In this document: piece by piece, positions 1-64,000 of the stretch
Numbering within the stretch: position 1 is the stretch's first letter
How the letters are laid out: the number at the start of each line of letters is the position of its first letter
Assembly: GCF_046105845.1 (NCBI RefSeq)
Contig: NZ_CP151004.1
Direction: 5' to 3' (one strand)
Length of the DNA stretch: 64,000 nucleotides
DNA from: Escherichia coli
Lineage (GTDB): Bacteria; Pseudomonadota; Gammaproteobacteria; Enterobacterales; Enterobacteriaceae
The notes under the pieces: model-generated
What the model saw: only the letters and a program-made list of their open reading frames with translations
The model's database searches: none
What the model was told of the DNA's origin: nothing
Translations under genes and position numbers: made by a program

Positions 1-342
1 CCACTGCTGCCTCTCAAATTGCGGAGCTTCGCCGAAGAGATCCAGACCGATCTCCCCCACCGCCACCACCTTCGCCGGACGCCTTTCCAGCGCCTGCTGT
101 AGCTGATCAAGAGACACATCGCTATGTTTTTCCAACATACCAGGATGCAAGCCCAATGCGGCATACAGCGGTTGATATTTTTCCGCTAACGCCTGCACGC
201 GGGCAAAATTTTCCGCCTCGGTTGCCGGAACAATGATCTTGCCTACGCCCGCTTGTGCCGCGCGTTGCAGGCTGGCCTCTTCATCGCCACTAAACGGCGG
301 GAAATCAAAATGGCAGTGGGTGTCGATAAAACGGCAAATCAA
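1..342 (-). CDS. yjjV: TatD-family DNase YjjV, N-terminal part only (gene runs off the window start)
   Basis: Minus-strand translation from TTG at 340-342 reads LICRFIDTHCHFDFPP, the TatD metal-binding N-terminus; start overlaps the yjjU stop as in the E. coli yjjU-yjjV pair. Confidence 0.8.
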   Translation of the reverse strand, partial: MICRFIDTHCHFDFPPFSGDEEASLQRAAQAGVGKIIVPATEAENFARVQALAEKYQPLYAALGLHPGMLEKHSDVSLDQLQQALERRPAKVVAVGEIGLDLFGEAPQFERQQW

Positions 343-1412
343 GCCAGATCCTCATTGTTAAATGTCGGGTCGTTCGCCTGCGGAGCATCGCTCACTTCGG
401 CAACCAGCGTATCGTTGGCGACTGGCGCAGGCGGAATAACGATCGATTCCGGCGTCACCACTGGCACCAGATGGCGGGTAAGCGGCGCTTTTTCAGTCAA
501 TAATTTACCGACCGTGGCGAGGAAATAACGACCGCATAAACGCCCAAGTTTATAGTCTTCACGCAGCGCCGGAATCCGACTGCCAAGCGCGATACTATGT
601 AATGGCTTCGGCGGATAAATTTCGAATATCCGCAGCTTGCCCGGTGGTTTCTCAATAAATTGCTGAATGTCACGATAGCTGGTTTCATGATGCTGCACCA
701 GATTGACCAGCGGCTGCAGGCTACTGTCACCCAGCCAGCGTTCCATGCGTTTGAACCACTGCGGCGTGTAGTACATTTGTGACGGCACAGTGCGGATGAC
801 GACCAACGTTTTAGCGCCCTGCCTTGCCGCCTCTTTAACCGGAATCGCATCACTGATCCCGCCATCCAGGTAGTTAATGCCTTCCAGCGACACTCCGCTA
901 CGATAAAAGCCAGGTATCGCACTGGAGGCGCGAATCACATCCAGCCAGTTTTGTTTGGTTGGTAAAAAGTAATTCGGCGCGTAGTCATCCTGACGACAGG
1001 CGCACATATAAAACGATTTGCCGCTGTCAAACAACCGCGCAGCGGTATCCATTTGCAACGGCATCTGGCTTGCAGTGGCCTCCACCAGCCAGTCGAGATC
1101 GATAAGATTTCCTCCACGGACAAAGCGCAATGGATCGAAAAATTCGCGTTTTGTGGTATAGCGCATGATGACTTTGCGCGCGTAACCGGGCTGATTGCAG
1201 ATATACGCCGAGAGGTTCTGCGCCCCGGCAGATGTGCCAAGATAAAGATCGAAAGGATTAAACTGCGCGCGCATAAACTCATCCAGCACGCCAGCCGTGA
1301 AAATTCCACGCTGTCCGCCGCCTTCGCACACCAGAGCTATTCGTCCAGGCTGGAACGGCCTTAGCGACAACGGCGCAATATTACCAAGCGTTACAGGTAT
1401 TCGCTGCCCCAC
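339..1412 (-). CDS. yjjU: patatin-like phospholipase YjjU
   Basis: ORF 339-1448; GGGQRG and GTSAG patatin motifs; probable GTG start at 1412 (357 aa), matching remembered E. coli YjjU. Confidence 0.9.
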   Translation of the reverse strand: MGQRIPVTLGNIAPLSLRPFQPGRIALVCEGGGQRGIFTAGVLDEFMRAQFNPFDLYLGTSAGAQNLSAYICNQPGYARKVIMRYTTKREFFDPLRFVRGGNLIDLDWLVEATASQMPLQMDTAARLFDSGKSFYMCACRQDDYAPNYFLPTKQNWLDVIRASSAIPGFYRSGVSLEGINYLDGGISDAIPVKEAARQGAKTLVVIRTVPSQMYYTPQWFKRMERWLGDSSLQPLVNLVQHHETSYRDIQQFIEKPPGKLRIFEIYPPKPLHSIALGSRIPALREDYKLGRLCGRYFLATVGKLLTEKAPLTRHLVPVVTPESIVIPPAPVANDTLVAEVSDAPQANDPTFNNEDLA

Positions 1413-1533
1413 CTCTGCCTTCCTGTTTTTGTTGTGAAAGAATGACAAAGTAACGCAATTTATTATTCGCTAAAACCGCAAAAGCCAGTCCGCTGGACTG
1501 GCTTTGGATAAAATTTTCTTAATGGTCTGAAAT

Positions 1534-1695
1534 CTAGGGTCGTTTTCGGCCCATGAACAAACTCACCAGGAACAGAATAATCCCGACGACAAAGACAATT
1601 TTAGCTGCGCCTGCAGCGGTACCGGCCAGACCACCAAACCCAAGTGCGGCGGCGATTAACGCGATAACCAGAAATATGATGCCCCAACGAAACAT
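1534..1695 (-). CDS. ytjA: small membrane protein YtjA (DUF1328/UPF0391)
   Basis: ORF 1534-1725; internal start [22 protein letters not shown] gives the 53-aa two-helix protein. Confidence 0.85.
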
Positions 1696-1821
1696 AAGCG
1701 TCTCCTTTACCATAGTTAATGTCACCGCTTGATATGAGCGTGAAAATCACTCAATGCGATATTTTTAGTGTGGTGCACATCGCGCCTCCCGACAAAGTTC
1801 GGGAGGACGAATTACGACGAA

Positions 1822-2427
1822 TTACTTAGTTTTCAGATCATTTTTAACGCTTTTCACACCATCTACCGCTTTGGCGATACTTTCAGCACGGTCGCTCTGT
1901 ACCTGGGAATCGACGGTACCGGAGAGCTGAACCACGCCGTCGGTGGTTTCAACTTTCACATGACGGGAAGGGACGATATCGTCCGCCAGCAGTTTGGCTT
2001 TGATTTCACTGGTGGTGGCGGTGTCACCCGCGTAGCCCTTCACAGAGCCTTCTTTAGCGTCGCGAACGTGCAGTTTGTCGCTGACAGAGGTCACGCCTTC
2101 AACGCCTTTGGCCACTTTCACTGCCTCTTCGGCCTGGGCCTGGCTTTCAACGAAACCGCTCAGGGTCACGACTTTTTGATCGGTTTTGACAGAGATATCG
2201 GTGCTCTTGATGTTGTCATGATCCACCAGGGCCGCCTTCACTTTCGCGGTGATGGCGCTGTCATCCATGAAATTACCGACTTTATTCATAGAGCTATCGA
2301 CTTTTTGCCCTGCGCTTTCATTGGTAGTCTGCGCGTTGTTTTCCGCGTAGGCAGAGCCGGTCGCGACGGCAGAGGTCAACATTACAGCCAGCAGAGTTTT
2401 CGAAATCTTCAGTCTTGTCATAGTCAT
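1822..2427 (-). CDS. osmY: osmotically inducible periplasmic protein OsmY (two BON domains)
   Basis: ORF 1822-2505; start [28 protein letters not shown] is a signal peptide, followed by the OsmY sequence (201 aa). Confidence 0.92.
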
Positions 2428-2783
2428 CGATTTATTCCTGTATGTTTGCTCGTAATTTGAGCCTGGCAACACGAGGTTGCATTGCTGAATAGGGAGAGAC
2501 TTCACCCTCTACAGAAGTCAATGGTCGCCATCACAAAAGCGATGGGTGATGAATAACGACCATTACAGCCTCTGAATCAGTTATTAATATCGGTAGAATG
2601 ACAATCGACGGCTTTAGATACTGATATCTACGCATTGAACGATATTTAACGCCGTCAGAAATGTCATTACTTTGTTAAATATAGATCACAATTTTGAAAC
2701 CGCTCGGGATATCAGCTAAAACATAAGCAAAAGTGAATGTTTTAAGAACATTCCGTAAGCGGCTAATAAGGAAGGGAAATTGA

Positions 2784-2809
2784 CAGGGCGCAGCGGCTAC
2801 CGCGCCCTG
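2784..2809 (-). terminator. GC-rich hairpin immediately downstream of prfC
   Basis: Inverted repeat cagggcgc...gcgccctg with T/C-rich tract on the minus strand after the stem. Confidence 0.45.
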
Positions 2810-2819
2810 GAGGCAAGAA

Positions 2820-4406
2820 TTAATGCTCGCGGGTCTGGTGGAACTGAACGTCCGGATAACGTTCCTGCGCCAGGCGCAGGTTTACCATGCTGGTAGCGAT
2901 GTAAGCGAGGTTATCGCCGCCATCAAGCGCCAGTTGGCTTTCGTTCTTACGCTTGAACTCTTCGAATTTCTTCGCGTCCGCACATTCTACCCAGCGGGCA
3001 GTGGCAACGTTGACTGACTCATACACTGCTTCAACGTTGTATTCGCTCTTCAGGCGCGCTACCACCACATCAAACTGCAGCACACCAACCGCGCCAACGA
3101 TCAGATCGTTGTTGGAGATCGGACGGAACACCTGCACCGCGCCCTCTTCGGAAAGCTGTACCAGCCCTTTAAGCAGCTGTTTTTGCTTCAGCGGATCTTT
3201 CAGGCGGATACGACGGAACAGTTCTGGCGCGAAGTTCGGAATACCGGTGAACTTCATCATCTCACCCTGGGTAAAGGTGTCGCCGATCTGAATGGTGCCG
3301 TGGTTGTGCAGACCAAGGATATCGCCAGGATATGCTTCTTCAACGTGCGAACGGTCACCCGCCATAAAGGTCAGCGCGTCGGAGATCACCACATCTTTCG
3401 CAGTACGCACCTGGCGCAGCTTCATGCCTTTTTCATATTTACCGGACACCACACGCATAAACGCCACGCGGTCGCGGTGTTTCGGGTCCATGTTGGCCTG
3501 AATTTTAAATACGAAGCCGGTAAATTTGTCTTCGCTCGCCTCTACGGTACGGGTATCAGTCTGACGCGGCATCGGCGCAGGGGCCCACTCCACCAGGCCA
3601 TCCAGCATATGATCGACGCCGAAGTTACCCAGCGCAGTACCAAAGAATACCGGGGTGATTTCGCCCGCAAGGAACAATTCTTTGTCGAACTCGTTAGACG
3701 CGCCTTTCACCAGCTCCAGTTCATCACGCAGCTGCTGCGCCAGATCTTCACCAACCGCAGCGTCGAGATCCGGGTTATTCAGCCCTTTAACAATGCGGAC
3801 TTCCTGAATGGTGTGGCCTTTACCACTCTGATAAAGATAGGTTTCATCTTTATAAAGGTGATAAACGCCTTTAAACAGCTTGCCGCAGCCAATCGGCCAG
3901 GTGATCGGTGCACAGCCGATTTTCAGCTCGTTCTCAACTTCATCGAGCAGCTCCATCGGGTCGCGGATATCACGGTCAAGTTTGTTCATAAAGGTGAGGA
4001 TCGGCGTGTCGCGCAGACGGGTAACTTCCATCAGCTTACGGGTACGATCTTCAACACCTTTTGCGGCGTCGATAACCATCAGGCAGCAGTCCACCGCCGT
4101 CAGGGTACGATAGGTATCTTCCGAGAAGTCTTCGTGCCCCGGGGTGTCGAGCAGGTTAACCAGGCAATCGTGATACGGAAACTGCATCACAGACGTGGTA
4201 ATGGAGATCCCACGCTGCTTTTCCATCTCCATCCAGTCCGACTTAGCGTGCTGGTTGGAACCACGGCCTTTTACTGTACCGGCGGTCTGAATGGCCTGTC
4301 CGAACAGCAGCACCTTCTCGGTGATGGTAGTCTTACCGGCGTCCGGGTGAGAAATAATTGCAAAGGTTCTTCTTTTCGCTACCTCTGCGGCCAAAAGGCT
4401 TGTCAT
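2820..4406 (-). CDS. prfC: peptide chain release factor 3 (translational GTPase)
   Basis: ORF 2820-4433; AHAGKTT G1 motif ([10 protein letters not shown]), DTPGH, NKLD; probable start [13 protein letters not shown] at 4406. Confidence 0.93.
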
Positions 4407-4566
4407 AATTGTTGTCTCTTTGATTATGTACAATCATATGTACAAAGAAAAATTCATGCCGCTGATTGTACATTTTGGAGGTATCAGAGCATAGCAGAAC
4501 ATGATCAGTAGGTGTATTTGTAGCCAAAGAACATTTGTACATGCAGCAATCTTTGTTCTATTGACA

Positions 4567-4582
4567 CTGTTTATTCATACAG
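4567..4582 (+). promoter_or_regulatory. LexA box (CTGT-N8-ACAG) upstream of dinI-like gene
   Basis: ctgtttattcatacag read directly. Confidence 0.6.
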
Positions 4583-4594
4583 TTAAAAATAACA

Positions 4595-4610
4595 CTGTAT
4601 ACAAACACAG
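4595..4610 (+). promoter_or_regulatory. second LexA box (CTGT-N8-ACAG), ends 16 nt before the dinI-like ATG
   Basis: ctgtatacaaacacag read directly. Confidence 0.6.
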
Positions 4611-4625
4611 TGTAGAGGGATTTTT

Positions 4626-4874
4626 ATGCGTATTGAGATCTGCATAGCCAAAGAGAAAATGACTAAAATGCCAAACGGTGCTGTGGATGCGTTAAAGGAA
4701 GAATTAACTCGACGCATCAGTAAGCGTTATGACGATGTAGAGGTGATCGTAAAAGCCACCAGCAACGATGGCCTTTCTGTTACGCGCACCGCCGATAAAG
4801 ATTCAGCTAAAACTTTTGTTCAGGAAACTCTGAAAGATACCTGGGAGTCTGCTGACGAGTGGTTTGTTCACTAA
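4626..4874 (+). CDS. DinI-family protein, likely a prophage-end moron
   Basis: MRIEICIAK...[11 protein letters not shown] resembles DinI (MRIEV...TWESADDWF); two LexA boxes upstream. Confidence 0.8.
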
Positions 4875-5482
4875 TTAACACGTAAAATCGGTAACGGCTG
4901 GAAATCATTCAATACTCGCACTATCGGAAGTTCACCAGCCAACCGCAGCACGTTCTTGCATACGACGTGTCTGCGGTTTTTCAACCATTCAGATACAGCA
5001 CTCTCATAACATTCATTCTTCCGCATTAAAGTATATATGACCATATCACCTTAATATTTTTCTTCTTCAGATAAAAATTGTTATCTATGTATACTTTTAA
5101 ACCGAATCCGTGTAGAGTCTCTACCTAAGTTAGTTCGCAGCTCCCCCTTCAGTTTGCGCCATTAACCTCCTGACTTTTGCCGCTATCTGTAAGCATTCCT
5201 GTATACCTGAAACTACAGGGTTCATCTACGAACTTTAAGAACACCCAGGATAAAAATTGTCAACTATATTATATATAACACCATACTAATTCGAGGCTAT
5301 ATGAACAGCATACTGATAATCACTTCACTACTTATCATATTCAGCATTTTTGGTCATGCTCTAATAAAATTAGGGATTGGCATATCCAATAACCCGGACA
5401 AAACAGATGTATAAGTCAACATATCCTGAATCAGACATACAATATTGCAATGAAAACCAATAATATTTTAAGGAATATCTTC

Positions 5483-5716
5483 ATGAAATCAAAAGACACC
5501 CTAAAGTGGTTCCCTGCGCAGCTTCCTGAAGTCAGAATTATCCTGGGAGATGCTGTCGTGGAAGTAGCAAAACAGGGAAGACCTATCAATACCAGAACAT
5601 TGCTTGATTACATTGAAGGAAACATAAAGAAAAAGTCATGGCTGGATAACAAAGAATTATTACAAACAGCGATATCAGTTCTTAAAGACAACCAAAATTT
5701 AAATGGTAAAGTGTAA
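5483..5716 (+). CDS. YdfK/YnaE-like cold-shock-induced prophage protein
   Basis: MKSKDTLKWFPAQLPEVRIILGDAVVEVAKQG matches remembered Qin/Rac YdfK/YnaE; sits beside the pin gene as in Rac/Qin; AT-rich leader. Confidence 0.55.
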   Translation: MKSKDTLKWFPAQLPEVRIILGDAVVEVAKQGRPINTRTLLDYIEGNIKKKSWLDNKELLQTAISVLKDNQNLNGKV

Positions 5717-6095
5717 TACCCCCCCTGAAAAATAATTTTTCAATGCATTAAAAAAATATCAACAACTACGTTATTCCGCAACAACCTACTTTTTTTACCA
5801 TTTTTCCACTTTAACAACATTTTGCTCCACTTTTCCACGACCAAACAACTTAAAATCTGGTTGAAATAACATACAACACTATTATTCGTCTTCCTCGAGT
5901 CCGCCCGGAGTTCGAAAAACAAACCGAGTTAAAGCCATTTTTCAAAAAATCGATTTTTGGTTACACCAAAATTACGGGACTGCATCCGAATTCGTTTATT
6001 TTCGAACGTATACATACAAATATGTACAATAATAAGCGAAATAATTTTTGGATATGCATTATGATATGTACACCAATTTCGTATAGAGTCTCACT

Positions 6096-6686
6096 ATGTC
6101 TCGAATTTTTGCTTACTGTCGGATATCAACGCTGGATCAGACCACCGAAAATCAACGCCGGGAAATCGAAAGTGCAGGTTTTAAAATCAAACCTCAGCAA
6201 ATAATCGAAGAACACATTAGCGGCTCAGCAGCAACCAGTGAGCGTCCTGGTTTTAACCGGTTGCTTGCTCGCCTGAAATGTGGTGATCAATTGATTGTGA
6301 CAAAACTGGATCGCCTTGGTTGTAATGCAATGGATATCAGGAAAACAGTGGAACAACTGACCGAAACAGGTATCAGAGTGCATTGCTTAGCATTGGGGGG
6401 CATTGACCTGACCAGTCCAACAGGAAAAATGATGATGCAAGTAATTTCAGCAGTCGCTGAATTTGAACGAGACCTTTTACTTGAACGCACTCATTCCGGG
6501 ATAGTAAGAGCCCGGGGCGCAGGGAAACGTTTTGGTCGACCACCTGTGTTAAATGAAGAACAGAAACAGGTGGTATTCGAACGGATTAAGTCAGGTGTAA
6601 GTATAAGTGCCATTGCCCGGGAATTCAAAACCTCGCGGCAAACCATTTTAAGAGCCAAAGCAAAACTTCAGACACCTGACATATAA
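6096..6686 (+). CDS. serine recombinase of the PinR/PinQ type
   Basis: 196 aa, [15 protein letters not shown] catalytic-serine N-terminus and C-terminal HTH; adjacent to tfa/stf as in Rac/Qin. Confidence 0.8.
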
Positions 6687-6783
6687 AAAATAATCTTGGT
6701 GTGAGATGCTTTACGTCTTCCAAGCCCCCTTCCTTGCCGTAAATGGAAAGATACATCTAATTATAGAATTTATATGTTTTACC

Positions 6784-7359
6784 CTACGGCAGTGCTGGCC
6801 ATTCAATATCCTGTGCAGTTGACGTATCAACACGGTTCAGCAATACCCGATACTTTTTCCATGCTTCCAGCAACGAGATTTCTTCCTCCGTTGCAATTTC
6901 CAGATCTGCAGCATCCTGAAGCGGCGCAATATGCTCACTGGCTACCTGCATCAGGCTGTTTTTTGTTTCTTCCGCCTCCCGGATCCGGAACAGTTTTTCT
7001 GCTTCTGCATCTTTCACCCAGGCTGTGCCGTTCCACTTCTGAAACTCCCCTTCCGGCGATAACCAGGTAACATTTTCCGGTAACGGACCGAGTTCAGAAA
7101 TAAATAACGCGTCCCCTGACGCTACGTCATAAACCGTTTTACCCCGATGGTCTTCAACGAGATGCCACGATGCCTCATCACTGTTGAAAACAGCCACGAA
7201 GCCTGCCGGAATATCTGGCGGTGCAATATCGGTACTGTTTGCTGGCAGACCTGTATGAGGCGGAATATATGCGTCACCTTCACCAATAAATTCATTAGTT
7301 CCGGCCAGCAGATTATAAATTTTTATGGTCCGTGGTTGTTCACTCATTCTGAATGCCAT
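6784..7359 (-). CDS. tail fibre assembly protein
   Basis: 191 aa; Tfa-like sequence ending DIEWPALP; directly downstream of stf. Confidence 0.85.
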
Positions 7360-10300
7360 TATGCAAGCCTCACAATGTAGTTAAATGCGATGTTTTTGAC
7401 GGTGTTTTCCGCGTTACCAGCAGCGTTAACGGTGATAGTGTGTCCATGTGAGCCAATCGCAACAGAGTGCGTATGAGCACCAATACCGACAGTATGTGCG
7501 TGAGCACCTGCAGATGCGGCTGTGCCGCTAACACTATGAGTGTGCGCTCCTGCAGCACTTGTATTCACACTGGCCGCAGACACTACCTTATGTACTGACC
7601 CATTTTGTGACCACTGGCTGACTGCTGATGCGCCTGTGACACTATGAGTATGGTTTCCGGCACTTGCGGCTGTACCGCTCACACTGTGCGTATGCGCCCC
7701 GGTGTTATTCGTGGATTTAGTGCCGTAATCAAACGACGATGTGGTTTTCGTCCCCAAATCCGTACTGGATGCGCTGGCGCTGTGGGTGTGCGATTTAATG
7801 CCGTCCTGTTCCTGAGACAATACGGCCCGACCACTGGCAGGTTTGCCCTTAATCGTCCAGCTACGCATATCAGGGATCACGCCTGACGGATAAGCGGCTG
7901 CAAGTTTCGGGTATGCAGATTTGTCAAAAGTCTGCCCCTGCATCAGGGCATAACCAGACGGAACGGTATCTGATGGCCACGGGATTGGTGCGCCGACTGG
8001 GTAGCTTTCTGGTGGAAGATTTTTCGAGGTATAAACTTCTGCCCAGTCTTCCTCAAAACCATAGCCATCTCTTGAGGAACGGTAGAACAGACCTCCATTT
8101 CTGTAATGCGCCTTCATCTGCAGGGTCCGGCAACTTCCGACTCCGGTATAGAAGTTAACCAGAATATAGCTGTCGCCAGAGCGGGTGACATTGTAAGCGC
8201 CTGATTCGGCATTCCATGGAACGCCCCCATCCGCATCGGCATACGTATCCGTTGCTCTTCTGGCAAAAGCAGCCACATGCGCGGCGGTTAAAGTAATATC
8301 TTTGGAACCATCAAACTCAACACCAGAAACCCGTCTTGGCGTTTGCAGCTTTGTTGCTGTTAATGCATTACCGTTCAGACTTGCGGACAGTTTGGTTCCA
8401 ATAACCAGCTCGCCGGTTGCGTTATCAATAGCAAACGGTCTTAATGTATTCCAGCCACCATAAACATCACCTTGATTGGTAAGCAGCAGGTAAGTTTTAG
8501 CGCCATCATTACGCCATAATGCACCATACTCCCCACCTATCATTCGAATCTGATTACCACCACGCGCTACAATTTCGTCTGTGGCAAAAAGTTTTTTGCA
8601 CGACAAGTTATCGTTAACGATTAACGAATGAGACTCATAAAAACCACGCCCACTCTTAAAATCAAGGATAACGTCCGCCGCGATACATTCAGTCGCTGGA
8701 TTTGTTGCCCCAAACTTATAGGTCGTATCATTAACAACGAGATCAGCACCAGGTGCGGATATTGACAGGCCATCTTCGATAAACGCAAAAACAGGGAAAG
8801 CAGCGCCATCAACATAGAACACAGAGCGCAAATCATCGCCCTTATTACTCATCATTATTGAGTGGATGGCTCGTTCATTGTTTTGATATTGCCAGAACAT
8901 TCCATAAGCATAACGCCCCCTGTCAGTCCAGCCACCAGGCATAACAAATCCGTTAAACTCGCAGTTATTCATCGGATCGCCTGCGGTTCGCGTTGCCGTG
9001 GTGATAATGACCCTTGATGCCAGTTCGCTTACTGAGCCAGCAGAACGCATAACAACAACAGGGTAATATTTTCCAGATGTTGCACCTGCAGGAGCGTTAA
9101 CCCGCACATAACGCATACCACGCTTATCAGCAAAGTCTGTTTTACTGACCGCGTTAATGTTGTTCAGGAAGCGTCCCTTATCGGGTATATCAGCGCCGTT
9201 CTGGTCTTTCTGCAGACGTTTCTCTGCATTGTCATAGGCTGATTTTACTGCCTTTGGCGTTGCCGCCAGCGTTTCAGACGTACTGTTGGTCGCACTGCTG
9301 AGCTGTACTATCCCCTTTTTCGTCGTGCTCGCATCCTCAAGCGCCACGGCGGATGCAATATCCTCTGCCCGTTTTGCCGCTGTCTCAGCGCGCGTTGCTG
9401 CAGATTCCGCCGTACTTTTGCTCTGAGCTGCTGCCGTCGCACTACCAGCAGCCTCTGTCGCCTTCGTGGATGCCGTCGTGGCGCTGCCCTTCGCTGCTGA
9501 CGCCTGTCTGGTCGCCTCATCTTTTGAAGCAGACGCCGATGAGGCCGATGACGCCGCCGAACTGGCGGACGATGCCGCTGCCGTTTTTGAGGATTCTGCA
9601 CGGGTTTCCGACGCTTTCGCGTTCGTTTCGGATGTCTTCGCTGCGGAAGCTGACCTCGCTGCTGCCGTGGCCTGCTCAGTGGCTTCGCCAGCCTTCGTTG
9701 TGGCTGTTGAAGCGGATGATGCGGCGCTTTCTGCCGATTTTCCGGCGGCGGTGGCACTGACTGAGGCCTGCCCGGCACTTGTTGACGCGGCACTGGCAGA
9801 CGACGCAGCCGCTGTTTTTGAGCCTGCCGCAGCTGAGGCGCTCTGTCCCGCTGCCGTCTCAGAAGACCTGGCGTTCGTCTCGGACGTTTTTGCCGCCTTC
9901 GCGGAATTTCCTGCCGCCGTTGCCGAGGAAGCTGCGCTGCTGGCGCTCGAGGCTGCGTTCGTTTCTGATGATTTTGCCGCCTCTTTTGAAGCCGACGCAT
10001 CCCGTGCTGAAGTGGCTGCTTCTGACGCTTTCGTGGTCGCGGTGGATGCAGAAGTGGCTGCTGATTGTTGTGACGCTGCCGCATTCGTTTCTGACGTTTT
10101 CGCCGCACCGGCACTGGTAGCCGCCGCGCTTTTTGAGGACTCTGCAGCGGCAGCACTTTTTGATGCTTCAGTGGCCTTTGCTGATGCCGTTCCTGCGCTG
10201 GAAGACGCTGACTGAGCCGACGACGCGGCCTGTCCGGCTGACGTGCTGGCTGCGCGTGCTGAGCCTGCAGCATCAGTCGCATGGGTTGCCGCCTCACGGG

Positions 10301-10712
10301 CTGATGTGCTGGCATTGCTGGCTGACTTCTTCGCGGCTGCTGTGTTCTGTGCCACCGCGGACGCGTTACGCGCCACCTCTTCCACCATCAGTTCAAAACG
10401 TCGCAGTGCCTCCGGACGGGTATCATCCTCCGTCATGGCACCGAGAAAATCATTCAGCGTACCGGGTTGAGAATCTTCATACACGGTGATGGTCCCGGCA
10501 TGTGACGGCGGGAATCCCTCCACCAACAGAATAACGCTGTACTGACCGTACTCAACGTCCATACTGTAACGCCCGGCTTCATCCGGATTTTCTGAGGCCA
10601 GCGTGTTCACCACCACAGTGGTACTGTTACGTTTTGCTTTCAGCTGGATTGTGCAGTTCTGTACCGGTTTTCCTGTGCCGTCTTTCAGTACACCTGAAAT
10701 CTTTACTGCCAT
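7359..10712 (-). CDS. side tail fibre protein, StfR-like
   Basis: [28 protein letters not shown]-terminus, long Ala/Ser/Thr-rich central region, C-terminus HTHS repeats and [11 protein letters not shown]. Confidence 0.85.
9300..10370 (-). repeat. low-complexity Ala/Ser/Thr-rich coding repeats inside stf
   Basis: Reiterated [14 protein letters not shown] peptide units in the translation; produces artefactual long ORFs in the other frames. Confidence 0.7.
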
Positions 10713-10776
10713 ATTCACCCCACAAAAAAGCCCGCCTGAACCGGCGGGCTGTCATAACACTGTGTTACCTGGCTAA

Positions 10777-11376
10777 TCAGAATTTATAACCGACACCCAC
10801 GATGAAACCGTCAGTGCGCCAGTCACCACTGCCGGAGCCTTCATAAGCAATATCAATGGCCACGGATTCGGTCGGGTTAAACTGCACGCCAGCCCCCCAC
10901 GCCAGAGACGTGTTGCTGTGGCGACCGTCATCACTTCCGGTCAGCACATCGTGCGTTTTCCCCTTGTTGTCAGTTACGCGGAGATAATCCCCGGAGAAAG
11001 TCGACACACGGCTGTAAGCCACACCCGCCATCGCATACGCGCTGAACCATTCATTCACGCGTACAGACGGCCCCGCCATCACGCTGAACCAGCGGTTACG
11101 CACTGAATCTTCATGCCAGCGGGTATCGCTGTAACGGGTAAGCTGGCGATTCTTGTCTCCTGCATAGCTGAATGACGTCACCAGCCCCAGTGTGTCCGTA
11201 AACTCATAACGGTATTTCACGTTAATCCCGTTCAGATCATCGCTGCCGGAAACGTTCGTCGAGGCATGAAGATAGCCCGCGCTCAGCGTGGACTGATGTT
11301 CAGACGCCCATGCAGGCGCACCGGATACGGCCAGACAGATGGCTGCGGACAAAATGGTGGCATAAAGTTTACGCAT
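10777..11376 (-). CDS. lom: Lom/Ail/PagC-family outer-membrane beta-barrel protein
   Basis: Signal peptide [24 protein letters not shown], ends GYKF; lambda-like position between J and stf. Confidence 0.85.
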
Positions 11377-11442
11377 AATTACCTCTCGCTTTTCTGCAAT
11401 AAAAAAGGCGTCATTTCTGACGCCCGTTATGGGTTATAAAAT

Positions 11443-15203
<3,761 letters not shown>

Positions 15204-15232
<29 letters not shown>

Positions 15233-15533
15233 AACGCACACCTCCGGAAATACCTTCCCCAAGATGCATCAGTTCTTCGTCCGTTCGCTCCGGTATCCCG
15301 TTCTCTTCCGGTAAAAGGCTGAAATCAGCCACCGCAGCATCACTGCTACCGGACACCATTCTCACGATCAATGCCTTCAGCGAGGCAAACTGCGCATCCA
15401 TCCACACATCACTGAAGCTCTGCATCCGGAAATAATCGCCCCACTCACCAAGCTCAGTGGCCGACATTTCCGACAGCATCCGCCGCCAGTCTGCCCGTCG
15501 GAACTCCCGGGCAAGCCGCATGACAAACTGCAT
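15204..15533 (-). CDS. tail assembly chaperone T-like frame (expected as a G-T fusion)
   Basis: -1 frame ORF overlapping the end of the G-like gene, lambda G/T arrangement. Confidence 0.6.
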
Positions 15534-15541
15534 TTCCCGCG

Positions 15542-15931
15542 TCAGGACTTTTCCGGCGTCAGCGCCTCATGCTCATCATCCCCGGCATTATCAATGGTCC
15601 CCATACCGCTCAGCGACAGAACCATCTCCGCCCCCGCACCCAGGGCATCATACGACCATGTTGTAATAACGGATGCGCAAAGCGTCTCTACATCCTTAGA
15701 CTGATCCGCATTCCACAGTGAGCGGGAAACCAGCCAGGCATTGATATCCATCCCCATCCGCAGAAAAGCAATCTGTCGTTCAGCCTCCGGCAGTTCTCCC
15801 TCTTCGGCATCAAACTTTGCCGTTCGCTGCTGAACAAACGCCAGATATTCAATTCTCTGCAGCCCGGACAGCTCACTGAGCACCACGGACTGCTTTTCAT
15901 AATTAAACGTGCCCTGTTTCAGAAACATCAT
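15542..15931 (-). CDS. tail assembly chaperone, lambda G-like
   Basis: MMFLKQGTFNYEKQSVVLSELSGLQRIEYLAF resembles lambda G (MFLKTESFEHNGVTVTLSELSALQRIEHLA). Confidence 0.75.
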   Translation of the reverse strand: MMFLKQGTFNYEKQSVVLSELSGLQRIEYLAFVQQRTAKFDAEEGELPEAERQIAFLRMGMDINAWLVSRSLWNADQSKDVETLCASVITTWSYDALGAGAEMVLSLSGMGTIDNAGDDEHEALTPEKS

Positions 15932-15988
15932 GTTCTCCACCTGCAAAAAAGCCCCGGATAATCGGGGCAAATGATGAGTATCGTCCTG

Positions 15989-16732
15989 TTAACCTGCGGC
16001 GCTGACAGCCACCGTAGCCACTGCCACAAAATCGCCGTCAGAAGTCATGCCCACAATGCTGACACTGCCCTGCTTCACGCCTTTCACCGTGGCCACAAGC
16101 CCGTTCAGGGTCACCGTGGCAGTCTGTGGATCTGTCGAATGCACACTGATCGCTTTGTCACTGGCTCCGTCAGGTTTTACTGTAAAGGTCAGCGTGGTGG
16201 TTGCTCCCACTTTTACACTGGCAGATGCCGGTGCCACCGTCAGCCCGGTAACGCCCACGGTTTCAGTGCCTTCTTCTGCCAGATACGGACGCCCCACACC
16301 GCTGATTTTCACTGTGCGGGTCATCACGTCTTTTGAGGCAATGGTTTTACCCAGTGAACTCAGCCAGCCACGGAAAACATCAACAGTACCGTTGGGATAT
16401 TTGATACGAAACGCGCAGACTTCACCGGAGTCGAACAACTGAACCAGTTTTTTCTGCCCGCTGTCACCCGGACGCCAGGCCAGCGTCGCCGAAGTATCAC
16501 CGACGGATTTCTGCCCCTGGGTTGTCGTTTTCCAGTCTGCATCTTCATCATCGAGATAAGTGTCATCTTCTGCATCAGCGGTCATTTCGCCAGGTTGCAG
16601 ATCCTTCACCATCGCAAGACGCAGCCAGTCAGTGTCCGACAAAGGGTTCGCAAACGCATCGCCGTTGCCGGTATACATCCAGAACGTCGTCCCCGCACCT
16701 TTCGTCTTTGCCAGTGGATTTGGTGTGGTCAT
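15989..16732 (-). CDS. major tail protein, lambda V-like with C-terminal Ig-like domain
   Basis: Start MTTPNPLAKTKGAGTTFWMY; C-terminal Big_2-like segment; position between U and G. Confidence 0.8.
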   Translation of the reverse strand: MTTPNPLAKTKGAGTTFWMYTGNGDAFANPLSDTDWLRLAMVKDLQPGEMTADAEDDTYLDDEDADWKTTTQGQKSVGDTSATLAWRPGDSGQKKLVQLFDSGEVCAFRIKYPNGTVDVFRGWLSSLGKTIASKDVMTRTVKISGVGRPYLAEEGTETVGVTGLTVAPASASVKVGATTTLTFTVKPDGASDKAISVHSTDPQTATVTLNGLVATVKGVKQGSVSIVGMTSDGDFVAVATVAVSAAG

Positions 16733-16742
16733 TACCACCTCC

Positions 16743-17156
16743 TTAATTCGTGTACGTGATCTGGTACGTGATTTCCGCCATCGCCCAGGTGGCCATCTCA
16801 TTATCACGTTGATAGTTAAAACCGAGTGGGATCAGGGTGTCGATGAGTCCGGAAAGTGCCGGTACATCATTCAGGGCAGGGAAAATGGTGCTCTCCATCC
16901 ACATATCCAGCTCTGAATCCGGTGCCTGTGCCCGGATGAAGACGGCAATATGCAGAACAGCCTGCCAGTCATCTTCATCCGTCATTTTTCCGGTGTACTG
17001 AGCATCACTCAGCCACACCGCCACGGCAGGCAGTTCCTGCGCATCAATAAATGCCGGAAGCCCGTCAAAAAACGTGGCGCTGTCTCCACACTGTTCCCGA
17101 AGGCGTGCCAGTACGGCCTGGCGGATTTGTGTATGTCGGTTCATCGGGTCAGCCAT
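16743..17156 (-). CDS. tail terminator protein, lambda U-like
   Basis: ATFFDGLPAFIDAQELPAVAVWL and DSELDMWMESTIFPAL resemble lambda U. Confidence 0.8.
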   Translation of the reverse strand: MADPMNRHTQIRQAVLARLREQCGDSATFFDGLPAFIDAQELPAVAVWLSDAQYTGKMTDEDDWQAVLHIAVFIRAQAPDSELDMWMESTIFPALNDVPALSGLIDTLIPLGFNYQRDNEMATWAMAEITYQITYTN

Positions 17157-17719
17157 AACCTCAGTTGTTGTTTCAGTGCATACCCCAGCTGTTTCGGCAT
17201 TTCCGCAGCAATGATGTGGTCACGGGCATCTTCAAATGCCTGTGTCAGCGGTCCGGACAGCGGGATTTTCACCACATCAATGGGGTAACGATTTTTGCCA
17301 TCAATACGTCGCATCACATGCCAGCGACCATTCGCCAGTTGCTGAATAAACGCATCCCGGAAAAGATATTTACCCACCTTCAGCACACTGCCACGGTACT
17401 GCAGTTTTCCACCACGCCGGGCCAGTCTGACCCGGGCTGTCCCCAGCTTAATGGCGGGCAGATTGCCTCGGTTAACGCGGATCCTGGCCGTCATTTTTCC
17501 TGACGGACTGGCTTTAAACACCCGGACACGCTGACGTACCAGTTTCAGGGGGATCCCTTTCACCTGGTTATCTCCCGCAACGGTATTCCCGGCAACCTGC
17601 CGGGTGGCAACCGAGACCGCTTTCTGTGCCACACGGTTTATCGCCCATGCGCTGGCCTGTGGCACCATACGGGTATCAAGGCTGTTCAGATTGCGGATGG
17701 CATTCTCAAGCCCCTTCAT
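17141..17719 (-). CDS. tail completion protein, lambda Z-like
   Basis: 192 aa; NGRWHVMRRIDGKNRYPIDVVKIP and LGYALKQQLRL resemble lambda Z. Confidence 0.8.
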   Translation of the reverse strand: MKGLENAIRNLNSLDTRMVPQASAWAINRVAQKAVSVATRQVAGNTVAGDNQVKGIPLKLVRQRVRVFKASPSGKMTARIRVNRGNLPAIKLGTARVRLARRGGKLQYRGSVLKVGKYLFRDAFIQQLANGRWHVMRRIDGKNRYPIDVVKIPLSGPLTQAFEDARDHIIAAEMPKQLGYALKQQLRLWLTR

Positions 17720-17730
17720 CCCACACCTCT

Positions 17731-18006
17731 TTACTCAATAAAGATCATTGGCTTACCGTTAAAGCGTTCATGCCGTGTGACCGTCCATTGTTGTCCGTCA
17801 TAAACAACGCGATCCCCGCGCCGTGGGCGGTATCCCGAAGAAAACACCACCAGAGAGACCGCAGGTCCGGACAGAGCATTCAGCTCTGCCAGTGTTTCTC
17901 CCGGGATCACAGTCATATCGACATCATTAATCGAGGCTGTCTTTCCCATCTTTCTGACCGTGATCGCATCCATACGCGCTGCCAGCCGGGAAAAGGGATC
18001 AGACAT
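17731..18006 (-). CDS. head-tail joining protein (lambda FII position)
   Basis: 91 aa, gene order between head gene and Z. Confidence 0.5.
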   Translation of the reverse strand: MSDPFSRLAARMDAITVRKMGKTASINDVDMTVIPGETLAELNALSGPAVSLVVFSSGYRPRRGDRVVYDGQQWTVTRHERFNGKPMIFIE

Positions 18007-18322
18007 TGAGTTTTACCGGCACTTCTTCTGCACTGGTTCCGGCATCTGCCCAGACAACCCCGACCAGCGGATCAGAGCCACTGTTAGTCAGCTGAACTTT
18101 TCCTGACTTCATATAAACCTTCTTACCCGTTTTCATGTCATCCGTTTTCAGCTTAGGCAGCATAAACACACCTTCGGTTATGCCGTCGCCTGTTTCTCCC
18201 TGTGGAATATCGGTCAGCGCCACCGCAAAAACATCACCCACCTGCACCAGATCTCCGCTGCTGATGGCTGCACTGGCAACAATCGCCACCGTTTTTCCTT
18301 CTTCTACAAAATTCTTTGCCAT
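17999..18322 (-). CDS. small head protein of unknown function (lambda FI position)
   Basis: ORF 17999-18367; internal ATG at 18322 preceded by GGAG. Confidence 0.4.
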   Translation of the reverse strand: MAKNFVEEGKTVAIVASAAISSGDLVQVGDVFAVALTDIPQGETGDGITEGVFMLPKLKTDDMKTGKKVYMKSGKVQLTNSGSDPLVGVVWADAGTSAEEVPVKLNV

Positions 18323-18408
18323 AACTGTCTCCGCACAGCCCCGTTCAGGGGCTGATTTCAGGTACAAAAAAAGCCCTTACGGGCCATCAGAGTTGTTGTC
18401 TGCGACGT

Positions 18409-20367
18409 TTACGCCGTACATTTCACCAGGCCGCGGTGATCAACTGGCGCAACACCAGCGTCAATACGTACTTTCGTTGTCACGCCATCCACACTGAAGC
18501 CCTCCATCTGATCAATATATGGCGTATCCACACCGTTGAGATAAGCCACTTCAATCGTATCGGAGCCTTTGGACGCAGCCAGGTAGAAGGTGGTCTGGCT
18601 GTTATCATCAAGACGAGGCTCTGCAATAACGGTCGCAAAATCTTTCACCGGGTTAATAATACCGGCGTTAATGTCAGCCCCCTTGACACTTGAGGAGCGA
18701 ATGACCTGGTTAGCAACAGACTCCATCGCCGTCGGTACCAGTACGAACGCAGGACGAATATTCAGATGACGCTCACCCTCTTTCTGAACGCGCATCAACT
18801 GGCGGGCTTTATCCAGCGATGCCACGTCCATTGCCGCGCTCTCCAGTACGTTTGCATGTTTCGCTTTATCGAACAGACTTACATTATCTGTGGAGATTTT
18901 CGGGTTAGACGTCAGAATGGCATAAACCAGATCGGCAATAGTGGATTTCGCCGCACGGCCCAGCTTCATCGGGACATCGGTCAGCATATTCAGATCATCA
19001 TTGATAATGGCCTGACGGGTGATACTGAACAGCTCGCCATAGGTCGCCAGTGCAATAGTGGCCTGTTTATCTCCGGTGGTGACGTATTTATATTCTGCCC
19101 CTTCACGCACCTGACGCAGAGCACTGAAGCCCCCCATACCCACACGATGGGCAATTTTAAAATCAGACAACTGACCTTTCCGCGTCCACTGTTCATAGGT
19201 TTCAGGGGCATCTTCCCAGCCCTGCAGAATGGCTTTGTTCGCAACATCCAGCAGAATATTACCGAAGTCAGACGTACTGTGTGTGAACGCCGCACCGACC
19301 ATCTGCATCGGGTTATAACTGGAAACACCAATACCACGTTCAGTCAGTGACATACGGGCATATTCACGCAGGGTCATCCCGTTGTAGACATTATCACGTT
19401 CGGTTTTTTCAAACCCGGCGCGCGCCATCAGCGCCTGGCGGATCCCGTCCCCCACAAAATTACCGTTACCGGCATAAATATGAGCCGGGGTATTTTTATT
19501 GGATGGCGTGGACTCGCGCCCCATCTCGTTCAACAGCTTTTCGCGGGCCTGCTCCAGCGAACATTCAGGATCGGCAAGACACTGAGCCTGCAGCGACTGA
19601 TAACGCCCACCAAACATGGCAAACAGATCATTAATACCGTTTACACGCGCTTTTTGCTCTGCCAGGACCTGCGCACGGATGCTGTTTTCATCCACCACGG
19701 GTGCTGCTGCCTGCACTGGCGTCCGGGAGGCTGCAGGTCCATCATCCTGTACGCGTGGAGCACTGTTGCGTGGCGGAGTAATCATATTTCGAATGGATTC
19801 CGGCATCTTTTTAAATTCCTCTGTACGTTTTGACTGAATACATGCCATTGCCTTAATGGCTGGTGTCACCTGATCAGCAAATCCCTGTGCCAGACATTCG
19901 GCACCGGACATCCAGGTCTCATCCGCCAGCATGGCAGCAATTTCATCGGTGGTTTTCCCGGTTTTCTGTGCATAAGCGGGTAACAGAACCGCCTCAACTT
20001 TATCGAGCAGGTCGGCATAGGTGCGCATGTCCTCCGCATCACCGCCCGTAAAGCCAAATGGTTTATGAATCATCATGAAGGAGTTTTCCGGCATAATGAC
20101 CGGGTTTCCCACCATCGCAATGACCGACGCCATTGACGCCGCCACACCGTCGACATAAACGGTAATGGACGCACCATGTGTTTTCAGTGCATTAAAAATG
20201 GCGATGCCTTCAAAGACATCGCCACCCGGTGAATTAATATGGAGATTAATGTGGGTGATATCGCCCAGTGCATTCAGATCACTGATAAACTGCTTCGCCG
20301 TAACACCCCAGAAACCAATCTCGTCATAAATATAAATATCCGCGTCACTCTGGTGACCTGCCTGCAT
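18409..20367 (-). CDS. prohead protease (ClpP-like) fused to major capsid protein
   Basis: ORF 18409-20628; N-terminal ClpP-like domain (INSPGG, GVAASMAS) then capsid domain; start assumed at ATG 20367 just after the portal stop. Confidence 0.7.
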   Translation of the reverse strand: MQAGHQSDADIYIYDEIGFWGVTAKQFISDLNALGDITHINLHINSPGGDVFEGIAIFNALKTHGASITVYVDGVAASMASVIAMVGNPVIMPENSFMMIHKPFGFTGGDAEDMRTYADLLDKVEAVLLPAYAQKTGKTTDEIAAMLADETWMSGAECLAQGFADQVTPAIKAMACIQSKRTEEFKKMPESIRNMITPPRNSAPRVQDDGPAASRTPVQAAAPVVDENSIRAQVLAEQKARVNGINDLFAMFGGRYQSLQAQCLADPECSLEQAREKLLNEMGRESTPSNKNTPAHIYAGNGNFVGDGIRQALMARAGFEKTERDNVYNGMTLREYARMSLTERGIGVSSYNPMQMVGAAFTHSTSDFGNILLDVANKAILQGWEDAPETYEQWTRKGQLSDFKIAHRVGMGGFSALRQVREGAEYKYVTTGDKQATIALATYGELFSITRQAIINDDLNMLTDVPMKLGRAAKSTIADLVYAILTSNPKISTDNVSLFDKAKHANVLESAAMDVASLDKARQLMRVQKEGERHLNIRPAFVLVPTAMESVANQVIRSSSVKGADINAGIINPVKDFATVIAEPRLDDNSQTTFYLAASKGSDTIEVAYLNGVDTPYIDQMEGFSVDGVTTKVRIDAGVAPVDHRGLVKCTA

Positions 20368-20380
20368 CCTGAACCAGGAA

Positions 20381-21889
20381 TTATTCTTCGGACTGGTCGT
20401 CGGTGTGCTGCGGCTCCTGTCGTTTCGTTGCGGCACTGCTGCCTCCTTTATCACTGGCCGGATCGGTATCAAATACCAGATCCAGCTTGCGGTTTTCATC
20501 AATTTCGGCCTTGCGCCGACGTTTGACATCATCCGGATTACGACCACCTGCACGTACCCAGTCTGATTCTGTCGCCGCTCCACCACGAATCTGAATTTTC
20601 CAGGCCTCAGCCTCCTTAACAGGGTCAATCCACGGCATCACCGGTCCGGAATACACCGCGGTATACAGTGAAGAACGATCAAGATCGCGGGGTAGCCTGA
20701 TAACACCGGATGCCACAGCCTGTTTCAGCCAGGCACGATACATCGGGCGGGTGACGGCACCAATAAACCAGTCCTGCAGGATCAGGTAGCCATCAGTGGA
20801 TTCAACCAGCTCCTGACGCTGGGCGCTGTAAGTGCCGTTATAGTTGCGCGCTGTACTGGAAAAACTCAGACGACTGCCCGCCGCCACGGCACGCAACTGA
20901 CCATTACGAAAAGTTTCAAGATTAGGATTGGGGCGATCCGACTTCACCATTCCGATTTCTTCGCCGGGTTTCAGATCGTCGTAAATAATGCCTGGCTGAA
21001 TGGTAAGCTCGCGTTCCTTATCCTTGCTGCCATTACCATCCGGTTCATAGCTCTGCCCGTCGCCTTTCCGGATGTACATCCCCAGAGCAGCGGCGATCCT
21101 TGCTGCAGTCAGCTCAGAATCTTCATACTCTTTCAGGGCACTGAGGCGGATCAGCACACCGGACAACAAAGACGTCCCGCGCATCTGGTGCAGACGGCGA
21201 ACAAATTTAAGATGCAGCATTCGCTCTGCATCCACTTCTTTGGTTTCCATCTGCCGTCCGGATACGGGACGGCTTTTATACACCAGATATTTTTCGGGAC
21301 GCCCCCAGTCATCAACAAACACGCCCTGATTCAGCCTGTTGCTCTCATCACTGGTCATGGGAATAAAGTCCGGCTCGAGCGCCTCCAGCCAGAAATGAAC
21401 ACCGGCAGAAGGCGTCAGGCTGTTTATGCGCCCGGAAACCATCTGGGCAAACACCTCACCATCGCGCAGCCAGGTACGCAACATCAGACGTTCCAGCATC
21501 GGACGGGTAAACTGCCCGGTGACTTCCGGACTGACAGACCATTCACTCCATCGGGTGCGTATCTCCGCTGCCAGATCACGGGCAATGGCCCCATTGCGTA
21601 ATACCGGATGTGGCTCGACAATAATCCCGTTTTTCCCCACCACCCGTTCTTCCAGCTTGTCAAATACACCAATGACCAGATCGTGGTTGTTATCAAGGTA
21701 ACGGGCCTGCTCACGTAACGACACGGCCCCGTACTGGCTTAACTGGTCGGCAGTTCGGTTTTCCCGCCGGGCTTTGTGTGTCCGCGTCGTTTTTACGGCC
21801 TCATAAGCCTGGATCACCGCACGGGAACGCAGCCTTGCCGCTTTCCATCCTGGTGAAAAAACGCCAATCACATCATCAAGAATTGCCAT
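20381..21889 (-). CDS. portal protein (lambda B family)
   Basis: ORF 20381-21961, ~500 aa, between W-like gene and protease-capsid gene; start MAILDDVIG overlaps the W stop. Confidence 0.8.
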   Translation of the reverse strand: MAILDDVIGVFSPGWKAARLRSRAVIQAYEAVKTTRTHKARRENRTADQLSQYGAVSLREQARYLDNNHDLVIGVFDKLEERVVGKNGIIVEPHPVLRNGAIARDLAAEIRTRWSEWSVSPEVTGQFTRPMLERLMLRTWLRDGEVFAQMVSGRINSLTPSAGVHFWLEALEPDFIPMTSDESNRLNQGVFVDDWGRPEKYLVYKSRPVSGRQMETKEVDAERMLHLKFVRRLHQMRGTSLLSGVLIRLSALKEYEDSELTAARIAAALGMYIRKGDGQSYEPDGNGSKDKERELTIQPGIIYDDLKPGEEIGMVKSDRPNPNLETFRNGQLRAVAAGSRLSFSSTARNYNGTYSAQRQELVESTDGYLILQDWFIGAVTRPMYRAWLKQAVASGVIRLPRDLDRSSLYTAVYSGPVMPWIDPVKEAEAWKIQIRGGAATESDWVRAGGRNPDDVKRRRKAEIDENRKLDLVFDTDPASDKGGSSAATKRQEPQHTDDQSEE

Positions 21890-22107
21890 CAGAACCTCGC
21901 AAGCCGGTACCCGGGATGCCCCCGTCGTCGTGTAATCAGAGCCGCAAGGCGGCGCTCCCACTCCTGCCGTCCCTGCCGGATCTCAGATAAGTTTTCCATG
22001 GTCATCTGCTGACCATTAAAGGTGACGGATTTTCCGTCCAGCACCGCCATTTCAGCTTCCGTATAACGCTGAATCATGGCTTCGATATCATTCTGGTTCA
22101 TAACCAT
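21889..22107 (-). CDS. head-tail joining protein, lambda W-like
   Basis: 72 aa ending RRRGHPGYRLARF, cf. lambda W C-terminus RRRGPAGFYV. Confidence 0.75.
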   Translation of the reverse strand: MVMNQNDIEAMIQRYTEAEMAVLDGKSVTFNGQQMTMENLSEIRQGRQEWERRLAALITRRRGHPGYRLARF

Positions 22108-24200
22108 CCTCCGGAAGTCAGCCAGGGGTTAACATCGTCAGTTACTGTTTTCTTCCGTTTTTGTTTTTTAACAGGCGTGGATACCGGTTCCGGTGTGGGT
22201 GACGGTTCGGTACTGTCCGGGACACACTCCAGCCAGGTTTCCCGGCTCGCCCACTCCGGTGCATCCGGCCAGCGGATCTTTTCGTATCCATGCAGAATGA
22301 CCAGAGCCTCGGCATACACCATCAGGTCAAAAGCTTCGTTGGCACCGCGACCCGGCTTACTCCATTTCCCGTCACTGCTCCGCTCTTCATACGTCAGTTC
22401 GTCGTAAAACCAGCTCCCCAGCCAGTCAGGGAAATGCACATAGCCGGGACCTGGCGAGTCACGCCATAACGCGTTATTCACCCGGTCTTTCAGGGCATCC
22501 GTCTGAAGAAGCCAGAGCGGTACATCACCTGCGGCCTGCGCCCGTCGGCCCGTTCGTCCGGTGTTATCAGGGAATGTACGGGTGATCAGTTTTGCGCGCC
22601 GGATGCTGTCGCCCTTAAACAGGTAAATACGTTTACCAAGGCCATCACGACGGCAACGACGCCAGAATTTATAGGCATTATCAGTGACTCCGTCTTCACC
22701 GCCGGAGTCCACCGCCATTGCCATCAGTCGCATTTGTTGAGAAGGATCGGAGGCCAGCGGCCAGCTTTTATGAAAAACATCCGTCAGCAGGACATCCCAG
22801 TCTTCCGGATAGCTGGCCGGATCAATTCGCTGGCTCTCCCCGTCGCTGTCACCGCGCAATGACTGCGTGATGTTGTAACGATCAATAATCCAGCGTTCGC
22901 CACGGCTGCCATAGCCCGTTACCTGAACCACAAAACGGCGATGACGTCCCGCCTGCACATCAACTGTCGCCACCAGGAAATTAACGCCATCCGGCACACT
23001 GCGGGAAGGAACTGGCTCTGCCCGCTGCTCAAGCAGTTCACTTTTTCGTTGCTCCATGCTGGCACGGGGAAGATAAGGTAATCCCCAGTCGGTATTGATA
23101 ACCGTCTTGAGTGTTTCTTCACTTCCGGTTGTCTCGTATTCCTGTTCTGCAGCAAGCAGTTTGTAAACGAGTTGCGAGAGTGTCTGGTAAGCAGCTGCCG
23201 GACCCTCCATCCAGAATGACGCAATACGTGAGCGTCGGGGATCACCATAACGACTGCCATCCGCATTGATGGATTCACCATCCCGCAACCAGACCCCACG
23301 TCCGTTCAGCTCACGTTTTTGTTCAGGCATAATCCGTCCTGAACAGGAAGGACACTGAATATAAGCCGCCTCACTTGCCAGCACGGGATCGGCAATATCA
23401 CGGAAACCAGCAACCACATCGCCGCAGGGCTGAAAATACTCACCACAGTGTGGACAGGGCCAGTACCAGCGACGGCGATCGCCACGGTTATAGAGCGACA
23501 GTATCCCCGTGGTTGGTGGAGCCTCATGCGGTGAAGTCCGTCGCCATTTCACATCCTTCACATCCCTGCCGGGGGAACTCTCCACCAGCGTCATACCACT
23601 GGACATAAATGTGGTGGTACGTTTTGAGGCAAGAGAGAAGGCATCCCCCTCGCCATCAATATCTTCCGGAAAACGGTCATAATCCGTCAGCGCCACGCAT
23701 TTATAATCTGATGAGGACATGATATTGACTGACGGCCAGCCGATTTTCAGGTAGTTGCCAGCAAGGAATGTTCTGTCATAAACGTTGTTGTCATTTTTGT
23801 TCGGACTCAGGCGACTGACCACTTCCGGGCTGACGCGAAACGTTCTGGCAAGTCGTTTTTTGGAGTGTTCGCGGGCTTTTTCCTCCGTCATCTGAATGAT
23901 CAGCATATCAGCAGGATCGCAAATCACGTTGTAAATCACCCAGCCGTCAATCAGGCCGATAGTCTTGCCAGTTCGTGCCGGGCCAACAAATATCACTGCG
24001 TCGTATTCACGCGAGGCCAGGCAGTTCATCGGCTCAATAACATACGGTGCCACCAGCGGATCCCACGGGACTGAGTTCCCGGCCCCCATGGGCACCCGCA
24101 TATACTGAGCAACGGCATCAGCAACCCGCATTCGTCTCGGTGCGCGAAGGATATAACCTGAATCGGTTCGTGCTGCCTTTGCGGTTTCCTGATTCAGCAT
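22098..24200 (-). CDS. terminase large subunit (lambda A family)
   Basis: 700 aa; Walker A-like VGPARTGKT near the N-terminus; gene order after the small subunit. Confidence 0.85.
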   Translation of the reverse strand: MLNQETAKAARTDSGYILRAPRRMRVADAVAQYMRVPMGAGNSVPWDPLVAPYVIEPMNCLASREYDAVIFVGPARTGKTIGLIDGWVIYNVICDPADMLIIQMTEEKAREHSKKRLARTFRVSPEVVSRLSPNKNDNNVYDRTFLAGNYLKIGWPSVNIMSSSDYKCVALTDYDRFPEDIDGEGDAFSLASKRTTTFMSSGMTLVESSPGRDVKDVKWRRTSPHEAPPTTGILSLYNRGDRRRWYWPCPHCGEYFQPCGDVVAGFRDIADPVLASEAAYIQCPSCSGRIMPEQKRELNGRGVWLRDGESINADGSRYGDPRRSRIASFWMEGPAAAYQTLSQLVYKLLAAEQEYETTGSEETLKTVINTDWGLPYLPRASMEQRKSELLEQRAEPVPSRSVPDGVNFLVATVDVQAGRHRRFVVQVTGYGSRGERWIIDRYNITQSLRGDSDGESQRIDPASYPEDWDVLLTDVFHKSWPLASDPSQQMRLMAMAVDSGGEDGVTDNAYKFWRRCRRDGLGKRIYLFKGDSIRRAKLITRTFPDNTGRTGRRAQAAGDVPLWLLQTDALKDRVNNALWRDSPGPGYVHFPDWLGSWFYDELTYEERSSDGKWSKPGRGANEAFDLMVYAEALVILHGYEKIRWPDAPEWASRETWLECVPDSTEPSPTPEPVSTPVKKQKRKKTVTDDVNPWLTSGGWL

Positions 24201-24691
24201 TACTCCTCCTGCTGTAATTCCTCCTCATCATCCGCACCTGCTTCGGTCACCCGCAGGGCTATCTGATCGCGCAGATCATCAATAATGGACTGAACACGGC
24301 TCACAGCGGCAGGCTGCAGGCCGCAGTCACGTTCCAGAATATCCGGTAATGTCTCCAGCACCTGCACGACCGCTTTTGCCCAGATGGCAAACTCCCGTCT
24401 GACATCACTGGCCGGAATGAGTTGTGCCGTTTCCTGTTCGAACTTAAGACGCTCACGTTCAGACTGATACCAGGCTTTGCGTTCATGTGGATCCATTTCG
24501 CCCTCAGCAACCGGCGGTGGTAACCCCATAAATTCAGTCAGAATATCGGTCAACCGGTATAGCTTGAGTTTGTCATGTCCACCAGCGGGACGAATGTTTT
24601 TCAGTCTTGCCACGACAGTCTGGCGGTGCAGACCAGATAAAGCCGCCAGTTGATTAATATTCAGCACCAGGTTTTTCAACTCATGATCCAT
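24200..24691 (-). CDS. terminase small subunit (lambda Nu1-like)
   Basis: 163 aa; N-terminal wHTH-like MDHELKNLVLNINQLAALSGLHRQTV; immediately upstream of the large subunit. Confidence 0.7.
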   Translation of the reverse strand: MDHELKNLVLNINQLAALSGLHRQTVVARLKNIRPAGGHDKLKLYRLTDILTEFMGLPPPVAEGEMDPHERKAWYQSERERLKFEQETAQLIPASDVRREFAIWAKAVVQVLETLPDILERDCGLQPAAVSRVQSIIDDLRDQIALRVTEAGADDEEELQQEE

Positions 24692-24699
24692 ATTTCCTC

Positions 24700-24950
24700 C
24701 GGAGAGCTTTAAACATGCATCGTGCGAACAACTTTAAGAAAACGCGTTCGATGTCGAACAAAAAACACTCAATTCGACATACAAAAAACAAACAACCATT
24801 AATAATCAATAAGATGCAAAGATGATGGTGGCCGATAAGAATGCAAAAACTAGCCTTTTTCCGCGACGCTCCCGCCCCGTGGCAGGGCCCCCCCCCAGGG
24901 AGGACCCGACAGCCTGACAACCGTGACGAGCATCTGAAACAGAGCTTTAC
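24700..24950. other. putative lambdoid cos/terminase-binding region
   Basis: Position directly upstream of Nu1-like gene; repeated tcgaac/ttcgacat units followed by A tracts and a G/C-rich block (gggcccccccccaggg). Confidence 0.3.
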
Positions 24951-25244
24951 ATAATGGCGTGGGGATAATTCAGAAGGACATCACAGCATGCCCACACAAA
25001 TTAGTGTGAGTGTCCTGTTTCTTACTACGCGCAGGACTGACGAGCATGAGGGGAAAATACGCGAACCGAAATGCCTTATCTTCAGAAATGCAGCCGGCAT
25101 CCGAACTGGACGATATTGTAAATTCACCTAAATACGAGGCATTGCTGTAGTTGAATTGCAGTACTGTATTAGCCTGACAGTGACAGAATACGATATTGAC
25201 TCTGTCACTTGTGAAATGGTCAGAATGGTTAGCAGTTATGGTGA

Positions 25245-25451
25245 TCAGTCAACCACCAGGGAATAATCCTTCGTATTCTTATCGTGCTTTACTAACGCGG
25301 CCTCAATTGCCCTGAATGCTTCCAGAGATACTTGATGTTCTATACATGCAATTACAACATCCGGGTAACCCATCGAAATGGTGCTATTAAGCATAGTTTT
25401 TACACGAACCTGCTCCTGGGAGGGGGCATCAGTGTATTGATCTTTATGCAT
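25245..25451 (-). CDS. hypothetical small protein at the lambdoid/186-like junction
   Basis: 68-aa ORF with ATG start; no recognisable motif. Confidence 0.3.
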
Positions 25452-25775
25452 TTTGTCGCTCCATGCGTTTGCTCTTCACTTGCGGCTAAAAATATAACGT
25501 CAAATCACTCAGCATGAAAGAGTGAAAGTTTCAGCGCGTTTCCCTTACATAATCTGTCGTTTGTATTCTCTTCAGGCATACCGGAAAGACTAGGTATTGT
25601 CACACAACCAATACCATCGACAATCGAGATTTATATCTATTCGGTAATGTTTAAATATAACAAAACCCCGTAAAAACGAGGTTTATGGGTATTTTGTTGT
25701 CTGAAATTTATGCCGTTTAAAATCATGACGTTAGAAGCACTGTTTTTTAACGATGGCGACAAAATGGCGGCAGCG

Positions 25776-25994
25776 TCAAAGAGAGAGCGCCACCTGTCCT
25801 GATTTCATTGGATGCGGCTGAACCGGATTTGACTCTTTTGGCGTTGCAATCGAACGAACAAAAGTTTCATGGGTTACAAAAGTATGGCTGCAGTTAATAT
25901 TCTGGCACTGGTTGTAACGCTCTTTGGTCAATGAAGATACCTGAAAACTGCTGCGAGTATGGGCGGCACTTCCACACAGTGGGCAAATCATCAT
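25776..25994 (-). CDS. ogr: Ogr/B-family zinc-finger late-gene activator
   Basis: MICPLCGSAAHTRSS...ERYNQCQNINCSHTF, Cys4 pattern as in P2 Ogr. Confidence 0.85.
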   Translation of the reverse strand: MMICPLCGSAAHTRSSFQVSSLTKERYNQCQNINCSHTFVTHETFVRSIATPKESNPVQPHPMKSGQVALSL

Positions 25995-26084
25995 TTTTCG
26001 AGTTCTCCCCATTTTTGCTAAATTCACAATAATGATACCGCATTATTCCATTTTGCAAACTTAAAAGTTCTCCATTGCGAAGAA

Positions 26085-27185
26085 TCATTCCATTTCGAAA
26101 TCATCAATCCTCACTTCAAGCTCCAAACTGGTCGTAAAACCGTTATCCGGGCTGACGGTATGCGTCAGAGTCGTAATGGTCCATTCCGCATCATCTATCG
26201 GCTGTTTAAAACCACTGACCTTCACAGGCATTTCCGTGTAGAGATCTGCCCGCCCTTCTGCCAGTTGTAGCGAAAATGACGCAACGCCGCGTTGCAGGCG
26301 TTCCCACTGCATTTTCGCCGCTCGTTCGGCGTTGCTTCGGTTGGCATAAGTGCGATTAAGTACCAGCACGTTTTCATCCGTACCCACCAGGTAATCGCCC
26401 TGCTTCGCTTCTGGCTCTTTCTTCTGCTTCTTAGTTCTGCGCTTACGCTTCACCGTGGTGCTTTCTTTCTTCGCAGGTTCGCGGGTATGCAACCAGCTGG
26501 CAATTACGCCCGTGTAGGCTCCGCGATCTGCCAGGGTAAATCGGTGACTGTCGCCGTCCTTGCGTGTGATAGTGATCACTGGCAGAGGTTTACCAGTGGC
26601 GCTTTTGCCCTGCCCCTGCCGGATGAATAACAGATTGCCATTTTTCACCGACGCGATGGCACCGTACTGTCGCGCCAGCCGCATCAGAAAACTGCCGTCA
26701 CTCTCATTAGTCTGGTCTATATGCTCCACGGGCTTATCCGACAGGTCTTTACCCAGTGCCATCTTCAGCTTGTGCCGCGCGGCTATTTCCTTCACCACTT
26801 CCCCGACGGTGGTCTTATGCCACGATTTTTCACGGCGGGTATTCAGCGTTTCCCGAAAATCAGCACTTCGCGCCCGGATAGTCAGGCGGTCCGGTGCGCC
26901 AGTGTGTTCAATCTCGTCCACTGTGAATGCCCCTTTCGGGAAAAGCGGCTGCCCCTTCCAGCCCAGCGCCAGCGTAATAACCGCACCACGGCGCGGCAGC
27001 ACGATTTTTCCGTCAGCGTCATCCAGCTCCAGATCAAGCTGGTCCGCTTCAAAGCCCCGGTTATCCGTCAGCGTCAAACTCATCAGGCGGTTATCCAGCA
27101 CAGTGGTGATATCCCTGCCCTCAATACTGATGCTGAATGCGGGAGTTTTGTTGCCTTTGTTAAGCAGTTCAGAGCTGAAATTCAC
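26085..27185 (-). CDS. D: P2 gpD-like tail protein
   Basis: 366 aa, P2-like gene order D-U-T. Confidence 0.85.
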   Translation of the reverse strand: MNFSSELLNKGNKTPAFSISIEGRDITTVLDNRLMSLTLTDNRGFEADQLDLELDDADGKIVLPRRGAVITLALGWKGQPLFPKGAFTVDEIEHTGAPDRLTIRARSADFRETLNTRREKSWHKTTVGEVVKEIAARHKLKMALGKDLSDKPVEHIDQTNESDGSFLMRLARQYGAIASVKNGNLLFIRQGQGKSATGKPLPVITITRKDGDSHRFTLADRGAYTGVIASWLHTREPAKKESTTVKRKRRTKKQKKEPEAKQGDYLVGTDENVLVLNRTYANRSNAERAAKMQWERLQRGVASFSLQLAEGRADLYTEMPVKVSGFKQPIDDAEWTITTLTHTVSPDNGFTTSLELEVRIDDFEME

Positions 27186-27667
27186 GACAGCAGCCCTCCC
27201 ACCGTTTTACTGATATCGCTTAAGGCAGACGTTGCCGTGTCCTGCAGATTATTCAGTTGCGCACTGAGATCACCGAACATATCGGACAGGGATTCATCCA
27301 CTCGTTTGAGCGACAGGGTGAACTCAATCCGGCGCGGCATACCGTCGCGGAAAAACTCCGTTTTAGTCTGATTCAGTCCCTCAATCACATACATGCCGTA
27401 AATCGTGCCGCTGCCTTCAATCAGGGGCCATGCTTTCCCCTGTTCTGCCATCTGCTCCAGTGCCAGCAACGACAGCCTGCCGCCTGTTATCTCCGGCATA
27501 AGAACACCGGAAAGCGTCAGCATGTCGTTGTCCGGTCCCAGAAACTGCGTGGACGGACGACGATTTACCCGGCTGTTAGCCACATGTCGCCAGCTGCGCT
27601 GATACTGCAGTTCCTGATACGGCACGGTGCGCAGCATAAACACGTACAATCCCAGCACCATCATCAT
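27182..27667 (-). CDS. U: P2 gpU-like tail protein
   Basis: MMMVLGLYVFMLRTVPYQE matches remembered P2 gpU start. Confidence 0.85.
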   Translation of the reverse strand: MMMVLGLYVFMLRTVPYQELQYQRSWRHVANSRVNRRPSTQFLGPDNDMLTLSGVLMPEITGGRLSLLALEQMAEQGKAWPLIEGSGTIYGMYVIEGLNQTKTEFFRDGMPRRIEFTLSLKRVDESLSDMFGDLSAQLNNLQDTATSALSDISKTVGGLLS

Positions 27668-30600
27668 GCGTCGTATCCCCCCTGATCGCTGTAGTTACTC
27701 CTGGCTTTTGCCTTCAGCCTGCGTTCACGTTCATCAAGCTGGCGGGCCACCTCCCGCGCAATATCCTGCGCACTTTGTCCTGGCTGTGTCTGGATGATGA
27801 TCTGCGTCGGTGCTTCAATCCGTTGAACGGGCGGCACAGTGGCTGCACGACTCACCATCGCTTCACCGCCTTTCGCGGGAAGTGCCAAAGGGTGCAACGG
27901 TGGAAGCTCTGCTGGCGTAGCAGCAACACCCATCATTCCGGCAACAACGGCAGCCAGTGCAGCTGTATTTCTCCGGCTGGTCACATTTGCCGGGCCGTTA
28001 ACAATTTCCGGCCCGTTTTCACCGACGATGCCAAACTGCCCGCGCGGGATATACCCGCCGCTGTCATACATCCCCGCAAAGCCATATCCCCATGACGGAA
28101 AACCACCCGATGGCATCATCACTTTACCGTCTGCATTCACCGTCGCAGGTTGCTGACGCGTCACGCTTTCCGGCAGTTTCGCCTTTGCGGCCTCTTTACT
28201 GACAATGCCAAGTTTCTCCAGCAACCAGGAAACGCCGGATTTCAGCGAGTCCAGCGGATGCATGACCATATTCAGCCCTTCCGCCAGAGCCTCCCCGAAT
28301 CGTCGCCCCATTGCCGCTGCACTCTGCAGTTCGGCAGAGGTCGACTTAACGGGCGTCAGCAGATCAGTAAACCAGCCCCACAGCGCCTGTACTTTGTCGC
28401 CAATCCACTGGAACACAGGCTTAAGCGGTTCGAACGCGGCACTGACAGGACCTGCCGCCGCTTTGAATCCTTCCACCACGCCACCGAGAAATGCGGTGAT
28501 GGGCTGCCAGTATTTCCAGACAACCAGCGCCACACCCGCCAGTGCAGTAACCACAAGACCTATCGGACTGAGCAGAGCACCTAACAGACCAGAGACGGCA
28601 TACAGGGCAACGCGCAGCATCGCCAGTGGACCGGATGCGAGCATACGCAGCACCGTGCCTGTGGCAGCCAGTCCGCCGCGTAGTACCGCCAGTGGATTCA
28701 TAAACATCACAGCAACCGCACGTAAACCGGATAATCCAGACCGCAAAAGTGCAACCGGCGCACCTGCTACAGTTTTCAGGATATTTCCCGTCAGTAATGC
28801 CGTGCGGCGCAAAGACGACAACGGCGCAGTAAGTAAACCTGCAGCGTTGCCCGATGAAGCAAGCCCGCGTCGCAGCAGTGCCAGTGGTGCGCCAGCCAGC
28901 CAGGACAACGCGTTGCTGGTTCGGGTTACTGCTGCCGTAACGGAAGGTAACGTTTTGATACCCAGCACAGAGAATCCCAGACGGATGACTGCCAGCGGCC
29001 CCAGCACTGCAGCCAGCGCCACCGCTAAGGTGCCGAGGCCCACGGTAACGGCAGCTACCACAGCGGCTACTTTCATCAGAGTGCCCGTCAGTTCCGGGTT
29101 AGCTTCCACCCAGCGACGCAACGCCCCCGTGACGCTTTTCACCGTGTACAGAATATCCATCAGCGGCTGGCGCAGCGTTTCCCCCAGGCTGCTGAAGGTG
29201 TTCTGTGCTCCGGTTTTGACCAGCAACCACTGAGCAGAAAGTGAATCCTTGTTGATGTCGGATTCTTTCTGCATGGAACCGAGCGCATCATTGCCCGCTG
29301 TCAGTTTTAACTGGCGCTGAAGTTCCGGCAGGTTGTTTGCCAGTTTCGCTGCGTCATCGCCAAACTCTTTACCAAACAACATGGTCATGGCAGACAGGCG
29401 CTTATCCTGTGGCAGCGCATTCACCTTCTCCAGCACGCGCTGGATAGTTCCCATCGCATCCTTCGTCATCTGCTTTTCAATCACTTCTGGATTGAGTTTC
29501 AGCAGATTCATCCCTTCAAAGAAACTCTTGCTTTGCATGGTGGCAATGGACAATTCACGCACCATCGCGTTTGCTGCACTGGCTGCAACCTCAGGCGCAG
29601 CGCCGAGTGTCAGGAAGGTGGAACCCAGCGCCGCCGCTTTACGATAATCCAGACGGTCAGCCACACCGCCCAGGCGTTGCATGACATCAATGATGTCCGC
29701 CCCTTTCGACATGGCGTTATCATCCAGATAGTTCAGCGCATCACCGAGCTGCTCAATATTGCGGGTAGGGATTTTGTAGAGCTGGGCGATTTTCCCCAGA
29801 CTTTCTGACAGTTCATCCGCTGGCAGTTCAAAGGCTGTTGCCGCCTTTGCCGCCGTGCTGGCGAAGGCCAGCAGGTCACGTTTCTGATCTTCCCAGCTGT
29901 CGTCAGGGTTTGCGACGTTCATGCGCGCACCACCTTCAACCAGTGCAGCGAAGTCCACCGCACCGTTTTCCATCGGCAACTGTTCGCTGGCAGCCTTGAT
30001 GGCATCCTGCATTTCATAAAAACGTGCAGTGCGGTTGCCATTATCGTCACGCAGACCATTGACCTGCTTTGCCACACCTTTCATGGCATCTTCCATGCTG
30101 GTATAGCTTTTTACTGCCGCCATCACTGGCGCACCCATTGCCAGCCCTGCAGCCGTGGTGGTAGCTCCGGCACCTGCAATACGATCACGCACCTCCAGCG
30201 AACGGGCATAACTGGCACGCGCTGCATTCATCCTGCGCTGAGCTTCCCCCAGTCGCTTCAGCCGCGCCTCCTGTTTCGAAAGTTCCTGGTTATAACGTGA
30301 TGTTTCACGGGCTAAACGGGCAGTTGCTCCCGCATCGTCTTTCGCAGAAATTCCCGCCCGGTACAGTTCAGCACGCACAAGCGCCGTCTGCTGCTGCAGC
30401 TTTTTCTGGCGTTCTTCTAGGCGCTGAACAGCCAGCCGTTGACGGCCCAGAGCAACAACCTGACGTTGCGAAGGCGGCCCCATCGCTCCCAGTTCCTGAC
30501 TGAGCAAATTTGCACGCTGGCGGGCATAGTTCAGCCTGTCGCCTAATTTCTGATTTTCTGCCTGCAGCTTTCGGAAGCTGTCCAGACTGCTCCCGGCCTG

Positions 30601-30741
30601 ATCAAGCTGCTTTATTGCATCGCGGGATTTTTTGACAGCAGCAGCCAGTTCTCTTGAACTGGCCTGCGCAGATCGAAATGGGCGGGTGAGCTTGTCAACC
30701 GCATTAAGAATGACCTGCAGACGCAGGTTGTTATCACTCAT
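27664..30741 (-). CDS. T: tail tape-measure protein (P2 gpT-like)
   Basis: 1025 aa, coiled-coil N-terminus, hydrophobic central block. Confidence 0.85.
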   Translation of the reverse strand: MSDNNLRLQVILNAVDKLTRPFRSAQASSRELAAAVKKSRDAIKQLDQAGSSLDSFRKLQAENQKLGDRLNYARQRANLLSQELGAMGPPSQRQVVALGRQRLAVQRLEERQKKLQQQTALVRAELYRAGISAKDDAGATARLARETSRYNQELSKQEARLKRLGEAQRRMNAARASYARSLEVRDRIAGAGATTTAAGLAMGAPVMAAVKSYTSMEDAMKGVAKQVNGLRDDNGNRTARFYEMQDAIKAASEQLPMENGAVDFAALVEGGARMNVANPDDSWEDQKRDLLAFASTAAKAATAFELPADELSESLGKIAQLYKIPTRNIEQLGDALNYLDDNAMSKGADIIDVMQRLGGVADRLDYRKAAALGSTFLTLGAAPEVAASAANAMVRELSIATMQSKSFFEGMNLLKLNPEVIEKQMTKDAMGTIQRVLEKVNALPQDKRLSAMTMLFGKEFGDDAAKLANNLPELQRQLKLTAGNDALGSMQKESDINKDSLSAQWLLVKTGAQNTFSSLGETLRQPLMDILYTVKSVTGALRRWVEANPELTGTLMKVAAVVAAVTVGLGTLAVALAAVLGPLAVIRLGFSVLGIKTLPSVTAAVTRTSNALSWLAGAPLALLRRGLASSGNAAGLLTAPLSSLRRTALLTGNILKTVAGAPVALLRSGLSGLRAVAVMFMNPLAVLRGGLAATGTVLRMLASGPLAMLRVALYAVSGLLGALLSPIGLVVTALAGVALVVWKYWQPITAFLGGVVEGFKAAAGPVSAAFEPLKPVFQWIGDKVQALWGWFTDLLTPVKSTSAELQSAAAMGRRFGEALAEGLNMVMHPLDSLKSGVSWLLEKLGIVSKEAAKAKLPESVTRQQPATVNADGKVMMPSGGFPSWGYGFAGMYDSGGYIPRGQFGIVGENGPEIVNGPANVTSRRNTAALAAVVAGMMGVAATPAELPPLHPLALPAKGGEAMVSRAATVPPVQRIEAPTQIIIQTQPGQSAQDIAREVARQLDERERRLKAKARSNYSDQGGYDA

Positions 30742-30867
30742 CGTTGGCCCCGCTTCTCTGAATCGCTTTATACCGCCATTCCAGCACTTCGGTCAGCGGC
30801 ATAACGTCAGTAACGGATGGCGGCCAGTGAAAAATGGTGGCGATATCTGCCACCAGATCGTCAACCG

Positions 30868-31170
30868 TCAGGCTGTCGGTAAACCGGCAAGCACCGACTT
30901 CTTCAACAAAAAAGTGACAACCTCAACCGACATGGCAGTGAGATCTGCCGGGTCCATCTCTGCAATTTCCTGTGCAGTCAGTGCCGGACTGGAGATGCGG
31001 GGGATCACGGTCATCATCGCGTTTACATCCATATCCATAATGGCCTGCAGGCGTGTACCGCGCAGCGCACCGGACTGCGGTTTACGCAGCACAATTTCGG
31101 TGATTTCTGTTTTACCGCGCTTGATGGGGGTATCCAGTTGAATGGTCTTTTCAGTCTGCTTATCGCTCAT
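30868..31170 (-). CDS. E: tail assembly chaperone gpE (E-prime via frameshift)
   Basis: 100 aa upstream of T; slip site within its 3' end. Confidence 0.8.
   Translation of the reverse strand: MSDKQTEKTIQLDTPIKRGKTEITEIVLRKPQSGALRGTRLQAIMDMDVNAMMTVIPRISSPALTAQEIAEMDPADLTAMSVEVVTFLLKKSVLAGLPTA
30907..30913 (-). promoter_or_regulatory. -1 frameshift heptamer TTTTTTG for E/E-prime
   Basis: Coding strand reads act ttt ttg ttg near the end of E, the P2-type slip site. Confidence 0.6.
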
Positions 31171-31224
31171 TTTGCTGTCCTGTCAATTGGGTTCTGGCGC
31201 GGTATCCCGCGCCGTTCAGATATA

Positions 31225-31740
31225 TCAGAGGCCGAGGGCGTTGCGGTGCGCTTCCATCAGGTCCACACCGTCCACAATTTCCACCATGTTGATAAGGTCC
31301 ACTTCATAGAGCACCTCACCATTGATGGTCAGCTTCGCGTAGCTGTTGGTACTGGTCACTTTGGTGGTGTTGCTTTCGCCCGTCTTCCACTCGCCGGAAT
31401 CCACTTCTTTGTGACGTCCACGCACGACAAGCTCCACGGCCTGCACTTCCGCGGTATCGTCACGCTGAATAGAGCCGGTAAAGCGCAGCTGGATGCCATC
31501 CACCGTGGCTTTACCCATCTGTTTAAACAGCAGCAATTCAGTACCACCAATGGAAAATTCTGTGTCCAGCGCACTGTCATCAAGCCCCAGATCCACATCC
31601 ACCGCACCCGGCATTCCGCCGCCGCGATACTTCTCATATTTGCGGGTAAATTTCGGCAGCGTCAGCGACTCAACGATCCCCTGCCAGTTGTTCCCGTCGT
31701 TAAACAGGTTCAGGTGTTTTAATTTGCGTGGTAAAGCCAT
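31225..31740 (-). CDS. FII: tail tube protein (P2 FII-like)
   Basis: 171 aa, order FI-FII-E-T. Confidence 0.85.
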   Translation of the reverse strand: MALPRKLKHLNLFNDGNNWQGIVESLTLPKFTRKYEKYRGGGMPGAVDVDLGLDDSALDTEFSIGGTELLLFKQMGKATVDGIQLRFTGSIQRDDTAEVQAVELVVRGRHKEVDSGEWKTGESNTTKVTSTNSYAKLTINGEVLYEVDLINMVEIVDGVDLMEAHRNALGL

Positions 31741-31749
31741 GTTGTCCCC

Positions 31750-32922
31750 TTACGCGCTGACCTGGCTGGCGAAATTCACCAGGTACTGATCGGTGATGCG
31801 CTGACGCAGCATCAGGTTTTCAAGTGGCGGCACTGGCGTGTAGTCGTAGTCGATGGTGAGTTTTCCGGCTTTCAGCGTGTCTTTGTCGTTCACCGACTCA
31901 TCCAGCCAGCAATCACCACCAATGAGATAGCCCTGACAGACCAGGCTGCGCATTTTGGCGCGGATACCTTCGATAATGTCGCGGGCCAGCGACGGGTTAA
32001 GCGGTTTATCCACCGCCCACATGTGTGCTTCTGCCATCGTGTCCATCAGCACCTGCGCCGTGCGGGTGTAGTTTTCGAAGGCAAAGAGCGGGTCATCACT
32101 CAGGCAGCGGGAACCCCAGAAGCGGAAACCGTCTTTACGCACAAGCGTGGTGACGTCGTTCTGGTTCAGCAGACCTGCATCGGTTGCCGGGTCCTGCAGA
32201 TCCCAGAACACATCTGCAGAAATTCCGGTGACACCGTTCACGCCCACGTTGGACAGGCTTTTGTGCCATCCGGTCTGCTCGTCAATTTTGGCGCGCAGAC
32301 CAAGCGCACGGGCGGTGGCATATGCCGTTGCTTCGGCATTCAGCACCGTGTCCCAGCCAGTAAAGTCAGGCCAGATCAGCATCCCTTCGCGCTGGCTGAA
32401 GTTTTCGCGGTAAGTGATCGCCTCCTGCACTGTCTTGCAGCCATACGCTGACAGGTAAGCAAATCCACGCAGGCTTTGCGCCACGCTCAGCAACTCAGTC
32501 GCAACGGCTTTGTTATCGTGACCTGGCACGCCGAGAATGCGCGGTTTAACGCCGAGCTGTGTCTGGGCAGATAACAGGGCTTTCATGCCTGTTTTTTTAC
32601 CTTCAGCAGTCACTGCGCCGATGATATTGGTCGTGGTTTCTTCTTCCGTTTCACCCTGCGGCACACGCACAACAACGGTCACGGGTTTTGCCTGGTCAGA
32701 GATGGCATCCAGCGAACGGGCCAACGTGCCGGACTCACCCGCTTTACCGCTGGCAGTCAGCACATCAGTGATCAGCACGGGTTTATTAAGAGGAAACATT
32801 TTTGCATCGGCATCATCGCCCGTGCAGACCATGCCCACGATGGCGGTGCTCACCGTGGTAATGGATCGGGTACCTTCGTTGACTTCAACAACGCGCACCC
32901 CGTGGTGGTAATCCTGAGCCAT
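31750..32922 (-). CDS. FI: tail sheath protein (P2 FI-like)
   Basis: 390 aa, [13 protein letters not shown] start. Confidence 0.85.
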
Positions 32923-33064
32923 AGTGGCGAACCTCCTGATTGGATTAGGCTTCGCCCTATGTTGAAGTGATTGTGCCTGACAAACAGCTAAGCGCAGTTG
33001 TACCGTTATTCACACAAAATGACGGTATTTGTCTGCTTGCAGGGATAATCAAAATAATGCTGAT

Positions 33065-33631
33065 TCAGGGGGATTCATTACTCTTATTTGCCGGAAATTT
33101 TCTATAAATTGTGGAAACACCCACATCAAAAATCAGTGCAATACGCTGTCTTGATTCTCCGGCCTCGAGTAAGCGTCCAATCTGTGCCCACTGTTCGGTG
33201 GTCAACTTAGGACGGCGTCCACCTACTCTGCCTTTGTCGCGAGCTGCAGCAATCCCCGCCCTGGTACGTTCAACTATCAGTTCGCGTTCCATTTCAGCCA
33301 GGGCACCCATGACATGAAAAAAGAAACGGCCCATTGGGGTACTGGTATCAATACTGTCAGTCAGGCTTCGGAAATTCACGCCACGCTGGCGCAACTCTTC
33401 TATCAGCGTAACAAGATGCCGCATACTGCGTCCCAACCTGTCCAGCTTCCAGACAACCAGCGTGTCTCCTGCCGATAGTGTCCTGAGTAGTTTTTTCAGC
33501 CCCGGTCTGTCGGACTTAGTGCCACTGATTTTATCCTCAAAAATCCGCTCACATCCCGCGCAGTTCAGTGCATTACGTTGCAAATCGGTGTTCTGGTCAT
33601 TTGTTGACACGCGTACATAGCCAATAAGCAT
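33065..33631 (-). CDS. Pin/Gin/Hin-family DNA invertase
   Basis: MLIGYVRVSTNDQNTDLQRNAL N-terminus at 33631; close to remembered e14 Pin. Confidence 0.9.
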   Translation of the reverse strand: MLIGYVRVSTNDQNTDLQRNALNCAGCERIFEDKISGTKSDRPGLKKLLRTLSAGDTLVVWKLDRLGRSMRHLVTLIEELRQRGVNFRSLTDSIDTSTPMGRFFFHVMGALAEMERELIVERTRAGIAAARDKGRVGGRRPKLTTEQWAQIGRLLEAGESRQRIALIFDVGVSTIYRKFPANKSNESP

Positions 33632-33685
33632 GATCAATCCCCTGAATAAAAACCGTGGATGATGCCAGTTAGCCATTATCTCTGC

Positions 33686-34060
33686 ATTTTCATAAACGTT
33701 GGTTTGGGAGAAGCGGCGAAAAGGGATGTGGGCACAGGAGAAAATCAGATACCGGATATGTCAGCCTGGAAAAGAAATCCGAGTTCTAATCGCTGGAGAA
33801 AATTGCCTGATGGAACCATCATTCAAATGGGAATATCAGCATCAGGACCATTAGGCTCACCTGTAAATATCACCCTGCCGATATCTTTCAGCAATACCAA
33901 TTATTGTGTTGTTGCATCGTACGATAATGCACGGTCAGGTGTGTCAACAATGGTTAGTTTTGCAGCATTGCCTGTTTCACCATCGCAATTTTCCCTGATG
34001 TCATCTGTGACTGAGCAAGGAATAAATCCTTTTGCTTACTGGATTGCTTTTGGAGATTGA
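33686..34060 (+). CDS. alternative tail-fibre C-terminal variable segment, promoterless (expressed only after inversion)
   Basis: Frame open through the crossover site (…VGLGEAAK…); no independent start within the segment. Confidence 0.65.
   Translation: MFINVGLGEAAKRDVGTGENQIPDMSAWKRNPSSNRWRKLPDGTIIQMGISASGPLGSPVNITLPISFSNTNYCVVASYDNARSGVSTMVSFAALPVSPSQFSLMSSVTEQGINPFAYWIAFGD
33687..33712. promoter_or_regulatory. 26-bp inversion crossover site (gix/pix-like), invertase-proximal
   Basis: ttttcataaacgttggtttgggagaa; reverse complement shares 14/14 leading bases with the site at 35536. Confidence 0.8.
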
Positions 34061-34063
34061 TAA

Positions 34064-34483
34064 ATGGACAGATACTTCTATTCACAAAAAGAAAATGGTT
34101 TTTTTACCGATTTAAATAAAGCACCTTCAGATGCTGTTGAGATAACCACGGATGAATGGCTGTTACTACTGGATGGTCAGGATAATGGCATGAAAATAGT
34201 CAGCAATCAGGAGGGATATCCGGTTTTGATAGAGCAACCACCTTTATCAAAAGAAAACCTTATTGCATTGGTGGAGTTGAAAAAAAGAAAACTTATTAAT
34301 GAAGCCAACGAGCACATGAACAGCAGACAATGGCCAGGTAAAGCGGCTATTGGTCGTCTGAAAGGTGAGGAACTGGCGCAATATAATTTATGGCTGGATT
34401 ATCTGGACGCACTGGAACTGGTTGATCCCTCCAGTGCTCCAGATATTGAATGGCCTACGCCTCCGGCAGTTCAGGCCAGATGA
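34064..34483 (+). CDS. alternative tail fibre assembly protein
   Basis: 139 aa ending DIEWPTPPAVQAR, Tfa-family C-terminus. Confidence 0.75.
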   Translation: MDRYFYSQKENGFFTDLNKAPSDAVEITTDEWLLLLDGQDNGMKIVSNQEGYPVLIEQPPLSKENLIALVELKKRKLINEANEHMNSRQWPGKAAIGRLKGEELAQYNLWLDYLDALELVDPSSAPDIEWPTPPAVQAR

Positions 34484-35057
34484 CATCCGGTGCGGTGCTG
34501 GTATCTGTTGCCGTCACCGCGTCAATGTAATCCAGCGCAGCGTTAAGTCGGGCGGTTTCTGCCTGCGTCAGATTCCGTCCGGCCTGTAATTTCAGTTGAA
34601 TCAGACTGATAGAAGCCATTGCTGTATCAATCAGCGACTGGCGCTGTGCTTCTGCTGCATCTACTACGGCGCTATGCTGTGCCTCGGTATCCGTCACCCA
34701 TTTCTCACCATCCCATTTATCGTATGGCGTTAACGGGGCGATAGTGGTTGTATTATCAGGGTAATCACCCGGTGCTGTGATTTCTTTTGATTCTCCTGTT
34801 TCGGTGCTAAAGACAATTTCACCGCGATGGTCTGGTACATATTCCCATGAGTTAAAATCTGCAGAGCGGCAGATTGCATAACCAGCTTTGTAGGTGCCTG
34901 GAGCATCTAAACAGGAATATGCCGGAATGCCGACACCAACAGCAAGATATTCAGTTGAAGCTGAAATATACTCCCGACTCATGACGTCAAAGTTATAAAC
35001 AGTAATTTCTCCTGCCATAGTGGCAATTAATTCACTGTTTAATTCTGCGTTATTCAT
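34455..35057 (-). CDS. tail fibre assembly protein (current orientation)
   Basis: 200 aa ending VIWPELPEA; directly downstream of H. Confidence 0.8.
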   Translation of the reverse strand: MNNAELNSELIATMAGEITVYNFDVMSREYISASTEYLAVGVGIPAYSCLDAPGTYKAGYAICRSADFNSWEYVPDHRGEIVFSTETGESKEITAPGDYPDNTTTIAPLTPYDKWDGEKWVTDTEAQHSAVVDAAEAQRQSLIDTAMASISLIQLKLQAGRNLTQAETARLNAALDYIDAVTATDTSTAPDVIWPELPEA

Positions 35058-36598
35058 TATGCAGCCCTCACAATATAGTTAAAAGCGACATTTCGTGGGC
35101 GTGTTTCATTCGCACCTGCAGGTTTAGTCGTTGCCGCAACAACACCACCCTCTGTAATAGCCGGGTTAGGAATTGGGTAATTATCGAAGTCAATGGCCGG
35201 AGACAGGGGCGTGATTTGTTTTAAAATCGTGGTGCCTGTAAAACTTTCCAGAGTCTGGTCGTTAGTTCGTGAAGTCCAGATTCCCCAATAGTGGTTATGA
35301 CTGACAATCGCACCGTCCTGAAGCGTTAATAATCCCCTTCCGTTATCCACTCCACGTCCGTCATCCCAGCCACGAATAAACTCACCGCGTAAATCAGGCA
35401 ATTTATTTGTCGGGTAAGCCTTTGCCAGTTCCGGGTATTCTTCAGCAGAAAAAGCCGCACCATTGCATTTCAGCCAGCCTGTCGGCGGAGTGGCGGAAGG
35501 CCACGGAACAGGCACACCAACAGGTAATGCAGAGCCTTCTCCCAAACCAAGGTATGCGAGAAGACCAGCTACATCCTTTCCACTCAAATTGGTAAGCGTA
35601 TTGTCCAGCGGTTGTTTACCTGCCAGCGCATTAAGCATTGTCGTGGCAAAGTTCGGATCATTCCCCAGTGCCGCCGCCAGTTCGTTCAGTGTATCCAATG
35701 CCGCGGGTGCAGAACCCACCATTGCTGCAATCGCTGATTTTACAAAAGCTGTAGTGGCAATCTGTGTATTGTTGACCGACTGTGCCGCAGTAGGTGCTGT
35801 TGGCGTTCCGGTGAGTGCCGGACTCGACAGTGGCGCTTTCAGTGCCAGCGCATTGTTAATGGTGGTACTGAATTTCGGATCATTGTTAATGGCTACGGCT
35901 ATTTCTTTCAGCGTGTCCAGCGTGGCTGGCGCACCATTAATAAGAGCCGTCAGTGCCGCCTGAACAAATGCGGTGGTCGCAAGCTGCGTGGTATTATTCC
36001 CCGCCGCTGGCGTTGGCGCTTTGGGGGTTCCGGTAAACGTTGGACTTTCTTTGGGTGCATACTGTGAATGCGGGTCCGGCGCGGCAAGATGTTTTGCCAT
36101 CAGGTCATCCACGTACACCTTCAGCTCCAGTGCCTTGTCATCCACATACTTGCGGGTTGCCAGCACTACTGCAGGGTCGATTTTCAGGGTGATATTGTCC
36201 GTGCTGCTGGTAATCAGCACCATGCGCACGGTCTGGGTGCGCCCGCTGCCTTCAGCCAGTTGCGGCTTATAGCTTTCCGGGCAGTTGCCCACGGCAATCA
36301 ATGCACCTGATTCATCAAACAGGCCCACTTCACGTATCCACCAACCGCCCTCGTTTTCAGGGATCACCTGTTCAGCAATAATCTGGCTGCTGTTCTGCGG
36401 GTCGATATAGAGCATATTCAGCGCAGCCCGGCGTTTCTCATTTACCAGTGCCGTCTGCTTTGCGTCCGGCGTTGGCAATGTTCCGCCGCCATCGCCGACC
36501 GCCATATGGGTAATTTTTAAAGGCACACCGAGCGCGGCGGCGCTGGCAAGTTTCGCCGCGCCAATATCCGTCAGCAGGGTATAAAATTTTGTGCTCAT
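35057..36598 (-). CDS. H: tail fibre protein (P2 gpH-like), current-orientation fusion
   Basis: MSTKFYTLLTDIGAAKLA start; crossover site encodes LLAYLGLGEG about two thirds into the protein; C-terminus NVAFNYIVRAA. Confidence 0.85.
   Translation of the reverse strand: MSTKFYTLLTDIGAAKLASAAALGVPLKITHMAVGDGGGTLPTPDAKQTALVNEKRRAALNMLYIDPQNSSQIIAEQVIPENEGGWWIREVGLFDESGALIAVGNCPESYKPQLAEGSGRTQTVRMVLITSSTDNITLKIDPAVVLATRKYVDDKALELKVYVDDLMAKHLAAPDPHSQYAPKESPTFTGTPKAPTPAAGNNTTQLATTAFVQAALTALINGAPATLDTLKEIAVAINNDPKFSTTINNALALKAPLSSPALTGTPTAPTAAQSVNNTQIATTAFVKSAIAAMVGSAPAALDTLNELAAALGNDPNFATTMLNALAGKQPLDNTLTNLSGKDVAGLLAYLGLGEGSALPVGVPVPWPSATPPTGWLKCNGAAFSAEEYPELAKAYPTNKLPDLRGEFIRGWDDGRGVDNGRGLLTLQDGAIVSHNHYWGIWTSRTNDQTLESFTGTTILKQITPLSPAIDFDNYPIPNPAITEGGVVAATTKPAGANETRPRNVAFNYIVRAA
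35536..35561. promoter_or_regulatory. 26-bp inversion crossover site inside the tail-fibre gene
   Basis: ttctcccaaaccaaggtatgcgagaa, inverted copy of the 33687 site. Confidence 0.8.
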
Positions 36599-37200
36599 GG
36601 ATTCACTCTCATTGTGTCAATAACATGGACCGCCCCGCCTTCATGCGCGGTGCCACCGGAAATAATCGTTTCGTTGATATACGGATAGATCGTGATTTCT
36701 TCGCCAAGATAGCTGGCGGCTCCCACCCAATGCGGGCCGCTGGTCTGCAGATTGATGGACATGCCGATCATGTGACGGCTACATGGTTTGGCATCGCTTA
36801 TCAGTCGCTCAAGTTCCAGATAGGTATCTTCAGTGATGCCCTGGTCCTGCACGCCGATATCCAGGCGAAACGTGCCCGGTGCCTCTCCGGTCTGCCACCA
36901 CTCAATAATGCGGATCAGAAAGCCGAACGGCTCCACCACCCGCCGCACGGCACTGGTGGTCCCTTTATGCTGATGAATATAAAAAGCATCCTTCACTACC
37001 TGGCGTTTGACGCTTTCTGTCCAGCCCTCGTCCCAGCGATCCACAGAGAACGCCCAGGCGAGATAAGGCAGGAAACTGACCGGACAGGTTGCCGGATTCC
37101 ACAAGTCACGCAGCGGCACCTGCAGATCAGAAATCCCGCTGCAGGTTTGCGCCAGTCGGCGCTCCAGTGGCGTTGAACCCGGTGGCAGCAGACTATTCAT
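36595..37200 (-). CDS. I: baseplate protein (P2 gpI-like)
   Basis: 201 aa, order J-I-H. Confidence 0.8.
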   Translation of the reverse strand: MNSLLPPGSTPLERRLAQTCSGISDLQVPLRDLWNPATCPVSFLPYLAWAFSVDRWDEGWTESVKRQVVKDAFYIHQHKGTTSAVRRVVEPFGFLIRIIEWWQTGEAPGTFRLDIGVQDQGITEDTYLELERLISDAKPCSRHMIGMSINLQTSGPHWVGAASYLGEEITIYPYINETIISGGTAHEGGAVHVIDTMRVNP

Positions 37201-38101
37201 CCGTTCCTCCGTTGGTTACGCTCCACTGCGTACATGATGCCGCCTGTGTTTTGTTCAGGACCACATCCGCCAGAGGAGAAGCCAGCTCCACACGCTGCAC
37301 ACCCTCAACATGCAGGGCGGCAAAGATGGCGCTACGGCGAATATCCCGACCAAGACGCGTCTGACTGGCGATGTACTTCTGCAGGCTGGCTTTTGCCGCT
37401 GCCATTACCGGCTCTGCTTCCGGTCCCGGATAGAGAAAAATGGTGGCTTCCACGCGATACGGGATGATTTCTGCGCTGCGAACCGTCAGACGGTCAGCCA
37501 CCGGGCGGAAGTTCTCACTGTTCAGAGCTTTTTCCACCACGTCCAGCAGGTCTTTTTCTGCAGTTCCATCGCCTTCGCGGCTAAGGACAGTCAGCACCAC
37601 CTCTGCAGGTGCCGGGCTGGTTGCACTGGCATCCGCCACCCGACCGTCGGCGCTTCGGGCATGAAATTCATAAGCTGCAGTTGGCCCCGCAACAGAAAGC
37701 CCTTCAAAGGCTGCAGGCACACGCAGGCGTAACGCTTCATCGCTTTCCATCACAGCCGCAATGGGTGGCACAGCGTCATTATCAGCAGGCGTCACCGTCA
37801 GGCGTTTCACGTTGTAGTTGGCAGCGAGCTGGTCAAGATCGCCGCCCATCGCGTAAGCCACCATCACAGCCTGCGCGGCTTCGTTAATGCGCTGGCGCAG
37901 AAGCAACTCACGGTAAGCGTTCTCCTGCAGCAATTTGGTGACGGGTTCAGATTCCAGTTCCAGCGTGCGGATCACTGCTTCCTGCTCATCTTTCGGATGA
38001 AGCGCAACAAATTCGGCCTTGCGTTCGGCAAGCAGCGTCTCAAAGTCCGGCACATCCACAATCTGCGGCGCAGGCAACTGCGAAAGGTCAATCACTGCCA
38101 T
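37193..38101 (-). CDS. J: baseplate assembly protein (P2 gpJ-like)
   Basis: ORF 37193-38140; start MAVIDLSQLPAPQIV, cf. P2 J MPIIDLNQLPAP. Confidence 0.85.
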   Translation of the reverse strand: MAVIDLSQLPAPQIVDVPDFETLLAERKAEFVALHPKDEQEAVIRTLELESEPVTKLLQENAYRELLLRQRINEAAQAVMVAYAMGGDLDQLAANYNVKRLTVTPADNDAVPPIAAVMESDEALRLRVPAAFEGLSVAGPTAAYEFHARSADGRVADASATSPAPAEVVLTVLSREGDGTAEKDLLDVVEKALNSENFRPVADRLTVRSAEIIPYRVEATIFLYPGPEAEPVMAAAKASLQKYIASQTRLGRDIRRSAIFAALHVEGVQRVELASPLADVVLNKTQAASCTQWSVTNGGTDE

Positions 38102-38447
38102 TCTCTGCTCCTGTTGATACGGAAAGGGAAACAGGCACACCGTTATTACGCCGCCCGGTCAGCTCCACCACCATTGAACCGTCAAAATTGCTGTTAATGG
38201 TGATGGAATCCAGCGTCAGCCGTGGCTCCCAGCGACTCAGCGCCACATACACTGCCGACATGACCTGCAGGCGTAATGCCGGATTTTGTGGCTGGTCTAT
38301 CAGTGCCGACAGCAGGGAACCATATTCCCGACGGGCAATGCGGCTACCCTGCGGCGTCAGCAAAATGTCCCGCACCGACTGGCGCAGATGGTCAATATCA
38401 GTAATGGCTTTACCGCTGGTATTGTTCATCCCGCTATAAAGCGTCAT
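38088..38447 (-). CDS. W: baseplate wedge protein (P2 gpW-like)
   Basis: 119 aa, order V-W-J. Confidence 0.8.
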   Translation of the reverse strand: MTLYSGMNNTSGKAITDIDHLRQSVRDILLTPQGSRIARREYGSLLSALIDQPQNPALRLQVMSAVYVALSRWEPRLTLDSITINSNFDGSMVVELTGRRNNGVPVSLSVSTGAENGSD

Positions 38448-39022
38448 ACCGGGCCTCCGGTTGTATCGCCGCCTTTCAGGACGCCAGTATGCTGATGCGC
38501 ATCAACCACGATCCCGTTAGAACTCATCGCTCCGCCGCCCTGAGTAACGCCACCATTGACCACCACTTCGCTGTTAATACGCGTGCACTCAGCCTCCAGC
38601 ACAAACTCACTGGTTTTCAGGGTGATGTTATCGGCAGCCTCAATGACCATGGATTTGATGCCCCTGACATACCAGCGCCCGGTGGCAGGTTCGTATTCAA
38701 ACCAGCCACCGTCAGGATGTTCTGTCACGCAGGCGTCCGCCGACGTCGACGGTGGTGCGAACTGATTCGAATAGATGGCGGGCAGCGCAAAAGCTGTTTC
38801 CAGATTACCGCCCATACTCAGCAGCACCACCTGCTCACCTTCCGATGGTCGCCACCATGTCCGGGCATTCCCGGCACGCAGCGTCAGCCAGCTGATCCAG
38901 TTGGTTTCAAGGTCGCCCGTTTTCACCCGGCAAAGCCAGTTTGTCCTGTCCACTTCGGTGACTACCCCAGTGCGGATCAGGTTGGTGATAAGGCGCATGA
39001 TTTCGGTTAATTGTGCGTTCAT
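38444..39022 (-). CDS. V: baseplate spike/assembly protein (P2 gpV-like)
   Basis: 192 aa. Confidence 0.8.
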   Translation of the reverse strand: MNAQLTEIMRLITNLIRTGVVTEVDRTNWLCRVKTGDLETNWISWLTLRAGNARTWWRPSEGEQVVLLSMGGNLETAFALPAIYSNQFAPPSTSADACVTEHPDGGWFEYEPATGRWYVRGIKSMVIEAADNITLKTSEFVLEAECTRINSEVVVNGGVTQGGGAMSSNGIVVDAHQHTGVLKGGDTTGGPV

Positions 39023-39090
39023 AGTGAAAGGTTGCCATCAGGGGAAGAAAGGCGGCAGTGCTGCAACTTGTATCAGTGCTGATACAAAAA

Positions 39091-39537
39091 TCACCCCGCC
39101 AGCCATTGCAGAATCATGTCGCGGGTCATTGCCTCAACATCATCATTTACACCCAGAAGGCGACGCTCTGCGTAACGGACCTCCGGTCCTTTGCGGCTGA
39201 CGCGATCACGTAAGCCGTAGTGATGAACACGGGCAATGCGCTGTACCTTGCCTTCAAACTGCACGCTGGCAGAGTCGGCGCTGGCGGAAGTTTTCAGGTA
39301 TTTTGTGGTGCGCAGCTTTGCAAACATCTGACGTTTGATACGGCCTTTTTTACTGCGTGCTGTTACCCGTCGCGGTTCATAACTGCTGCCATCTGGATTG
39401 CGCTGCATTCTGATATTTTGCTGCTGTGTCCGGCGTAGTTCCTGCGCCAGCTGGCGCATCATGCGGCTTCTTGCGGCTGGCTCCAGATTCGCCAGCAAGG
39501 CACTCAGCCAGTCGTCCACTTTCTGCAGTTCAGCCAC
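39091..39537 (-). CDS. S: tail completion protein (P2 gpS-like)
   Basis: 148 aa. Confidence 0.8.
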   Translation of the reverse strand: MAELQKVDDWLSALLANLEPAARSRMMRQLAQELRRTQQQNIRMQRNPDGSSYEPRRVTARSKKGRIKRQMFAKLRTTKYLKTSASADSASVQFEGKVQRIARVHHYGLRDRVSRKGPEVRYAERRLLGVNDDVEAMTRDMILQWLAG

Positions 39538-39982
39538 GTTTCACCGTCCACATTTCTTCAGGTTCATCAGGTTCCGCTATAGCTTCAACGCTCGACACAC
39601 TGCCGTCAGTGCTGACCAGCACACGCTCCGTCAGTTGCAGGTTGAGGCTGATATCACAGACATCGTTGCGCAGAATATCCACCTCAAAGGTGAATAGCTT
39701 TTCCCGTAACGCCGGGTTATTGATGGCATCGGGCTGGTTATCACGCAGCCACAGCAAAACCGGGGCCATCAGCAGATTCTGGTCGCCGCTGAAATCCTCA
39801 ATCACCACGTTCAGGGTGTAGCGGTACTCCCATGACATGGAGCTGGCCCCCGTGGCAACCAGCGAACCGTTATCCACAAACAGATGCAGTTTGTCCGGGT
39901 TATTTCGGACATAAGGCACCGCTTTATTGAGGGCGTGGCGCAGGGATTGTGGTTTGTTCACTGTTTCGCTCCTGACACGCAA
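39530..39982 (-). CDS. R: tail completion protein (P2 gpR-like)
   Basis: 150 aa. Confidence 0.8.
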   Translation of the reverse strand: MRVRSETVNKPQSLRHALNKAVPYVRNNPDKLHLFVDNGSLVATGASSMSWEYRYTLNVVIEDFSGDQNLLMAPVLLWLRDNQPDAINNPALREKLFTFEVDILRNDVCDISLNLQLTERVLVSTDGSVSSVEAIAEPDEPEEMWTVKRG

Positions 39983-40214
39983 TAATCATGTCCACTTTGT
40001 CTGCACAGACCGCCCAGGCGGCCTCCGTTTCATCCAGCAACTCGTTCAGGTCACCGTTAGTGCGCGGCGCTGCCTGCCCCAGCCGACACGGCGTCACTCG
40101 CGGACAACCACTGACGGTAAGCTGCACCTCCGGTGAGTGCCGGACGTTCCCGCAGCCGGATAATGTCAGCAGGCAAAGGAGTATCAGCCCAGCGGCGTAA
40201 ATCCTCGTTCTCAC
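39924..40214 (-). CDS. lysC: outer-membrane lipoprotein spanin (LysC/Rz1-like)
   Basis: Lipobox LLTLSGC; starts within lysB in another frame and runs past its end. Confidence 0.65.
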   Translation of the reverse strand: MRTRIYAAGLILLCLLTLSGCGNVRHSPEVQLTVSGCPRVTPCRLGQAAPRTNGDLNELLDETEAAWAVCADKVDMIIACQERNSEQTTIPAPRPQ

Positions 40215-40485
40215 GTTTCAGTTCCTCGATCCGGCGTTGTCGTTGTCTCAGCTGTGCGCTGGTCTGTTCTGCTTCGGCATAGAGCCGCGCCTGCTCCCGG
40301 TTATTGGTTTCAGTCAGAATGGACAGGCTGATAAGCTGGCTGTTGCTCTTTGCCAGTGCCTGGCTTTTGCTCTGCAGCTCGTCTGCCTGCGTGCTGATGG
40401 TCTGGCTGGCATCAGCCAGCCGCCACGTCTGCCAGCCCAGCGCCGCCAGTAATAACGCCAGCACAACCAGCAGCAACCGGTTCAT
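40057..40485 (-). CDS. lysB: inner-membrane spanin (LysB/Rz-like)
   Basis: N-terminal TM helix then coiled coil. Confidence 0.75.
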   Translation of the reverse strand: MNRLLLVVLALLLAALGWQTWRLADASQTISTQADELQSKSQALAKSNSQLISLSILTETNNREQARLYAEAEQTSAQLRQRQRRIEELKRENEDLRRWADTPLPADIIRLRERPALTGGAAYRQWLSASDAVSAGAGSAAH

Positions 40486-40859
40486 GCTGCTACCTGTTGC
40501 GCCATCTGATTACGGGTGATCCAGAAGGCAATAACGGTCAGTAGATAAAAGACCAGGGTAATAGCCCACCCCGTCCAGGCGAGACTTACAACAATCAGCA
40601 ATCGCATCACCCAACTGGTAAATACGTTTTCTTTTCGGGTAATTGTCTTCAGCAAAGATGCCCTTAACTCCTGCCAGAGCGGGCCATTCTTAATTAACGC
40701 AGCCAGTGCTACCGGAATTACCGCCCATGTCAGCAAACAGGCTACCCAAACGCCGGACGCTGCCAGTACCGGAAAAATCCCCTGCGGATACACCATTGCT
40801 GCGATTAACAGCGCCATCCATAACATCAGAAACAGTCCGCTGATTAATTTCTTTTTCAT
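40482..40859 (-). CDS. lysA: lysis timing membrane protein (LysA-like)
   Basis: ORF 40482-40931; several TM segments; start assumed at MKKKLISGLF. Confidence 0.65.
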   Translation of the reverse strand: MKKKLISGLFLMLWMALLIAAMVYPQGIFPVLAASGVWVACLLTWAVIPVALAALIKNGPLWQELRASLLKTITRKENVFTSWVMRLLIVVSLAWTGWAITLVFYLLTVIAFWITRNQMAQQVAA

Positions 40860-40860
40860 T

Positions 40861-41373
40861 TCAGTTTGCTCCCTGTAAGCACCAGGCCATCTCCCGCGCA
40901 CGGCGGTTATCCAGCCCCTGATTAAAAACACCTTTCACATAAACCCAGCGCGGCAACTGTCGGCACGCATCTGCCCAGCGCCGCTGATTGAGTAATTTCA
41001 CCAGCGTGGAACTGCAGGCATTGCCCGTTCCCACGTTGAAGGCAAACGACACCGCAGCGTCATACACCTTCTGCGGCGGCTGTTGCTTCACACACCTTTC
41101 CAGCGCCCGCTCCACACGCAGCACGTTGGAGATCAGCCCTTCTGCTGCCTGTCGCTCCGTAATGGTTTTGCCGGGAATGACGCCTGACGTATTACCAATG
41201 CCGTCGGTCCAGACACCCGCGCTGCACTGATACGGCTGCAGACGACAACCTTCGTAATCAGCAATCAGTTTCAGCCCCTCCACGGAGGTGTGAAGCTGCT
41301 GAAAACCCGGCAGCGTGGCAGCAATAGCCAGCACGGCCCCGACAAGGCAGCGTTTAACGATTGATGGATTCAT
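40861..41373 (-). CDS. K: endolysin (P2 gpK-like lysozyme)
   Basis: 170 aa. Confidence 0.8.
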   Translation of the reverse strand: MNPSIVKRCLVGAVLAIAATLPGFQQLHTSVEGLKLIADYEGCRLQPYQCSAGVWTDGIGNTSGVIPGKTITERQAAEGLISNVLRVERALERCVKQQPPQKVYDAAVSFAFNVGTGNACSSTLVKLLNQRRWADACRQLPRWVYVKGVFNQGLDNRRAREMAWCLQGAN

Positions 41374-41569
41374 AGTCCTCCCGCGTGATCTGCCCGTCGC
41401 GCAGAAGCTGGTAGGCTTTGTGTTTGTAGTACCAGTTGATAGCCAGCATCAGCACACCAATCATCAGGCCGCCCAGCGTTGAGGCATCCTTGATGGACAA
41501 ATCGCCCAGCCAGGCCAGCACAACGGCGATGCAGTACGTGATAAAGGCGCTGATTCGCTCAAGCGTCAT
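41354..41569 (-). CDS. Y: holin (P2 gpY-like)
   Basis: 71 aa with hydrophobic helices. Confidence 0.75.
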   Translation of the reverse strand: MTLERISAFITYCIAVVLAWLGDLSIKDASTLGGLMIGVLMLAINWYYKHKAYQLLRDGQITREDYESINR

Positions 41570-41572
41570 AAT

Positions 41573-41776
41573 TCAGTCCCATAGCTGGACGGTCTGCACG
41601 GTGGTGGTAGTCGGAATGTCCGGCAGCTCCACCTGCAGCCCGTGAGGTAAAAAGGGGCCGTATTCGGCAAGCCCCGGATTTGCCTTCAGTACCTGCTCCG
41701 TGACACCCTGCGTGCGCCCGTAATGACGCCAGCAAAGCGCGTCCACCGTGTCATACTGATGCGCACGCACTTTCAT
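41573..41776 (-). CDS. X: tail protein (P2 gpX-like)
   Basis: 67 aa, MKVRAHQYDTVDALCWRHYG. Confidence 0.75.
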   Translation of the reverse strand: MKVRAHQYDTVDALCWRHYGRTQGVTEQVLKANPGLAEYGPFLPHGLQVELPDIPTTTTVQTVQLWD

Positions 41777-42303
41777 CAGATAAGCTCCACTGTGCAGTGC
41801 GGCGCGTCCTGTACCCGGCTGATGGCCCAGCGGGCGTCACGCCATAAATTACCGCTGGCTTCTGCCAGTTCTTCGCCCCGCTTCACACCGGATGCCGTGG
41901 CGTCATAGTCCTGGTAACGTTCGTTGAGCATGGCGCGTGCCCAGCAGTAAACCGCGTTGAAATAGTGCTGAATGCGCTCGCTTTTGCCGTCCAGATGTTC
42001 TGCCGGAACCTCTGCCAGCGAGGCATACCCCAGCATCTGCTGGCGTCTGCGAAACTCATACAGCTCTGCGTTGACCTCCGAAATTGCCGACAGCGCAACC
42101 TGCTTTAAACGCGGCTGCGTCACCGTGCCATCAGTGCGCATCACGCTGCGAAACTCCGACAGGTCCACATCAGGCCAGAACGGCGTATTTCTGATGATTT
42201 CCGCCTGTTCCGGTGCCTGTTCTGGCGCAACAAACTTCATGCTGCTTTCTCCTGAAATAAAGGGCGGTGGACGGGGTTTTGATGTGGCAGTGCCTTTCGC
42301 CAC
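41776..42303 (-). CDS. L: head completion protein (P2 gpL-like); start uncertain
   Basis: WRDARWAISRVQDAPHCTVELI C-terminus, cf. P2 L WRDMRWAVARIQGKPRCIV. Confidence 0.8.
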   Translation of the reverse strand: MAKGTATSKPRPPPFISGESSMKFVAPEQAPEQAEIIRNTPFWPDVDLSEFRSVMRTDGTVTQPRLKQVALSAISEVNAELYEFRRRQQMLGYASLAEVPAEHLDGKSERIQHYFNAVYCWARAMLNERYQDYDATASGVKRGEELAEASGNLWRDARWAISRVQDAPHCTVELI

Positions 42304-42335
42304 CCCGTGCCGCCCGTGCGCGGGGGCACGTTCTG

Positions 42336-42986
42336 TCAGCGGCTGTCATTGCGCAGTCTGCGCTCCAGCTGCTGTTTGTCTTTTTTCACGCCACAGCGGG
42401 GATCGAGCTGTAACGCATGGTTGAGATGATTAAGGGCGGAAGCCGGATTGCTTTCACTCAGAACAGCGCCAATCGCTTTATGCAGACGCGCCCGTGACTG
42501 GTCCGGCATATCCAGACCGTCTGTCAGCTCCAGCGTCTGCAGCAACAGATCGGCATCAAAGCCGGTGGCGGCAAGCATTGCGCTCTGCGCTGCATCTGCC
42601 ATTTCCTCTGCCAGCACGGTCTGCACATTGCGGTTACCCAGCGGCATCACCCAGCCATGACGCAGGGCATGACGCCCGATCTCCAGCGCCCCGGCATAAT
42701 CTCCGGCATCAATACGCCACAGCATCACGTACATCAGCACGTCATCCTGTTGAGCGCCTCCGGCAGCCAGAACACCCTCCGCCCAGGCGGCGTACTTCGG
42801 CAGCAGCTCCACTTTGATTTCCGCTTTTTTGACCGTGGACTGAACGCCCTTGAGACGGCGTCGGTCTTCCGCCAGTTGCAGCAGCATCAGGTCATAGCCC
42901 GACGCGTGGCGAACGCTGCCGCCCTCGCGGGCGGCCTGTTCAGCCTGAACGCGCAGGCGATGCTGCCGTGCGGGACTCAGGCTCAT
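42336..42986 (-). CDS. M: terminase small/endonuclease subunit (P2 gpM-like)
   Basis: GAQQDDVLMYVMLWRIDAGDYAGALEI, cf. P2 M. Confidence 0.85.
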   Translation of the reverse strand: MSLSPARQHRLRVQAEQAAREGGSVRHASGYDLMLLQLAEDRRRLKGVQSTVKKAEIKVELLPKYAAWAEGVLAAGGAQQDDVLMYVMLWRIDAGDYAGALEIGRHALRHGWVMPLGNRNVQTVLAEEMADAAQSAMLAATGFDADLLLQTLELTDGLDMPDQSRARLHKAIGAVLSESNPASALNHLNHALQLDPRCGVKKDKQQLERRLRNDSR

Positions 42987-42989
42987 GGT

Positions 42990-44045
42990 TTATGCTCCGG
43001 CTTCTACGGCGACGCTGAAGTCGCCAATCTGGATGTTTTCCACCAGTGCTGCGCAGCGGTAGTCCTCAACCACATAGGCTTCGTTAACGGATTCAAAGTT
43101 TTCAATCCGGTCACGTTTCGGGTTGTCGATAACTGAACGGCGGCGGGTGTCTTCCTGCCAGTAGATGGACAGGTTATCCAGACGGGTGATCAGCAGCGCA
43201 TTCGGCGGGAAGAACGGCGCACGCACGGCCTGCAGGCCACCCATGCGTTTCTGGCTGATGATCATATCGGCAGCCAGTTTTTCACTGTTTTCCTGCTCTT
43301 TGTTGACCAGCGGGAAATACTTGTCAGACAACAGTTCACGACCGCAAATCACCACCAGATCGTCATCGTCCTGGTAGACCACGTCGATAAGCTCATTGAC
43401 GGCATCCATCACCACAGCGTCCAGGTTGGCATATTCGCCACCTTTCCCGACTTTCACCGCACCCGGTGTGGTTTCACCGCCCGTGGTGGTGCTGCCCATG
43501 ACGTGATCCGGTGCATCCTCACGGATTTTCTGCAGCCAGCCTTTATTCACATCCTGCAGCAGTGGGTTTTCGCTACGGTTTGAGGTTTTCGCACGCTTCA
43601 CGCCGTTAAAGCCGATCATGATGCGGTCCAGTGCCTGACGTTTCACGATCGCGTCACGAATACGCACCTGGAAATCCTGAAACTTCGCCCACAGGTCCAG
43701 CTTCGCGTAGGTCAGCACCGTGTCAAAGTTGGTCTGCTCGCATTTGTATTCCACATCGACCATCAGCGTCGGATCGACAGGCTCACGCTCTTTTGCGGTG
43801 GTATCAGTGGTTCCGGCAATGGTGCTGCCAACACCCAGCCCCAGCAGCTGACCAGACTGCTCGGTCACTGGCGTGACGTTAATCAGCGTAAGGAAAGCGG
43901 CGGATTGCTGGATCTGGTCTTCCAGCGTCTGCTGCACAGACGGCTCCACGGTGAACTTGCTGGACAGTTCTTCAACTGCCACACCGTTCAGACGCGCCAG
44001 CTGCTGCAGGTAAGCGTTAAAAGCAAAGCGGGTTTTCTTCTTCAT
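42990..44045 (-). CDS. N: major capsid protein (P2 gpN-like)
   Basis: 351 aa; KTRFAFNAYLQQLARLNG, cf. P2 N ETRFKFNAYLSRVAELNG. Confidence 0.9.
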   Translation of the reverse strand: MKKKTRFAFNAYLQQLARLNGVAVEELSSKFTVEPSVQQTLEDQIQQSAAFLTLINVTPVTEQSGQLLGLGVGSTIAGTTDTTAKEREPVDPTLMVDVEYKCEQTNFDTVLTYAKLDLWAKFQDFQVRIRDAIVKRQALDRIMIGFNGVKRAKTSNRSENPLLQDVNKGWLQKIREDAPDHVMGSTTTGGETTPGAVKVGKGGEYANLDAVVMDAVNELIDVVYQDDDDLVVICGRELLSDKYFPLVNKEQENSEKLAADMIISQKRMGGLQAVRAPFFPPNALLITRLDNLSIYWQEDTRRRSVIDNPKRDRIENFESVNEAYVVEDYRCAALVENIQIGDFSVAVEAGA

Positions 44046-44061
44046 CGGGTTTTGTGCTCCA

Positions 44062-44895
44062 TCAGCAATTGGTCAGAGTGTCAGCGGGGGCGTTACCGCC
44101 TGTTGCACGCTGGCGGTAGTCCTGGCGGCTGTCTTCATGACTCAGCTTGTCCACCAGTTCGTTAAAGGCGGTTTGCTGTGCCTGCAGGGCAGTCTCCAGC
44201 TCAGACAGGCGTTCTTCCTGCTCAGACAGGGATTTTTCGGTGCGTGCGCTCAGGTTCTGCTGCTCAGTGGCGACCAGCTCCACGGCCTTATGCACATCAG
44301 AGAACCGGGCGTCATCGGACTGCTCTTTTTTGGTAAACAGCGCCGTGACACGGGCAAACAGGGACGGTTTGTCGTCCTGGATTTCTTCCAGTTCGATCAC
44401 CGTTTCCTCTGCAGCGGTAAAGAGATTGGCAGGATTCTGCTTGCGGTTTGCCAGTGGGTTATGGGCTGCACTGGCGCTGAATGTCAGCATTTCCGTACCC
44501 AGACTGGCAGGGTCATCAGTGGCAGCCAGGCCGACCAGGTAGGCTTTGCCCGTATCAGCGAACTTCGGGCTGACTTCCATAGAGGTGAATAATTTCTGGC
44601 CTTTTTTCACCAGTTCCACCAGGGACTCCGTTGGCTCAACGTCAGCATACAGCGCCATCTTGCCTGCCAGCGGACCTTCCGTGATTTCTTCAGCAAACAG
44701 CGCCGTCACCTTGCCGTAGCGGTTAAAGGTGCTGTCCGGCAGATAAGACTTGATGTGCTCAAGGTTAATCAGCGCGGTATACACCGCCGGGTTATAGCTG
44801 GCTGCCATCTGTTCCAGCCATTCACGCTGGATTTCGCGTCCGTCGGTGGTGGCACCTTCCACCCCGATGCGAAAACGCTTTGCTTTCACTGTCAT
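44062..44895 (-). CDS. O: capsid scaffolding protein (P2 gpO-like)
   Basis: 277 aa. Confidence 0.85.
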   Translation of the reverse strand: MTVKAKRFRIGVEGATTDGREIQREWLEQMAASYNPAVYTALINLEHIKSYLPDSTFNRYGKVTALFAEEITEGPLAGKMALYADVEPTESLVELVKKGQKLFTSMEVSPKFADTGKAYLVGLAATDDPASLGTEMLTFSASAAHNPLANRKQNPANLFTAAEETVIELEEIQDDKPSLFARVTALFTKKEQSDDARFSDVHKAVELVATEQQNLSARTEKSLSEQEERLSELETALQAQQTAFNELVDKLSHEDSRQDYRQRATGGNAPADTLTNC

Positions 44896-45037
44896 GAGCC
44901 GTGCTCCGTTAGAAAAAACTTACTGGAGCCTTATGGTTGCGGTGATAGGGGCAGTGAAACAATGCGCGGTATTTGTACCGACAACCACACAAACCGCAGG
45001 CGGGGAAAGCCTTCATTCAAGGCTGTAGGTTTGTGCC

Positions 45038-46804
45038 ATGAACACCACACTAACACCCGCAGATCTCGATCCCCGTCGGCAGGCCATGCTGCTGTACTTT
45101 CAGGGATACCGCGTAGCCCGCATTGCTGAAATGCTGGGCGAGAAAGTTGCAACCGTTCACAGCTGGAAAAAACGCGACAAGTGGAGTGACTATGGGCCGC
45201 TGGATCAGATGCAGCTCACCACCGCCGCACGCTACTGCCAGCTCATTATGAAGGAGCACAAAGAAGGGAAAGATTTCAAAGAGATTGACCTGCTGGCGCG
45301 CCAGTCGGAGCGCCATGCGCGGATCGGCAAGTTTAACAATGGCGGCAACGAAGCCGACTTAAACCCTAACGTTGCCAACCGCAACAAAGGCCCGCGCCGT
45401 CAGCCGGAAAAGAACGTTTTCACCGATGAACAGATTGAGAAGCTGGAAGAAATCTTCCATTCCTCCATGTTCAACTACCAGCGCCACTGGTGGGAAGCCG
45501 GAAAAACCAACCGCATCCGCAACCTGCTGAAGTCACGCCAGATCGGCGCGACCTTCTATTTTGCCCGTGAAGCCCTGATTGACGCCCTGCTAACCGGGCG
45601 TAACCAGATTTTCCTTTCCGCCAGCAAGGCACAGGCCCACGTCTTTAAGCAGTACATCATCGACTTCGCCAAAGAAGTGGAGGTGGAGCTGAAAGGCGAT
45701 CCGATGGTGCTTCCTAACGGGGCCACGCTGTACTTCCTCGGCACCAATGCCCGCACGGCCCAGAGTTACCACGGCAACCTGTATCTGGATGAATATTTCT
45801 GGATACCGAAATTCCAGGAGCTGCGCAAAGTGGCTTCCGGTATGGCTATTCACAAGAAATGGCGACAGACCTATTTTTCCACGCCATCCAGTCTGACACA
45901 CAGTGCTTATCCGTTCTGGTCCGGTGCGCTGTTCAACCGTGGGCGCAACAGAGCCGATAAGGTGGACATCGACCTGTCCCACAGCAATCTGGCCCCCGGC
46001 CTGCTGTGCGCAGACGGGCAATACCGCCAGATAGTCACCGTGGAAGATGCGGTGCGCGGCGGCTGTAACCTGTTCGACCTTGACCAGTTGCGCATGGAGT
46101 ACAGCCCTGACGAATACCAGAACTTGCTGATGTGCGAGTTCGTGGACGATCTCGCGTCCGTGTTCCCGCTCAGCGAATTGCAGGCGTGCATGGTGGACAG
46201 CTGGGAAGTCTGGACCGACTTTCATGCACTGGCCCTGCGCCCGTTTGGCTGGCGCGAAGTGTGGATCGGTTATGACCCGGCAAAAGGTACGCAGAACGGC
46301 GACAGCGCCGGATGCGTGGTGGTGGCACCGCCAGCCGTGCCAGGCGGTAAGTTCCGCATTCTTGAGCGTCACCAGTGGCGCGGAATGGACTTTCGCGCCC
46401 AGGCTGACGCCATCAAAAAACTGACCGAACAGTACAACGTGACCTATATCGGCATCGACTCAACCGGCGTTGGTCACGGGGTTTACGAGAACGTGAAAGC
46501 GTTTTTTCCTGCCGTCCGGGAGTTTGTCTACAACCCCAACGTTAAAAACGCCCTGGTACTCAAGGCCTACGACATTATCAGCCACCGCCGTCTTGAGTTT
46601 GACGCCGGGCACACCGACATTGCGCAGTCATTCATGGCAATCCGTCGCGCCACCACCGCCAGCGGCAACCGCCCGACCTATGAAGCCAGCCGCAGCGAAG
46701 AAGCCAGCCATGCCGATCTGGCCTGGGCAACAATGCACGCACTGTTTAACGAACCACTGCAGGGCGAGTCCGCCAATACCAGCAATATTGTGGAGATTTT
46801 TTGA
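45038..46804 (+). CDS. P: terminase large (ATPase) subunit (P2 gpP-like)
   Basis: 588 aa, divergent from O. Confidence 0.9.
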   Translation: MNTTLTPADLDPRRQAMLLYFQGYRVARIAEMLGEKVATVHSWKKRDKWSDYGPLDQMQLTTAARYCQLIMKEHKEGKDFKEIDLLARQSERHARIGKFNNGGNEADLNPNVANRNKGPRRQPEKNVFTDEQIEKLEEIFHSSMFNYQRHWWEAGKTNRIRNLLKSRQIGATFYFAREALIDALLTGRNQIFLSASKAQAHVFKQYIIDFAKEVEVELKGDPMVLPNGATLYFLGTNARTAQSYHGNLYLDEYFWIPKFQELRKVASGMAIHKKWRQTYFSTPSSLTHSAYPFWSGALFNRGRNRADKVDIDLSHSNLAPGLLCADGQYRQIVTVEDAVRGGCNLFDLDQLRMEYSPDEYQNLLMCEFVDDLASVFPLSELQACMVDSWEVWTDFHALALRPFGWREVWIGYDPAKGTQNGDSAGCVVVAPPAVPGGKFRILERHQWRGMDFRAQADAIKKLTEQYNVTYIGIDSTGVGHGVYENVKAFFPAVREFVYNPNVKNALVLKAYDIISHRRLEFDAGHTDIAQSFMAIRRATTASGNRPTYEASRSEEASHADLAWATMHALFNEPLQGESANTSNIVEIF

Positions 46805-47832
46805 TGGGAAAGAGTAAGAAGAACCGCGCTGCGGCGACGAAACAGATCCAGCATAAAAACCAGACTTCAGCCGAAGCATTCAGCTTCGGTGATCCCGTTC
46901 CTGTTCTGGACCGCCGCGAACTGCTGGACTATGTGGAATGCGTACAGATGGACCGTTGGTATGAGCCACCAGTGAGTTTCGACGGCCTGGCGCGAACCTT
47001 CCGCGCCGCCGTACACCACAGCTCACCGATTGCAGTAAAGTGCAACATTCTGACCAGCACCTATATCCCTCACCCGTTGCTCAGCCAGCAGGCTTTTTCA
47101 CGTTTTGTGCAGGACTATCTGGTATTTGGTAATGCCTACCTGGAGAAACGCACGAACCGCTTCGGTGAAGTTATCGCCCTTGAACCTGCCCTGGCAAAAT
47201 ACACTCGACGCGGATTAGACCTGGATACCTACTGGTTTGTGCAATACGGTATGGCAACCCAGCCGTATCAGTTCACGAAAGGCAGCATCTTTCATCTGAT
47301 GGAACCGGATATTAATCAGGAGATCTACGGCCTGCCTGGCTATCTTTCTGCTATTCCATCCGCTCTGCTCAACGAGTCCGCCACGCTGTTCCGCCGGAAG
47401 TATTACATTAACGGCAGTCATGCAGGCTTCATCATGTACATGACCGATGCCGCGCAAAACCAGGAAGATGTGAACAACCTCCGCAACGCGATGAAAAGCG
47501 CCAAAGGTCCGGGCAATTTCCGCAACCTGTTTATGTACTCGCCTAACGGCAAAAAAGATGGCATTCAGATTATCCCGTTATCGGAAGTCGCGGCGAAGGA
47601 TGAGTTTTTGAATATCAAGAACGTGAGCCGGGACGACATGATGGCAGCACACCGTGTGCCGCCACAAATGATGGGGATTATGCCTAATAATGTTGGGGGA
47701 TTTGGGGATGTGGAGAAGGCGAGCTTGGTCTTTGTTCGTAATGAACTGATTCCTTTACAAAAAAGACTGATGGAAGTAAATGTCTGGCTCAATGAAGAAG
47801 TGATTGTATTCAATAGATACATTTTAGAGTAA
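46801..47832 (+). CDS. Q: portal protein (P2 gpQ-like)
   Basis: 343 aa. Confidence 0.9.
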   Translation: MMGKSKKNRAAATKQIQHKNQTSAEAFSFGDPVPVLDRRELLDYVECVQMDRWYEPPVSFDGLARTFRAAVHHSSPIAVKCNILTSTYIPHPLLSQQAFSRFVQDYLVFGNAYLEKRTNRFGEVIALEPALAKYTRRGLDLDTYWFVQYGMATQPYQFTKGSIFHLMEPDINQEIYGLPGYLSAIPSALLNESATLFRRKYYINGSHAGFIMYMTDAAQNQEDVNNLRNAMKSAKGPGNFRNLFMYSPNGKKDGIQIIPLSEVAAKDEFLNIKNVSRDDMMAAHRVPPQMMGIMPNNVGGFGDVEKASLVFVRNELIPLQKRLMEVNVWLNEEVIVFNRYILE

Positions 47833-47838
47833 AAAAAT

Positions 47839-47856
47839 GGGCACCATGAGGTGCCC
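47839..47856 (-). terminator. rho-independent terminator of the 474-aa NTPase gene
   Basis: Hairpin gggcacc-atga-ggtgccc followed on the minus strand by a T7 run. Confidence 0.7.
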
Positions 47857-47862
47857 AAGTTG

Positions 47863-49287
47863 TTACTTACGTGTTTCAACTATATTCAGCCCCTTATAAA
47901 GGCTTTGATGGATATATACAGAACCAGTATTTGGCAACATTAAATCAGCATCTTCACATCGGAATCTAGCCGTACCGGAATTGCCCAACCGGACACCAAT
48001 CACAGAAGCATTAAATAGAGTTTTCATCAATTCACGAGAAGTATAGCGCTTACAAAGGTCAGGCGCTTTCTCTTCAATCTTACTGATGAATTCTTCTGTA
48101 GAATTATATCTATGCTGCGTCTGACGTAAAGATTCCAATAGCTCACCAAAATGAGGGTAGAGCCTTTTGTATTCTTGTTTTAAGTCCTCAACTTTCCAAG
48201 CGCTGTACCGTTCTTCAGCTATTCTAATTATATCCTTTTTTATTTCAGAAGCATTAGCATCACAGCGTTTTTGGCATTCTTGCAAAAACTGAATAACTTC
48301 TCTTGGGCGCAAAAATGTGCGCTTCACCAAATAGTTAAACGGTGAAATACTCCCTCTCATTTCACCTTCCTCAAAAATATCATCTATAGTTATATTTTCC
48401 GGCAATCTGGCGTTCACCATATCTTTCAACAACTCTGGTGTCCAGATTATTTCTTCTTCAATTGCTCGGTGTTTATCTTTATCATCAAATTCCAGCCCTT
48501 GATAAATATCAGAGCGTAAAAATGTTACAATATGAATACCTTTGGCTCTAGTATCAGAATAACTATCATTAATATCTTTTGTTGCCTTCAACAAGCCAAT
48601 CAAAAGGCTTTTGGCATCATCCGATCCATCCCAAGAATCATCTAATCGATCAGTGGCAATTAGCACCCCAATATCTGTACAAATTTCTTTAAGCTCGTCA
48701 AGGATGATTTTTATTATTTGAGGTGTCAATGGTGCTTGCGAAGCATCCTTATTAAACCCCACAGCATATCCGAAAGCCTCAAAATTGAATGAACTTAATC
48801 CCGAGAGTAACTTCCTTGCAGTTCCCAAAGTAGTTGGCGATATACCACCATAGTTATCAGAAACAAATTTTTTAATTCTAGCAAGGGCCTCCCGAGGTCT
48901 TTTCTCTGAAAATTGCCTACCTGACCTAATAATTTCTGCCGCAGCCTCAACAGCTATTGCAAATTTCCAAGCATTACAATGTGCCTGTTCGGGTAACAAC
49001 CCTTGCTCTTGATATTGTTTTAATGCTCCCCAAGCATACTGGTCTGGGGTCATGACATTTACGATAACGTCCTGCCCATATTTTGCTCTTACCAACCTTG
49101 GGAGTTGGGTAAAGATGGATGATTTCCCAGCCCCCTTTCTTCCAAGAAAATGGGCACTATAGAAACTCAGAGCTTGCTCAACTTGAGGAGTATTGATGAA
49201 ATAATCAGCCAACCTTCTATCAGCTTCAGCATCGACAGTACCAAAGTTGAGTCCCTTAACTGTAAGGCCTAACGCATCTAACCGCAC
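47863..49287 (-). CDS. P-loop NTPase of unknown family; accessory cargo between portal gene and cos
   Basis: 474 aa, GTG start with AAGGA RBS; Walker A GRKGAGKSS; possible Walker B LIATDRLDD; AT-rich by eye. Confidence 0.6.
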   Translation of the reverse strand: MRLDALGLTVKGLNFGTVDAEADRRLADYFINTPQVEQALSFYSAHFLGRKGAGKSSIFTQLPRLVRAKYGQDVIVNVMTPDQYAWGALKQYQEQGLLPEQAHCNAWKFAIAVEAAAEIIRSGRQFSEKRPREALARIKKFVSDNYGGISPTTLGTARKLLSGLSSFNFEAFGYAVGFNKDASQAPLTPQIIKIILDELKEICTDIGVLIATDRLDDSWDGSDDAKSLLIGLLKATKDINDSYSDTRAKGIHIVTFLRSDIYQGLEFDDKDKHRAIEEEIIWTPELLKDMVNARLPENITIDDIFEEGEMRGSISPFNYLVKRTFLRPREVIQFLQECQKRCDANASEIKKDIIRIAEERYSAWKVEDLKQEYKRLYPHFGELLESLRQTQHRYNSTEEFISKIEEKAPDLCKRYTSRELMKTLFNASVIGVRLGNSGTARFRCEDADLMLPNTGSVYIHQSLYKGLNIVETRK

Positions 49288-49372
49288 GATAATTCCTTAA
49301 TTGGTAAACTAAATTTGAACTTGATGCCAACAAAGATAATATCAATTTAATTAAAAAGAAAGCTGTTGCGCG

Positions 49373-49393
49373 CGCTCGTATCCCCGCCACGCC
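49373..49393 (-). other. P2/186-type cos site
   Basis: Reverse strand reads GGCGTGGCGGGGATACGAGCG, cf. remembered P2 cohesive end GGCGAGGCGGGGAAAGCAC. Confidence 0.55.
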
Positions 49394-49772
49394 TGCCCGC
49401 TTTATGCAGTGGTTTTCATGCACATGCATGACATGAGCAAAAGCCCGCCAGTTCTGGCGGATCTGAGCAAAGACGATCCTCAATCGATCATGCGATTTCA
49501 TGCAGCATAGTCATGCACTGTCAAAGAAGTAAAAATCCGTATCTGAATGGCCACTTGAAAAACGGATCATACGGGTTTACAAAGATGAATGTTCGCTGTG
49601 AACGGGAAGCGGAAGTTAACTTTCAGATAACATAATCCATATGCACGAGAACCTCTAAAATAGAATGGGACACCTAAGCGGGGTACTTACAACGATTCTT
49701 TCCATATTCACAGTTAACACTCTGTTTGGCGTATTTTTATTCAAATAGCAAACACCAATAAAAGGAGTTTCC

Positions 49773-50108
49773 ATGAACAATATTCCCCCTATACCACAGT
49801 TAGGAATTTATGTCTCAAAAATCGATCCCACCCTACGTATCACTGTAACCGATGTTGATATTGTTGATGGTGAGGATGATTCTCCTGATGATGAATTGTT
49901 TTATTTAGTCCACTGGATCGAGGGGGAAGATGAAAGTGATATGACAGCAATGGGATTTGAGCTAGACCCAGTAGAGTGGCAGGCTTTCGTTGAATCTGAG
50001 CAATTAGTGTTTGAGCGTGATCCGTACATGGATTCAATCCCCGAAAATTCAAACTTGGCAAAGATTCGGGATTTTCTCATGAAGACTAAACAGAATGATC
50101 ATTCGTAA
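49773..50108 (+). CDS. hypothetical acidic protein
   Basis: 111 aa, D/E-rich, no motif recognised. Confidence 0.4.
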   Translation: MNNIPPIPQLGIYVSKIDPTLRITVTDVDIVDGEDDSPDDELFYLVHWIEGEDESDMTAMGFELDPVEWQAFVESEQLVFERDPYMDSIPENSNLAKIRDFLMKTKQNDHS

Positions 50109-50300
50109 GTGTAAGCATCCATCAGGAAAATGGTTTTGTAAGTGAATCATCAACTTTTAGAGAGTCTCAGACACTCCCACTTCTGCTTCTGACACAAAGC
50201 GGACGATCACTTATCAAAATAACCGCCCACCTTACGCCTTATTTCACTCATTGCCCAAACTAGCCCCCATCAGAATGAATCCTCCTGGGGGCAACATTTC

Positions 50301-50534
50301 TTAATGCAGCCAGCTGTCGTCCTCCCACACCTTCTGCATAATTTTCATCACTTGTTTTCTTTCTTCATCCAGTTGCAGTCCGGTTAGTTCCACACCGTTA
50401 GAGCTACCTTTGCGAATGCGAATTACCGTTTTGGGATACAGGGGGCGCAGATTGCGGTAAAGCTCGGATTCAAGGGCGTCCAGGGTAGACTGGCTAATCT
50501 TCTGCTCTTTATCGATCATTATTTCAATGCGCAT
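50301..50534 (-). CDS. DinI-like protein (C-terminal module of a Tum-type antirepressor)
   Basis: ORF 50301-50606; MRIEIMIDKEQ...KVWEDDSWLH DinI fold signature. Confidence 0.7.
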   Translation of the reverse strand: MRIEIMIDKEQKISQSTLDALESELYRNLRPLYPKTVIRIRKGSSNGVELTGLQLDEERKQVMKIMQKVWEDDSWLH

Positions 50535-50544
50535 AAAAGTCACC

Positions 50545-50733
50545 TCAGCTGATGACATCCATTGAGCGGTTGTATTCGTGGCTTCTGATTTTTGCCATGA
50601 GTTCATCAGTCAATTCAGAAACCCACTGCAGAGCCAGCCCCTTCTCTTCATCACTACACTCACTAGCCGCTACAAGCTTAAGAAAAAAATCAATGCGCTG
50701 GAGCTTCAAAGACTCCAAAAAATAGTCCTGCAT
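50545..50733 (-). CDS. small protein upstream of DinI-like gene (Tum N-terminal-like position)
   Basis: 62 aa; LexA box in its promoter. Confidence 0.45.
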   Translation of the reverse strand: MQDYFLESLKLQRIDFFLKLVAASECSDEEKGLALQWVSELTDELMAKIRSHEYNRSMDVIS

Positions 50734-50774
50734 CTTTCCTCCTATAACACCAAAACAATACTGTACACATAACC

Positions 50775-50793
50775 ACTGTTTATATTTACAGTA
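50775..50793. promoter_or_regulatory. LexA box ACTGTTTATATTTACAGTA
   Basis: Perfect CTGT-N8-ACAG palindrome ~40 nt upstream of the 62-aa ORF. Confidence 0.7.
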
Positions 50794-50885
50794 TATAATA
50801 ATCTTACTGATGTAAAACGTTTTTTTACGTTCATCGGCCTGATATGCCTGGTATTATTAAGAGCACGAATTGTTAACCCGCGTAA

Positions 50886-53300
50886 TTAATATAGGTTCCG
50901 CCACTTATCATCTTCCTTCAGACGCTGGTTCCGATAGAAGATACGCAGGCCTGCTCCTGACGGAATACTGCCGCCGCGAAGGAGCAAATCGACTTCTTTC
51001 TCGCTGCCATCAAATCCCCTGGACTTCAGTTCATAGACGAGCTGCTGTCGCTGATGGTCTGTAATTCGCTGTTTGTAGTCTTTACGCCGTTTCGGTTTCA
51101 CCTGGCGTAACCTTGCAGCCAGTTCCCGGCGCTCTTTTTTGCTCATACTGTGCAGGTAATCGTGCAACTCCTTGTCATTCATACGGGTAATATCCGTTCT
51201 GGAGTCCGCATCAGCTGATTTGTCTTTCCCTTGTTGGTTCAAATTTTCAGCAAGGGGACAGTTATTGCCACGAGTCCAAGGGGCGCAAGCGCCCTGGTCG
51301 GCTGCCGCCTCCTGAACGTCAACGACCTTACGAACCATTTTCCATTTCATTGCATGAGTGCAGATCTTGCCCTGTACAATGGGTGACCAGATGCCATAAA
51401 TACGAATACCGTGATCGCCATAAGCGGTCGGCTCTTCGTTAATTTCATAAGCTGTTCTGATAAGGTGATATTTGCGGGGAACCAGTACGCCGCCCTGCTT
51501 CATGATGTAGGTGGCAAAACAGCCAGCATCAGCGGCAGCCAGGATGGCATCAAGGCGCGGGTCATCCAGTACCGGCGCACCTGCTTTTTTGTCACCCTGT
51601 TGCCTTGCCGCCTGACCAGCCAGCAAGCGAAGTTCACGGTACGCCTGACGCCCCGGAATACCAAAGAAGCGGAACTGCTGAACACGATGCAGAGACGCCC
51701 AGGCATTAACGTATTCGGCGTTATCACGCAGGGATTTACCCGTTTCCTTGCTGATCTCGCCAGCCAGACCACGTCCGTCAATGTTCTTACTGATGTATTT
51801 CGCGATGTAGCTTGTCGGCGTTCCTTTGCGCGGGTTTATCAGCTCAGACTTAAAGCGTGGACCCGTGTTATTGCCCAGTTCCTCGCGGTCTTCACGGATG
51901 GCAAACTTACGCAACAATGCAGTAATGGCGCGGCGGTCTTTTTTGCGCATGAAACACATGAGATGCCAGTGCACAGTACCGTCATGGTGCGGCTCAGCCA
52001 CCCGCACGCCATACCAGCGCAACCCGGCTTTGTGCATAGCCTTACGAAATGCAGCAAACATGCCGACCAGATAATCGCTGCTTTGTCTTACCGTCGCATT
52101 TGTCCAGGTTGGGTTTGGTCTGCCGTTATTGAGCGTAGAATGGAAACGTGACGGACAGGTAATGGTGTAGAAAACGGCGCAGTCACCACGCATTTCCGCG
52201 ATAAGCTCCAGACCTTTAACACAGGCCATCATCTCATTGCGGCGGTGCGCCGGGTTGCTGCTGCTGGCGTTTACCACGTCTTCCATATCCAGCGTGTCGC
52301 CGTCTTCGTTCACCAGTTCATGAGAACGGAAAAACTCCAGCGACTTGCGGCGCTGCTCACGTTTATGCGTCACTGCTTCATAGCTGACATAGGGAGATGC
52401 TTTTTTGCTGACCAGGCAGACAGCACGCAACTGCTCTTCCCGCCATTCGCAACGTATCTTCCACAATTTTCGATACCACCAGTCGGCGCAAAGCATACGT
52501 GCCAGCGAACCCGGTATGAGTTCATAGGGCACGGGTTTGCGGCGGTTTCTTTTCCGACGGAGTTTCTCAAACGCAGGCGGGATAACATCCAGACGCAGGG
52601 TTTCCGCTGCCACCTTTTCCCATGTCTTGCGGATTTCTTCTGGCTTAACGTCATCGGTGGCATACAAATCACCACAAGCGGCCTCAAGACACATGCTCAT
52701 ATGCGCTGCTACCAAGGTGGACAGGCGTTTTACCTGATCCTGACTCATTTCAGGCAGGATCAGCAGGCCCTCAAGCCCTTGATGGCTTGCCATAAAACGG
52801 AAAGAAGCGGATAGCTGACTGTCGCGTACATACTCCAGTCGCTCCAGACATGACTTAATCGTCTCACGCAAATAGCGGGAATAAGCCTTTGGCCTGCCCA
52901 GGCTGCTGAAGTATTCGATACGTTGCATCAGCGGCTTGCTGATGTGGGTGGGCTGGGCGCTGACGTCCGCCAGAATGACCATGTCCGGGTTAAAACGCTG
53001 CTGCTCATGCGCCAGCTTTGCCCGACTAATGAGATTATCCTGCTCCATTTCGCGCTGGACAGGATCACGGGATTCATTAAAGAAATAACGCTCCCAGACC
53101 TGCTCACTCAGTGCATCGCGGCGCAGCTGTTCCTGCTCGTTATCGGCAGCGTACAGAGTGATCATGTTTGAAAGTGCAGACTCCGGCGCAACTTCCGCCG
53201 GGTCCAGATAAGGGTTAATGGCCTTTTTCGGGCCGTTCCATGAAAATGCTGCAGCGGCCTCGTTAAAGCCGCTAGAGTTGCTCATATCATCATGACTCAT
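50886..53300 (-). CDS. A: replication initiation endonuclease (P2/186 gpA-like)
   Basis: 804 aa; rolling-circle motif region HWHLMCF. Confidence 0.85.
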
Positions 53301-54154
53301 ACACGCACCTCGTACACAGCAGAACTATCCACGCCACGCGAAGGATCAAATCCCACCCAGCAGCGCGCCCCGGAAACAGCAATGATTTCTGTTGCAGATT
53401 TACTCTCGCCAGCCGACACGCCGATGCTGCGTTTTGCCTTGATGTAGTGGTGAGTGAAATTGCGATACAGCGAACGAATCAGGGATGTGTCACTGTTAGA
53501 AACAATGACCGGATGACCTTCAGATGATCGATGTTCAAGAACGGATGCCAGGTGATACTGGTCATCCTCAGTGAAGCCATCAGTGTGATAGCCGGAAAAC
53601 GTACCGTCATAAGGCGGATCGCAATACACCACATCCCCCGCCTTCAACATCGCCAGCGTTTCATCAAAGCTGGCGCAGATAAACGTTGCTCGCTGGGCTT
53701 TTTCTGCAAATTTGCGAATTTCTTTTTCAGGGAAATACGGATTTTTATAATTCCCGTAGGGAATGTTGAAATGCCCGCTCTTGTTATAGCGACATAACCC
53801 ACGGTAACCATGACGATTGAGATACAGGAAATATACCGCTTTCATGAAATCAGTAATTTCAGTGGAGTAATTAAACTCCTGCCTTATGTTGTAATAAGCC
53901 ACCTCCCTGTTTGCTTCCTCAAATAAAGCTCTGGCACGAGATATAAACGCCTCGCAATCAGCAGCAACCTTTTTATAGAGGTTGATTAAATCAGGATTAA
54001 TATCCGCAACAAGATAGCTGGGGTAATCCGTCTCTATCATCACAGCACAAGAACCCGCGAAAGGTTCAACCAGTCGCGGGCCAGCAGGAAGGTATTTTTT
54101 CAGTTCTGGCATAATGGCGGTTTTATTACCCGCCCATTTCAGGATGGTGCTCAT
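53297..54154 (-). CDS. DNA adenine methyltransferase (Dam-like)
   Basis: ORF 53297-54214; motif [12 protein letters not shown] and motif IV DPPY. Confidence 0.85.
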
Positions 54155-54378
54155 ACAGCACCTCCGTTGTAATGTTTGCCTTTCAGCTCTGCGATTTCCT
54201 GACAGGTAATGCAAAGCTGCACACCCGGAATGGCGCGACGTCGTGCTGGCGGAATTGGTGCTTCACACTCAATGCAAAGCACGCGGGATACGCCCGGCGT
54301 TTTGGCGCGGGCAGCACGGATATGACGCTGGCGTTCTTCTTCAACGCGCTGCTGTACGAGATCCATTGCATCAGCCAT
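54151..54378 (-). CDS. TraR/DksA-family C4 zinc-finger protein
   Basis: CIECEAPIPPARRRAIPGVQLCITC. Confidence 0.75.
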   Translation of the reverse strand: MADAMDLVQQRVEEERQRHIRAARAKTPGVSRVLCIECEAPIPPARRRAIPGVQLCITCQEIAELKGKHYNGGAV

Positions 54379-54617
54379 CAGTGGATCTCCTGCGCTTCGT
54401 TCTGGATTGCTTCAGCAGTCACACGCAGCAGTTCTGCCGCTTCGACGTGGTTTAGCTGGCGGGATGTGATATGAGACGCCAGGCTATCAAGGCGAGCTGC
54501 CATTGCTTCAGCCCTTGCCCGGCGTTCTTCCAGACGAGCCTCTGTCAGTAAAATATTAAGCCCTGCATCATCCGGTCCGGTTTTAGTCATGAGGGTTTCA
54601 ATATTACGCATAATCAA
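54378..54617 (-). CDS. hypothetical early protein
   Basis: 79-aa ORF in the early operon. Confidence 0.4.
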   Translation of the reverse strand: MIMRNIETLMTKTGPDDAGLNILLTEARLEERRARAEAMAARLDSLASHITSRQLNHVEAAELLRVTAEAIQNEAQEIH

Positions 54618-54678
54618 TTCTCCTGAATTTAGATAAAGGGATGCCTGGCGGGTTTACGCCATGAATTTCATTAGTTGG

Positions 54679-55020
54679 TTAATTCGGCATGGTTAGCCGT
54701 CTGGGAAATAAGCTCACCACTGCACGAAAATGATTCATTGCTTTAATCAGCTCCCGCTTTTCGTCAGTGGTCAGCTCATTAATGCTGATGCTATGACGTT
54801 CAGCTGGAATTTTTGCCATAAAGAATATGGCAGCCAGTGCCCGTTTATTTTGTTCATTATTGATATCCCGTGGATCACGCATATCTTTAATAAACCGCTC
54901 AAGCTCTGACTCAATATTCAGGCCAAAAACTTTCGCTCTTAATTCCGCAATATGATTAAGTCCATTCAGGCGTTCACCGGGGCTTAATGGAACAGTCGCC
55001 GCAGCGCCTTCAATAGCCAT
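54679..55020 (-). CDS. hypothetical early protein
   Basis: 113-aa ORF. Confidence 0.4.
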   Translation of the reverse strand: MAIEGAAATVPLSPGERLNGLNHIAELRAKVFGLNIESELERFIKDMRDPRDINNEQNKRALAAIFFMAKIPAERHSISINELTTDEKRELIKAMNHFRAVVSLFPRRLTMPN

Positions 55021-55184
55021 TGGTTCCCCCGTTTTTTCGTTGATAGTTCTGCCAGCAATTCATCTTGTGAACGGCACGGATGCCAGCGTTTACCATCCTC
55101 ACCCATGATCCAGCCGTGACCGTAGTGCATTGCCGGACTTTGTTTTACCAGCAGCGATGCAAATGATGGTTCTTTCGTCAGCAT
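54984..55184 (-). CDS. hypothetical early protein (186 fil position)
   Basis: ORF 54984-55214; start assumed at MLTKEP. Confidence 0.35.
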   Translation of the reverse strand: MLTKEPSFASLLVKQSPAMHYGHGWIMGEDGKRWHPCRSQDELLAELSTKKRGNQWLLKALRRLFH

Positions 55185-55191
55185 AAGCACC

Positions 55192-55707
55192 TCACAGCAA
55201 ACCGAATGAAGCACCGAGGCCAGTCACGGTATCAACTGCACTCGCCATCGCAGGATTAGCCTGTAAACGGGCCTGCAATGAAACAGCAGCCAGCGCCATC
55301 AGTCGTGTAACAGAGTTAATGCTGCTGATCGCATCACGACGGCCTGCACTGGTTTTTACATCGCCAGAAACCGCACCTGCCGCGACACGCCCTATCTCTG
55401 CAGTTGCACTCATGACGTAATGCGGCAGTTTCTCTTTTGCCACCTCATTAATCGGTACACATGGCAGGCAGTGAATCTGTGCCAGAAAGCCATCTACCAG
55501 CGTTGAATCTTCAGTCAGATCGGTAAGCAGCCAGATTTCTGGCGCATTGAGCTGATGCGGTTGATCTGGGTTGAGTTTGTTTCGCAGAGTCTGGACATTC
55601 ATTCCTGCACGTTCTGCCAGCTTCGCCATATTGTGACGAAGTGCAAAAGCTCTACAGGCTTCATCAAAATGCGGGTGTTTGGAAACTTGGTAATCAAACA
55701 TGGTCAA
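55192..55707 (-). CDS. cII: CII-type lysogeny establishment regulator (phage 186 CII-like)
   Basis: [45 protein letters not shown] closely matches remembered 186 CII. Confidence 0.85.
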
Positions 55708-55733
55708 TGCCTCTGATGTATTTCAGAATCGAA

Positions 55734-55955
55734 CTAATTAAGGTTTAGATTGCATTCTGAAAGCGCATCAACGGTCATGGCTGCTATGTTGATCATCACT
55801 TTTTCGCGTTTTTTATCTTTCCGCAGACGGTGACGGATAAGACGTCCATCAGCCAACATGTCATTGATAGTATCGATGGATAGCCCTGTCAGCTCGCTAT
55901 AACGTTCAATAGTCACATGAGGCGTGGTAAGAGTGATTGAAATGTTAGGTTTCAT
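55734..55955 (-). CDS. Apl/Cox-type excisionase/regulator
   Basis: 73 aa, first gene of the lytic operon, divergent from cI. Confidence 0.55.
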
Positions 55956-56080
55956 GATGCAACATTCCTCGTTTAATGTTGATTAATCAGGACGAATACG
56001 GATCGTTTGTATTTTGTGAACATCATAAACATACGATCGCATAATGAAATCGTCAAGACAAAAGTTCACTTGGAGTGACC
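55956..56080. promoter_or_regulatory. immunity switch region between apl-like gene and cI
   Basis: Intergenic; imperfect inverted repeat gatcgtttgtat...atacgatc (56001-56039). Confidence 0.4.
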
Positions 56081-56650
56081 ATGAATTTGGAGAAAGGCGG
56101 ACGAGGCGCTATAGAGCGCATGGTAGAAGCATATGGCTTCAAGACTCGACAGGCGTTGTGCGATCACTTAGGAATCTCTAAAAGTACTCTCGCCACACGC
56201 TATATGCGTGACTCATTCCCTGCTGAATGGGTAATCCAGTGCGCACTTGAAACGGGCGCCTCGCTTAACTGGCTCACGACCGGACATGGTTCAAAGCAAA
56301 CTTCAGGTAATACAAATACTATGGAAGTCGTTAAATATGTATTATCTGATGGAACCTTGCAGGAAGATGGTTTTTATATTTTCGATAAAGAATTTCTACC
56401 ATCTACGCTCAAAAATCCGTTTGTAATCACCGATAACAATTCCGTTTTTATTTGCGATAAAGAGTTTAACGATATTCGTGACGGCAAATGGGTAATAAGT
56501 ATTGATGCCGAAGTAACAATCCGCGATATCACTCGTTTACCTGGTGGAAGAATCTTAGTTGAAGGTGGAAATAGGGCTTTCGAATGTAAAAAAGAAGAAA
56601 TCGAAATTATTGGAAAAATTATAAGCATAACAGTTAAGTACTTTGAGTAA
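56081..56650 (+). CDS. cI: CI-type immunity repressor (186 CI-like)
   Basis: ATG at 56081 after GGAG; N-terminal HTH (…AYGFKTRQALCDHLGISKSTLATRY…) and CI-like C-domain. Confidence 0.75.
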   Translation: MNLEKGGRGAIERMVEAYGFKTRQALCDHLGISKSTLATRYMRDSFPAEWVIQCALETGASLNWLTTGHGSKQTSGNTNTMEVVKYVLSDGTLQEDGFYIFDKEFLPSTLKNPFVITDNNSVFICDKEFNDIRDGKWVISIDAEVTIRDITRLPGGRILVEGGNRAFECKKEEIEIIGKIISITVKYFE

Positions 56651-56700
56651 TATAGGAATGTTTTTATGCTTGGTAAAGCATTTGTTGTGGTGTAAAAAAT

Positions 56701-57624
56701 ATGTCAACTCAAAAATTAAAATTTAGCCATATCAAAAACGATCTGAAAGCAATAGTTATGCAGAATCGTGGAGGGCAAAAAGTTATTGAGCGTATACTCC
56801 TAGCCTATGGCTTCAAGTCACGACAGGCATTATGTAATCATCTAGGTATTTCCCAAAGTACTATGGCCAACAGATATGCACGTAATACCTTTCCTGCAGA
56901 TTGGGTTGTTATATGTTCCATAGAAACAGGAGCATCAATTGAATGGTTAGTTCTTGGTTCAGATACTGCTCCTTCATCAGAGCAATATTCTGAAAAACAT
57001 GCCGTTAATGGCCTTTGCAATGAAGTATACATTCCCACTATAAAGTTCGATAATGAAAAACTCATGAATTTTAACCGAGGGGGTAAGGCAACAATAGAAC
57101 GAATTGTCGAGGCTTACGGTTACAAAACGCGCCAAGCATTAGCTGATCACCTAGGTATTTCAAAAAGCACATTAGCCACACGATACATGCGTGACATTTT
57201 TCCTGCAGACTGGGTTTTGCAGTGTGCAATAGAAACGGGCCATTCTATTGAATGGATTTCATTTGGTACAGGAGAAATGAAAAACACAAAAAATAAAGAT
57301 ACTTTAACATTAGTGAAAAAAGTATTAATCAATGGCAAGTTAATAAATGATGGCTCATATTTATTTGACCCATGCTTTCTACCTTCCAATTTAAAAAATG
57401 CATTCGTAGTATCTACCGAAGACTCTGAATTAATATGTGAAATGGGTTTTAAAGATGTACATGATGGTAAGTGGCTAGTAAATATTGATGGAGAGAATTC
57501 ATTTAGAATGATAACTCGACTACCTAAAGGACGAGTTTATATTTCATCCCAAAATCACTCTTTTGAATGTTCGCTTACAGACATTGAGTTTATTGCAAAA
57601 GTTATTATAAGTTGTTTACATTAA
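56701..57624 (+). CDS. CI-repressor paralog with a duplicated N-terminal HTH domain
   Basis: 307 aa; two tandem copies of GG..IER...AYG.K.RQAL..HLGIS.ST.A.RY.R..FPA.WV, then a CI-like C-domain; AT-rich. Confidence 0.6.
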   Translation: MSTQKLKFSHIKNDLKAIVMQNRGGQKVIERILLAYGFKSRQALCNHLGISQSTMANRYARNTFPADWVVICSIETGASIEWLVLGSDTAPSSEQYSEKHAVNGLCNEVYIPTIKFDNEKLMNFNRGGKATIERIVEAYGYKTRQALADHLGISKSTLATRYMRDIFPADWVLQCAIETGHSIEWISFGTGEMKNTKNKDTLTLVKKVLINGKLINDGSYLFDPCFLPSNLKNAFVVSTEDSELICEMGFKDVHDGKWLVNIDGENSFRMITRLPKGRVYISSQNHSFECSLTDIEFIAKVIISCLH

Positions 57625-57649
57625 GTAAATTTTTCATGGAGACTTCATA

Positions 57650-59167
57650 GTGAAATGTGGTGATTGTAATTGGAACTGGGATGAAGAAACTACCTTTATA
57701 TTAGACGACGAAGAGGAAATTCTTTCCAAAGACAAACTTAATCGGAGACACTATGCAGAATATCTATATTTTTATCTTAAGGAAAAGGGGCAAAAGAACA
57801 ACACGGTAATCAACCTTAATGCAGAATGGGGAGCTGGTAAAAGTTTTTTCATAAAGAGATTTTATAACTCAATAAAAGATGCACACCCATGCGTTTACAT
57901 TGATGCCTGGAAGCAAGACTTTTCTGATGATGCATTTTTAACCCTTTTTTCTTCTTTGTCACAACAATTGCAAACATATGCAGGAAAACTTGATGCTCGA
58001 TTGATACAAAGCGGCCATGCTATCGGACGCTTTACAAAAGGTGTTCTACCTGAAATCATATCTGGCCTAATCAAGACTTATGCAGGAGTAGATAACGTAG
58101 GTGATATAGCCAAAGAAGCCTCATTAATAATGCTGAAGGAACACCAGGAAAAACTGAAGAGCATTAAGGTATTAAAAAAAGAACTAACGTTATGGTCTAG
58201 GTTGGCATATGAAAATAGTTTTTCATGTCCTATATTTATCTTTATAGATGAATTAGACAGATGCAGGCCAGATTATGCAATTTCTCTTTTAGAGATTGTT
58301 AAACATATATTCGATATTAAAAATTTTGTCTTTATTATTGCTACTGACACAGATCAATTACAACATTCAATCAAGAATGTTTACGGTAATGATTTTTCCG
58401 CAAATGACTATTTAGGCCGTTTTTTTCATAGAAGATTTACTTTAAAACAACCTGAACTTAAAGATTTAATTAATGGTGTTATTGGTGATTATATTGGTAC
58501 CGATTTTGAAAATATCACATCAAAAACATACCCACTAACAGCAACATTAGAAGACTTTTCAATAAATATTTCCAACGTATTTGAAGCATTTGGGTTAAAT
58601 CTAAGAGACTCAATCCGAAATACTGAAAGGTTAATAGACATTCTTAAATCTGATTTAGTCAAAAAGAAAGTAGATTATATTTTTATAATTTCGCTAATGA
58701 TTATATATGATAAGGATCGTCAAATTATAGATGGACTAATTGGTCGAAGAAATGCAGCACAACGTTTCACTGATTCGATAAAGCAAAGCTCCAATTTAAA
58801 AGGTGTTTCTCAAGCCATCCTTGAATTAAATCTTGATACAAATCAGCAAAGAATAGGTGTCAATTATATCTATAGAACGGCGAGCAGTAGATTATTCATC
58901 TCACAGATCGAGCCCAAAATAAATTTAACATTAATAAATTACTTAGATGTTGCATTGTATTTTATTAATAATATAAACATGCTTAAATCAAGTATAAAAA
59001 ACAATGGGCAAAATTCACTAATGATTATATCTCAACAAGGCCCTATTGATGGTGATACAGCTATAAAGTATTTGCAAGGAGCCCTTATAGAGAATGGTCT
59101 GAATACATCTTTTTATGCCTTACATAATTACATTGAATTAATTGAACTGGCCACATCATTTGATTAA
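57650..59167 (+). CDS. KAP-family P-loop NTPase
   Basis: 505 aa, GTG start after GGAG; Walker A NAEWGAGKS; Walker B IFIFIDELDRCRPDY; AT-rich by eye. Confidence 0.7.
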   Translation: MKCGDCNWNWDEETTFILDDEEEILSKDKLNRRHYAEYLYFYLKEKGQKNNTVINLNAEWGAGKSFFIKRFYNSIKDAHPCVYIDAWKQDFSDDAFLTLFSSLSQQLQTYAGKLDARLIQSGHAIGRFTKGVLPEIISGLIKTYAGVDNVGDIAKEASLIMLKEHQEKLKSIKVLKKELTLWSRLAYENSFSCPIFIFIDELDRCRPDYAISLLEIVKHIFDIKNFVFIIATDTDQLQHSIKNVYGNDFSANDYLGRFFHRRFTLKQPELKDLINGVIGDYIGTDFENITSKTYPLTATLEDFSINISNVFEAFGLNLRDSIRNTERLIDILKSDLVKKKVDYIFIISLMIIYDKDRQIIDGLIGRRNAAQRFTDSIKQSSNLKGVSQAILELNLDTNQQRIGVNYIYRTASSRLFISQIEPKINLTLINYLDVALYFINNINMLKSSIKNNGQNSLMIISQQGPIDGDTAIKYLQGALIENGLNTSFYALHNYIELIELATSFD

Positions 59168-59229
59168 AAGCATTGTTTGAATAAACTAAACCATACATTG
59201 ACCACTGGTCAAACATACAGTTAAATTTA

Positions 59230-59248
59230 GCCCTCTGATATGAGGGCT
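59230..59248 (+). terminator. hairpin plus T-tract after the KAP gene, abutting the int start
   Basis: gccctc-tgatatg-agggct then TTTATT, then ATG of int. Confidence 0.55.
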
Positions 59249-59253
59249 TTATT

Positions 59254-60306
59254 ATGGCAGTACGAAAACTCACCACAGGAAAATGGCTTTGCGAATGTTA
59301 CCCCGCCGGACGTAGTGGGCGTCGTGTGCGTAAACAATTCGCCACCAAAGGCGAAGCACTGGCTTTTGAGCGTCACACGATGGAAGAAACCGAAGCAAAG
59401 CCCTGGCTGGGTGAATCAGTGGATCGTCGAACACTGAAAGACGTGGTTGAGCTATGGTTCAAACTACATGGTAAATCTCTGACTGCTGGGCAGCATGTCT
59501 ATGACAAATTGCTGCTGATGGTTGACGCTCTGGGCAATCCCCTTGCAACTGATCTAACCTCTAAAATGTTTGCCCACTATCGAGATAAACGCCTGACAGG
59601 TGAGATCTACTTCAGTGAGAAATGGAAGAAAGGAGCAAGCCCGGTCACCATTAACCTGGAGCAAAGCTATCTAAGTAGTGTTTTTAGCGAACTATCCCGC
59701 CTGGGCGAATGGTCGTATCCGAACCCACTGGAGAACATGCGAAAATTCACCATCGCAGAAAAAGAGATGGCATGGCTTACCCATGAGCAGATTGTTGAAT
59801 TACTAGCTGATTGCAAACGTCAGGACCCAATTCTGGCACTGGTAGTTAAGATATGCTTAAGCACAGGCGCACGCTGGCGAGAAGCCGTAAATCTTACCCG
59901 CTCACAGGTGACCAAATACCGAATTACCTTTGTAAGAACGAAGGGGAAGAAAAACAGAAGCATCCCTATCAGTAAAGAGCTTTACGAAGAGATCATGGCG
60001 CTTGATGGGTTCAATTTCTTCACAGACTGCTATTTTCAATTTTTATCCGTGATGGAAAAAACGTCTATCGTGCTCCCTCGCGGTCAACTCACACACGTTC
60101 TGCGCCATACGTTTGCGGCGCACTTCATGATGTCGGGTGGAAACATTCTGGCTTTACAAAAAATTCTCGGACACCACGATATAAAAATGACTATGCGTTA
60201 CGCACATCTGGCACCGGATCATCTGGAAACGGCGCTCCGTTTCAATCCTCTGGCAACGCTGCCAAGTGGCGACAAAGTGGCGGCAGCGGTTGGCATTACC
60301 CCGTAA
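59254..60306 (+). CDS. int: tyrosine integrase (P2/186 Int family)
   Basis: MAVRKLTTGKWLCECYPAGRSGRRVRKQFATKGEALAFE; LSTGARW; HxLRH; terminal Y region MRYAH. Confidence 0.9.
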   Translation: MAVRKLTTGKWLCECYPAGRSGRRVRKQFATKGEALAFERHTMEETEAKPWLGESVDRRTLKDVVELWFKLHGKSLTAGQHVYDKLLLMVDALGNPLATDLTSKMFAHYRDKRLTGEIYFSEKWKKGASPVTINLEQSYLSSVFSELSRLGEWSYPNPLENMRKFTIAEKEMAWLTHEQIVELLADCKRQDPILALVVKICLSTGARWREAVNLTRSQVTKYRITFVRTKGKKNRSIPISKELYEEIMALDGFNFFTDCYFQFLSVMEKTSIVLPRGQLTHVLRHTFAAHFMMSGGNILALQKILGHHDIKMTMRYAHLAPDHLETALRFNPLATLPSGDKVAAAVGITP

Positions 60307-60442
60307 TAACCACCACTGACCACCAACCCAACTTATTGTTTTTACTCTAAGTTATTGTTTTCATTAACCCGTTTACATAAATGGGTAATTTGTATTGTTG
60401 AATAGCATCTGATGAGAAATTGATGCTAATATTATAAACATA

Positions 60443-60616
60443 CTAGATTAAATCAATCTTGATATCATAGCTTTCAAGACCAGTCATTTTTTCCCGTGCA
60501 GTAAACTGGATACTGGTAACTTCTTTCCCGGTCTTTTTCTTAAGCTCAATGATTTTTTTTGTTATATATTCAGAAATATCTGCTTCTGTTTTTGTTTTTA
60601 ACTCTTCAATGTTCAT
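60443..60616 (-). CDS. GnsA/GnsB-family small protein
   Basis: ORF 60443-60709; MNIEELKTKTEADISEYI...FTAREKMTGLESYD matches remembered GnsB. Confidence 0.7.
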   Translation of the reverse strand: MNIEELKTKTEADISEYITKKIIELKKKTGKEVTSIQFTAREKMTGLESYDIKIDLI

Positions 60617-60788
60617 CATTTCCTCTTTTAGTCTGTTATGACTTTCCTGGTACACAGTAGTGTCAATTATATGGAGCAAACGTATAAAAGATAAGATGAA
60701 ACATCGCAATAATCAACATACGACGGTCTAAATTTCACACAAACAGATAAAGATGATTATCATTTATTATCAATGCATTAGAATCAAA

Positions 60789-61019
60789 TCAATTCAAGAG
60801 TCTCATTGCTGCTTCCAGAATTTCTTCTGAAGTTACATGTCGATCCGCTGCTACATAAATGACTTTATGATCTCCGGTCAGAGATGGAAACCCTGCAGCC
60901 ATTACAGTGAGGTGTGTTGTTTCGCCATTTGGATATTCACGCATGATGGTGTTAACTCCGGTCATCACTGGCACTACCATTGCTGGTTCAGAGTTAAAAA
61001 AAACTATTATTTTTTTCAT
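60789..61019 (-). CDS. hypothetical small prophage protein
   Basis: ORF 60789-61058, internal ATG at 61019. Confidence 0.35.
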   Translation of the reverse strand: MKKIIVFFNSEPAMVVPVMTGVNTIMREYPNGETTHLTVMAAGFPSLTGDHKVIYVAADRHVTSEEILEAAMRLLN

Positions 61020-61290
61020 AATGTTACCGTAATATGTGAGTATCCATCGACTAGACACTAAGCAAAAAAGCTCCCGAAGGAGCCTTCATTTTCACTTTCT
61101 TAAATCTAACGACAGACGGCTAACATTTAAGTATTGTGAAATATTATCAAATGTAATCATCATTGATTTACAAAAGATACATTTTGCCCCGAAAGGATTC
61201 CTGTCAGAAACATCAAAAGATGATGTTCTATACTGAGAACCATGGCAACACGGGCATCTAAAGTGAATATGGTTTGTAATATTTTCTACC

Positions 61291-61503
61291 TCAAAGTGCC
61301 ACTACATGAACAGCCGCGGGGCCTTTAGGTCCGTTCTCAATACCAAATTCGACTTCCTGATTCTCAGTTAACGTTTTGAAATCGTTGCTCTGAATAACTG
61401 AGAAATGGACAAACACATCTTTGCTACCATCTTTCGGCGTGATGAAACCAAAACCTTTTTCAGGGTTAAACCATTTCACTAAACCAGTCATTTTGTTAGA
61501 CAT
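61291..61503 (-). CDS. CspA-family cold-shock protein (CspI/CspB-like)
   Basis: [23 protein letters not shown]...VHFSVIQ RNP motifs; long AT-rich leader. Confidence 0.9.
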
Positions 61504-61866
61504 CATTATTACCTTTTGAAGAAGTTAGCCCTTGGGCAGAATGGTCCGAAAAAAAATATCAGAGAGAAAAACCAACAAGGAGATCTCAAGAGGTACAAAT
61601 AATAAAATTATAACAATGACTGCTTCAGATAATTTTGTAACAAACCAGAACACCATTAACGCATGATTAACCAACCATAGCAAGGATTACTTTTGTAAAG
61701 AAAAACACACGAATGAAACAATAGCTTTATTTATTAATAAAACGTGTCATTCTGTCTAATGACCTTTTATCTTACCCTTAAGATTTCAAGGATTTTGACT
61801 CATGGAAGAGTCCTTTTTATTTAAATTTCACATTCAGCGCTAAAAATAATCCGATTTAATATTAAT

Positions 61867-62894
<1,028 letters not shown>

Positions 62895-63215
62895 GGATAT
62901 TTATCAGGATTTATCGGCTTCAAATCCCCGGATATGTTAAATCTTACCTCACCAGTGATGGGCACTGGCGGGAGGAGGATGTCAATCTGATAAACACAGA
63001 GGTGACTATGGATTACACAAATCTACCAAAACAAACTTTTGCTGATTTAATCGCACTCAGGCAAGCAGTCGTAGCTCTAATCAACTTGTTGCCGGAGAAG
63101 GAAAAGGAATTAGTTAAAGCGCTTCTTAACAGAACTGCCGCCGATTTTTCATCATATCCACTGACAGATGACCTTGCGGACCTTCCTGAATTAATTGCAG
63201 CGTCCGCCATTAAGC

Positions 63216-63767
63216 TTACTGAAGAGATTTACCCTCCTCAAAAATCTTCACAAAATTCCTGCGAGTAACTTCAATGCAATAATCGTAAAACGCCGCAAAC
63301 TGCTCATCGCGGCGTTTTTTTTCATCTTCAGAAGGGATCAGCACCGACAATTTTTTATTCAGATCAGCGACGCTGCCCTCCAGTTTTTCAATGGGCGATT
63401 CAATATCATCTTTTTCTGACCGCAATGCCGTCGGTGGCGTCTTCAGAGAACCAGTAATTCTTCCCGGTAGCTTTCCTTTGTAGGTTATCCACACATTCTG
63501 CGCCTCTAAAATTATGGGGCGCTTTTCCGGCGACTGCTCATCCCCTACACATAACCCGGCAGCAACATCCAGGAATACCTGTCTGATTCTCATTCTGGCT
63601 GCTGCCTCATAAAACTCCAGCGCGGCACCTTCAACACGGTCCAGCGAGATGTCCAGGTCAAAAATTTCACCGTCAAAGCGTTTTTTGTCCCGTAAGGCTA
63701 CAGTTACCGCCACTTTATTCTCAAAATTGCGGACTCCTTTCACAACCAGTTCATAGTCTTGTGTCAT
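63216..63767 (-). CDS. hypothetical protein inserted between holin and endolysin
   Basis: ORF 63216-63788 (TTG); ATG at 63767 with purine-rich RBS. Confidence 0.45.
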   Translation of the reverse strand: MTQDYELVVKGVRNFENKVAVTVALRDKKRFDGEIFDLDISLDRVEGAALEFYEAAARMRIRQVFLDVAAGLCVGDEQSPEKRPIILEAQNVWITYKGKLPGRITGSLKTPPTALRSEKDDIESPIEKLEGSVADLNKKLSVLIPSEDEKKRRDEQFAAFYDYCIEVTRRNFVKIFEEGKSLQ

Positions 63768-63771
63768 TGGA

Positions 63772-63987
63772 TTACTCTCTTCTCGCAACCTTACGCCTGT
63801 CTTCTTTAATCTTGAAATAAAGGTTTGTCAGATACGTCAGCAGGCCAAAAACCAGACTACCCAGCACACCGATTGCAGCCCACTGTGACGGAGTTACTTT
63901 ATCGAGTAACTGCAATGCCCAGAAACCAGCATTACCAGCCGATGTGCCATAGGCGATACCTGTTGTTAACTTATCCATTGATTTCAT
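63772..63987 (-). CDS. holin (EssD/EssQ-like)
   Basis: [26 protein letters not shown]...[14 protein letters not shown] matches remembered EssD. Confidence 0.85.
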
Positions 63988-64000
63988 ATCCTCACCCCGA

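Follow-up and report, generated by a model that had tools for sequence, protein, structure and literature searches.

Among the lambdoid phages, the R3-I1-R2-R1 order of the cosB segment, with R2 inverted, has been described for lambda, phi80, 21 and Gifsy-1 (PMC9026076), and the last of these combines a cosB of this kind with lambda-like cohesive ends (Feiss laboratory; PMC4669245, PMC9026076). The I2 segment of lambda is a static bend of A/T tracts covering bp 18–50 and is required for initiation (PMC4856287), while positions 7–12 of cosN are known to be naturally variable (Feiss laboratory; PMC4669245). For phage LLS, which is of the mEp213 type, a 12-nt cohesive site has been annotated at the place homologous to the one described here and is credited to an analysis by M. 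Feiss (PMC12315714).

The DNA analyzed here is a 64-kb stretch of an Escherichia coli genome, referred to as the window. Within it, the region 24700–24910 is very probably the cos site of a lambdoid prophage of the Gifsy-2/mEp460 type. It lies on the minus strand and would follow the plan of lambda, and by comparison with related phages its elements can with equal confidence be read in the order cosQ, cosN, I2, cosB (a candidate R3, I1, R2 inverted, R1), terS and terL. The suggestion made from the sequence-only reading, that a packaging site lies upstream of the Nu1-like gene, is thus supported, with a lambda-type cos directly upstream of terS and terL. This cos adds one more member to a class already known, that of the lambda-like sites, with a textbook lambda architecture that changes no concept. 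Its description fixes the likely genome ends and packaging signals of a lambdoid head module found widely in E. coli, and it may be of use for prophage annotation and genome orientation; the cosQ–cosN type of the window was matched in 2,032 of 5,426 complete E. coli genomes. Positions given below in bp are counted from the predicted left end, bp n being window position 24878 − n.

The large terminase gene, terL (24200..22098, minus strand), encodes a 700-aa protein of the lambda gpA family containing both GpA_ATPase (PF05876, 8.6e-72) and GpA_nuclease (PF20454, 1.2e-85) domains, and it aligns with lambda gpA at 25% identity over 623 residues (BLASTP, E 4e-19). Membership of the gpA family indicates a terminase of the type that produces 5′ cohesive ends and not of the headful type, and packaging from a pac site was rejected on this ground. 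Downstream of terL lie a portal gene and a fusion of ClpP-protease and capsid (phrog_133), which together represent a head module of the Gifsy-2 type. These head genes with their protease-capsid fusion differ from those of lambda.

The small terminase gene, terS (24691..24200, minus strand), overlaps terL by one base and is preceded by the ribosome-binding site GGAGG (24700..24696, minus strand). Its ATG lies 186 nt from the predicted left end, at bp 187, which compares with 190 nt for Nu1 of lambda (bp 191). The 163-aa product belongs to DUF1441 (Pfam, 4.6e-44) and to phrog_141 (2.7e-77), the latter being labelled "terminase small subunit". It had been called Nu1-like beforehand, a description that fits by its position and weakly by its predicted fold but not by its sequence, given that the protein falls in DUF1441 instead of Phage_Nu1 and that BLASTP returned no alignment with lambda Nu1 at E ≤ 100. 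A sequence search of the PDB with TerS and TerL gave no significant match. The AlphaFold2 model of TerS (pLDDT 78) has a strand-helix-helix-wing-helix arrangement at residues 9–56 followed by long helices, and its top Foldseek matches were MerR-type winged-helix proteins, RacA, BldC and 6hn7_B, a chain from a PICI/TerS study, all of them weak (E 0.07–0.2). From this model it is plausible that TerS works like Nu1.

Upstream of these genes, a heptamer GGGTCCT identical to cosQ of lambda, the packaging-termination signal, was found at 24907..24901 on the minus strand. The lambda copy was counted at 48473–48479 of J02459, and in both phages 23 nt separate the heptamer from the nick, which is predicted in the case of the window. 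The heptamer is kept in all of the E. coli-type relatives. It is followed by the predicted 12-nt 5′ cohesive end GGGCGGGAGCGT, the core of cosN, at 24877..24866 on the minus strand, which matches the GGGCGGCGACCT of lambda at 8 of 12 bases; the left half is identical (6/6), with the differences at positions 7, 8, 9 and 11. We infer nicks at 24878/24877 on the terS-sense strand and at 24866/24865 on the other strand, and the CG flanking both of these predicted nicks is kept (ACG/GGGCGGGAGCGT/CGCGG, with a slash marking each nick). On the minus strand the window reads ...GCTGTC GGGTCCT CCCTGGGGGGGGGCCCTGCCACG / GGGCGGGAGCGT / CGCGGAAAAAGGCTAGTTTTTGC..., and the corresponding sequence of lambda is ...TTTAC GGGTCCT TTCCGGTGATCCGACAGGTTACG / GGGCGGCGACCT / CGCGGGTTTTCGC..., so that the two align as CGGGTCCT-N23-/GGGCGGGAGCGT/CGCGG and CGGGTCCT-N23-/GGGCGGCGACCT/CGCGG, respectively. 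Two-fold symmetry at cosN extends to 12 of 22 positions in the window against 10 of 22 in lambda. The pattern GGGTCCT-N20-ACGGGGCGG has a single match in the 64-kb window, with 0 mismatches, where 0.02 matches of the combined cosQ/cosN pattern would be expected by chance with 2 mismatches permitted. Phages cdtI (AB285204) and Tritos (OV696610) have GenBank records that open with GGGCGGGAGCGTCGCGGAAAAAGGC, and so with the GGGCGGGAGCGT 12-mer, and close with ...CCACG, a choice of record start that may itself have been made by analogy with lambda.

Between cosQ and cosN lies a G/C-rich spacer of 23 nt, CCCTGGGGGGGGGCCCTGCCACG (24900..24878, minus strand), containing a run of nine G residues at 24896..24888 that appears as C9 on the plus strand. 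The G/C-rich block gggcccccccccaggg, which had been picked out earlier at 24885–24900 (plus strand) as lying where cosB or cosN would be expected, is present there. It was rejected as cosN, given that it sits between cosQ and the predicted nick; it represents the spacer, with cosN adjoining it. The homologous spacer of the relatives is also G-rich, CCCGGTGGGGTGGCCTGCCACG, and is 22 nt long, so in its length the window spacer agrees with that of lambda and not with that of its own family. The one relative whose sequence was read directly, an E. coli prophage of 99.9% identity, has eight G residues, and among the matches listed from the 5,426 complete E. coli genomes the best full-length ones lack one base relative to the G9 copy. 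The 81-nt cosQ–cosN segment with G9 had no full-length exact copy in these genomes, and an exact-pattern scan of IMG/VR viral contigs gave no G7–G11 spacer variants. As the near-identical prophage has G8 and no exact match to the G9 form was found, the additional G is either a private slippage variant or a homopolymer sequencing error.

The additional G also bears on a different reading, according to which the cos is genuine by descent and is no longer functional in this host, the site having been spoiled by the longer spacer or stranded by a second prophage. The second prophage is of the P2/186 family, is approximately 34.7 kb in length and lies inside the lambdoid prophage at 25685–60393, 0.8 kb upstream of cosN. 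Its 186-like sequence, at approximately 25698–60380 and flanked by 13-bp cores, would add 34.7 kb to the cos-to-cos packaging unit, and with the lambdoid prophage split in this way the window cos may no longer be used in its host. On the other side, every recognisable sub-site of cos is intact, the 23-nt spacing is also that of lambda, full-length terS and terL are present, with 100% and ~99.9% identity, respectively, to genes of viable phages, and, with its integrase and intact att cores, the nested prophage could excise. Loss of function is considered unlikely, and the window copy of the lambda-type cos may still be in use.

For the examination of cosB, the interval from cos to the ATG was aligned for 15 related phages retrieved via their small-terminase genes. 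The comparison with the cos regions of sequenced lambdoid phages had been proposed at the outset, and on this alignment cosQ, cosN, I2 and I1 of the window are homologous to those of the relatives and lie at matching positions. Following cosN is an I2-like segment, AAAAAGGCTAGTTTTTGCATTCTTATCGG, with A5 and T5 tracts (24860..24828, minus strand, bp 18–50), in which the conserved motif CGCGG(A/G)AA..GGC...TTTTT is common to all of the relatives aligned. By analogy with lambda, this segment would function as I2. Next is a candidate for R3, GGCCACCATCATC (24833..24821, minus strand, bp 45–57), which is the weakest of the assignments and was made by position, the relatives having a block of the (G/A)TCATCATCATC type at bp 43–57 where R3 would lie, and R3 of lambda being at bp 50–65. 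With a matrix built from the relatives, its score in the window reaches only the top 1%.

A predicted IHF site resembling I1 lies at 24816..24804 on the minus strand (bp 62–74). Its sequence, AATCAATAAGATG on the plus strand, has 1 mismatch to the consensus WATCAANNNNTTR and is the sole match with ≤1 mismatch between cosN and the terS ATG. An IHF-consensus match of this quality (≤1 mismatch) occurs at bp 61–65 on the same strand in 13 of the 15 related sequences, six of these matches being perfect, and in most of the sequences there is no other.

Beyond I1 lie the repeats that had first drawn attention to the region, namely tcgaac and ttcgacat units followed by A tracts, which are present on the plus strand at 24745–24795 as gcgttcgatgtcgaacaaaaaacactcaattcgacatacaaaaaacaaacaa. 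They had been placed at cosB/cosN, and of this placement the cosB part holds, since the repeats represent R2-like and R1-like sites. The predicted R2-like small-terminase site, AATTCGACATA, is at 24771..24781 on the plus strand (bp 97–107) and forms one arm of an inverted repeat, being inverted relative to the R1′-like site, TGTTCGACATC, which is predicted at 24760..24750 on the minus strand (bp 118–128). A T6 tract is found just before each of the two sites, for the R2-like site on the terS-sense strand, and the R1′-like site also forms part of a small palindrome, GTTCGA-CA-TCGAAC. A repeat search showed the arms to contain a perfect 8-nt inverted repeat, ATGTCGAA and TTCGACAT, at 24751–24758 and 24773–24780 with a gap of 14 nt, and the A-rich flanks form a 15-nt direct repeat, ACAAAAAACA(C/A)(T/A)CAA, at 24758–24772 and 24781–24795. 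A fourth conserved element, GTTCGCACGATGC, was found at 24729..24717 on the minus strand (bp 149–161), the position of R1 in lambda; its core AAAGTTGTTCGCA(C/A)GATGCATGTTTAAA is common to the window and the mEp460-type phages, though the remaining cosB differs between them.

Taken on its own, the inverted repeat is marginally beyond chance. When the 159-nt segment was shuffled, an equally good repeat arose 8% of the time (p = 0.08), and the window holds 3 copies of TTCGACAT where 2.3 would be expected. These figures would suit an explanation in which both the repeats and the G/C block arose by chance in intergenic DNA rich in A/T, with packaging proceeding by another route. Taken together with the comparative data, the repeat is well beyond chance. 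A weight matrix was built from the equivalent sites of the other phages only, with the window left out, and approximately 128,000 positions were scored in the 64-kb window; the top score of the whole window fell at 24750–24760 (minus strand), and 24771–24781 (plus strand) ranked 37th. With this score, the relatives' alignment, the unique cosQ/cosN pattern, the position of the IHF site and the gpA-family terminase, the explanation by chance is strongly disfavoured and is held to be extremely improbable, and the repeats are again taken to be R sites of cosB.

The R motif was tested by this leave-window-out matrix and by per-genome inverted-repeat tests in place of an unbiased 8-mer enrichment across the cosB of ten relatives, which had been dominated by A/T-rich words and CATCATCA and had not cleanly defined the motif. 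The per-genome test recovered lambda's own R2/R1 pair. In the window, the inverted pair (ATGTCGAA) occupies bp 98–105 and 120–127, in Gifsy-2 bp 95–106 and 122–133 (TTCAGTGTCGAA, p < 0.005) and in Fels-1 bp 93–102 and 119–128 (AAGATGATGA, p < 0.005). The distance of the pair from cosN is thus conserved in the three while the sequence is different in each, and by this comparison the position of the inverted R pair is conserved across the relatives. Both arms change together between phages, as would be expected if the sites follow changes in the protein that binds them.

The same repeats could also be viewed as a regulatory element of terS or a small terminator hairpin instead of terminase sites. 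They lie 60–110 nt upstream of the terS start codon, and at 24760..24745 on the minus strand a terminator scan reported a hairpin resembling a terminator, with TGTTCGACATCGAACG and then CGTTTTCTTA. The stem of this hairpin is short, however, with 6 pairs, and in the relatives it is the inverted pair and its spacing from cosN that are conserved and not the hairpin. No Rfam family was matched in 24400–25900 (E ≤ 1), a promoter scan gave no sigma-70-like site on the terS strand, and the repeat region diverges together with the DNA-binding domain of TerS (see below). A purely regulatory role for ATGTCGAA and TTCGACAT is accordingly regarded as improbable, and binding by the small terminase is preferred. 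The fourth element, which lies just upstream of the ribosome-binding site, may also let TerS regulate its own synthesis.

By analogy with lambda, packaging at this site might proceed as follows. IHF would bend the DNA at I1 (24816..24804), and the winged-helix N-terminal domains of the DUF1441 TerS would bind the two R sites of the TTCGACAT type (24780..24772 and 24760..24750). The CATCATC block at 24833..24821 would probably be bound by them as well. The T tracts beside the R sites and the A5 and T5 tracts of I2 would probably provide intrinsic bends or minor-groove contacts. Bound in this way, TerS would anchor the gpA-type large terminase on cosN, 45–130 bp away, where nicks staggered by 12 bp would give the 5′ extension GGGCGGGAGCGT. 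After one genome had been pumped in, cosQ, 23 nt upstream of the nick, and cosN would signal the terminating cut.

The window thus shares with lambda the cosQ heptamer and its 23-nt distance from the nick, 8 of 12 cohesive-end bases with their flanking CG, a segment like I2 with A/T tracts, a predicted IHF site that has a block at the R3 position on one side and an inverted R2-like site on the other, a gpA-family large terminase and a terS start at a similar distance (186 nt in the window, 190 nt in lambda). It differs in its R sites, which are of the TTCGACAT type instead of CGTTTCC(T/G)TTCT, in the gap between R2 and R1′, which is 14 nt against 26 nt between R2 and R1 in lambda, and in its terminase proteins, with a DUF1441 TerS lacking detectable similarity to Nu1 and a TerL of 25% identity.

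Other close systems are those of the mEp460-type phages, including Ayreon and 569R4, the mEp213-type phages, including LLS, and Gifsy-1, Gifsy-2 and Fels-1. All of these share the DUF1441 TerS family and the cos architecture with the window, including the positions of I1 and of the inverted R pair. They differ in the sequences of the R sites, for example TTCGCCAC and TTCATCAC in the mEp460 type, in the N-terminal 55 residues of TerS and at 1–4 positions of the cohesive end, which in LLS is GGGCGGCGCGCT. Also close are PhiR40.1 (PV340560), PhiR47.1 (PV340566) and PhiR55.1 (PV340571), infective phages from a phage-defence study, whose TerS is 100% identical to that of the window. Of their cosB segments, that of PhiR40.1 was compared and has 3 differences from the window, all of them away from the proposed sites; the spacer of this phage has the 22-nt GGTGGGGTGG form and not G9. 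This spacer form was also observed in other relatives.

In lambda and phage 21, the specificities of cosB and the small terminase go together. To a similar effect, the cosB of the window and the DNA-binding region of its TerS have, on sequence comparison, diverged together. Against the mEp460-type phage 569R4, the DNA is 100% identical at cosN, 47–57% over 24845–24746, 78–88% over the fourth element (24729..24717) and the ribosome-binding site, 68–82% across the first third of terS and ~100% from 24490 through terL. In the TerS protein, the N-terminal ~55 residues differ from those of 569R4 and the remaining ~110 are identical. A sharp mosaic boundary was observed at 24490–24845, in which cosB and the first ~55 codons of terS are divergent with ~100% identity on both sides. 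Phages cdtI and Tritos are near-identical to the window from cosQ through bp ~38, but past ~bp 38 they have an unrelated cosB, and their TerS shares only 42% identity with that of the window, which points to a different packaging specificity on the same cosQ/cosN. The joint divergence from 569R4 and the pattern in cdtI and Tritos suggest that cosB and the TerS DNA-binding region are inherited as one unit, and the mosaic has the appearance of a packaging-specificity cassette exchanged by recombination. It is tentatively proposed that the cosB of the window (TTCGACAT R sites, CATCATC and the fourth element) together with the ~55 residues of TerS makes up a distinct, uncharacterised cassette of this kind, which recombination could exchange for the mEp460-type cassette on an otherwise identical backbone of cosQ/cosN and terminase. 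The window-type and mEp460-type cassettes would then constitute a natural pair on this backbone, with which packaging specificity might be studied in a family of small terminases having no sequence relation to Nu1.

A number of further observations were made on the nested P2/186-family prophage. Its insertion between gnsB and a ybcW-like gene separates cos from the lysis genes; elsewhere in E. coli, the lambdoid prophage is seen to be continuous from Q and the lysis genes via gnsB to cos. The insertion site is unoccupied in E. coli JNEC-KY175, and the junction of the nested prophage was found in none of the 5,426 complete E. coli genomes. At its junctions lie the two copies of the 13-bp core, ACAAAATACCCAT at 25697..25685 and ACAAATTACCCAT at 60393..60381, both on the minus strand, the former directly abutted by a bidirectional terminator-like hairpin, AAACCTCGTTTTTACGGGGTTT (25663–25689). 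Its genes include ogr (26027..25776, minus strand), tail genes, terminase P (45038–46804), two paralogues of a 186-type CI repressor (56075–57624) and the integrase (59254–60306).

Downstream of the P2-like portal and terminase genes of this prophage is a second cos-like sequence, GGCGTGGCGGGGATACGAG, of the P2/186 type (approximately 49375–49393, minus strand); the cos of 186 is GGCGTGGCGGGGAAAGCAT. If it is indeed a 186-type cos, two different cos systems would be present in the window. An ORF of 474 aa without a Pfam match (47863–49287, minus strand) occupies the interval from the portal gene to the P2-type cos, the position of old/tin in P2, and a 505-aa KAP-family P-loop NTPase (57650–59167, plus strand) adjoins the integrase; both look like cargo and are candidate anti-phage genes. 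A DNA invertase with Resolvase and HTH_7 domains (33065–34483) was also found in the nested prophage beside oppositely oriented tail-fibre assembly genes, which suggests an invertible switch of tail fibres and hence of host range.

What the first reader, a model, noticed from the sequence alone, without database searches (positions are those of the whole stretch)
33065..35561. Invertible tail-fibre host-range switch with Pin-type invertase; both crossover sites located
The 26-bp sites at 33687-33712 and 35536-35561 are inverted copies. The second lies inside the tail-fibre gene where it encodes LGLGEG, and the first opens an in-frame promoterless alternative C-terminus (…GLGEAAK…) followed by an alternative tfa. 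Inversion would therefore swap the fibre C-terminus and its chaperone. The invertase sits at the P2 Z/fun position.
Basis: seen in the sequence. Interest (0 to 1): 0.6.

Follow-up and report, generated by a model that had tools for sequence, protein, structure and literature searches.

The report
Flippable tail-fibre switch in P2-like prophage
This is a textbook DNA-inversion switch (the Gin/Cin/Pin kind) in an E. coli P2-like prophage that swaps the tip of the phage tail fibre and its helper protein; it is real and almost certainly works, but it is already a well-known kind of system.

Summary
They lie in inverted orientation with matching central TT/AA dinucleotides.

Flipping 33699-35550 in silico keeps the fibre gene in frame: 513 aa with a Collar-domain tip becomes 469 aa with a gp53-like tip. 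Each tip has its own Caudo_TAP chaperone.

The adjacent 188-aa invertase (33065-33631) is intact. It is 82% identical to e14 PinE and 71% to Mu Gin, and it keeps the catalytic Ser9 and all residues that contact Fis and the enhancer.

Near-identical prophages (about 98%) occur in E. coli genomes in both orientations, 30 against 27. In two strains, 13TMH22 and ATCC 8739, two records differ only by an exact inversion at these sites.

An equivalent P2-like module in EPEC E2348/69 was shown experimentally to flip (Goldberg 2014).

Additional findings:
- The window also encodes PinQ (99% identical to K-12 PinQ), which is reported to flip the same crossover core in trans.
- A short ORF (33659-34060) corresponds to the reported anti-phage protein StfE2.
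- The P2-like prophage is nested inside a Qin-like lambdoid prophage.

The parts
33065..33631 (-). Pin-type serine DNA invertase, 188 aa (true start MLIGYVRVST at 33631; the longer ORF to 33676 is an upstream extension)
   Evidence: phmmer against PDB matches Gin 3uj3 at E 5.6e-93 over residues 1-184. phrog_125 'DNA invertase', E 3e-100. Identity is 82% to PinE, 76% to Cin, 71% to Gin, and 97-98% to the invertases of 13TMH22 and ATCC 8739. Ser9, R7, R42, K46, K47, R50, Q150, R153 and L154 are all conserved.
33542..33613 (.). Probable recombinational (Fis) enhancer inside the 5' end of the invertase gene. Candidate 15-bp G-N13-C cores lie at 33596-33610 and 33547-33561.
   Evidence: This stretch is equivalent to the enhancer annotated at cin nt 19-90 in the P1 record. 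It is 56/72 identical to that enhancer and 100% identical to the ATCC 8739 prophage, which flips. The two cores span 64 bp, and the proximal core centre is 96.5 bp from the crossover. The published values are 65 bp and about 100 bp (PMC3798978). Fis binding itself is inferred.
33687..33712 (.). Left (invertase-proximal) 26-bp crossover site, with central dinucleotide TT at 33699-33700
   Evidence: Identical at 26 of 26 positions to the pin-proximal site of e14. One mismatch to the family consensus.
33699..35550 (.). Invertible segment, 1852 bp between and including the central dinucleotides
   Evidence: In-silico flip. In relatives, exact reverse-complement middles of 1822 and 1831 bp are bounded by the shared half-sites.
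33701..34060 (+). Currently unexpressed alternative fibre C-terminus (Sv'), a gp53-like tip
   Evidence: Pfam Gp53-like_C PF21882, E 2.9e-13. In frame with the constant part after the flip, giving a 469-aa fibre.
34064..34483 (+). Alternative tail-fibre assembly chaperone (tfa'), 139 aa
   Evidence: Pfam Caudo_TAP, E 2e-24. phrog_188, E 3e-51.
34455..35057 (-). Currently expressed tail-fibre assembly chaperone (TfaE-like), 200 aa. Its 3' end overlaps tfa' by 29 bp.
   Evidence: Pfam Caudo_TAP, E 1.5e-32. 86% nt identity to e14 tfaE. Overlap measured.
35057..35550 (-). Currently expressed variable fibre C-terminus (Sv), a Collar-domain tip
   Evidence: Pfam Collar PF07484 at fibre residues 361-408, E 1.2e-14. 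PDB matches to T4 gp37 2xgf (E 4e-17) and a short tail fibre 9cuy (E 4e-15). 94% nt identity to e14 stfE over 35344-35553.
35537..35562 (.). Right 26-bp crossover site inside the fibre gene, with central dinucleotide AA at 35549-35550. It encodes LLAYLGLGE.
35551..36598 (-). Constant N-terminal part of the P2 H-like tail fibre (Sc)
   Evidence: Pfam Phage_tail_fib PF12571 at residues 1-150, E 8e-65. phrog_327.
33659..34060 (+). Short 133-aa ORF that starts at a fixed ATG outside the segment and reads through the left site. It is the analogue of e14 StfE/StfE2 and is currently fused to the gp53-like tip. After a flip it would be 177 aa.
   Evidence: PGAP annotates the same ORF in relatives. The function of the e14 counterpart is reported in PMC12529663. 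Expression here is untested.
6096..6686 (+). pinQ in the surrounding lambdoid prophage, a possible trans-acting second invertase for this segment
   Evidence: 194/196 identical to K-12 PinQ and 38% identical to the Pin-type invertase. PinQ is reported to invert the e14 P segment, whose repeat core is TTGGTTTGGGAGAAGG.

Best explanation
This is a functional two-state DNA-inversion switch of the Gin/Cin/Pin/Hin (Fis- and enhancer-dependent serine invertase) family, built into the tail-fibre operon of an apparently complete P2-like prophage of E. coli.

Proposed mechanism:
1. Dimers of the 188-aa invertase bind the two 26-bp sites.
2. Together with a Fis-bound enhancer inside the 5' end of the invertase gene, about 97 bp from the left site, they form an invertasome.
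3. The enzyme cuts at the central TT/AA dinucleotides, rotates one pair of subunits by 180 degrees, and religates. This inverts 1852 bp.

The constant 5' part of the H-like fibre gene lies outside the segment and is driven by the late V-operon promoter. It is therefore joined either to the Collar-type tip plus the 200-aa TfaE-like chaperone (the present state, a 513-aa fibre) or to the gp53-like tip plus the 139-aa chaperone (a 469-aa fibre). A lysogen population would thus release two kinds of virion with different receptor specificity.

Shown here: the sites, the reading frames, an intact enzyme, and real inversion at these sites in relatives that are about 98% identical.

Inferred: activity in this particular strain, Fis dependence, and a difference in host range.
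For: - Sites: only two consensus matches in 64 kb, chance expectation 0.01. Inverted orientation with matching central dinucleotides. The left site is identical to the e14 pin-proximal site.
- Enzyme: full-length match to Gin and 82% identity to PinE. The catalytic and Fis/enhancer-contact residues listed in PMC3798978 are all conserved.
- Enhancer geometry: cores span 64 bp, 96.5 bp from the crossover, against the published 65 bp and about 100 bp. The enhancer DNA is identical to that of ATCC 8739.
- Reading frame is kept after the flip. The two tips are unrelated domains, each with its own Caudo_TAP chaperone.
- Natural inversion: at 80% or more coverage, 30 genomes match the window orientation and 27 match the in-silico flipped sequence.
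- Same-strain pairs: 13TMH22 chromosome against its 36-kb record, and ATCC 8739 CP033020 against NC_010468. Both pairs have 100% identical flanks and an exactly reverse-complemented middle, with breakpoints inside the shared half-site.
- Experimental precedent: e14 and EPEC P2-like loci were shown to flip by WGS and PCR (PMC4272514). The EPEC locus has the same module order next to the sheath gene.
Against: - There are no reads or second assembly for this strain, so inversion here is not observed directly.
- The invertase has two substitutions not seen in the flipping relatives, L127I and A132D. Neither is at a catalytic or Fis-contact position, but their effect is untested.
- The right site differs at one position, a consensus-N position, from the relatives.
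- The simple scan found no sigma-70-like promoter for the invertase.
- The second candidate Fis core is G+C-rich, and the enhancer overlaps conserved coding sequence. Its conservation therefore cannot be separated from protein constraint.
- A host-range difference between the two tips is not shown.
Confidence: 0.9

Rival explanations
1. The switch is a fossil in this strain. The architecture is intact, but the segment is effectively locked in the present orientation because the invertase is not expressed or is weakened by its private substitutions.
For: There are two private substitutions, L127I and A132D, relative to the relatives that flip. No promoter-like site was found upstream of the invertase. 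Only one orientation is seen in the single sequence available.
Against: All catalytic and Fis-contact residues are conserved. Position 132 varies among active Gin, Cin and Pin, and L127I is conservative. The sites and enhancer are identical or nearly identical to those of flipping relatives. Known invertases of this family are weakly expressed anyway. PinQ in the same window could act in trans.
Confidence: 0.07
2. Besides host-range switching, or instead of it, the module serves the lysogen as an inversion-controlled anti-phage decoy. The short ORF 33659-34060, now fused to the gp53-like tip, would be made in the lysogen and block adsorption of other phages, as reported for e14 StfE2. PinQ would act as the controlling recombinase.
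For: The ORF shares the leader and the gp53-like domain with StfE2: 38% identity over 100 aa, E 5e-12. PinQ is present at 99% identity. The crossover core is the same as the one PinQ is reported to invert. The in-frame ATG is present in all relatives examined.
Against: No promoter or good ribosome-binding site is evident. The conserved ATGCCA overlaps what may be the extended -10 element of the invertase promoter on the other strand. The short leader ORF could arise by chance. The K-12 evidence for StfE2 rests largely on overexpression and docking. Here the prophage looks complete, so the classical virion function is sufficient to explain the module.
Confidence: 0.15
3. The inverted repeat is only a by-product of two homologous tail-fibre genes facing each other (a shared GLGE-coding motif) and is not a recombination site.
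For: The inner half-site is coding sequence shared by both cassettes. A second inverted repeat, 34393-34410 / 34519-34536, is exactly such a by-product of the conserved tfa C-termini.
Against: The outer half-sites, which are not homologous coding sequence, also fit the recombinase consensus. The left site is 26/26 identical to the e14 site. Exact inversions with breakpoints at these sites occur within single strains.
Confidence: 0.01

Closest known systems
e14 P segment / PinE of E. coli K-12 (Plasterk and van de Putte 1985; Goldberg 2014 PMC4272514; Kirigo 2025 PMC12529663)
   Same: The invertase is 82% identical. The invertase-proximal site is identical at 26/26 positions. Both have the same 15-16-nt core (TTGGTTTGGGAGAAG) and an invertible segment of similar size (about 1.8 kb). 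Both carry the same cassette pair: a Collar-type tip with a 200-aa TfaE (86-94% nt identity) and a gp53-like tip with a short Tfa. The two tfa genes overlap by 29 bp in both. Both have a short ORF from an invertase-proximal ATG.
   Different: e14 is a defective lambdoid remnant with a truncated fibre (StfP, 209 aa). Here the constant part is a full P2 H-like fibre in an apparently complete P2-like prophage. The gp53-like cassette is divergent, with no blastn match and 38% aa identity.
P2-like prophage invertible loci of EPEC E2348/69 (Goldberg et al. 2014; NC_011601 2977580-2979467)
   Same: Same module order, Sv-tfa | tfa'-gp53-like Sv' | invertase | FI sheath, at the P2 Z/fun position. The active cassette is 88-94% identical at the nucleotide level. 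Flipping was verified experimentally, 93 +/- 4% forward.
   Different: The EPEC prophage is truncated, with the fibre N-terminus replaced by an integrase fragment. Its invertase is only 144/192 identical. A second EPEC P2-like locus has three sites and four states, whereas this one has only two sites.
Phage Mu G segment / Gin
   Same: Same logic and layout: Sc outside the segment, Sv-U | U'-Sv' inside, and the invertase with its 5' end next to the segment and transcribed away from it. The 26-bp sites have the same consensus. The invertase is 71% identical.
   Different: The Mu segment is 3 kb with 34-41-bp repeats. Its central dinucleotide is TC/GA. Its tips and chaperones are different. The phage backbone is Mu rather than P2-like.
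Phage P1 C segment / Cin (and the p15B Min shufflon)
   Same: Invertible Sv/U cassettes, an enhancer inside the invertase gene (annotated at cin nt 19-90), and 76% invertase identity.
   Different: In P1 the 3' end of cin abuts cixL, so the gene is transcribed towards the segment. p15B has six sites and multiple inversions (own knowledge). This locus has two sites.
Salmonella Hin / H segment, and Fin of the P2-like prophage Fels-2
   Same: Same recombinase family and the same Fis/enhancer mechanism. Fin shows that a P2-like prophage invertase can act in trans on another locus (cited in PMC12529663 and PMC4272514).
   Different: Hin flips a promoter controlling flagellin genes, not a tail-fibre coding cassette.

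Membership tests
Gin/Hin-family (Fis/enhancer-dependent) serine DNA invertase system | Small serine recombinase (about 185-195 aa) with an N-terminal catalytic domain carrying the nucleophilic Ser9/10 and a C-terminal helix-turn-helix | tested here: met
   188 aa. Aligned end to end (residues 1-184) with Gin structures 3uj3 and 4m6f at E about 1e-92. The C-terminus matches the Hin DNA-binding domain 1hcr. Ser9 and R7 are present.
Gin/Hin-family (Fis/enhancer-dependent) serine DNA invertase system | Two 26-bp crossover sites in inverted orientation, each made of two imperfect 12-bp half-sites around a 2-bp core that is identical in both sites | tested here: met
   The sites are 33687-33712 and 35537-35562. 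Each has one mismatch to TTNTCNNAAACCNNGGTTTNNGANAA. The cores are TT and AA, which are the same once the sites are aligned. There are only two such sites in the window. They were compared with gix, cix and e14 sites extracted from the Mu, P1 and K-12 records.
Gin/Hin-family (Fis/enhancer-dependent) serine DNA invertase system | A cis-acting recombinational enhancer with two Fis sites, located in the 5' part of the invertase gene about 100 bp from one site | tested here: inconclusive
   The region equivalent to the annotated P1 enhancer is 78% identical to it (56/72) and 100% identical to the ATCC 8739 prophage. Two G-N13-C cores span 64 bp, 96.5 bp from the crossover, against the published 65 bp and about 100 bp. 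Fis binding cannot be tested here, and the region also encodes conserved protein sequence.
Gin/Hin-family (Fis/enhancer-dependent) serine DNA invertase system | Invertase-specific residues that contact Fis and the enhancer (Hin R43, K47, K/R48, K/R51, Q151, R154, L155) | tested here: met
   The window enzyme has R42, K46, K47, R50, Q150, R153 and L154, numbered as Hin minus 1. The residue list comes from PMC3798978.
Gin/Hin-family (Fis/enhancer-dependent) serine DNA invertase system | The segment actually inverts | not testable with these tools
   Not testable for this strain, since only one sequence is available. For relatives about 98% and 95% identical it is met. 13TMH22 and ATCC 8739 each have two records that differ by an exact inversion at these sites. 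Both orientations are about equally common, 30 against 27 genomes.
Invertible tail-fibre host-range cassette (Mu G / P1 C / e14 P type) | One crossover site lies inside the fibre ORF, so a constant N-terminal part is joined in frame to either of two C-termini | tested here: met
   The in-silico flip gives uninterrupted fibres of 513 aa and 469 aa that share residues 1-353, through ...LAYLGLGE.
Invertible tail-fibre host-range cassette (Mu G / P1 C / e14 P type) | Each alternative tip is followed by its own tail-fibre assembly chaperone, and the two cassettes are arranged tail to tail | tested here: met
   The 200-aa and 139-aa proteins both match Caudo_TAP. They are convergent with a 29-bp overlap. 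The same tip-chaperone pairing is seen in e14 and EPEC.
Invertible tail-fibre host-range cassette (Mu G / P1 C / e14 P type) | The two orientations give virions with different receptor or host specificity | not testable with these tools
   The tips are unrelated domains, Collar PF07484 and Gp53-like_C PF21882. This makes different receptors likely, but the receptors are unknown.
P2-like (Peduoviridae) prophage | Late gene order V-W-J-I-H-G / (Z/fun slot) / FI-FII-E-T-U-D, with integrase and att repeats at the ends | tested here: met
   The ORF map and PGAP names in near-identical relatives match the P2 record. The insert is about 34.7 kb, with an imperfect core repeat and an empty site in strain Ec1119.

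The most novel reading that the evidence does not exclude
In this lysogen the switch may have two outputs and two controllers. Besides changing the virion's fibre tip, the orientation would decide which receptor-binding domain is fused to a short ORF that starts at a fixed ATG (33659) beside the invertase. In the present orientation this gives a 133-aa gp53-like protein analogous to e14 StfE2, which was reported to block adsorption of T2 and other phages. The segment could also be flipped in trans by PinQ of the lambdoid prophage in which the P2-like prophage is nested. That would extend the PinQ/StfE2 'recombinase-activated defence' from a cryptic remnant to an intact P2-like prophage, and would link two nested prophages functionally.
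Probability: 0.12. Interest if true: 0.5.

Novelty: already known. Interest (0 to 1): 0.2.

Why it matters
The finding is a correct and complete annotation of a classical phase-variable host-range switch. It matters in three practical ways.

1. Assemblies of this strain may legitimately differ in the orientation of 33699-35550. Automatic annotation will then call two different 'tail fibre' genes plus a spurious short gene.
2. Phage induced from this lysogen should be a mixture of two receptor specificities.
3. The presence of PinQ and of an StfE2-like ORF makes this strain a reasonable place to test whether the recently reported PinQ/StfE2 anti-phage mechanism also works on intact P2-like prophages.

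None of this is surprising to a specialist.

Tried and rejected
- Shufflon hypothesis (more than two sites, as in one EPEC P2-like prophage or p15B): rejected. Only two consensus sites exist in the window at up to 3 mismatches.
- Chance or homology-only repeat: rejected.
- NCBIfam gave no family for the fibre or the chaperones, and only sub-threshold recombinase hits for the invertase. Pfam and PHROGs were informative instead.
- phmmer against PDB found nothing for the gp53-like tip.
- The sigma-70 scan found no promoter for the invertase, the silent cassette or the short ORF. This is uninformative rather than negative, because the family's promoters are weak.
- An exact k-mer search for att repeats of the P2-like prophage failed because the core is imperfect. 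This was solved by aligning the empty site of strain Ec1119.
- The source genome is not in the E. coli collection. The best match for this locus is 98%, so a second assembly of the same strain could not be checked.
- Trying to separate enhancer conservation from coding constraint gave 78% identity in the enhancer against 68% in the rest of the gene, relative to cin. This is suggestive only.

Full report
OBSERVATION. The region was read directly and scanned for repeats. The top inverted repeat in 31-39 kb has arms at 33687-33713 and 35536-35562 (27 nt, 81% complementary). In proper register the two 26-bp sites are 33687-33712 (TTTTCATAAACG-TT-GGTTTGGGAGAA) and 35537-35562 (TTCTCCCAAACC-AA-GGTATGCGAGAA). 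The sites match at 21 of 26 positions, with an exact 15-nt core. Each consists of two imperfect 12-bp half-sites around a 2-bp centre, and the centres (TT and AA) are identical once the sites are aligned in the same polarity.

A consensus derived from the gix, cix and e14 sites that I extracted from the Mu, P1 and K-12 records finds exactly these two sites in the whole 64-kb window at up to 3 mismatches. The chance expectation is 0.01. The switch therefore has two sites and is not a shufflon.

ANATOMY. The genes on the minus strand follow the P2 order: V, W, J, I, then a 513-aa H-like fibre (35057-36598), a 200-aa chaperone (34455-35057), the invertase, then sheath FI (31750-32922), tube FII, E, T, U and D. 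PGAP names in near-identical prophages agree.

Between the chaperone and the invertase, on the plus strand, lie a 139-aa chaperone gene (34064-34483) and an open frame that runs from the left site to 34060.

The right site sits in the fibre gene, where it encodes LLAYLGLGE. Flipping 33699-35550 in silico keeps the frame and replaces the last 160 residues (...GLGE-GSALPVG...) by 116 others (...GLGE-AAKRDVG...). The fibre changes from 513 aa to 469 aa.

The present tip carries a Collar domain (PF07484). It resembles the T4 gp37/gp12 collar regions and a solved short tail fibre. The alternative tip is a Gp53-like_C domain (PF21882) with no relative detectable by sequence in the PDB. Both chaperones are Caudo_TAP proteins. 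They converge and overlap by 29 bp, exactly as tfaP and tfaE do in e14.

THE ENZYME. The ORF finder extends the invertase to 33676. Alignment with Gin, Cin and PinE places the start at 33631 (MLIGYVRVST), giving 188 aa. It aligns over residues 1-184 with the Gin crystal structures at E 6e-93. It is 82% identical to PinE, 76% to Cin and 71% to Gin, so 'Pin-type' is a fair description.

The catalytic Ser9 is conserved. So are the residues that McLean et al. (PMC3798978) identify as uniquely conserved in Fis/enhancer-dependent invertases: Hin R43, K47, K/R48, K/R51, Q151, R154 and L155.

The P1 record annotates the Cin enhancer at nt 19-90 of cin. The equivalent stretch here (33542-33613) is 56/72 identical to it and 100% identical to that of the ATCC 8739 prophage. 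Two G-N13-C cores span 64 bp, and the proximal one is 96.5 bp from the crossover. This compares with the published 65-bp enhancer about 100 bp from hixL. Fis binding itself is inferred, and because the region also encodes conserved protein, I rate this feature inconclusive.

DOES IT FLIP? I searched 5,426 complete E. coli genomes with the locus as found and with the in-silico flipped version. At 80% or more coverage in one collinear place, 30 genomes match the window orientation and 27 match the flipped orientation. The best matches are 97.9-98.0% identical over all 3.8 kb in a single piece.

Two cases involve a single strain.

- 13TMH22 has the window orientation in its chromosome and the flipped one in a 36-kb circular record deposited as a plasmid, which is the same prophage.
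- ATCC 8739 has the window orientation in assembly CP033020 and the flipped one in NC_010468 and CP022959.

In both pairs the flanks (3.8 and 4.2 kb) are 100% identical, the middle (1822 and 1831 bp) is an exact reverse complement, and the breakpoints fall within the shared half-site. This is direct evidence that these sites recombine in prophages whose invertases are 97-98% identical to the window's.

There is also published experimental evidence. Goldberg et al. 2014 (PMC4272514) showed by deep sequencing and PCR that e14 and two P2-like prophages of EPEC E2348/69 flip within single-colony cultures. Their Table S1 gives the repeat cores AAACCTTGGTTTGGGAGAAGG and TTGTTTGGGAGAAG. I fetched the EPEC locus at 2977580-2979467. 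It has the same module order next to the sheath gene, 88-94% nucleotide identity in the active cassette, and an invertase 144/192 identical.

WHAT REMAINS INFERRED. Activity in this very strain is not observed. The window's enzyme has two private substitutions, L127I and A132D, and the right site has one private change at a consensus-N position. Neither looks damaging. No promoter-like site was found for the invertase, which is usual for this family and not informative. The receptors of the two tips are unknown.

COMPARISON WITH KNOWN SYSTEMS. The closest relative is the e14 P segment. The invertase-proximal site is identical at 26/26 positions. The Collar-tip plus TfaE cassette is 86-94% identical at the DNA level, and the architecture is the same. 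The differences are the backbone (an intact P2-like prophage with a full-length H-like fibre rather than a lambdoid remnant) and a divergent gp53-like cassette.

Mu G/Gin and P1 C/Cin work the same way but have other tips. In P1 the invertase gene is oriented differently relative to the segment. All testable defining features of the Gin-family invertible tail-fibre switch are met. The system is therefore a member of an already known kind, and invertases are already annotated at this position in phage records such as Escherichia phage 500465-1 and Cartapus.

EXTRA LAYER. A 2025 paper (Kirigo et al., PMC12529663) reports three things. PinQ and PinR, only 38% identical to PinE, invert the e14 P segment in trans (repeat TTGGTTTGGGAGAAGG). 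The short ORF that starts next to pinE and reads through the site becomes, after inversion, the 125-aa protein 'StfE2' with a gp53-like domain. StfE2 blocks adsorption of T2 and some other phages.

I reproduced the 125-aa StfE2 by flipping e14 in silico. The window has the analogous ORF (33659-34060, 133 aa, leader MMPVSHYLCIFINVGLGE). It is currently fused to the gp53-like tip and is 38% identical to StfE2 over 100 residues. After a flip it would be 177 aa.

The window also carries pinQ itself (6096-6686), 194/196 identical to K-12 PinQ. Trans-action is further supported by the EPEC 'Mu' locus, which flips (60% forward) although its adjacent invertase is a 93-nt remnant.

Two consequences follow. 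Second, a second output of the switch, a decoy protein in the lysogen, cannot be excluded. I give it low probability. No promoter is evident. The conserved ATGCCA may instead reflect the invertase promoter on the other strand. The K-12 evidence for StfE2 relies mainly on overexpression and docking.

CONTEXT. The host flank (prfC, osmY, yjjU, yjjV) is 99% identical to E. coli. The P2-like prophage (about 25698-60380, 34.7 kb) is inserted inside a Qin-like lambdoid prophage. Strain Ec1119 has the same lambdoid prophage with an empty site, and the insert is flanked by an imperfect core, ATGGGTA(A/T)TTTGT.

VERDICT. The system is an already known kind of Gin/Cin/Pin-family invertible tail-fibre host-range switch in a P2-like prophage, almost certainly active. 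Interest is low (0.2). The only mildly novel possibility is PinQ cross-control and an StfE2-like decoy in an intact prophage.

Noticed in passing
window 25685-25697 and 60381-60393 (junctions); insert about 25698-60380: The P2-like prophage (about 34.7 kb) is nested inside a Qin-like lambdoid prophage, between its small terminase gene (24200-24691) and the gnsB/ynfN/cspI/rzpQ/rrrQ module (60.4-64 kb). E. coli Ec1119 carries the same lambdoid prophage with an empty site. The insert is flanked by an imperfect core, ATGGGTA(A/T)TTTGT.
   Followed up: yes
window 6096-6686 (+): This is a second serine recombinase, PinQ, 194/196 identical to K-12 PinQ and 38% identical to the Pin-type invertase. It lies beside a tfa gene (6784-7359) and a 1119-aa Stf-like fibre (7359-10718), and no Gin-family crossover site is nearby. 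PinQ was recently reported to invert the e14 P segment in trans.
   Followed up: partly
window 33659-34060 (+): A short ORF from a fixed ATG outside the invertible segment reads through the left crossover site. It gives 133 aa now and 177 aa after a flip. PGAP annotates it as a separate gene in relatives. It corresponds to e14 StfE/StfE2. The ATGCCA start is also conserved in Mu, but it overlaps a possible extended -10 element of the invertase promoter.
   Followed up: partly
window 47863-49287 (-) and 57650-59167 (+): The P2-like prophage carries a Sll1717-family P-loop ATPase (E 2.5e-84, above the curated cut-off). Next to the integrase it carries a KAP/QatA-like P-loop NTPase. These are probably anti-phage cargo in the usual P2 variable slots.
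   Followed up: no
L011 (NC_011601 2746500-2754500), locus coordinates 4881-5053: The EPEC 'Mu' invertible locus was measured at 60% forward by Goldberg et al. Beside it there is only a 93-nt invertase remnant followed by disrupted eut genes. Its inversion must therefore be catalysed in trans by another prophage's invertase.
   Followed up: partly
L001 / L002 (E. coli 13TMH22, NZ_CP019256 and NZ_CP019257): The 36-kb record deposited as plasmid p13TMH22-1 is the same P2-like prophage as in the chromosome of that assembly, including the same IS1203 insertion. It differs only in the orientation of the segment. It is either an excised circular phage genome or an assembly duplicate caused by the mixed orientation.
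   Followed up: partly
window 34393-34410 and 34519-34536: This is a second inverted repeat (18 nt, 83%) inside the segment. It is a by-product of the conserved C-terminal coding regions of the two convergent tfa genes, and e14 has the same repeat. It is not a crossover site.
   Followed up: yes
window 33713-34483: The currently silent cassette (gp53-like tip plus 139-aa tfa) is more A+T-rich (GC 0.42-0.43) than the active cassette (0.48-0.50), the constant fibre part (0.545) and the prophage as a whole (0.506). This suggests a separate origin for the cassette.
   Followed up: no

Follow-up and report, generated by a model that had tools for sequence, protein, structure and literature searches.

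The window analyzed here, a 64,000-nucleotide stretch of Escherichia coli DNA, carries a P2-like prophage in which an ATPase gene lies next to the cohesive-end site, in the order gpA, cos, ATPase gene, Q. The locus comprises the following features:

45038-46804, plus strand: terminase gene.
46801-47832, plus strand: portal gene Q, convergent with the ATPase gene (ORF listing).
47764-49366: swap-in cargo cassette of 1.6 kb, running from the final ~70 nt of Q through the terminator and the ATPase gene to the region 5' of the latter.
47838-47857, both strands: intrinsic-terminator hairpin with an 8-bp stem (6 GC pairs), common to the ATPase gene and Q.
47863-49287, minus strand: ATPase gene with GTG start and TAA stop, assigned to the Sll1717/Fun(Z) family by its NCBIfam NF047389 match.
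49294-49298, minus strand: ribosome-binding site AAGGA, 6 nt upstream of the GTG, read from the sequence.
49336-49344, minus strand: candidate promoter within the cassette, an extended -10 motif (TGaTATTAT) read from the sequence.
49375-49393, minus strand: cos 19-mer GGCGTGGCGGGGATACGAG, located by pattern search and alignment to P2 cosL.
50886-53300: gpA, beyond cos as seen from the ATPase gene.

The ATPase gene is an intact minus-strand ORF of 474 aa in the ORF listing of the window, with its GTG start codon at 49287-49285. This start is supported by the homologs, which begin at the same residue (MRLE/DALG...). An earlier sequence-only reading had described a stand-alone 474-aa gene with a Walker A motif, a GTG start, and a strong ribosome-binding site, and both the intact frame and the spacing of AAGGA agree with it. 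Its remark on AT-rich composition holds as well, with a GC content of 36-43% over the gene versus 52-58% in the flanking phage genes. The GC-rich hairpin begins 5 nt past the ATPase stop codon and is followed by a TTTTTTT run on the minus strand, while an A7 run precedes it on the plus strand. As it also lies 6 nt past the Q stop codon, the terminator is shared and bidirectional; the clean terminator ascribed to the ATPase gene is therefore present, though common to both genes. A consensus scan revealed no -35/-10 pair near 49336-49344, and the candidate promoter consists of the extended -10 motif alone.

The cos 19-mer GGCGTGGCGGGGATACGAG, for which 0.03 matches were expected by chance, aligns with P2 cosL GGCGAGGCGGGGAAAGCAC. 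The ATPase gene starts 88 bp and the cassette edge lies 8 bp from the cohesive end. Q is called phage portal protein in a 99.5%-identical E. coli record. In P2, cosL (1-19) is followed by the terminator tQ (160-181) and Q (187-1221), so that P2 has no gene in the Q-cos interval; coordinates and P2 layout thus both agree with the earlier description of a gene convergent with Q at a position where P2 has none. The cassette borders were defined by blastn against two P2-like E. coli prophages with other cargo: homology stops at 47763 or 47750 and restarts at 49367 or 49366, with 99.7% identity past the cassette, and the DNA on both sides of the variable block is 87-99.7% identical. A search for flanking inverted repeats, as reported for fun, returned nothing beyond the terminator hairpin and short repeats attributable to chance.

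The gpA-gpQ region of P2-like phages is a published defense hotspot (Rousset et al. 2022, PMC9122126), and the ATPase cassette is cargo in its cos-proximal part. A survey of P2-like prophages for genes in this slot, proposed by the earlier reading, found the Q-cos interval filled with other cargo in each of the seven further E. coli prophages inspected. Near-identical scaffolds carry TIR, GTP pyrophosphokinase (RelA/SpoT-like), retron Ec67 RT, DUF4145, HNH, or DprA genes at this site, mostly oriented like the ATPase gene, and Klebsiella phages hold AIPR/Abi-alpha genes there. The ATPase gene itself was present in only one of the 1264 complete E. coli genomes having this cos flank. The assumption that the cos-proximal region is a site for anti-phage cargo was therefore well founded, both by the published hotspot and by the slot swaps among prophages, but the implied novelty of the position was not, as the interval, empty in P2, lies inside that hotspot and is filled in every prophage surveyed. 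The locus resembles the P2 hotspot in that the ATPase gene sits between gpA and gpQ by cos and is swapped for unrelated defense genes; it differs in that P2 carries old and tin on the gpA side of cos, whereas the cassette occupies the Q side. In one sampled prophage, an RNase A-like toxin and a CDI immunity gene were found on the far side of cos. Within the accessible part of the Rousset 2022 supplement, neither the ATPase protein nor Fun(Z) had a match, and the 'MarR_2/AAA_16' hotspot system described there is a sub-threshold relative only (30 bits).

The gene shares 81% nucleotide and 92% amino-acid identity with its Klebsiella orthologue, and the dN/dS between the two is 0.029. The ATPase gene is thus under strong purifying selection, and a decaying pseudogene is ruled out. 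The Klebsiella prophage aligns at 81% without a break from 47002 to 49519, spanning the gene and its flanks, which fits a long residence in this slot within the phage lineage.

Three elements of the encoded protein were mapped onto the window:

47878-48105, minus strand: predicted winged-helix-like domain (~residues 395-470), three helices and a beta-hairpin.
48631-48651, minus strand: Walker B region D213-R-L-D-D-S-W219, right after strand 207-212 in the AF2 model.
49117-49143, minus strand: Walker A GRKGAGKSS (residues 49-57), read from the sequence.

Across 41 homologs, G49, R50, K51, G52, G54, K55, and S56 of Walker A and D213, L215, D216, D217, S218, and W219 of the Walker B region are invariant; FIDGID in P2 Fun(Z) is the aligned counterpart of the latter region. 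The NTPase motif set is complete, with K55 in Walker A, D213 and D216/D217 in Walker B, and a sensor-1-like R258; a K272/R274 pair occupies the arginine-finger position, and RPRE (327-330) lies in the lid.

Profile searches placed the protein in a known family. The ATPase matched NCBIfam NF047389, 'P-loop ATPase, Sll1717 family', with 284 bits (E = 2.5e-84; curated cutoff 75 bits) over residues 15-467 and profile positions 1-454 of 454. P2 Fun(Z) (AAD03288.1) reached 209.3 bits on the same model (residues 9-518, profile positions 1-452), and a profile of 59 representatives retrieved with the window family scored Fun(Z) with 132 bits (E = 1.3e-42, residues 4-525). Linker sequences were matched by both proteins, such as P0279 (phmmer E = 2e-11 against Fun(Z) and 4e-34 against the window ATPase), and Foldseek retrieved proteins named 'FunZ protein' (E = 1e-28, TM 0.80). 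Direct similarity to Fun(Z) is weak (~21-22% identity, pairwise BLASTP E = 0.028, hhalign probability 72% with Fun(Z) as a single sequence), and because of this low identity the function of the ATPase may differ from that of Fun(Z). On profile evidence, the ATPase is nevertheless homologous to P2 Fun(Z) over its full length and belongs to an already named family that includes Fun(Z); the 'unassigned family' of the sequence-only reading is therefore superseded by a full-length, above-cutoff membership. The superfamily of both proteins comprises 4,323 clusters at 50% identity, and the best PHROG for the ATPase is 13260 (4e-38), of unknown function.

Both proteins share a series of motifs in the same order, namely G-x-x-DAE at the N-terminus, G-x-KG-x-GK(S/T), WK, and Walker B hhhhD-x-x-D, followed by GL-x-x-A-x-x-x-x-N, R-x-DI(Y/F), K-x-R, RPR(D/E), and YS. 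Both are also single-gene, AT-rich, convergent cargo of a P2-type phage with a terminator of their own. They differ in length (474 versus 528 aa) and in slot, as Fun(Z) lies between the tail-fibre assembly gene G and the sheath gene FI (Z/fun); in the window prophage, this G-FI slot (33065-34483) holds a DNA invertase switch and tail-fibre cassettes. Fun(Z) further lacks the invariants specific to the window clade, i.e., FDDKDKHR, RQxxHRY, the loop FNxEAFGxxxG, and H460.

The HMM and structure searches that the earlier reading had suggested point to an ORC/Cdc6- and STAND-like AAA+ protein with a winged helix. The alignment-based AF2 model of the ATPase reached a pLDDT of 85 and a pTM of 0.83; a single-sequence AlphaFold run was set aside (pLDDT 37). 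In the predicted fold, an AAA+ core is joined to a helical lid and, at the C-terminus, to a winged helix; the model assigns all 474 residues to these three parts and places a helical insertion of ~110 residues between core strands 2 and 3. Among solved structures, the nearest folds include Cdc6/Orc1, DnaA, clamp loaders, TnsC, and MuB. Domain and fold searches gave no sign of a nuclease, HEPN, TIR, or membrane domain; the C-terminal part, for which a nuclease or HEPN domain had been considered, corresponds to the lid and winged helix and bears no such motifs. A Pfam scan gave nothing significant, a PADLOC search only PDC-M28C (E = 0.025), and PADLOC-DB 2.0.0 contains no model recognizing the ATPase or P2 Fun(Z). 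PDB searches with the sequence and with the family profile yielded chance matches only and no solved family structure, tblastn against 50,697 phage records gave no match, and Foldseek against viral predicted structures (BFVD) gave none better than E = 1e-3, with low TM and no Fun(Z) model. The earlier reading had named a morphogenesis or packaging homolog as counterevidence; no such homology was seen, the single 'head and packaging' PHROG hit having E = 0.54.

KAP/PifA, OLD, and PrrC/RloC proteins resemble the ATPase as P-loop NTPases used in phage exclusion. The affinities to these groups that had been suggested were tested by Pfam, PADLOC, and NCBIfam, and none was found. For OLD, there was no match to an ABC-type plus TOPRIM architecture and only chance P-loop hits to ABC transporters (E ~0.16); for PrrC/RloC or HEPN ATPases, only an invariant Arg/His motif, RQxxH (R-x3-H), in a non-helical segment; and for KAP/PifA, neither a KAP model match nor a membrane-helix insertion in the NTPase domain. 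From STAND NTPases (Avs/NLR-like, NB-ARC, CED-4) and the ORC/Cdc6 / 'archaeal ATPase' (SSO1545, PAB2304) AAA+ group, the window ATPase is set apart by having neither sensor repeats (TPR, LRR, WD40), nor a fused N- or C-terminal effector domain, nor a Pfam match, and by its ~110-residue insertion. DS-41 ('AAA2', WP_033812887.1), validated as an anti-phage, single-gene ATPase defense system (DefensePredictor, PMC13092281), is likewise a single-gene P-loop ATPase of similar length and shows weak local similarity (NF053860, E = 4.5e-6) within residues 188-371, a stretch that takes in Walker B, sensor 1, and the lid. However, the ATPase scores 25.9 bits against a cutoff of 370 for NF053860, the DS-41 equivalog model, and thus does not belong to the same family, and P2 Fun(Z) had no match to this model at E ≤ 0.01.

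Fun(Z) is among the oldest known prophage exclusion genes. Its GenBank note reads 'cloned gene blocks growth of T5; lysogenic conversion; confers sensitivity to FUdR'. [quoted passage not shown] We consider it probable that the ATPase is a single-gene phage-exclusion module of the Fun(Z)/Sll1717 family, probably acting by abortive infection, in a self-contained cassette of the gpA-gpQ hotspot. The single-gene defense or exclusion candidate of the sequence-only reading is thereby kept as the best reading, on the grounds of the Fun(Z) homology and the hotspot cassette.

For the infection cue, the oligomerization, and the blocking step, we infer the following course. In the lysogen, transcription of the ATPase gene would start at a promoter within the cassette, and infection by an unrelated lytic phage would provide the cue for a change of nucleotide state; with Fun(Z) as a guide, candidates for the phages targeted would be T5-like, T-even, Vequintavirinae, and Felix-O1-like ones. 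The ATPase might then oligomerize, with ATP hydrolysis between subunits, and the assembly might act on DNA or a replication factor via the winged helix, so that the assembly as such would serve as effector and bring phage, and possibly host, DNA metabolism to a halt. The blocking or killing step is pure inference, because no effector domain was found. In view of the FUdR sensitization by Fun(Z), the cue may lie in thymidylate/dNTP starvation or in damage to the chromosome, and not in a particular phage protein. No conserved partner gene was found, and the cassette contains no antitoxin-like partner ORF.

The distribution of homologs bears on this cue. Members of the 474-aa clade share 50-70% identity across a range that extends from Enterobacteriaceae to Actinobacteria, Opitutales, and Armatimonadetes. 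This is unusual for a sensor tracking fast-evolving phage proteins and in that respect counts against the exclusion reading, although such very high conservation across phyla fits a nucleotide or DNA-damage cue. In Aeromonas, Comamonas, and Methylocystis, the homolog stands alone with housekeeping genes on either side; these three of the six non-phage contexts had no defense neighbors, a further point against the exclusion reading. For comparison, 14-17% of E. coli defense genes have a known defense gene within 10 genes, versus 2% of all genes (PMC13092281). Another homolog adjoins an integrase in one metagenomic contig, and in Thiohalobacter one lies beside a fused AriAB gene of PARIS, within an island splitting the flagellar operon. 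Relatives are encoded on 20 IMG/VR viral contigs, and truncated copies of 386-396 aa occur in some E. coli assemblies. The more specific proposal that the clade consists of effector-less immune ATPases, with an ORC/Cdc6-like assembly as the weapon, for instance through loading onto DNA or a replication factor, and a conserved metabolic or DNA-damage trigger, seems to us rather doubtful.

Counter-defense, or another form of lysogenic-conversion cargo that aids the prophage or host against an immune system or stress, is unlikely. The mixed cargo of cos-proximal hotspots, with the toxin and immunity gene in one of them, and the solo homologs among housekeeping genes would suit it; yet P2 Fun(Z), which alone in the family has been characterized, acts in exclusion, the slot-mates are mostly recognized defense genes (TIR, retron, RelA/SpoT-like, AIPR), and an anti-defense protein is not expected as a chromosomal solo conserved at this level across phyla. 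An accessory factor of phage DNA metabolism, i.e., an ORC/Cdc6- or TnsC/MuB-like loader at cos or ori, is very unlikely, even though the closest solved folds are of that kind and the gene begins so near the cohesive end. P2 has no gene there, and near-identical prophages put unrelated genes in its place, so the gene is dispensable for the phage; moreover, it is exceedingly rare among E. coli genomes with this cos flank, homologs occupy non-phage chromosomal contexts, and no PHROG for packaging or replication matched significantly. A role in P2 packaging or replication is rejected in view of this replacement in sister prophages and the presence outside phages. A selfish addiction or toxin-like module, or a decaying passenger without current function, would agree with a single AT-rich mobile gene of sporadic distribution and truncated copies, but is highly improbable given strong selection over ~19% nucleotide divergence and a cassette with no antitoxin-like ORF.

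The analysis connects the ATPase gene of the window with both the NCBIfam 'Sll1717' family and Fun(Z), and the modeled family fold would be that of a minimal ORC/Cdc6-STAND-like ATPase that has a winged helix but lacks an effector domain. As PADLOC-DB 2.0.0 recognizes neither protein, Fun(Z)-type genes are missed by annotation with it. If the exclusion module proposed here is active, the 474-aa clade would offer a compact, highly conserved entry point to the Fun(Z) mechanism. Elsewhere in the same prophage, near int, lies a KAP/PifA-like gene (57650-59167), and the prophage can be annotated as carrying two such loci, a cassette of the Fun(Z) family on the cos flank facing Q and this second, KAP-type candidate.

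The P2-like prophage extends from roughly 26 kb to 60.3 kb of the window, and its gene annotations (terminase, Q, gpA, and integrase) are backed by an E. coli record of 99.5% identity. The sequence-only reading had placed a 474-aa P-loop ATPase gene with a GTG start, a ribosome-binding site, and a Walker A motif between the portal gene Q and cos, convergent with Q, and all of these features were recovered:

45038-46804, plus strand: terminase
46801-47832, plus strand: portal gene Q
47838-47857: terminator hairpin, 8-bp and GC-rich, with a T7 run on the minus strand, 3' of the ATPase gene stop
47863-49287, minus strand: ATPase gene, 474-aa ORF, GTG start
6-nt spacing before the GTG, minus strand: RBS AAGGA
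Residues 49-57 of the protein, minus strand: Walker A, GRKGAGKSS
49393-49375, minus strand: cos 19-mer GGCGTGGCGGGGATACGAG, found by pattern match, aligning with P2 cosL
50886-53300, minus strand: gpA-type replication endonuclease
59254-60306, plus strand: integrase

The first residue of the protein is also the first residue of its homologues. GC content is 36-43% across the gene vs. 52-58% in the flanks, in agreement with the AT-richness noted before. The terminator ascribed to the gene also exists; as the hairpin lies just past the Q stop as well, it is common to both convergent genes. On the P2 map, cosL occupies 1-19, tQ 160-181, and Q 187-1221, so that the Q-cos interval of P2 is without a gene, as the sequence-only reading had stated. 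The earlier observation was right on all points.

Neither Pfam nor PADLOC recognised the protein. On NF047389, the NCBIfam model "P-loop ATPase, Sll1717 family", it scored 284 bits end to end (cutoff 75), and it can thus no longer be regarded as belonging to an unassigned family. A Foldseek search of AlphaFold models gave matches over the full length, among them entries named "FunZ protein". We therefore tested the product of P2 fun(Z) (AAD03288.1, 528 aa), which reached 209 bits on the same model over residues 9-518. Direct similarity between the two proteins was weak (BLASTP: 22% identity, E = 0.028; hhalign: 72% probability), but the indirect links were strong. A bridging profile, made from 59 representatives that the window family had brought up, matched Fun(Z) over its full length (132 bits, E = 1.3e-42) with an ordered motif set in common, and intermediate sequences were significantly matched by both proteins. 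The HMM scores place the protein in the Sll1717/Fun(Z) family and, judged by sequence comparison, the gene is related to fun(Z) distantly, in the manner of a paralogue, and occupies another hotspot of a P2-type phage. As a single-gene system, Fun(Z) abolishes infection by every phage tested from the Tevenvirinae, Vequintavirinae, and Markadamsvirinae, and also by one Felixounavirus (PMC8594841). In GenBank, it bears the note [quoted passage not shown]. Fun(Z) resides in the Z/fun slot of P2, whereas the gene described here lies in the Q-cos interval. The Z/fun slot of this prophage (33065-34483, between the tail-fibre assembly gene G, 34455-35057, and the sheath gene FI, 31750-32922) holds a DNA invertase (33065-33676; PHROG 125, 1e-100) and invertible tail-fibre cassettes, with oppositely oriented ORFs for a tail-fibre C-terminus and for assembly (33659-34483), which looks like a tail-fibre inversion switch replacing fun.

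Two E. coli P2-like prophages with the same backbone and other cargo align up to position 47763 or 47750, in the final ~70 nt of Q, and then again (99.7% identity) from 49367 or 49366, which is 8 bp away from the cohesive-end sequence. The 1.6-kb stretch in between, with the gene, its terminator, and its 5' region, is thus a replaceable cassette abutting cos. The survey of P2-like prophages proposed earlier revealed unrelated, exchangeable cargo at the same site, mostly oriented as the ATPase gene: a RelA/SpoT-like GTP pyrophosphokinase, DprA and DUF4062 proteins, a TIR-domain protein, the retron Ec67 reverse transcriptase, an HNH endonuclease with hypothetical proteins, a DUF4145 protein, and a different P-loop NTPase. 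In sequenced phages, the site is taken by AIPR/Abi-alpha, DUF4145, and Ymh-type genes. By position and variability, the gene is cargo of the cos-proximal gpA-gpQ hotspot that Rousset et al. reported in 2022 (PMC9122126) and that a 2026 preprint analysed again, as the sequence-only reading had supposed. The position was therefore already known, although the Q side is empty in P2. The idea of a single-gene defence or exclusion protein gains from homology to the exclusion protein Fun(Z) and from the defence-gene hotspot, and loses its unassigned family; the balance leans, if not strongly, towards a defence gene. A function in counter-defence, or in another kind of conversion, is unlikely, being at odds with both the Fun(Z) precedent and the slot-mates. 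On the gpA side of cos, we noted a 111-aa protein (49773-50108; PHROG 17127, WP_001059831.1) with no assigned function and a DinI-like gene within ORF 50301-50606. Both (49773-50606) are kept in four of the other inspected prophages; others carry different genes, in one case an RNase A-like toxin and a CDI immunity gene.

In the predicted model of the putative defence protein, a short N-terminal segment bearing the invariant G-x-x-DAE motif precedes an alpha/beta NTPase core, whose strands 2 and 3 are separated by a helical insertion of ~110 residues; a helical lid and a winged-helix-like C-terminal unit (three helices and a beta-hairpin, pI 9.0) follow. Invariant across 41 homologues are Walker A including K55; D213, D216, and D217; R258, with which the sensor-1 strand ends; K272 and R274, presumably at the AAA+ arginine-finger position; and R327-P-R-E in the lid. 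No nuclease, HEPN, TIR, SIR2, TOPRIM, or membrane domain was recognisable in the protein, and the C-terminal half, for which a check for nuclease or HEPN motifs had been proposed, ends in the winged-helix-like unit. Further invariant motifs are clade-specific and lack a Fun(Z) counterpart (residues 153-183, 267-274, 388-394, and 460): FDDKDKHR, RQxxHRY, H460 in the last strand of the winged helix, and the Gly-rich loop FNxEAFGxxxG, which is invariant yet predicted with pLDDT <50. Structural comparison with STAND proteins gave 11.7 for a plant TIR-NLR and 10.0 each for CED-4 and Avs5. STAND immune proteins are defined by sensor and effector domains, both of which this protein lacks; it probably works like a minimal AAA+/STAND switch. 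When tested, the protein fell outside the OLD, KAP, and PrrC/RloC families, all suggested before. It also does not belong with DS-41, the validated single-gene ATPase system "AAA2" (WP_033812887.1, model NF053860; PMC13092281), to which it gave only a local 25.9-bit match (cutoff 370). Supplementary file 2 of Rousset et al. lists the hotspot system 52, "MarR_2/AAA_16" (23 occurrences in E. coli), whose truncated sequence has the same Walker A context as our protein, FLIGRKGTGKST. With scores of only 30 bits (NF047389) and 22 bits (DS-41 model), it is a sub-threshold distant relative.

The superfamily comprises 4,323 50%-identity clusters at E ≤ 1e-3, and a sequence search found no solved structure of any member. 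The Pfam families matched by distant relatives are ORC-CDC6-like, AAA_16, nSTAND1, and ATPase_2; EAD7, a conflict-system adaptor domain, is present in two of these relatives, and a vWA domain in one. Neither Fun(Z) nor the window protein is recognised by PADLOC-DB 2.0.0; the result serves as an annotation and as a lead into a large, Fun(Z)-related family. The closest clade (50-70% identity) spans Gamma-, Alpha-, and Betaproteobacteria, Actinobacteria, Opitutales, and Armatimonadetes, a pattern that shows a protein under tight constraint to have spread horizontally. The contexts inspected had no conserved neighbour gene. In Aeromonas, Comamonas, and Methylocystis, the homologue is a solo insertion amid housekeeping genes, and on one metagenomic contig it adjoins an integrase. 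In Thiohalobacter thiocyanaticus (AP018052.1; 9572-11392 of the locus inspected), a 65%-identical orthologue directly adjoins a fused PARIS AriAB gene (PADLOC 1.3e-62) and a DEAD-box helicase, in an island splitting a flagellar operon between fliK-type and fliL genes. Relatives occur on 20 IMG/VR viral contigs, three of which hold close relatives in a P2-like A-cos-Q context. That the gene serves replication or packaging of the phage itself, for which the ORC-like fold and the nearness to cos speak, is very improbable, given free replacement among sister prophages, absence from P2, and homologues in non-phage contexts.

Among 1264 complete E. coli genomes having this cos flank, only one carries the gene. 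In this assembly (strain 100181, NZ_JBRERE010000002.1), the entire P2-like prophage is on a 149.8-kb record labelled plasmid pE100181_149, which could be a prophage integrated in a plasmid or a mislabelled chromosomal contig. The exact protein was found on 78 contigs, and its 90% cluster spans E. coli, Salmonella, Enterobacter, and Citrobacter. Klebsiella pneumoniae P2-like prophages hold a 92%-identical orthologue in the same slot; dN/dS between the two is 0.029, demonstrating purifying selection. This value and the lack of a partner ORF make an addiction module or a decaying passenger highly unlikely.

As a defence gene, it would be expressed in the lysogen from inside its own cassette, possibly from a candidate extended -10 motif (TGaTATTAT, 49344-49336, minus strand) read from the sequence alone and not flagged by a consensus scan. 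The protein would be a nucleotide-dependent switch: a cue from infection by an unrelated lytic phage would cause oligomerisation and ATP hydrolysis between subunits, and the assembly would block DNA metabolism through the winged-helix domain. Since there is neither effector domain nor partner, the assembly itself would have to be the effector. The FUdR phenotype of Fun(Z), together with the extreme clade conservation, suggests that the cue is a conserved one and not some variable phage protein; depletion of thymidylate or dNTPs, or breakdown of DNA, may be proposed, far more tentatively than the defence role.

The prophage carries a second probable defence cargo (56701-59167, plus strand) between the repressor (56075-56650) and int, i.e., an additional paralogue of CI-like repressors (56701-57624) and, after it, a KAP-type P-loop NTPase of 505 aa (57650-59167; PADLOC candidate PDC-S20, 9e-78; PifA, 1e-16; QatA, 7e-14). 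The right flank (60350-64000) is 100% identical to the E. coli Qin-type cryptic-prophage genes rrrQ, rzpQ, and ynfN, and the P2-like prophage therefore adjoins, or lies in, another prophage remnant.

Follow-up and report, generated by a model that had tools for sequence, protein, structure and literature searches.

The 152-bp block at 49368-49519 of the window, the whole 64-kb stretch of Escherichia coli DNA analysed here, is very probably the cos site of a complete 34.7-kb P2-like prophage (Peduoviridae, Fels-2/SEN8-like); our confidence that the site is active in this prophage is somewhat lower than our confidence in its identity. The mechanism proposed for it is based on homology with P2, 186 and P4. 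After excision and replication, a terminase composed of a small subunit (gpM) and a large subunit (gpP) would recognise the cos region of about 150 bp, probably by means of the same-orientation GCATG repeats and an AAAACC...AAAGCGGGCA box, both of which lie on the gpA/tum side of the cut. The enzyme would then nick the two strands 19 nt apart, the minus strand between 49394 and 49393 and the plus strand between 49374 and 49375, to give virion DNA with 5'-GGCGTGGCGGGGATACGAG ends that would re-anneal after injection. In the virion chromosome, the Sll1717 ATPase cargo gene and gpQ would lie at the left end, and the acidic ORF, the DinI/Tum module and gpA at the right end.

The initial annotation had proposed a P2/186-type cos site at 49373-49393, and a direct reading of the minus strand from 49393 down to 49373 gives GGCGTGGCGGGGATACGAGCG, exactly as it had claimed. 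The first 13 bases of this sequence, GGCGTGGCGGGGA, are also the start of the annotated 186 cohesive end, ggcgtggcggggaaagcat (NC_001317, feature 1..19), as the same annotation had stated; the 64-kb window contains this 13-mer a single time, with 0.01 occurrences expected from dinucleotide-preserving shuffles. On alignment to the cos sequences of both phages, the check that the annotation had suggested, the minus-strand 19-mer at 49375-49393 agrees with 186 at 15 of 19 positions and with P2 (ggcgaggcggggaaagcac) at 14 of 19. The 19-mer has the GC-rich cohesive-end form GGCG(A/T)GGCGGGGA... of P2-family cos sites, and it aligns in the same register as the cos features annotated in 186, P2 and PsP3, all of which begin at the homologous G. 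Assignment to the P2 family of cos sites is upheld by these comparisons, but neither the 186 nor the P2 sequence is matched: judged by its sequence, the site is of the Fels-2/SEN8 subtype (...ATACGAG) rather than of the 186 subtype (...AAAGCAT). The 21-nt span first put forward likewise holds in part, consisting of the predicted 19-nt overhang plus two bases of the adjoining conserved CGCGCGC.

The complete 19-mer is found (19/19) as a 'putative cos site' at the start of the record of Salmonella phage SEN8 (NC_047753), and the SEN8 genome announcement reports it as a cos sequence identified by annotation, with no method stated (PMC5427200). Together with CGCGCGC, it is also present in Fels-2, SopEPhi, RE-2010 and E. 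coli phage vB_EcoM-813R9, as well as in two Klebsiella prophage records examined, with a third, 4LV2017, one base off (GGCGTGGCGGGCATACGAG). In Escherichia phage 500465-1 (CP025900.1), the overhang carries a 1-nt deletion (GGCGTG-CGGGGATACGAG); the differences in 500465-1 and 4LV2017 may be sequencing errors or natural cohesive-end variants. A full-text literature search with the 19-mer returned the SEN8 paper as its sole match, and no mapped virion ends for the ...ATACGAG subtype were found in the accessible literature, in which the published annotations rest on analogy. Record ends were considered as a stand-in for mapped termini and set aside: only the SEN8 record starts exactly at the site, by an unstated method, and nothing can be learned from the Midge record, which stops 9 nt into the overhang, or from the Cartapus record, which stops about 33 nt short of it; both ends look like arbitrary cuts made in assembly. 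Within the P2 family, the overhang is known to vary in its 3' third: the mapped ends of the Ralstonia phage phiRSA1 read GGTGAGGCGGGGTCCAAC (PMC5694545), and the cos of Smp131, assigned by analogy to P2, reads GGCGTGGCGGGGAGACGAG (PMC3931495).

The functional unit is the 152-bp block, which is larger than the 21 nt first annotated; it consists of the 7-bp CGCGCGC facing the portal gene, the 19-nt overhang and, toward gpA/tum, about 126 bp more (Table 1). BLAST against phage records delimits a stretch of about 155 bp rather than one of 21 nt, and in 13 reference phages its edges are sharp: homology ends right after CGCGCGC, and the continuation is different in each phage. Matches in E. coli genomes, many of them at 99.5-100% identity, start at about 49366. 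A scan of IMG/VR with an exact 36-mer yielded at least 120 contigs, in which positions -10 to +26 are identical by construction, such that the independent evidence for conservation comes from the block positions outside that interval. When 110 distinct IMG/VR sequences are compared with the window without gaps, identity lies at 0.66-1.0 between -126 and +26 and falls to about 0.25 beyond these limits, and the 30-mers just beyond the two block edges take 94 and 69 distinct forms. The block is present in 1263 of 5426 complete E. coli genomes (about 23%), and none of twelve sampled E. coli matches bears a cos feature annotation there. Within the block, the 55-bp core shows ungapped identities to the window of 54/55 for Fels-2, 53/55 for SEN8, 47/55 for ENT90, 44/55 for 186, 43/55 for P4 and 42/55 for P2. 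Ziermann & Calendar (1990), as cited in PMC3931495, PMC5247547 and PMC5694545, are credited with a 55-bp cos core that is common to P2, P4, 186 and their relatives and is needed for packaging; on the alignment, these literature '55 bp' would correspond exactly to 49368-49422.

Table 1. Positions of the cos block, its internal elements and the surrounding prophage features in the window.
Feature	Position	Strand	Basis or remark
P2-like prophage, 34,696 bp core to core	25685..60393		Empty-site comparison; 13-bp direct repeat
Terminase small subunit, gpM homologue	42336..42986	-	Pfam Phage_term_smal 2e-40; phrog_74
Terminase large subunit, gpP homologue	45038..46804	+	Pfam Terminase_5, Terminase_6N, Terminase_6C
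Portal, gpQ homologue	46801..47832	+	Pfam Phage_portal; RefSeq annotation of 99.7% identical locus
Bidirectional terminator-like hairpin in portal/cargo gap	47838..47857		Terminator scan; inner edge of cargo slot
Cargo: Sll1717-family P-loop ATPase, 474 aa	47863..49287	-	NCBIfam NF047389 2.5e-84
Whole conserved non-coding cos block, 152 bp	49368..49519	-	Alignment of 13 reference phages
P2-family cos core: TGCATGAAAACCACTGCATAAAGCGGGCA + 19-nt overhang + CGCGCGC	49368..49422	-	Ungapped alignment, 55 bp
Predicted 19-nt 5' cohesive end, GGCGTGGCGGGGATACGAG	49375..49393	-	Identity to SEN8, Fels-2 and others
Proximal TGCATGTGCATG pair adjoining AAAACC box	49417..49428	-	Second copy begins 55-bp core
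GC-rich inverted repeat CCGCCAG/CTGGCGG, then CTTTTG	49444..49461	-	Consensus terminator scan, 7 pairs
Distal same-orientation (T)GCATG triplet	49489..49517 (49512-49517, 49499-49504, 49489-49493)	-	Motif count, conservation
Acidic 111-aa ORF, pI 4.05	49773..50108	+	Composition; phrog_17127, unknown function
SOS module: LexA box, 62-aa ORF, DinI/Tum-like gene	50301..50791	-	Pfam DinI 1e-22; phrog_189, phrog_698
Replication endonuclease, gpA homologue	50886..53300	-	Pfam Phage_GPA 4e-128

Two kinds of internal element recur among the relatives of the block. On the strand that reads GGCG..., TGCATG occurs four times in the 152 bp, compared with 21 times on both strands of the 64-kb window, and the Poisson probability of the enrichment in the block is about 1e-6 for TGCAT and about 2e-7 for GCATG. 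GCAT starts at -123, -110, -100 and -28 in more than 93% of 87 distinct relatives, with the copy at -28 kept in 99%; the distal triplet and the proximal GCAT copy are also found in P2, 186, P4 and ENT90. These repeats are candidate terminase recognition elements. Inside the block, at about -70 to -50, lies a GC-rich inverted repeat with positional counterparts of different sequence in ENT90 (CGGGGCCA/TGGCCCCG), 186 (CGCCAG/CTGGCG) and P4 (CCGCGCC/GGCGCGG); on alignment, P2 has no inverted repeat at the same position. A T run follows the repeat only in the Fels-2 type and in ENT90, in which it scores as terminator-like, the homologous repeat of 186 and P4 having none. The repeat of the window (7 bp, -13.3 kcal/mol) is weaker than those of its relatives (-17 to -23 kcal/mol), compared with which it lacks two outer base pairs. 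The hairpin may serve both as an element of cos and as a terminator.

The extent of the prophage that owns the site was established from an empty site in E. coli Ec1119 (NZ_CP126600), which joins both flanks with a 13-bp overlap. The att repeat is imperfect over these 13 bp, reading ATGGGTATTTTGT at 25685-25697 and ATGGGTAATTTGT at 60381-60393, and a direct search gave no exact long att repeat. The gene set comprises ogr, gpD, tape measure, tube, sheath, fibre, baseplate, lysis and head genes along with CI, Cox, CII, a Dam-type methylase, gpA and an integrase, and the long ORFs are intact. P2-type gpM, gpP and portal genes are carried on the same element as the site, providing it with a cognate terminase, and the 13-mer unique in the window marks a single cos on a genome whose 34,696 bp compare with 33.6 kb for P2 and 35.2 kb for SEN8. 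That the genome is complete, of capsid-compatible size and equipped with a single cos supports a functional site, short of proving it.

The P2-like prophage is itself integrated inside a second, Qin-like lambdoid prophage (flanks 22098-24691 and 60394-64000), with ynfN, cspI, gnsB and DUF2514/Rz-like lysis genes set apart from a DUF1441 (Nu1-like) gene and a GpA-type large terminase gene. Insertion at the 13-bp core, as shown by Ec1119, has therefore left the lambdoid lysis cassette and the lambdoid packaging genes on opposite sides of the P2-like element. Immediately upstream of the DUF1441 small-terminase-like gene, at 24700-24950, is a non-coding stretch (...CCCGCCCCGTGGCAGGGCCCCCCCCCAGGGAGGACCC...) that is very rich in GC and contains homopolymers; the lambdoid phage's own cos would be expected there. 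Two further regions of the P2-like prophage were recorded in passing. Between the immunity repressor and the integrase, a second cargo locus (56075-59167) contains a 186-type CI (56075-56650), then a 307-aa protein (56701-57624) that combines a CI C-terminal domain with two HTH domains of the CI type, and lastly a 505-aa KAP-family P-loop NTPase that matches the PADLOC candidate defence family PDC-S20 (9e-78) and, more weakly, PifA and QatA. In the region 33065-35057, a DNA invertase gene (33065-33676; phrog_125) adjoins opposed short ORFs (33659-34060 and 34064-34483, plus strand) and is accompanied by a tail-fibre assembly gene, which suggests an invertible tail-fibre segment, that is, a host-range switch of the Mu G or P1 C type.

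The surroundings of the site are those of a P2-family cos. The genes run in the order gpA(-), DinI, cos, cargo, gpQ(+), which in P2 orientation is A...cos...Q(-), as in NC_001895 and NC_001317; the 5' end of the overhang reads toward Q, and the portal gene reads toward cos, as it does in P2 and 186. The gpP homologue is 63% identical to P2 gpP, and the genes for the gpN capsid and gpO scaffold proteins are located between the gpM and gpP homologues. A position of cos between gpA and gpQ, adjoining a cargo hotspot, is described for P2-like phages (PMC9122126), and the cos-adjacent hotspot is credited to Dodd & Egan (1996) and Nakayama (1999) as cited in PMC5694545; the conserved block is the fixed point between the two hypervariable cargo slots of this known hotspot. 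The NTPase cargo that the initial annotation had placed between Q and cos was recovered as the 474-aa P-loop ATPase gene between the portal gene and the site, and its acidic ORF and Tum module lie on the other side, as it had also stated. The two cargo slots that are well known to flank cos in P2-like phages are filled here by the ATPase gene, the acidic ORF and the DinI module. As cited in PMC5694545, Dodd & Egan (1996) describe the same layout, with cargo replacing the DNA between cos and a terminator.

The cargo is low in GC: 39.6% for the ATPase gene, 23.7% for an 80-bp spacer and 40.8% for the acidic-ORF region, against 50.6% for the prophage. The Sll1717-family ATPase gave no match in Pfam or PADLOC, and a weak NCBIfam anti-phage match falls well below the cut-off. 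At the cos locus, this cargo was found in 1 of 5426 complete E. coli genomes, in a record (NZ_JBRERE010000002.1, 127851-142751) that is 99.7% identical over 2.9 kb and is labelled as the 149.8-kb plasmid pE100181_149; either a P2-like prophage resides on a large plasmid there or the replicon is mis-assigned. In E. coli E300010 (NZ_CM128601.1, 3255786-3267824), a degraded P2-like prophage carries retron St85 in the cos-Q cargo slot and an IS100 in the cos block, about 13 bp beyond the overhang; a 39-nt E. coli match that had been considered as a P4-like satellite with the same cos subtype proved to be this IS100-interrupted block. On the gpA side, a perfect LexA-box consensus, CTGTTTATATTTACAG, at 50776-50791 stands upstream of the operon formed by the 62-aa ORF (50545-50733) and the DinI/Tum-like gene (50301-50606; RefSeq homologue 50301-50534), an arrangement that suggests induction by the SOS response. 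Two further LexA-box matches, at 4567-4582 and 4595-4610, are located in the other prophage.

Resemblance to the 186 cohesive end by chance has nothing in its favour except the shortness of the 13-nt match originally noted. It is effectively refuted by the shuffles cited above and by the extension of the match into 55-bp and 152-bp homology with many P2-family cos regions, at the genomic place and in the orientation proper to a P2-family cos. A different doubt is whether the site, although homologous to cos, is an inactive relic of a defective or trapped prophage that no longer packages its DNA. The nesting of the P2-like prophage in the Qin-like lambdoid prophage, the two outer pairs missing from the central hairpin and the existence of degraded examples of the locus, such as the interrupted block of E300010, would fit such a history. 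However, the prophage retains the full P2 gene complement with its long ORFs intact and a normal att-to-att size of 34.7 kb, its core differs from Fels-2 at one position and from the viable phage SEN8 at two, and 135 E. coli records carry the 152-bp block at an identity of 99% or more; we regard such a relic as improbable.

It is more improbable still, to the point of being hardly credible, that the block is kept mainly for a small protein, a small RNA or the terminator of the SOS operon and that the cos-like 19-mer is incidental. An 81-aa ORF (ORF81; 49256-49501, minus strand) does span the block and matches phrog_28685, a family of unknown function, at 1.7e-27; some phage records annotate a hypothetical protein here, and the hairpin with its T run scores as terminator-like. 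However, the variable alignment columns of ORF81 are spread evenly over the three codon positions (14/15/12), 45 relatives out of about 110 have its frame interrupted within the block, every C-terminal tail is different, and neither Pfam nor NCBIfam yields a match. ORF81 was rejected as a gene, its PHROG match being outweighed by the tests of codon position and frame integrity, and the best reading of phrog_28685, and of the hypothetical proteins annotated in some Klebsiella phage records, is that they are ORF predictions made over conserved non-coding DNA. An RNA gene was likewise rejected: Rfam covariance models run over 47700-50900 gave no match at an E value of 1 or better, and the block folds no better than shuffled sequences (z = 0.17). 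Conservation peaks instead at the overhang and the 55-bp core, which are common to P4, a genome that has no such gene.

If the block is a cos site, a proposal of three linked parts can be built on it, which we advance tentatively and which, taken as a whole, is rather unlikely to hold. Its parts are that the Fels-2/SEN8 cos (ATACGAG) might form a packaging-specificity class apart from P2/P4 (AAAGCAC) and 186 (AAAGCAT); that the abrupt breaks in homology 7 bp and about 126 bp from the cut might be the points at which cargo is swapped in recombination mediated by cos ends; and that the position-conserved inverted repeat might be a DNA-level terminase recognition element, doubling in the Fels-2 type as the terminator of the SOS/tum operon. 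A separate class, if real, would limit both the exploitation of these helpers by P4-like satellites and the annealing of cos ends in co-infection. The feature and the hotspot flanking it are already known, and the 19-mer is already published as a cos site; with the block in roughly one in four complete E. coli genomes, no new question is opened by its presence here. The main value of the assignment is one of annotation, as the site would set both termini of the virion DNA of the window prophage, and a small annotation artefact is flagged, namely phrog_28685 and the 'hypothetical proteins' annotated across cos in several phage records.

Among known systems, the closest is the SEN8/Fels-2 group (Felsduovirus), whose cos, ggcgtggcggggatacgag, has the identical 19-mer followed by the same CGCGCGC. 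The 152-bp architecture, the GCATG repeats and the hairpin with its T run are shared, and in both cases the site is situated between a DinI-like gene and variable cargo adjoining gpQ. By contrast, the cargo on both sides is completely different, the hairpin of the window is without the two outer pairs, and the host of the window prophage is E. coli rather than Salmonella. The resemblance to 186 and PsP3 (Eganvirus), with cos ggcgtggcggggaaagcat, is less close: the 13 leading nucleotides of the overhang are the same, with differences at positions 14, 16, 17 and 19, and the ungapped core identity is the 44/55 given above. The GCATG layout, the position of the central inverted repeat and the order tum...cos...portal agree with the window, and the SOS-controlled p95-tum operon of 186 parallels its LexA-boxed 62-aa ORF and DinI/Tum module. 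However, 186 has no cargo gene between cos and its portal gene W, with orf97 on the other side, and its central repeat has no T run, the terminator of the tum operon (t95b) being located outside the block.

P2 and P4, with cos ggcgaggcggggaaagcac, share with the window the same 19-nt register, GCGCGC after the overhang, an AAAACC...AAGCGGGC box and the distal triple GCAT repeat, with core identities of 42/55 for P2 and 43/55 for P4. In both, hotspots for accessory or defence genes adjoin cos, as in the window. The P2 overhang matches at 14 of 19 positions, with base 5 a T in the window rather than an A; P2 has no central inverted repeat, and on its right-end side old and tin take the place of the acidic ORF and DinI module of the window. 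The arrangement as a whole resembles the P2-like hotspot, for which Rousset et al. (2022) and Dodd & Egan (1996) give variable genes that flank cos on either side within the gpA-gpQ interval; the likeness extends to portal-side cargo between cos and the post-portal terminator and to the low GC of that cargo. The window departs from a defence hotspot in that its Sll1717-family ATPase has no PADLOC match, and a defence role for this cargo is only putative.

Follow-up and report, generated by a model that had tools for sequence, protein, structure and literature searches.

A small acidic DUF8087 protein, possibly a stand-alone binder or decoy, encoded between cos and the Tum gene of a P2/186-like Escherichia coli prophage

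The window, that is, the whole 64,000-nucleotide stretch of Escherichia coli DNA that was analysed, contains a P2/186-like prophage in which the portal gene Q, a 474-residue cargo gene, cos, the open reading frame (ORF) studied here, a DinI/Tum-like gene, a 62-residue ORF and gpA follow one another (Table 1). The ORF reads from an ATG through 111 codons to a TAA, and its Shine-Dalgarno sequence ends 5 nt before the start codon. It lies 380 bp from the 186-like cos core and converges on the DinI/Tum-like gene, in agreement with the first-pass annotation, which had placed it between cos and the Tum module. The first 13 nt of the cos core GGCGTGGCGGGGATACGAG equal the cohesive end of phage 186. 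In all E. coli copies that include the upstream DNA, the cos motif precedes the ATG by 391–440 bp. The ORF has a G+C content of 40%, compared with 50% for the window. Its product had been described as small and strongly acidic, which its composition bears out: 15 aspartates and 11 glutamates (26 acidic residues) stand against four lysines and three arginines (seven basic residues), giving a net charge of -19. The calculated pI is about 4 (4.05, the floor value of the algorithm).

Table 1 Features of the cos–Tum region and its surroundings, in window positions
Feature	Position	Strand	Remarks
Portal gene Q	46801–47832	+	context
Hotspot cargo, 474-aa Sll1717-family P-loop ATPase	47863–49287	-	context; outside the unit of the ORF
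cos-flanking backbone common to other P2-like phages (813R9, Fels-2)	49365–49519	.	DNA comparison
cos cohesive-end core, GGCGTGGCGGGGATACGAG on the - strand	49375–49393	-	reverse complement of 49375–49393
Variable slot, cos flank to Tum	49520–50290	.	771 bp here
Mobile cassette, ~0.55 kb	49600–50144	.	~170 bp upstream, ORF and 36 bp downstream; 83–88% identity to other copies
Fossil, 3' end of Flk_N-like tail-anchored gene	49665–49748	+	short, weak similarity
Best but weak sigma-70 candidate, TTCACA-19 nt-TATTTT	49707–49737	+	relaxed scan
Shine-Dalgarno sequence AAGGAG	49762–49767	+	read from sequence; AAGGA(G/A) kept in L046, L050 and L058, AGGAAA in L055
DUF8087 (PF26332)/phrog_17127 coding sequence, 111 aa	49773–50108	+	equals E. 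coli B WP_001059831.1 ('Ybl33')
Fossil, 5' end of P2-type integrase	50095–50145	+	overlaps the end of the ORF
G+C-rich hairpin at the DUF8087–DinI/Tum convergence	50263–50292	.	-15.7 kcal/mol, z -2.98
DinI/Tum-like gene	50301–50606	-	PF06183, E 1.2e-22; convergent neighbour
gpA	50886–53300	-	after the DinI/Tum-like gene

Sequence comparison indicates that the ORF is a genuine gene, kept by purifying selection, and a member of DUF8087. It is not a chance reading frame, because the phrog_17127 profile matches residues 1–111 of 111 (E 2e-70), PF26332 (DUF8087) is the precomputed annotation of the exact protein, and dN/dS is low, at 0.05–0.27 in pairwise Nei-Gojobori comparisons of nine copies that are 57–97% identical. 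The same annotation is carried by all 61 homologous clusters from a search of 5.8 billion proteins, which belong to Enterobacterales wherever the source is named. The PF26332 match is absent in our local copy of Pfam, which apparently lacks that model. When 1.84 billion cluster representatives were searched with a profile, only 34 clusters came up at E ≤ 0.001, and these include proteins of 70–106 residues that have a core of about 80 residues in common. Residues P8, G11 and W69 are invariant in 32 DUF8087 sequences reaching down to 25% identity, and the product of the ORF has all three; Y13, V25, V28, V46, D56, E63 and L78 are at least 90% conserved in the same set. Acidity is a property of the entire family, with net charges of -8 to -22 and a pI of at most 4.53 in 57 of 57 members examined, and it is selected, not incidental. 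Two antisense ORFs (49840–50061 and 49901–50080) were considered as the true genes and rejected, since codon-level conservation favours the + frame. A structural or packaging role was likewise rejected, as related phages do without the ORF. Clear homology to a structural protein, which the first-pass annotation had named as one outcome that would overturn its own suggestion, was looked for and not found.

The gene is already catalogued (DUF8087/Ybl33) but uncharacterised. Its product is 100% identical to WP_001059831.1 of strains REL606 and BL21(DE3), which is a 'hypothetical protein' in RefSeq and Ybl33 in UniRef, and which was entered as 'hypothetical' in Table S5A, among the gpA–gpQ hotspot loci (Rousset et al. 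2022, PMC9122126). We found no paper discussing PF26332, DUF8087, WP_001059831.1, phrog_17127 or ybl33 in the searchable literature, and DUF8087 is unmentioned in the supplements of a 2026 preprint on P2 and P4. What is new here is the independence of the gene from the neighbouring cargo, the acidity of the family as a whole, the predicted barrel fold, and a derivation by excision from a P2-like lysogeny operon. E. coli B REL606, BL21(DE3), C41/C43, T7 Express and others have the 661 bp around the ORF at 100% identity, and 131 of the 5426 complete E. coli genomes (about 2.4%) have at least 80% of this stretch. In E. coli B the ORF lies just across cos from retron Ec86, so that in BL21(DE3) and REL606, hosts among the most used of all E. 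coli strains, the gene is a few hundred bases away from a well-studied retron. So far, DUF8087 is known from prophages, predicted viral contigs and islands only. A tblastn search of 50,697 deposited phage genomes found no homologue, though 60 of these genomes have the flanking cos/Tum DNA, and one plasmid record matched in a tblastn search. A scan of species-representative genomes for the ORF gave four loci.

Ten E. coli loci encode a protein identical to the product of the ORF. The cargo between portal and cos in these ten loci is retron Ec86 (reverse transcriptase and effector), one of three other reverse transcriptase architectures, a reverse transcriptase with AAA_15/SMC, GmrSD in three variants, or an AAA_21 ATPase. 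At this position the window carries a P-loop ATPase of the Sll1717 family, and the loci with 97% identical copies of the ORF have a TIR/SEFIR protein. At least eight different cargoes are thus found across cos beside an identical ORF. The DNA shared among the prophages begins at 49365–49370 in ten of 11 loci and at 49353 in the remaining one (L009). Because the cargo varies while the ORF stays identical, and because the shared DNA starts at cos, these alignments indicate that the ORF is neither the partner nor the antidote of the cargo across cos. A role as antidote or partner of the adjacent cargo was rejected, since the two do not co-vary.

The ORF is itself variable cargo, in a second, smaller slot on the Tum side of cos. 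The slot spans 771 bp in the window and 68 bp in phage 813R9. In Fels-2 it spans 843 bp and holds an unrelated ORF for a lipoprotein-like protein of 243 residues; the earlier placement of the ORF in a cargo hotspot therefore stands. This Fels-2 protein, STM2726, was compared with the product of a 243-residue gene that follows int in another DUF8087 locus (L053), and no homology was found. In some E. coli prophages the slot contains additional genes after DUF8087 and an integrase fragment, namely a 127-residue ORF, a GNAT acetyltransferase and an 89-residue ORF (L046, 6538–7882). An ORF that matches in coordinates and length also comes after the cassette in Lonsdalea (L066, 6538–6921).

Relatives of the gene occupy a different position in other P2-like prophages. 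There, a helix-turn-helix (HTH) repressor gene, an Flk_N-like gene, DUF8087 and the integrase gene follow in this order (L014, L052, L053/L054 and L060–L062), and the operon-type DUF8087 proteins are 42–76% identical to that of the window. The DUF8087 gene overlaps int by 4–14 nt in L053 (4 nt), L060 (14 nt) and L016. Another member of the family lies directly after int and starts 8 nt before the integrase stop codon. The Flk_N-like protein (PF27202, phrog_5825) is tail-anchored and 209–247 residues long. Its gene lies between those of the repressor and DUF8087 at 5341–5967 in L052, 5325–5969 in L053, 506–1132 in L014 and 4341–4976 in L060, and the protein resembles, more weakly, the central part of Ant-type antirepressors and the flagellar regulator Flk. 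In L014 (113–1135), and also in L052 and L053, the C-terminal end of the HTH repressor (GQGNRVAGRDFNETKK) recurs at the N-terminus of the Flk_N-like product of the next gene (GEHNRVAGRDFNENKIQ). Phage 520873 has a broken Flk_N-like gene only, and no DUF8087.

Remnants of both operon neighbours flank the ORF in the window. Upstream, 49665–49748 encodes LSGVLTTILSIFTVNTLFGVFLFK followed by a stop codon, which resembles the C-terminal membrane tail of the Flk_N-like protein; the L060 protein ends in LGCILLAGILLGAVLFK (last residues LGAVLFK), and the similarity of the window sequence is short and weak. The same fossil is found in L058 (tblastn E 2e-4). Downstream, 50095–50145 encodes MIIRKCKHPSGKWFCK and a stop codon, corresponding to the N-terminus of a P2-type integrase (MTVRKLPSGKWLCQ). 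Longer integrase fragments of 52–62 residues follow the gene in L051, L055, L064, L066 and L067, with Morganella/Providencia, Serratia and Lonsdalea among them (tblastn E 1e-15 to 3e-17), and shorter or broken remnants occur in Symbiopectobacterium (28 residues, E 4e-9) and in L050. The cassette (49600–50144) is common, at 83–88% identity, to a Morganella island (L055), L050 and L046. It is found alone in islands of Morganella/Providencia, Serratia, Lonsdalea and Symbiopectobacterium. The sites of these copies are a CP4-like island, an integrase island close to genes of conflict systems, an ICE-like region beside Imm42, and a position beside a DUF4365-TPR gene. These comparisons indicate that the cassette descends from the lysogeny-operon arrangement.

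Such an origin raises the possibility that the protein helps the phage's own lysogeny machinery, either by pairing with the Flk_N-like membrane protein or by modulating integrase or repressor. The window copy would then be a leftover that still tunes the choice between lysis and lysogeny beside Tum. The order repressor, Flk_N-like, DUF8087 and integrase, with translational overlap of DUF8087 and int, recurs in at least four lineages, and the family member directly after int fits the same pattern, as does the convergence of the window copy with a DinI/Tum gene that is SOS antirepressor-like. Against a helper function, the cassette is under purifying selection after both neighbours decayed to fossils, the gene occurs in non-phage islands that have neither a P2 integrase nor an Flk_N-like gene, and many P2-like phages do without DUF8087. 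We therefore regard a lysogeny helper as improbable. DUF8087 was kept intact by selection while both original neighbours were truncated, and therefore the gene works on its own.

The same fossils could mean instead that the ORF is a decaying, non-functional hitch-hiker carried along with the cos–Tum DNA. Gene fossils on both flanks, the lack of a recognisable promoter and the deletion within the BL21(DE3) host prophage (L005) would be in keeping with decay. Stand-alone copies from different genera, however, have dN/dS of 0.1–0.27 with all reading frames intact at 108–111 residues, a strong ribosome-binding site is retained, and decay is seen in the flanking int fragment but not in the ORF. We consider a decaying passenger very improbable indeed.

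Signals for expression of the window copy are sparse. A strict promoter scan of 49250–50350 found none, and a relaxed scan gave only two weak candidates, TTCACA-19-TATTTT (Table 1) and TATGCA-15-TAGAAT; the -35 part of the former is deleted in L050. The P2 late-promoter motif TGT-N12-ACA was not found. Nor is there a LexA box; in the single LexA-like site (49698) the critical G is missing, and the site is not conserved. An Rfam scan of 49250–50350 gave a chance match to a snoRNA only. In moving, the cassette lost the promoter of its original operon, and the sole sign that the stand-alone copies are expressed would be the purifying selection among them. The hairpin at 50263–50292 separates the ORF from the convergent Tum gene; it has no clean U-run and is a possible shared terminator of the DUF8087 and DinI/Tum genes. 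A GGAAGC hexanucleotide repeat marks the left edge of the cassette, with about two copies in the window (49596–49607), nine in L046 (5785–5838), six in L047 (5803–5838) and seven in L048 (5797–5838). Such a repeat of variable number just upstream could alter the expression of the DUF8087 gene.

The AlphaFold2 model of the product (pLDDT 76) contains a β-barrel and helices. It predicts a small SH3/Tudor-like barrel with C-terminal helices and floppy acidic loops. The most acidic stretch, residues 31–40, is also where the model is least confident (pLDDT 57), and forms a loop of variable length that is missing from several homologues. As modelled, this acidic loop does not look like a rigid phosphate-mimicking surface. 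Small β-barrels of the SH3/Tudor type, such as DUF1653 (3be3), FeoA, the N-domain of CarD/CdnL and domain I of EF-P, gave marginal scores at 6–14% identity, and the predicted resemblance is at the level of the fold only, with no bearing on function. A Foldseek search with the model gave nothing significant and no enzyme-like match, and searches of solved structures in the PDB with both profiles gave no sequence match. HMM searches against Pfam, PHROG, NCBIfam and PADLOC returned no family of known function for the product of the ORF, and PADLOC-DB v2 matched neither the window protein nor four diverse homologues. No catalytic motif was found. The protein was also considered as the antitoxin or immunity protein of a two-gene module, which was rejected as no toxin gene is adjacent: the ORF stands by itself in the E. 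coli loci and several islands, and the one neighbour that recurs, the Flk_N-like gene, survives in the window as a fossil.

T7 Ocr, ArdA and T4 Arn are small, soluble, very acidic proteins encoded on mobile elements, traits that the product of the ORF has in common with them. The first-pass annotation had likened the product to DNA-mimic or anti-defence proteins and had proposed structure prediction among its checks. Such a mimic would be made early, once the phage genome has entered the cell, and, like Ocr and ArdA, would fill the site at which a restriction or defence nuclease of the host binds DNA. Several features fit this suggestion: the net charge of -19 and the acidity of the family, the small size, solubility and lack of a catalytic motif, the position near a genome end in a variable slot, and the spread among phages, ICE-like regions and islands, as is typical of anti-defence genes. 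The copy in the Morganella island lies a few genes away from a PF03230 anti-restriction gene. The structural check did not support mimicry, as the predicted fold resembles no solved DNA mimic and presents no ordered array of carboxylates; its acidic loop is of low confidence, variable in length and absent in several homologues. There was no match to known DNA-mimic or anti-defence families in Pfam, PHROG or NCBIfam at E ≤ 1, nor any sequence or fold similarity to such families. The relatives of the gene lie in a lysogeny operon, not among early lytic genes, although an inhibitor role would still be compatible with such a placement. A 2026 survey of 1511 P2-like prophages with the DefenseFinder anti-defence models found only Anti_RM and Anti_CRISPR, in 28 elements. 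Given that 131 of the 5426 complete E. coli genomes have the ORF, current anti-defence models probably miss it, which is an indirect link. We consider a DNA mimic of this type unlikely, though worth keeping in view.

Within the gpA–cos–gpQ hotspot, the gene shares its P2-like locus with P2 old, tin and other lysogenic-conversion genes (PMC9122126). It differs from these in that its product has neither a nuclease nor an ATPase domain and has no PADLOC match, and in that its place is on the Tum side of cos; in the compared loci, the large defence cargo is found on the portal side. From DUF8087/phrog_17127/Ybl33 the product does not differ at all, being a member of this family, to which no function has been assigned. 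DinI, colicin immunity proteins and barstar are alike to it in size, in charge and in the logic of a stand-alone cytoplasmic binder, and one DUF8087 copy adjoins an Imm42 immunity gene while that of the window adjoins a DinI-like gene. However, no relationship in sequence or fold to DinI, colicin immunity proteins or barstar was detected, and no cognate toxin gene lies beside DUF8087 in the E. coli loci, the Morganella/Serratia islands or the L060-type prophages.

We propose, at somewhat less than an even chance, that the ORF is an accessory ('moron') gene of the P2/186-like prophage and encodes a stand-alone acidic binder or decoy expressed in the lysogen. The product would be a soluble cytoplasmic protein with a small barrel, C-terminal helices and flexible poly-acidic loops. 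It might bind and block, or serve as a decoy for, a basic, probably nucleic-acid-binding surface of another protein. Because no catalytic motif is present, such stoichiometric action is the most likely one. The target could be a protein of a rival phage (exclusion), a nuclease toxin (orphan immunity) or a host defence enzyme. We propose expression in the lysogen, as a lysogenic-conversion function, because in the relatives the gene lies inside the repressor–integrase operon; the present slot, where P2 keeps old and tin, also points to production in the lysogen. The placement in a lysogeny operon is circumstantial, as the window gene is now outside that operon. A binder is most plausible because the protein is small and soluble, has no enzyme features, conserves its negative charge and is encoded by a single gene on mobile elements. 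Counting against it are the lack of a convincing sigma-70 promoter and of a fold match that would hint at a partner, and the absence of the gene from all deposited phage genomes searched.

It is also possible, though in our judgement unlikely, that DUF8087 as a whole is an unrecognised family of stand-alone acidic inhibitors that has no fold match, acts in anti-defence, as a rival-phage decoy or as orphan immunity, and is traded as a 0.55-kb cassette by phages, ICEs and islands. The gene behaves as an inhibitor or decoy in conflicts between element and host might: it stays intact while its neighbours decay, hops between cargo slots and is always acidic. If this is true, the family would have a new fold, and it is directly testable in BL21 and REL606; the copy beside retron Ec86 in BL21(DE3) may already influence phage and retron experiments in that strain. 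If it is not, the gene is one of many uncharacterised phage morons.

In the BL21(DE3) prophage (L005, 7114–8559), an internal deletion fuses gpA to a CII-like (Phage_CP76) gene, while the early region of REL606 is full; the BL21(DE3) copy of the prophage is evidently defective. A 97-residue DUF8087 homologue stands almost alone beside pgsA–uvrC in several assemblies (L019–L022, 5001–5294). This is the same neighbourhood in which Enterobacter kobei has an intact P2-like prophage with the operon arrangement (L060/L061), and the 97-residue homologue looks like a gene kept after prophage decay.

The 474-residue cargo on the portal side of cos matches the NCBIfam 'Sll1717 family' (E 2.5e-84) and, weakly, the anti-phage model DS41_1; it has no match in PADLOC. 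Its DNA occurs in only one of the 5426 complete E. coli genomes, where a plasmid carries it. This Sll1717-family protein is a candidate single-gene defence system.
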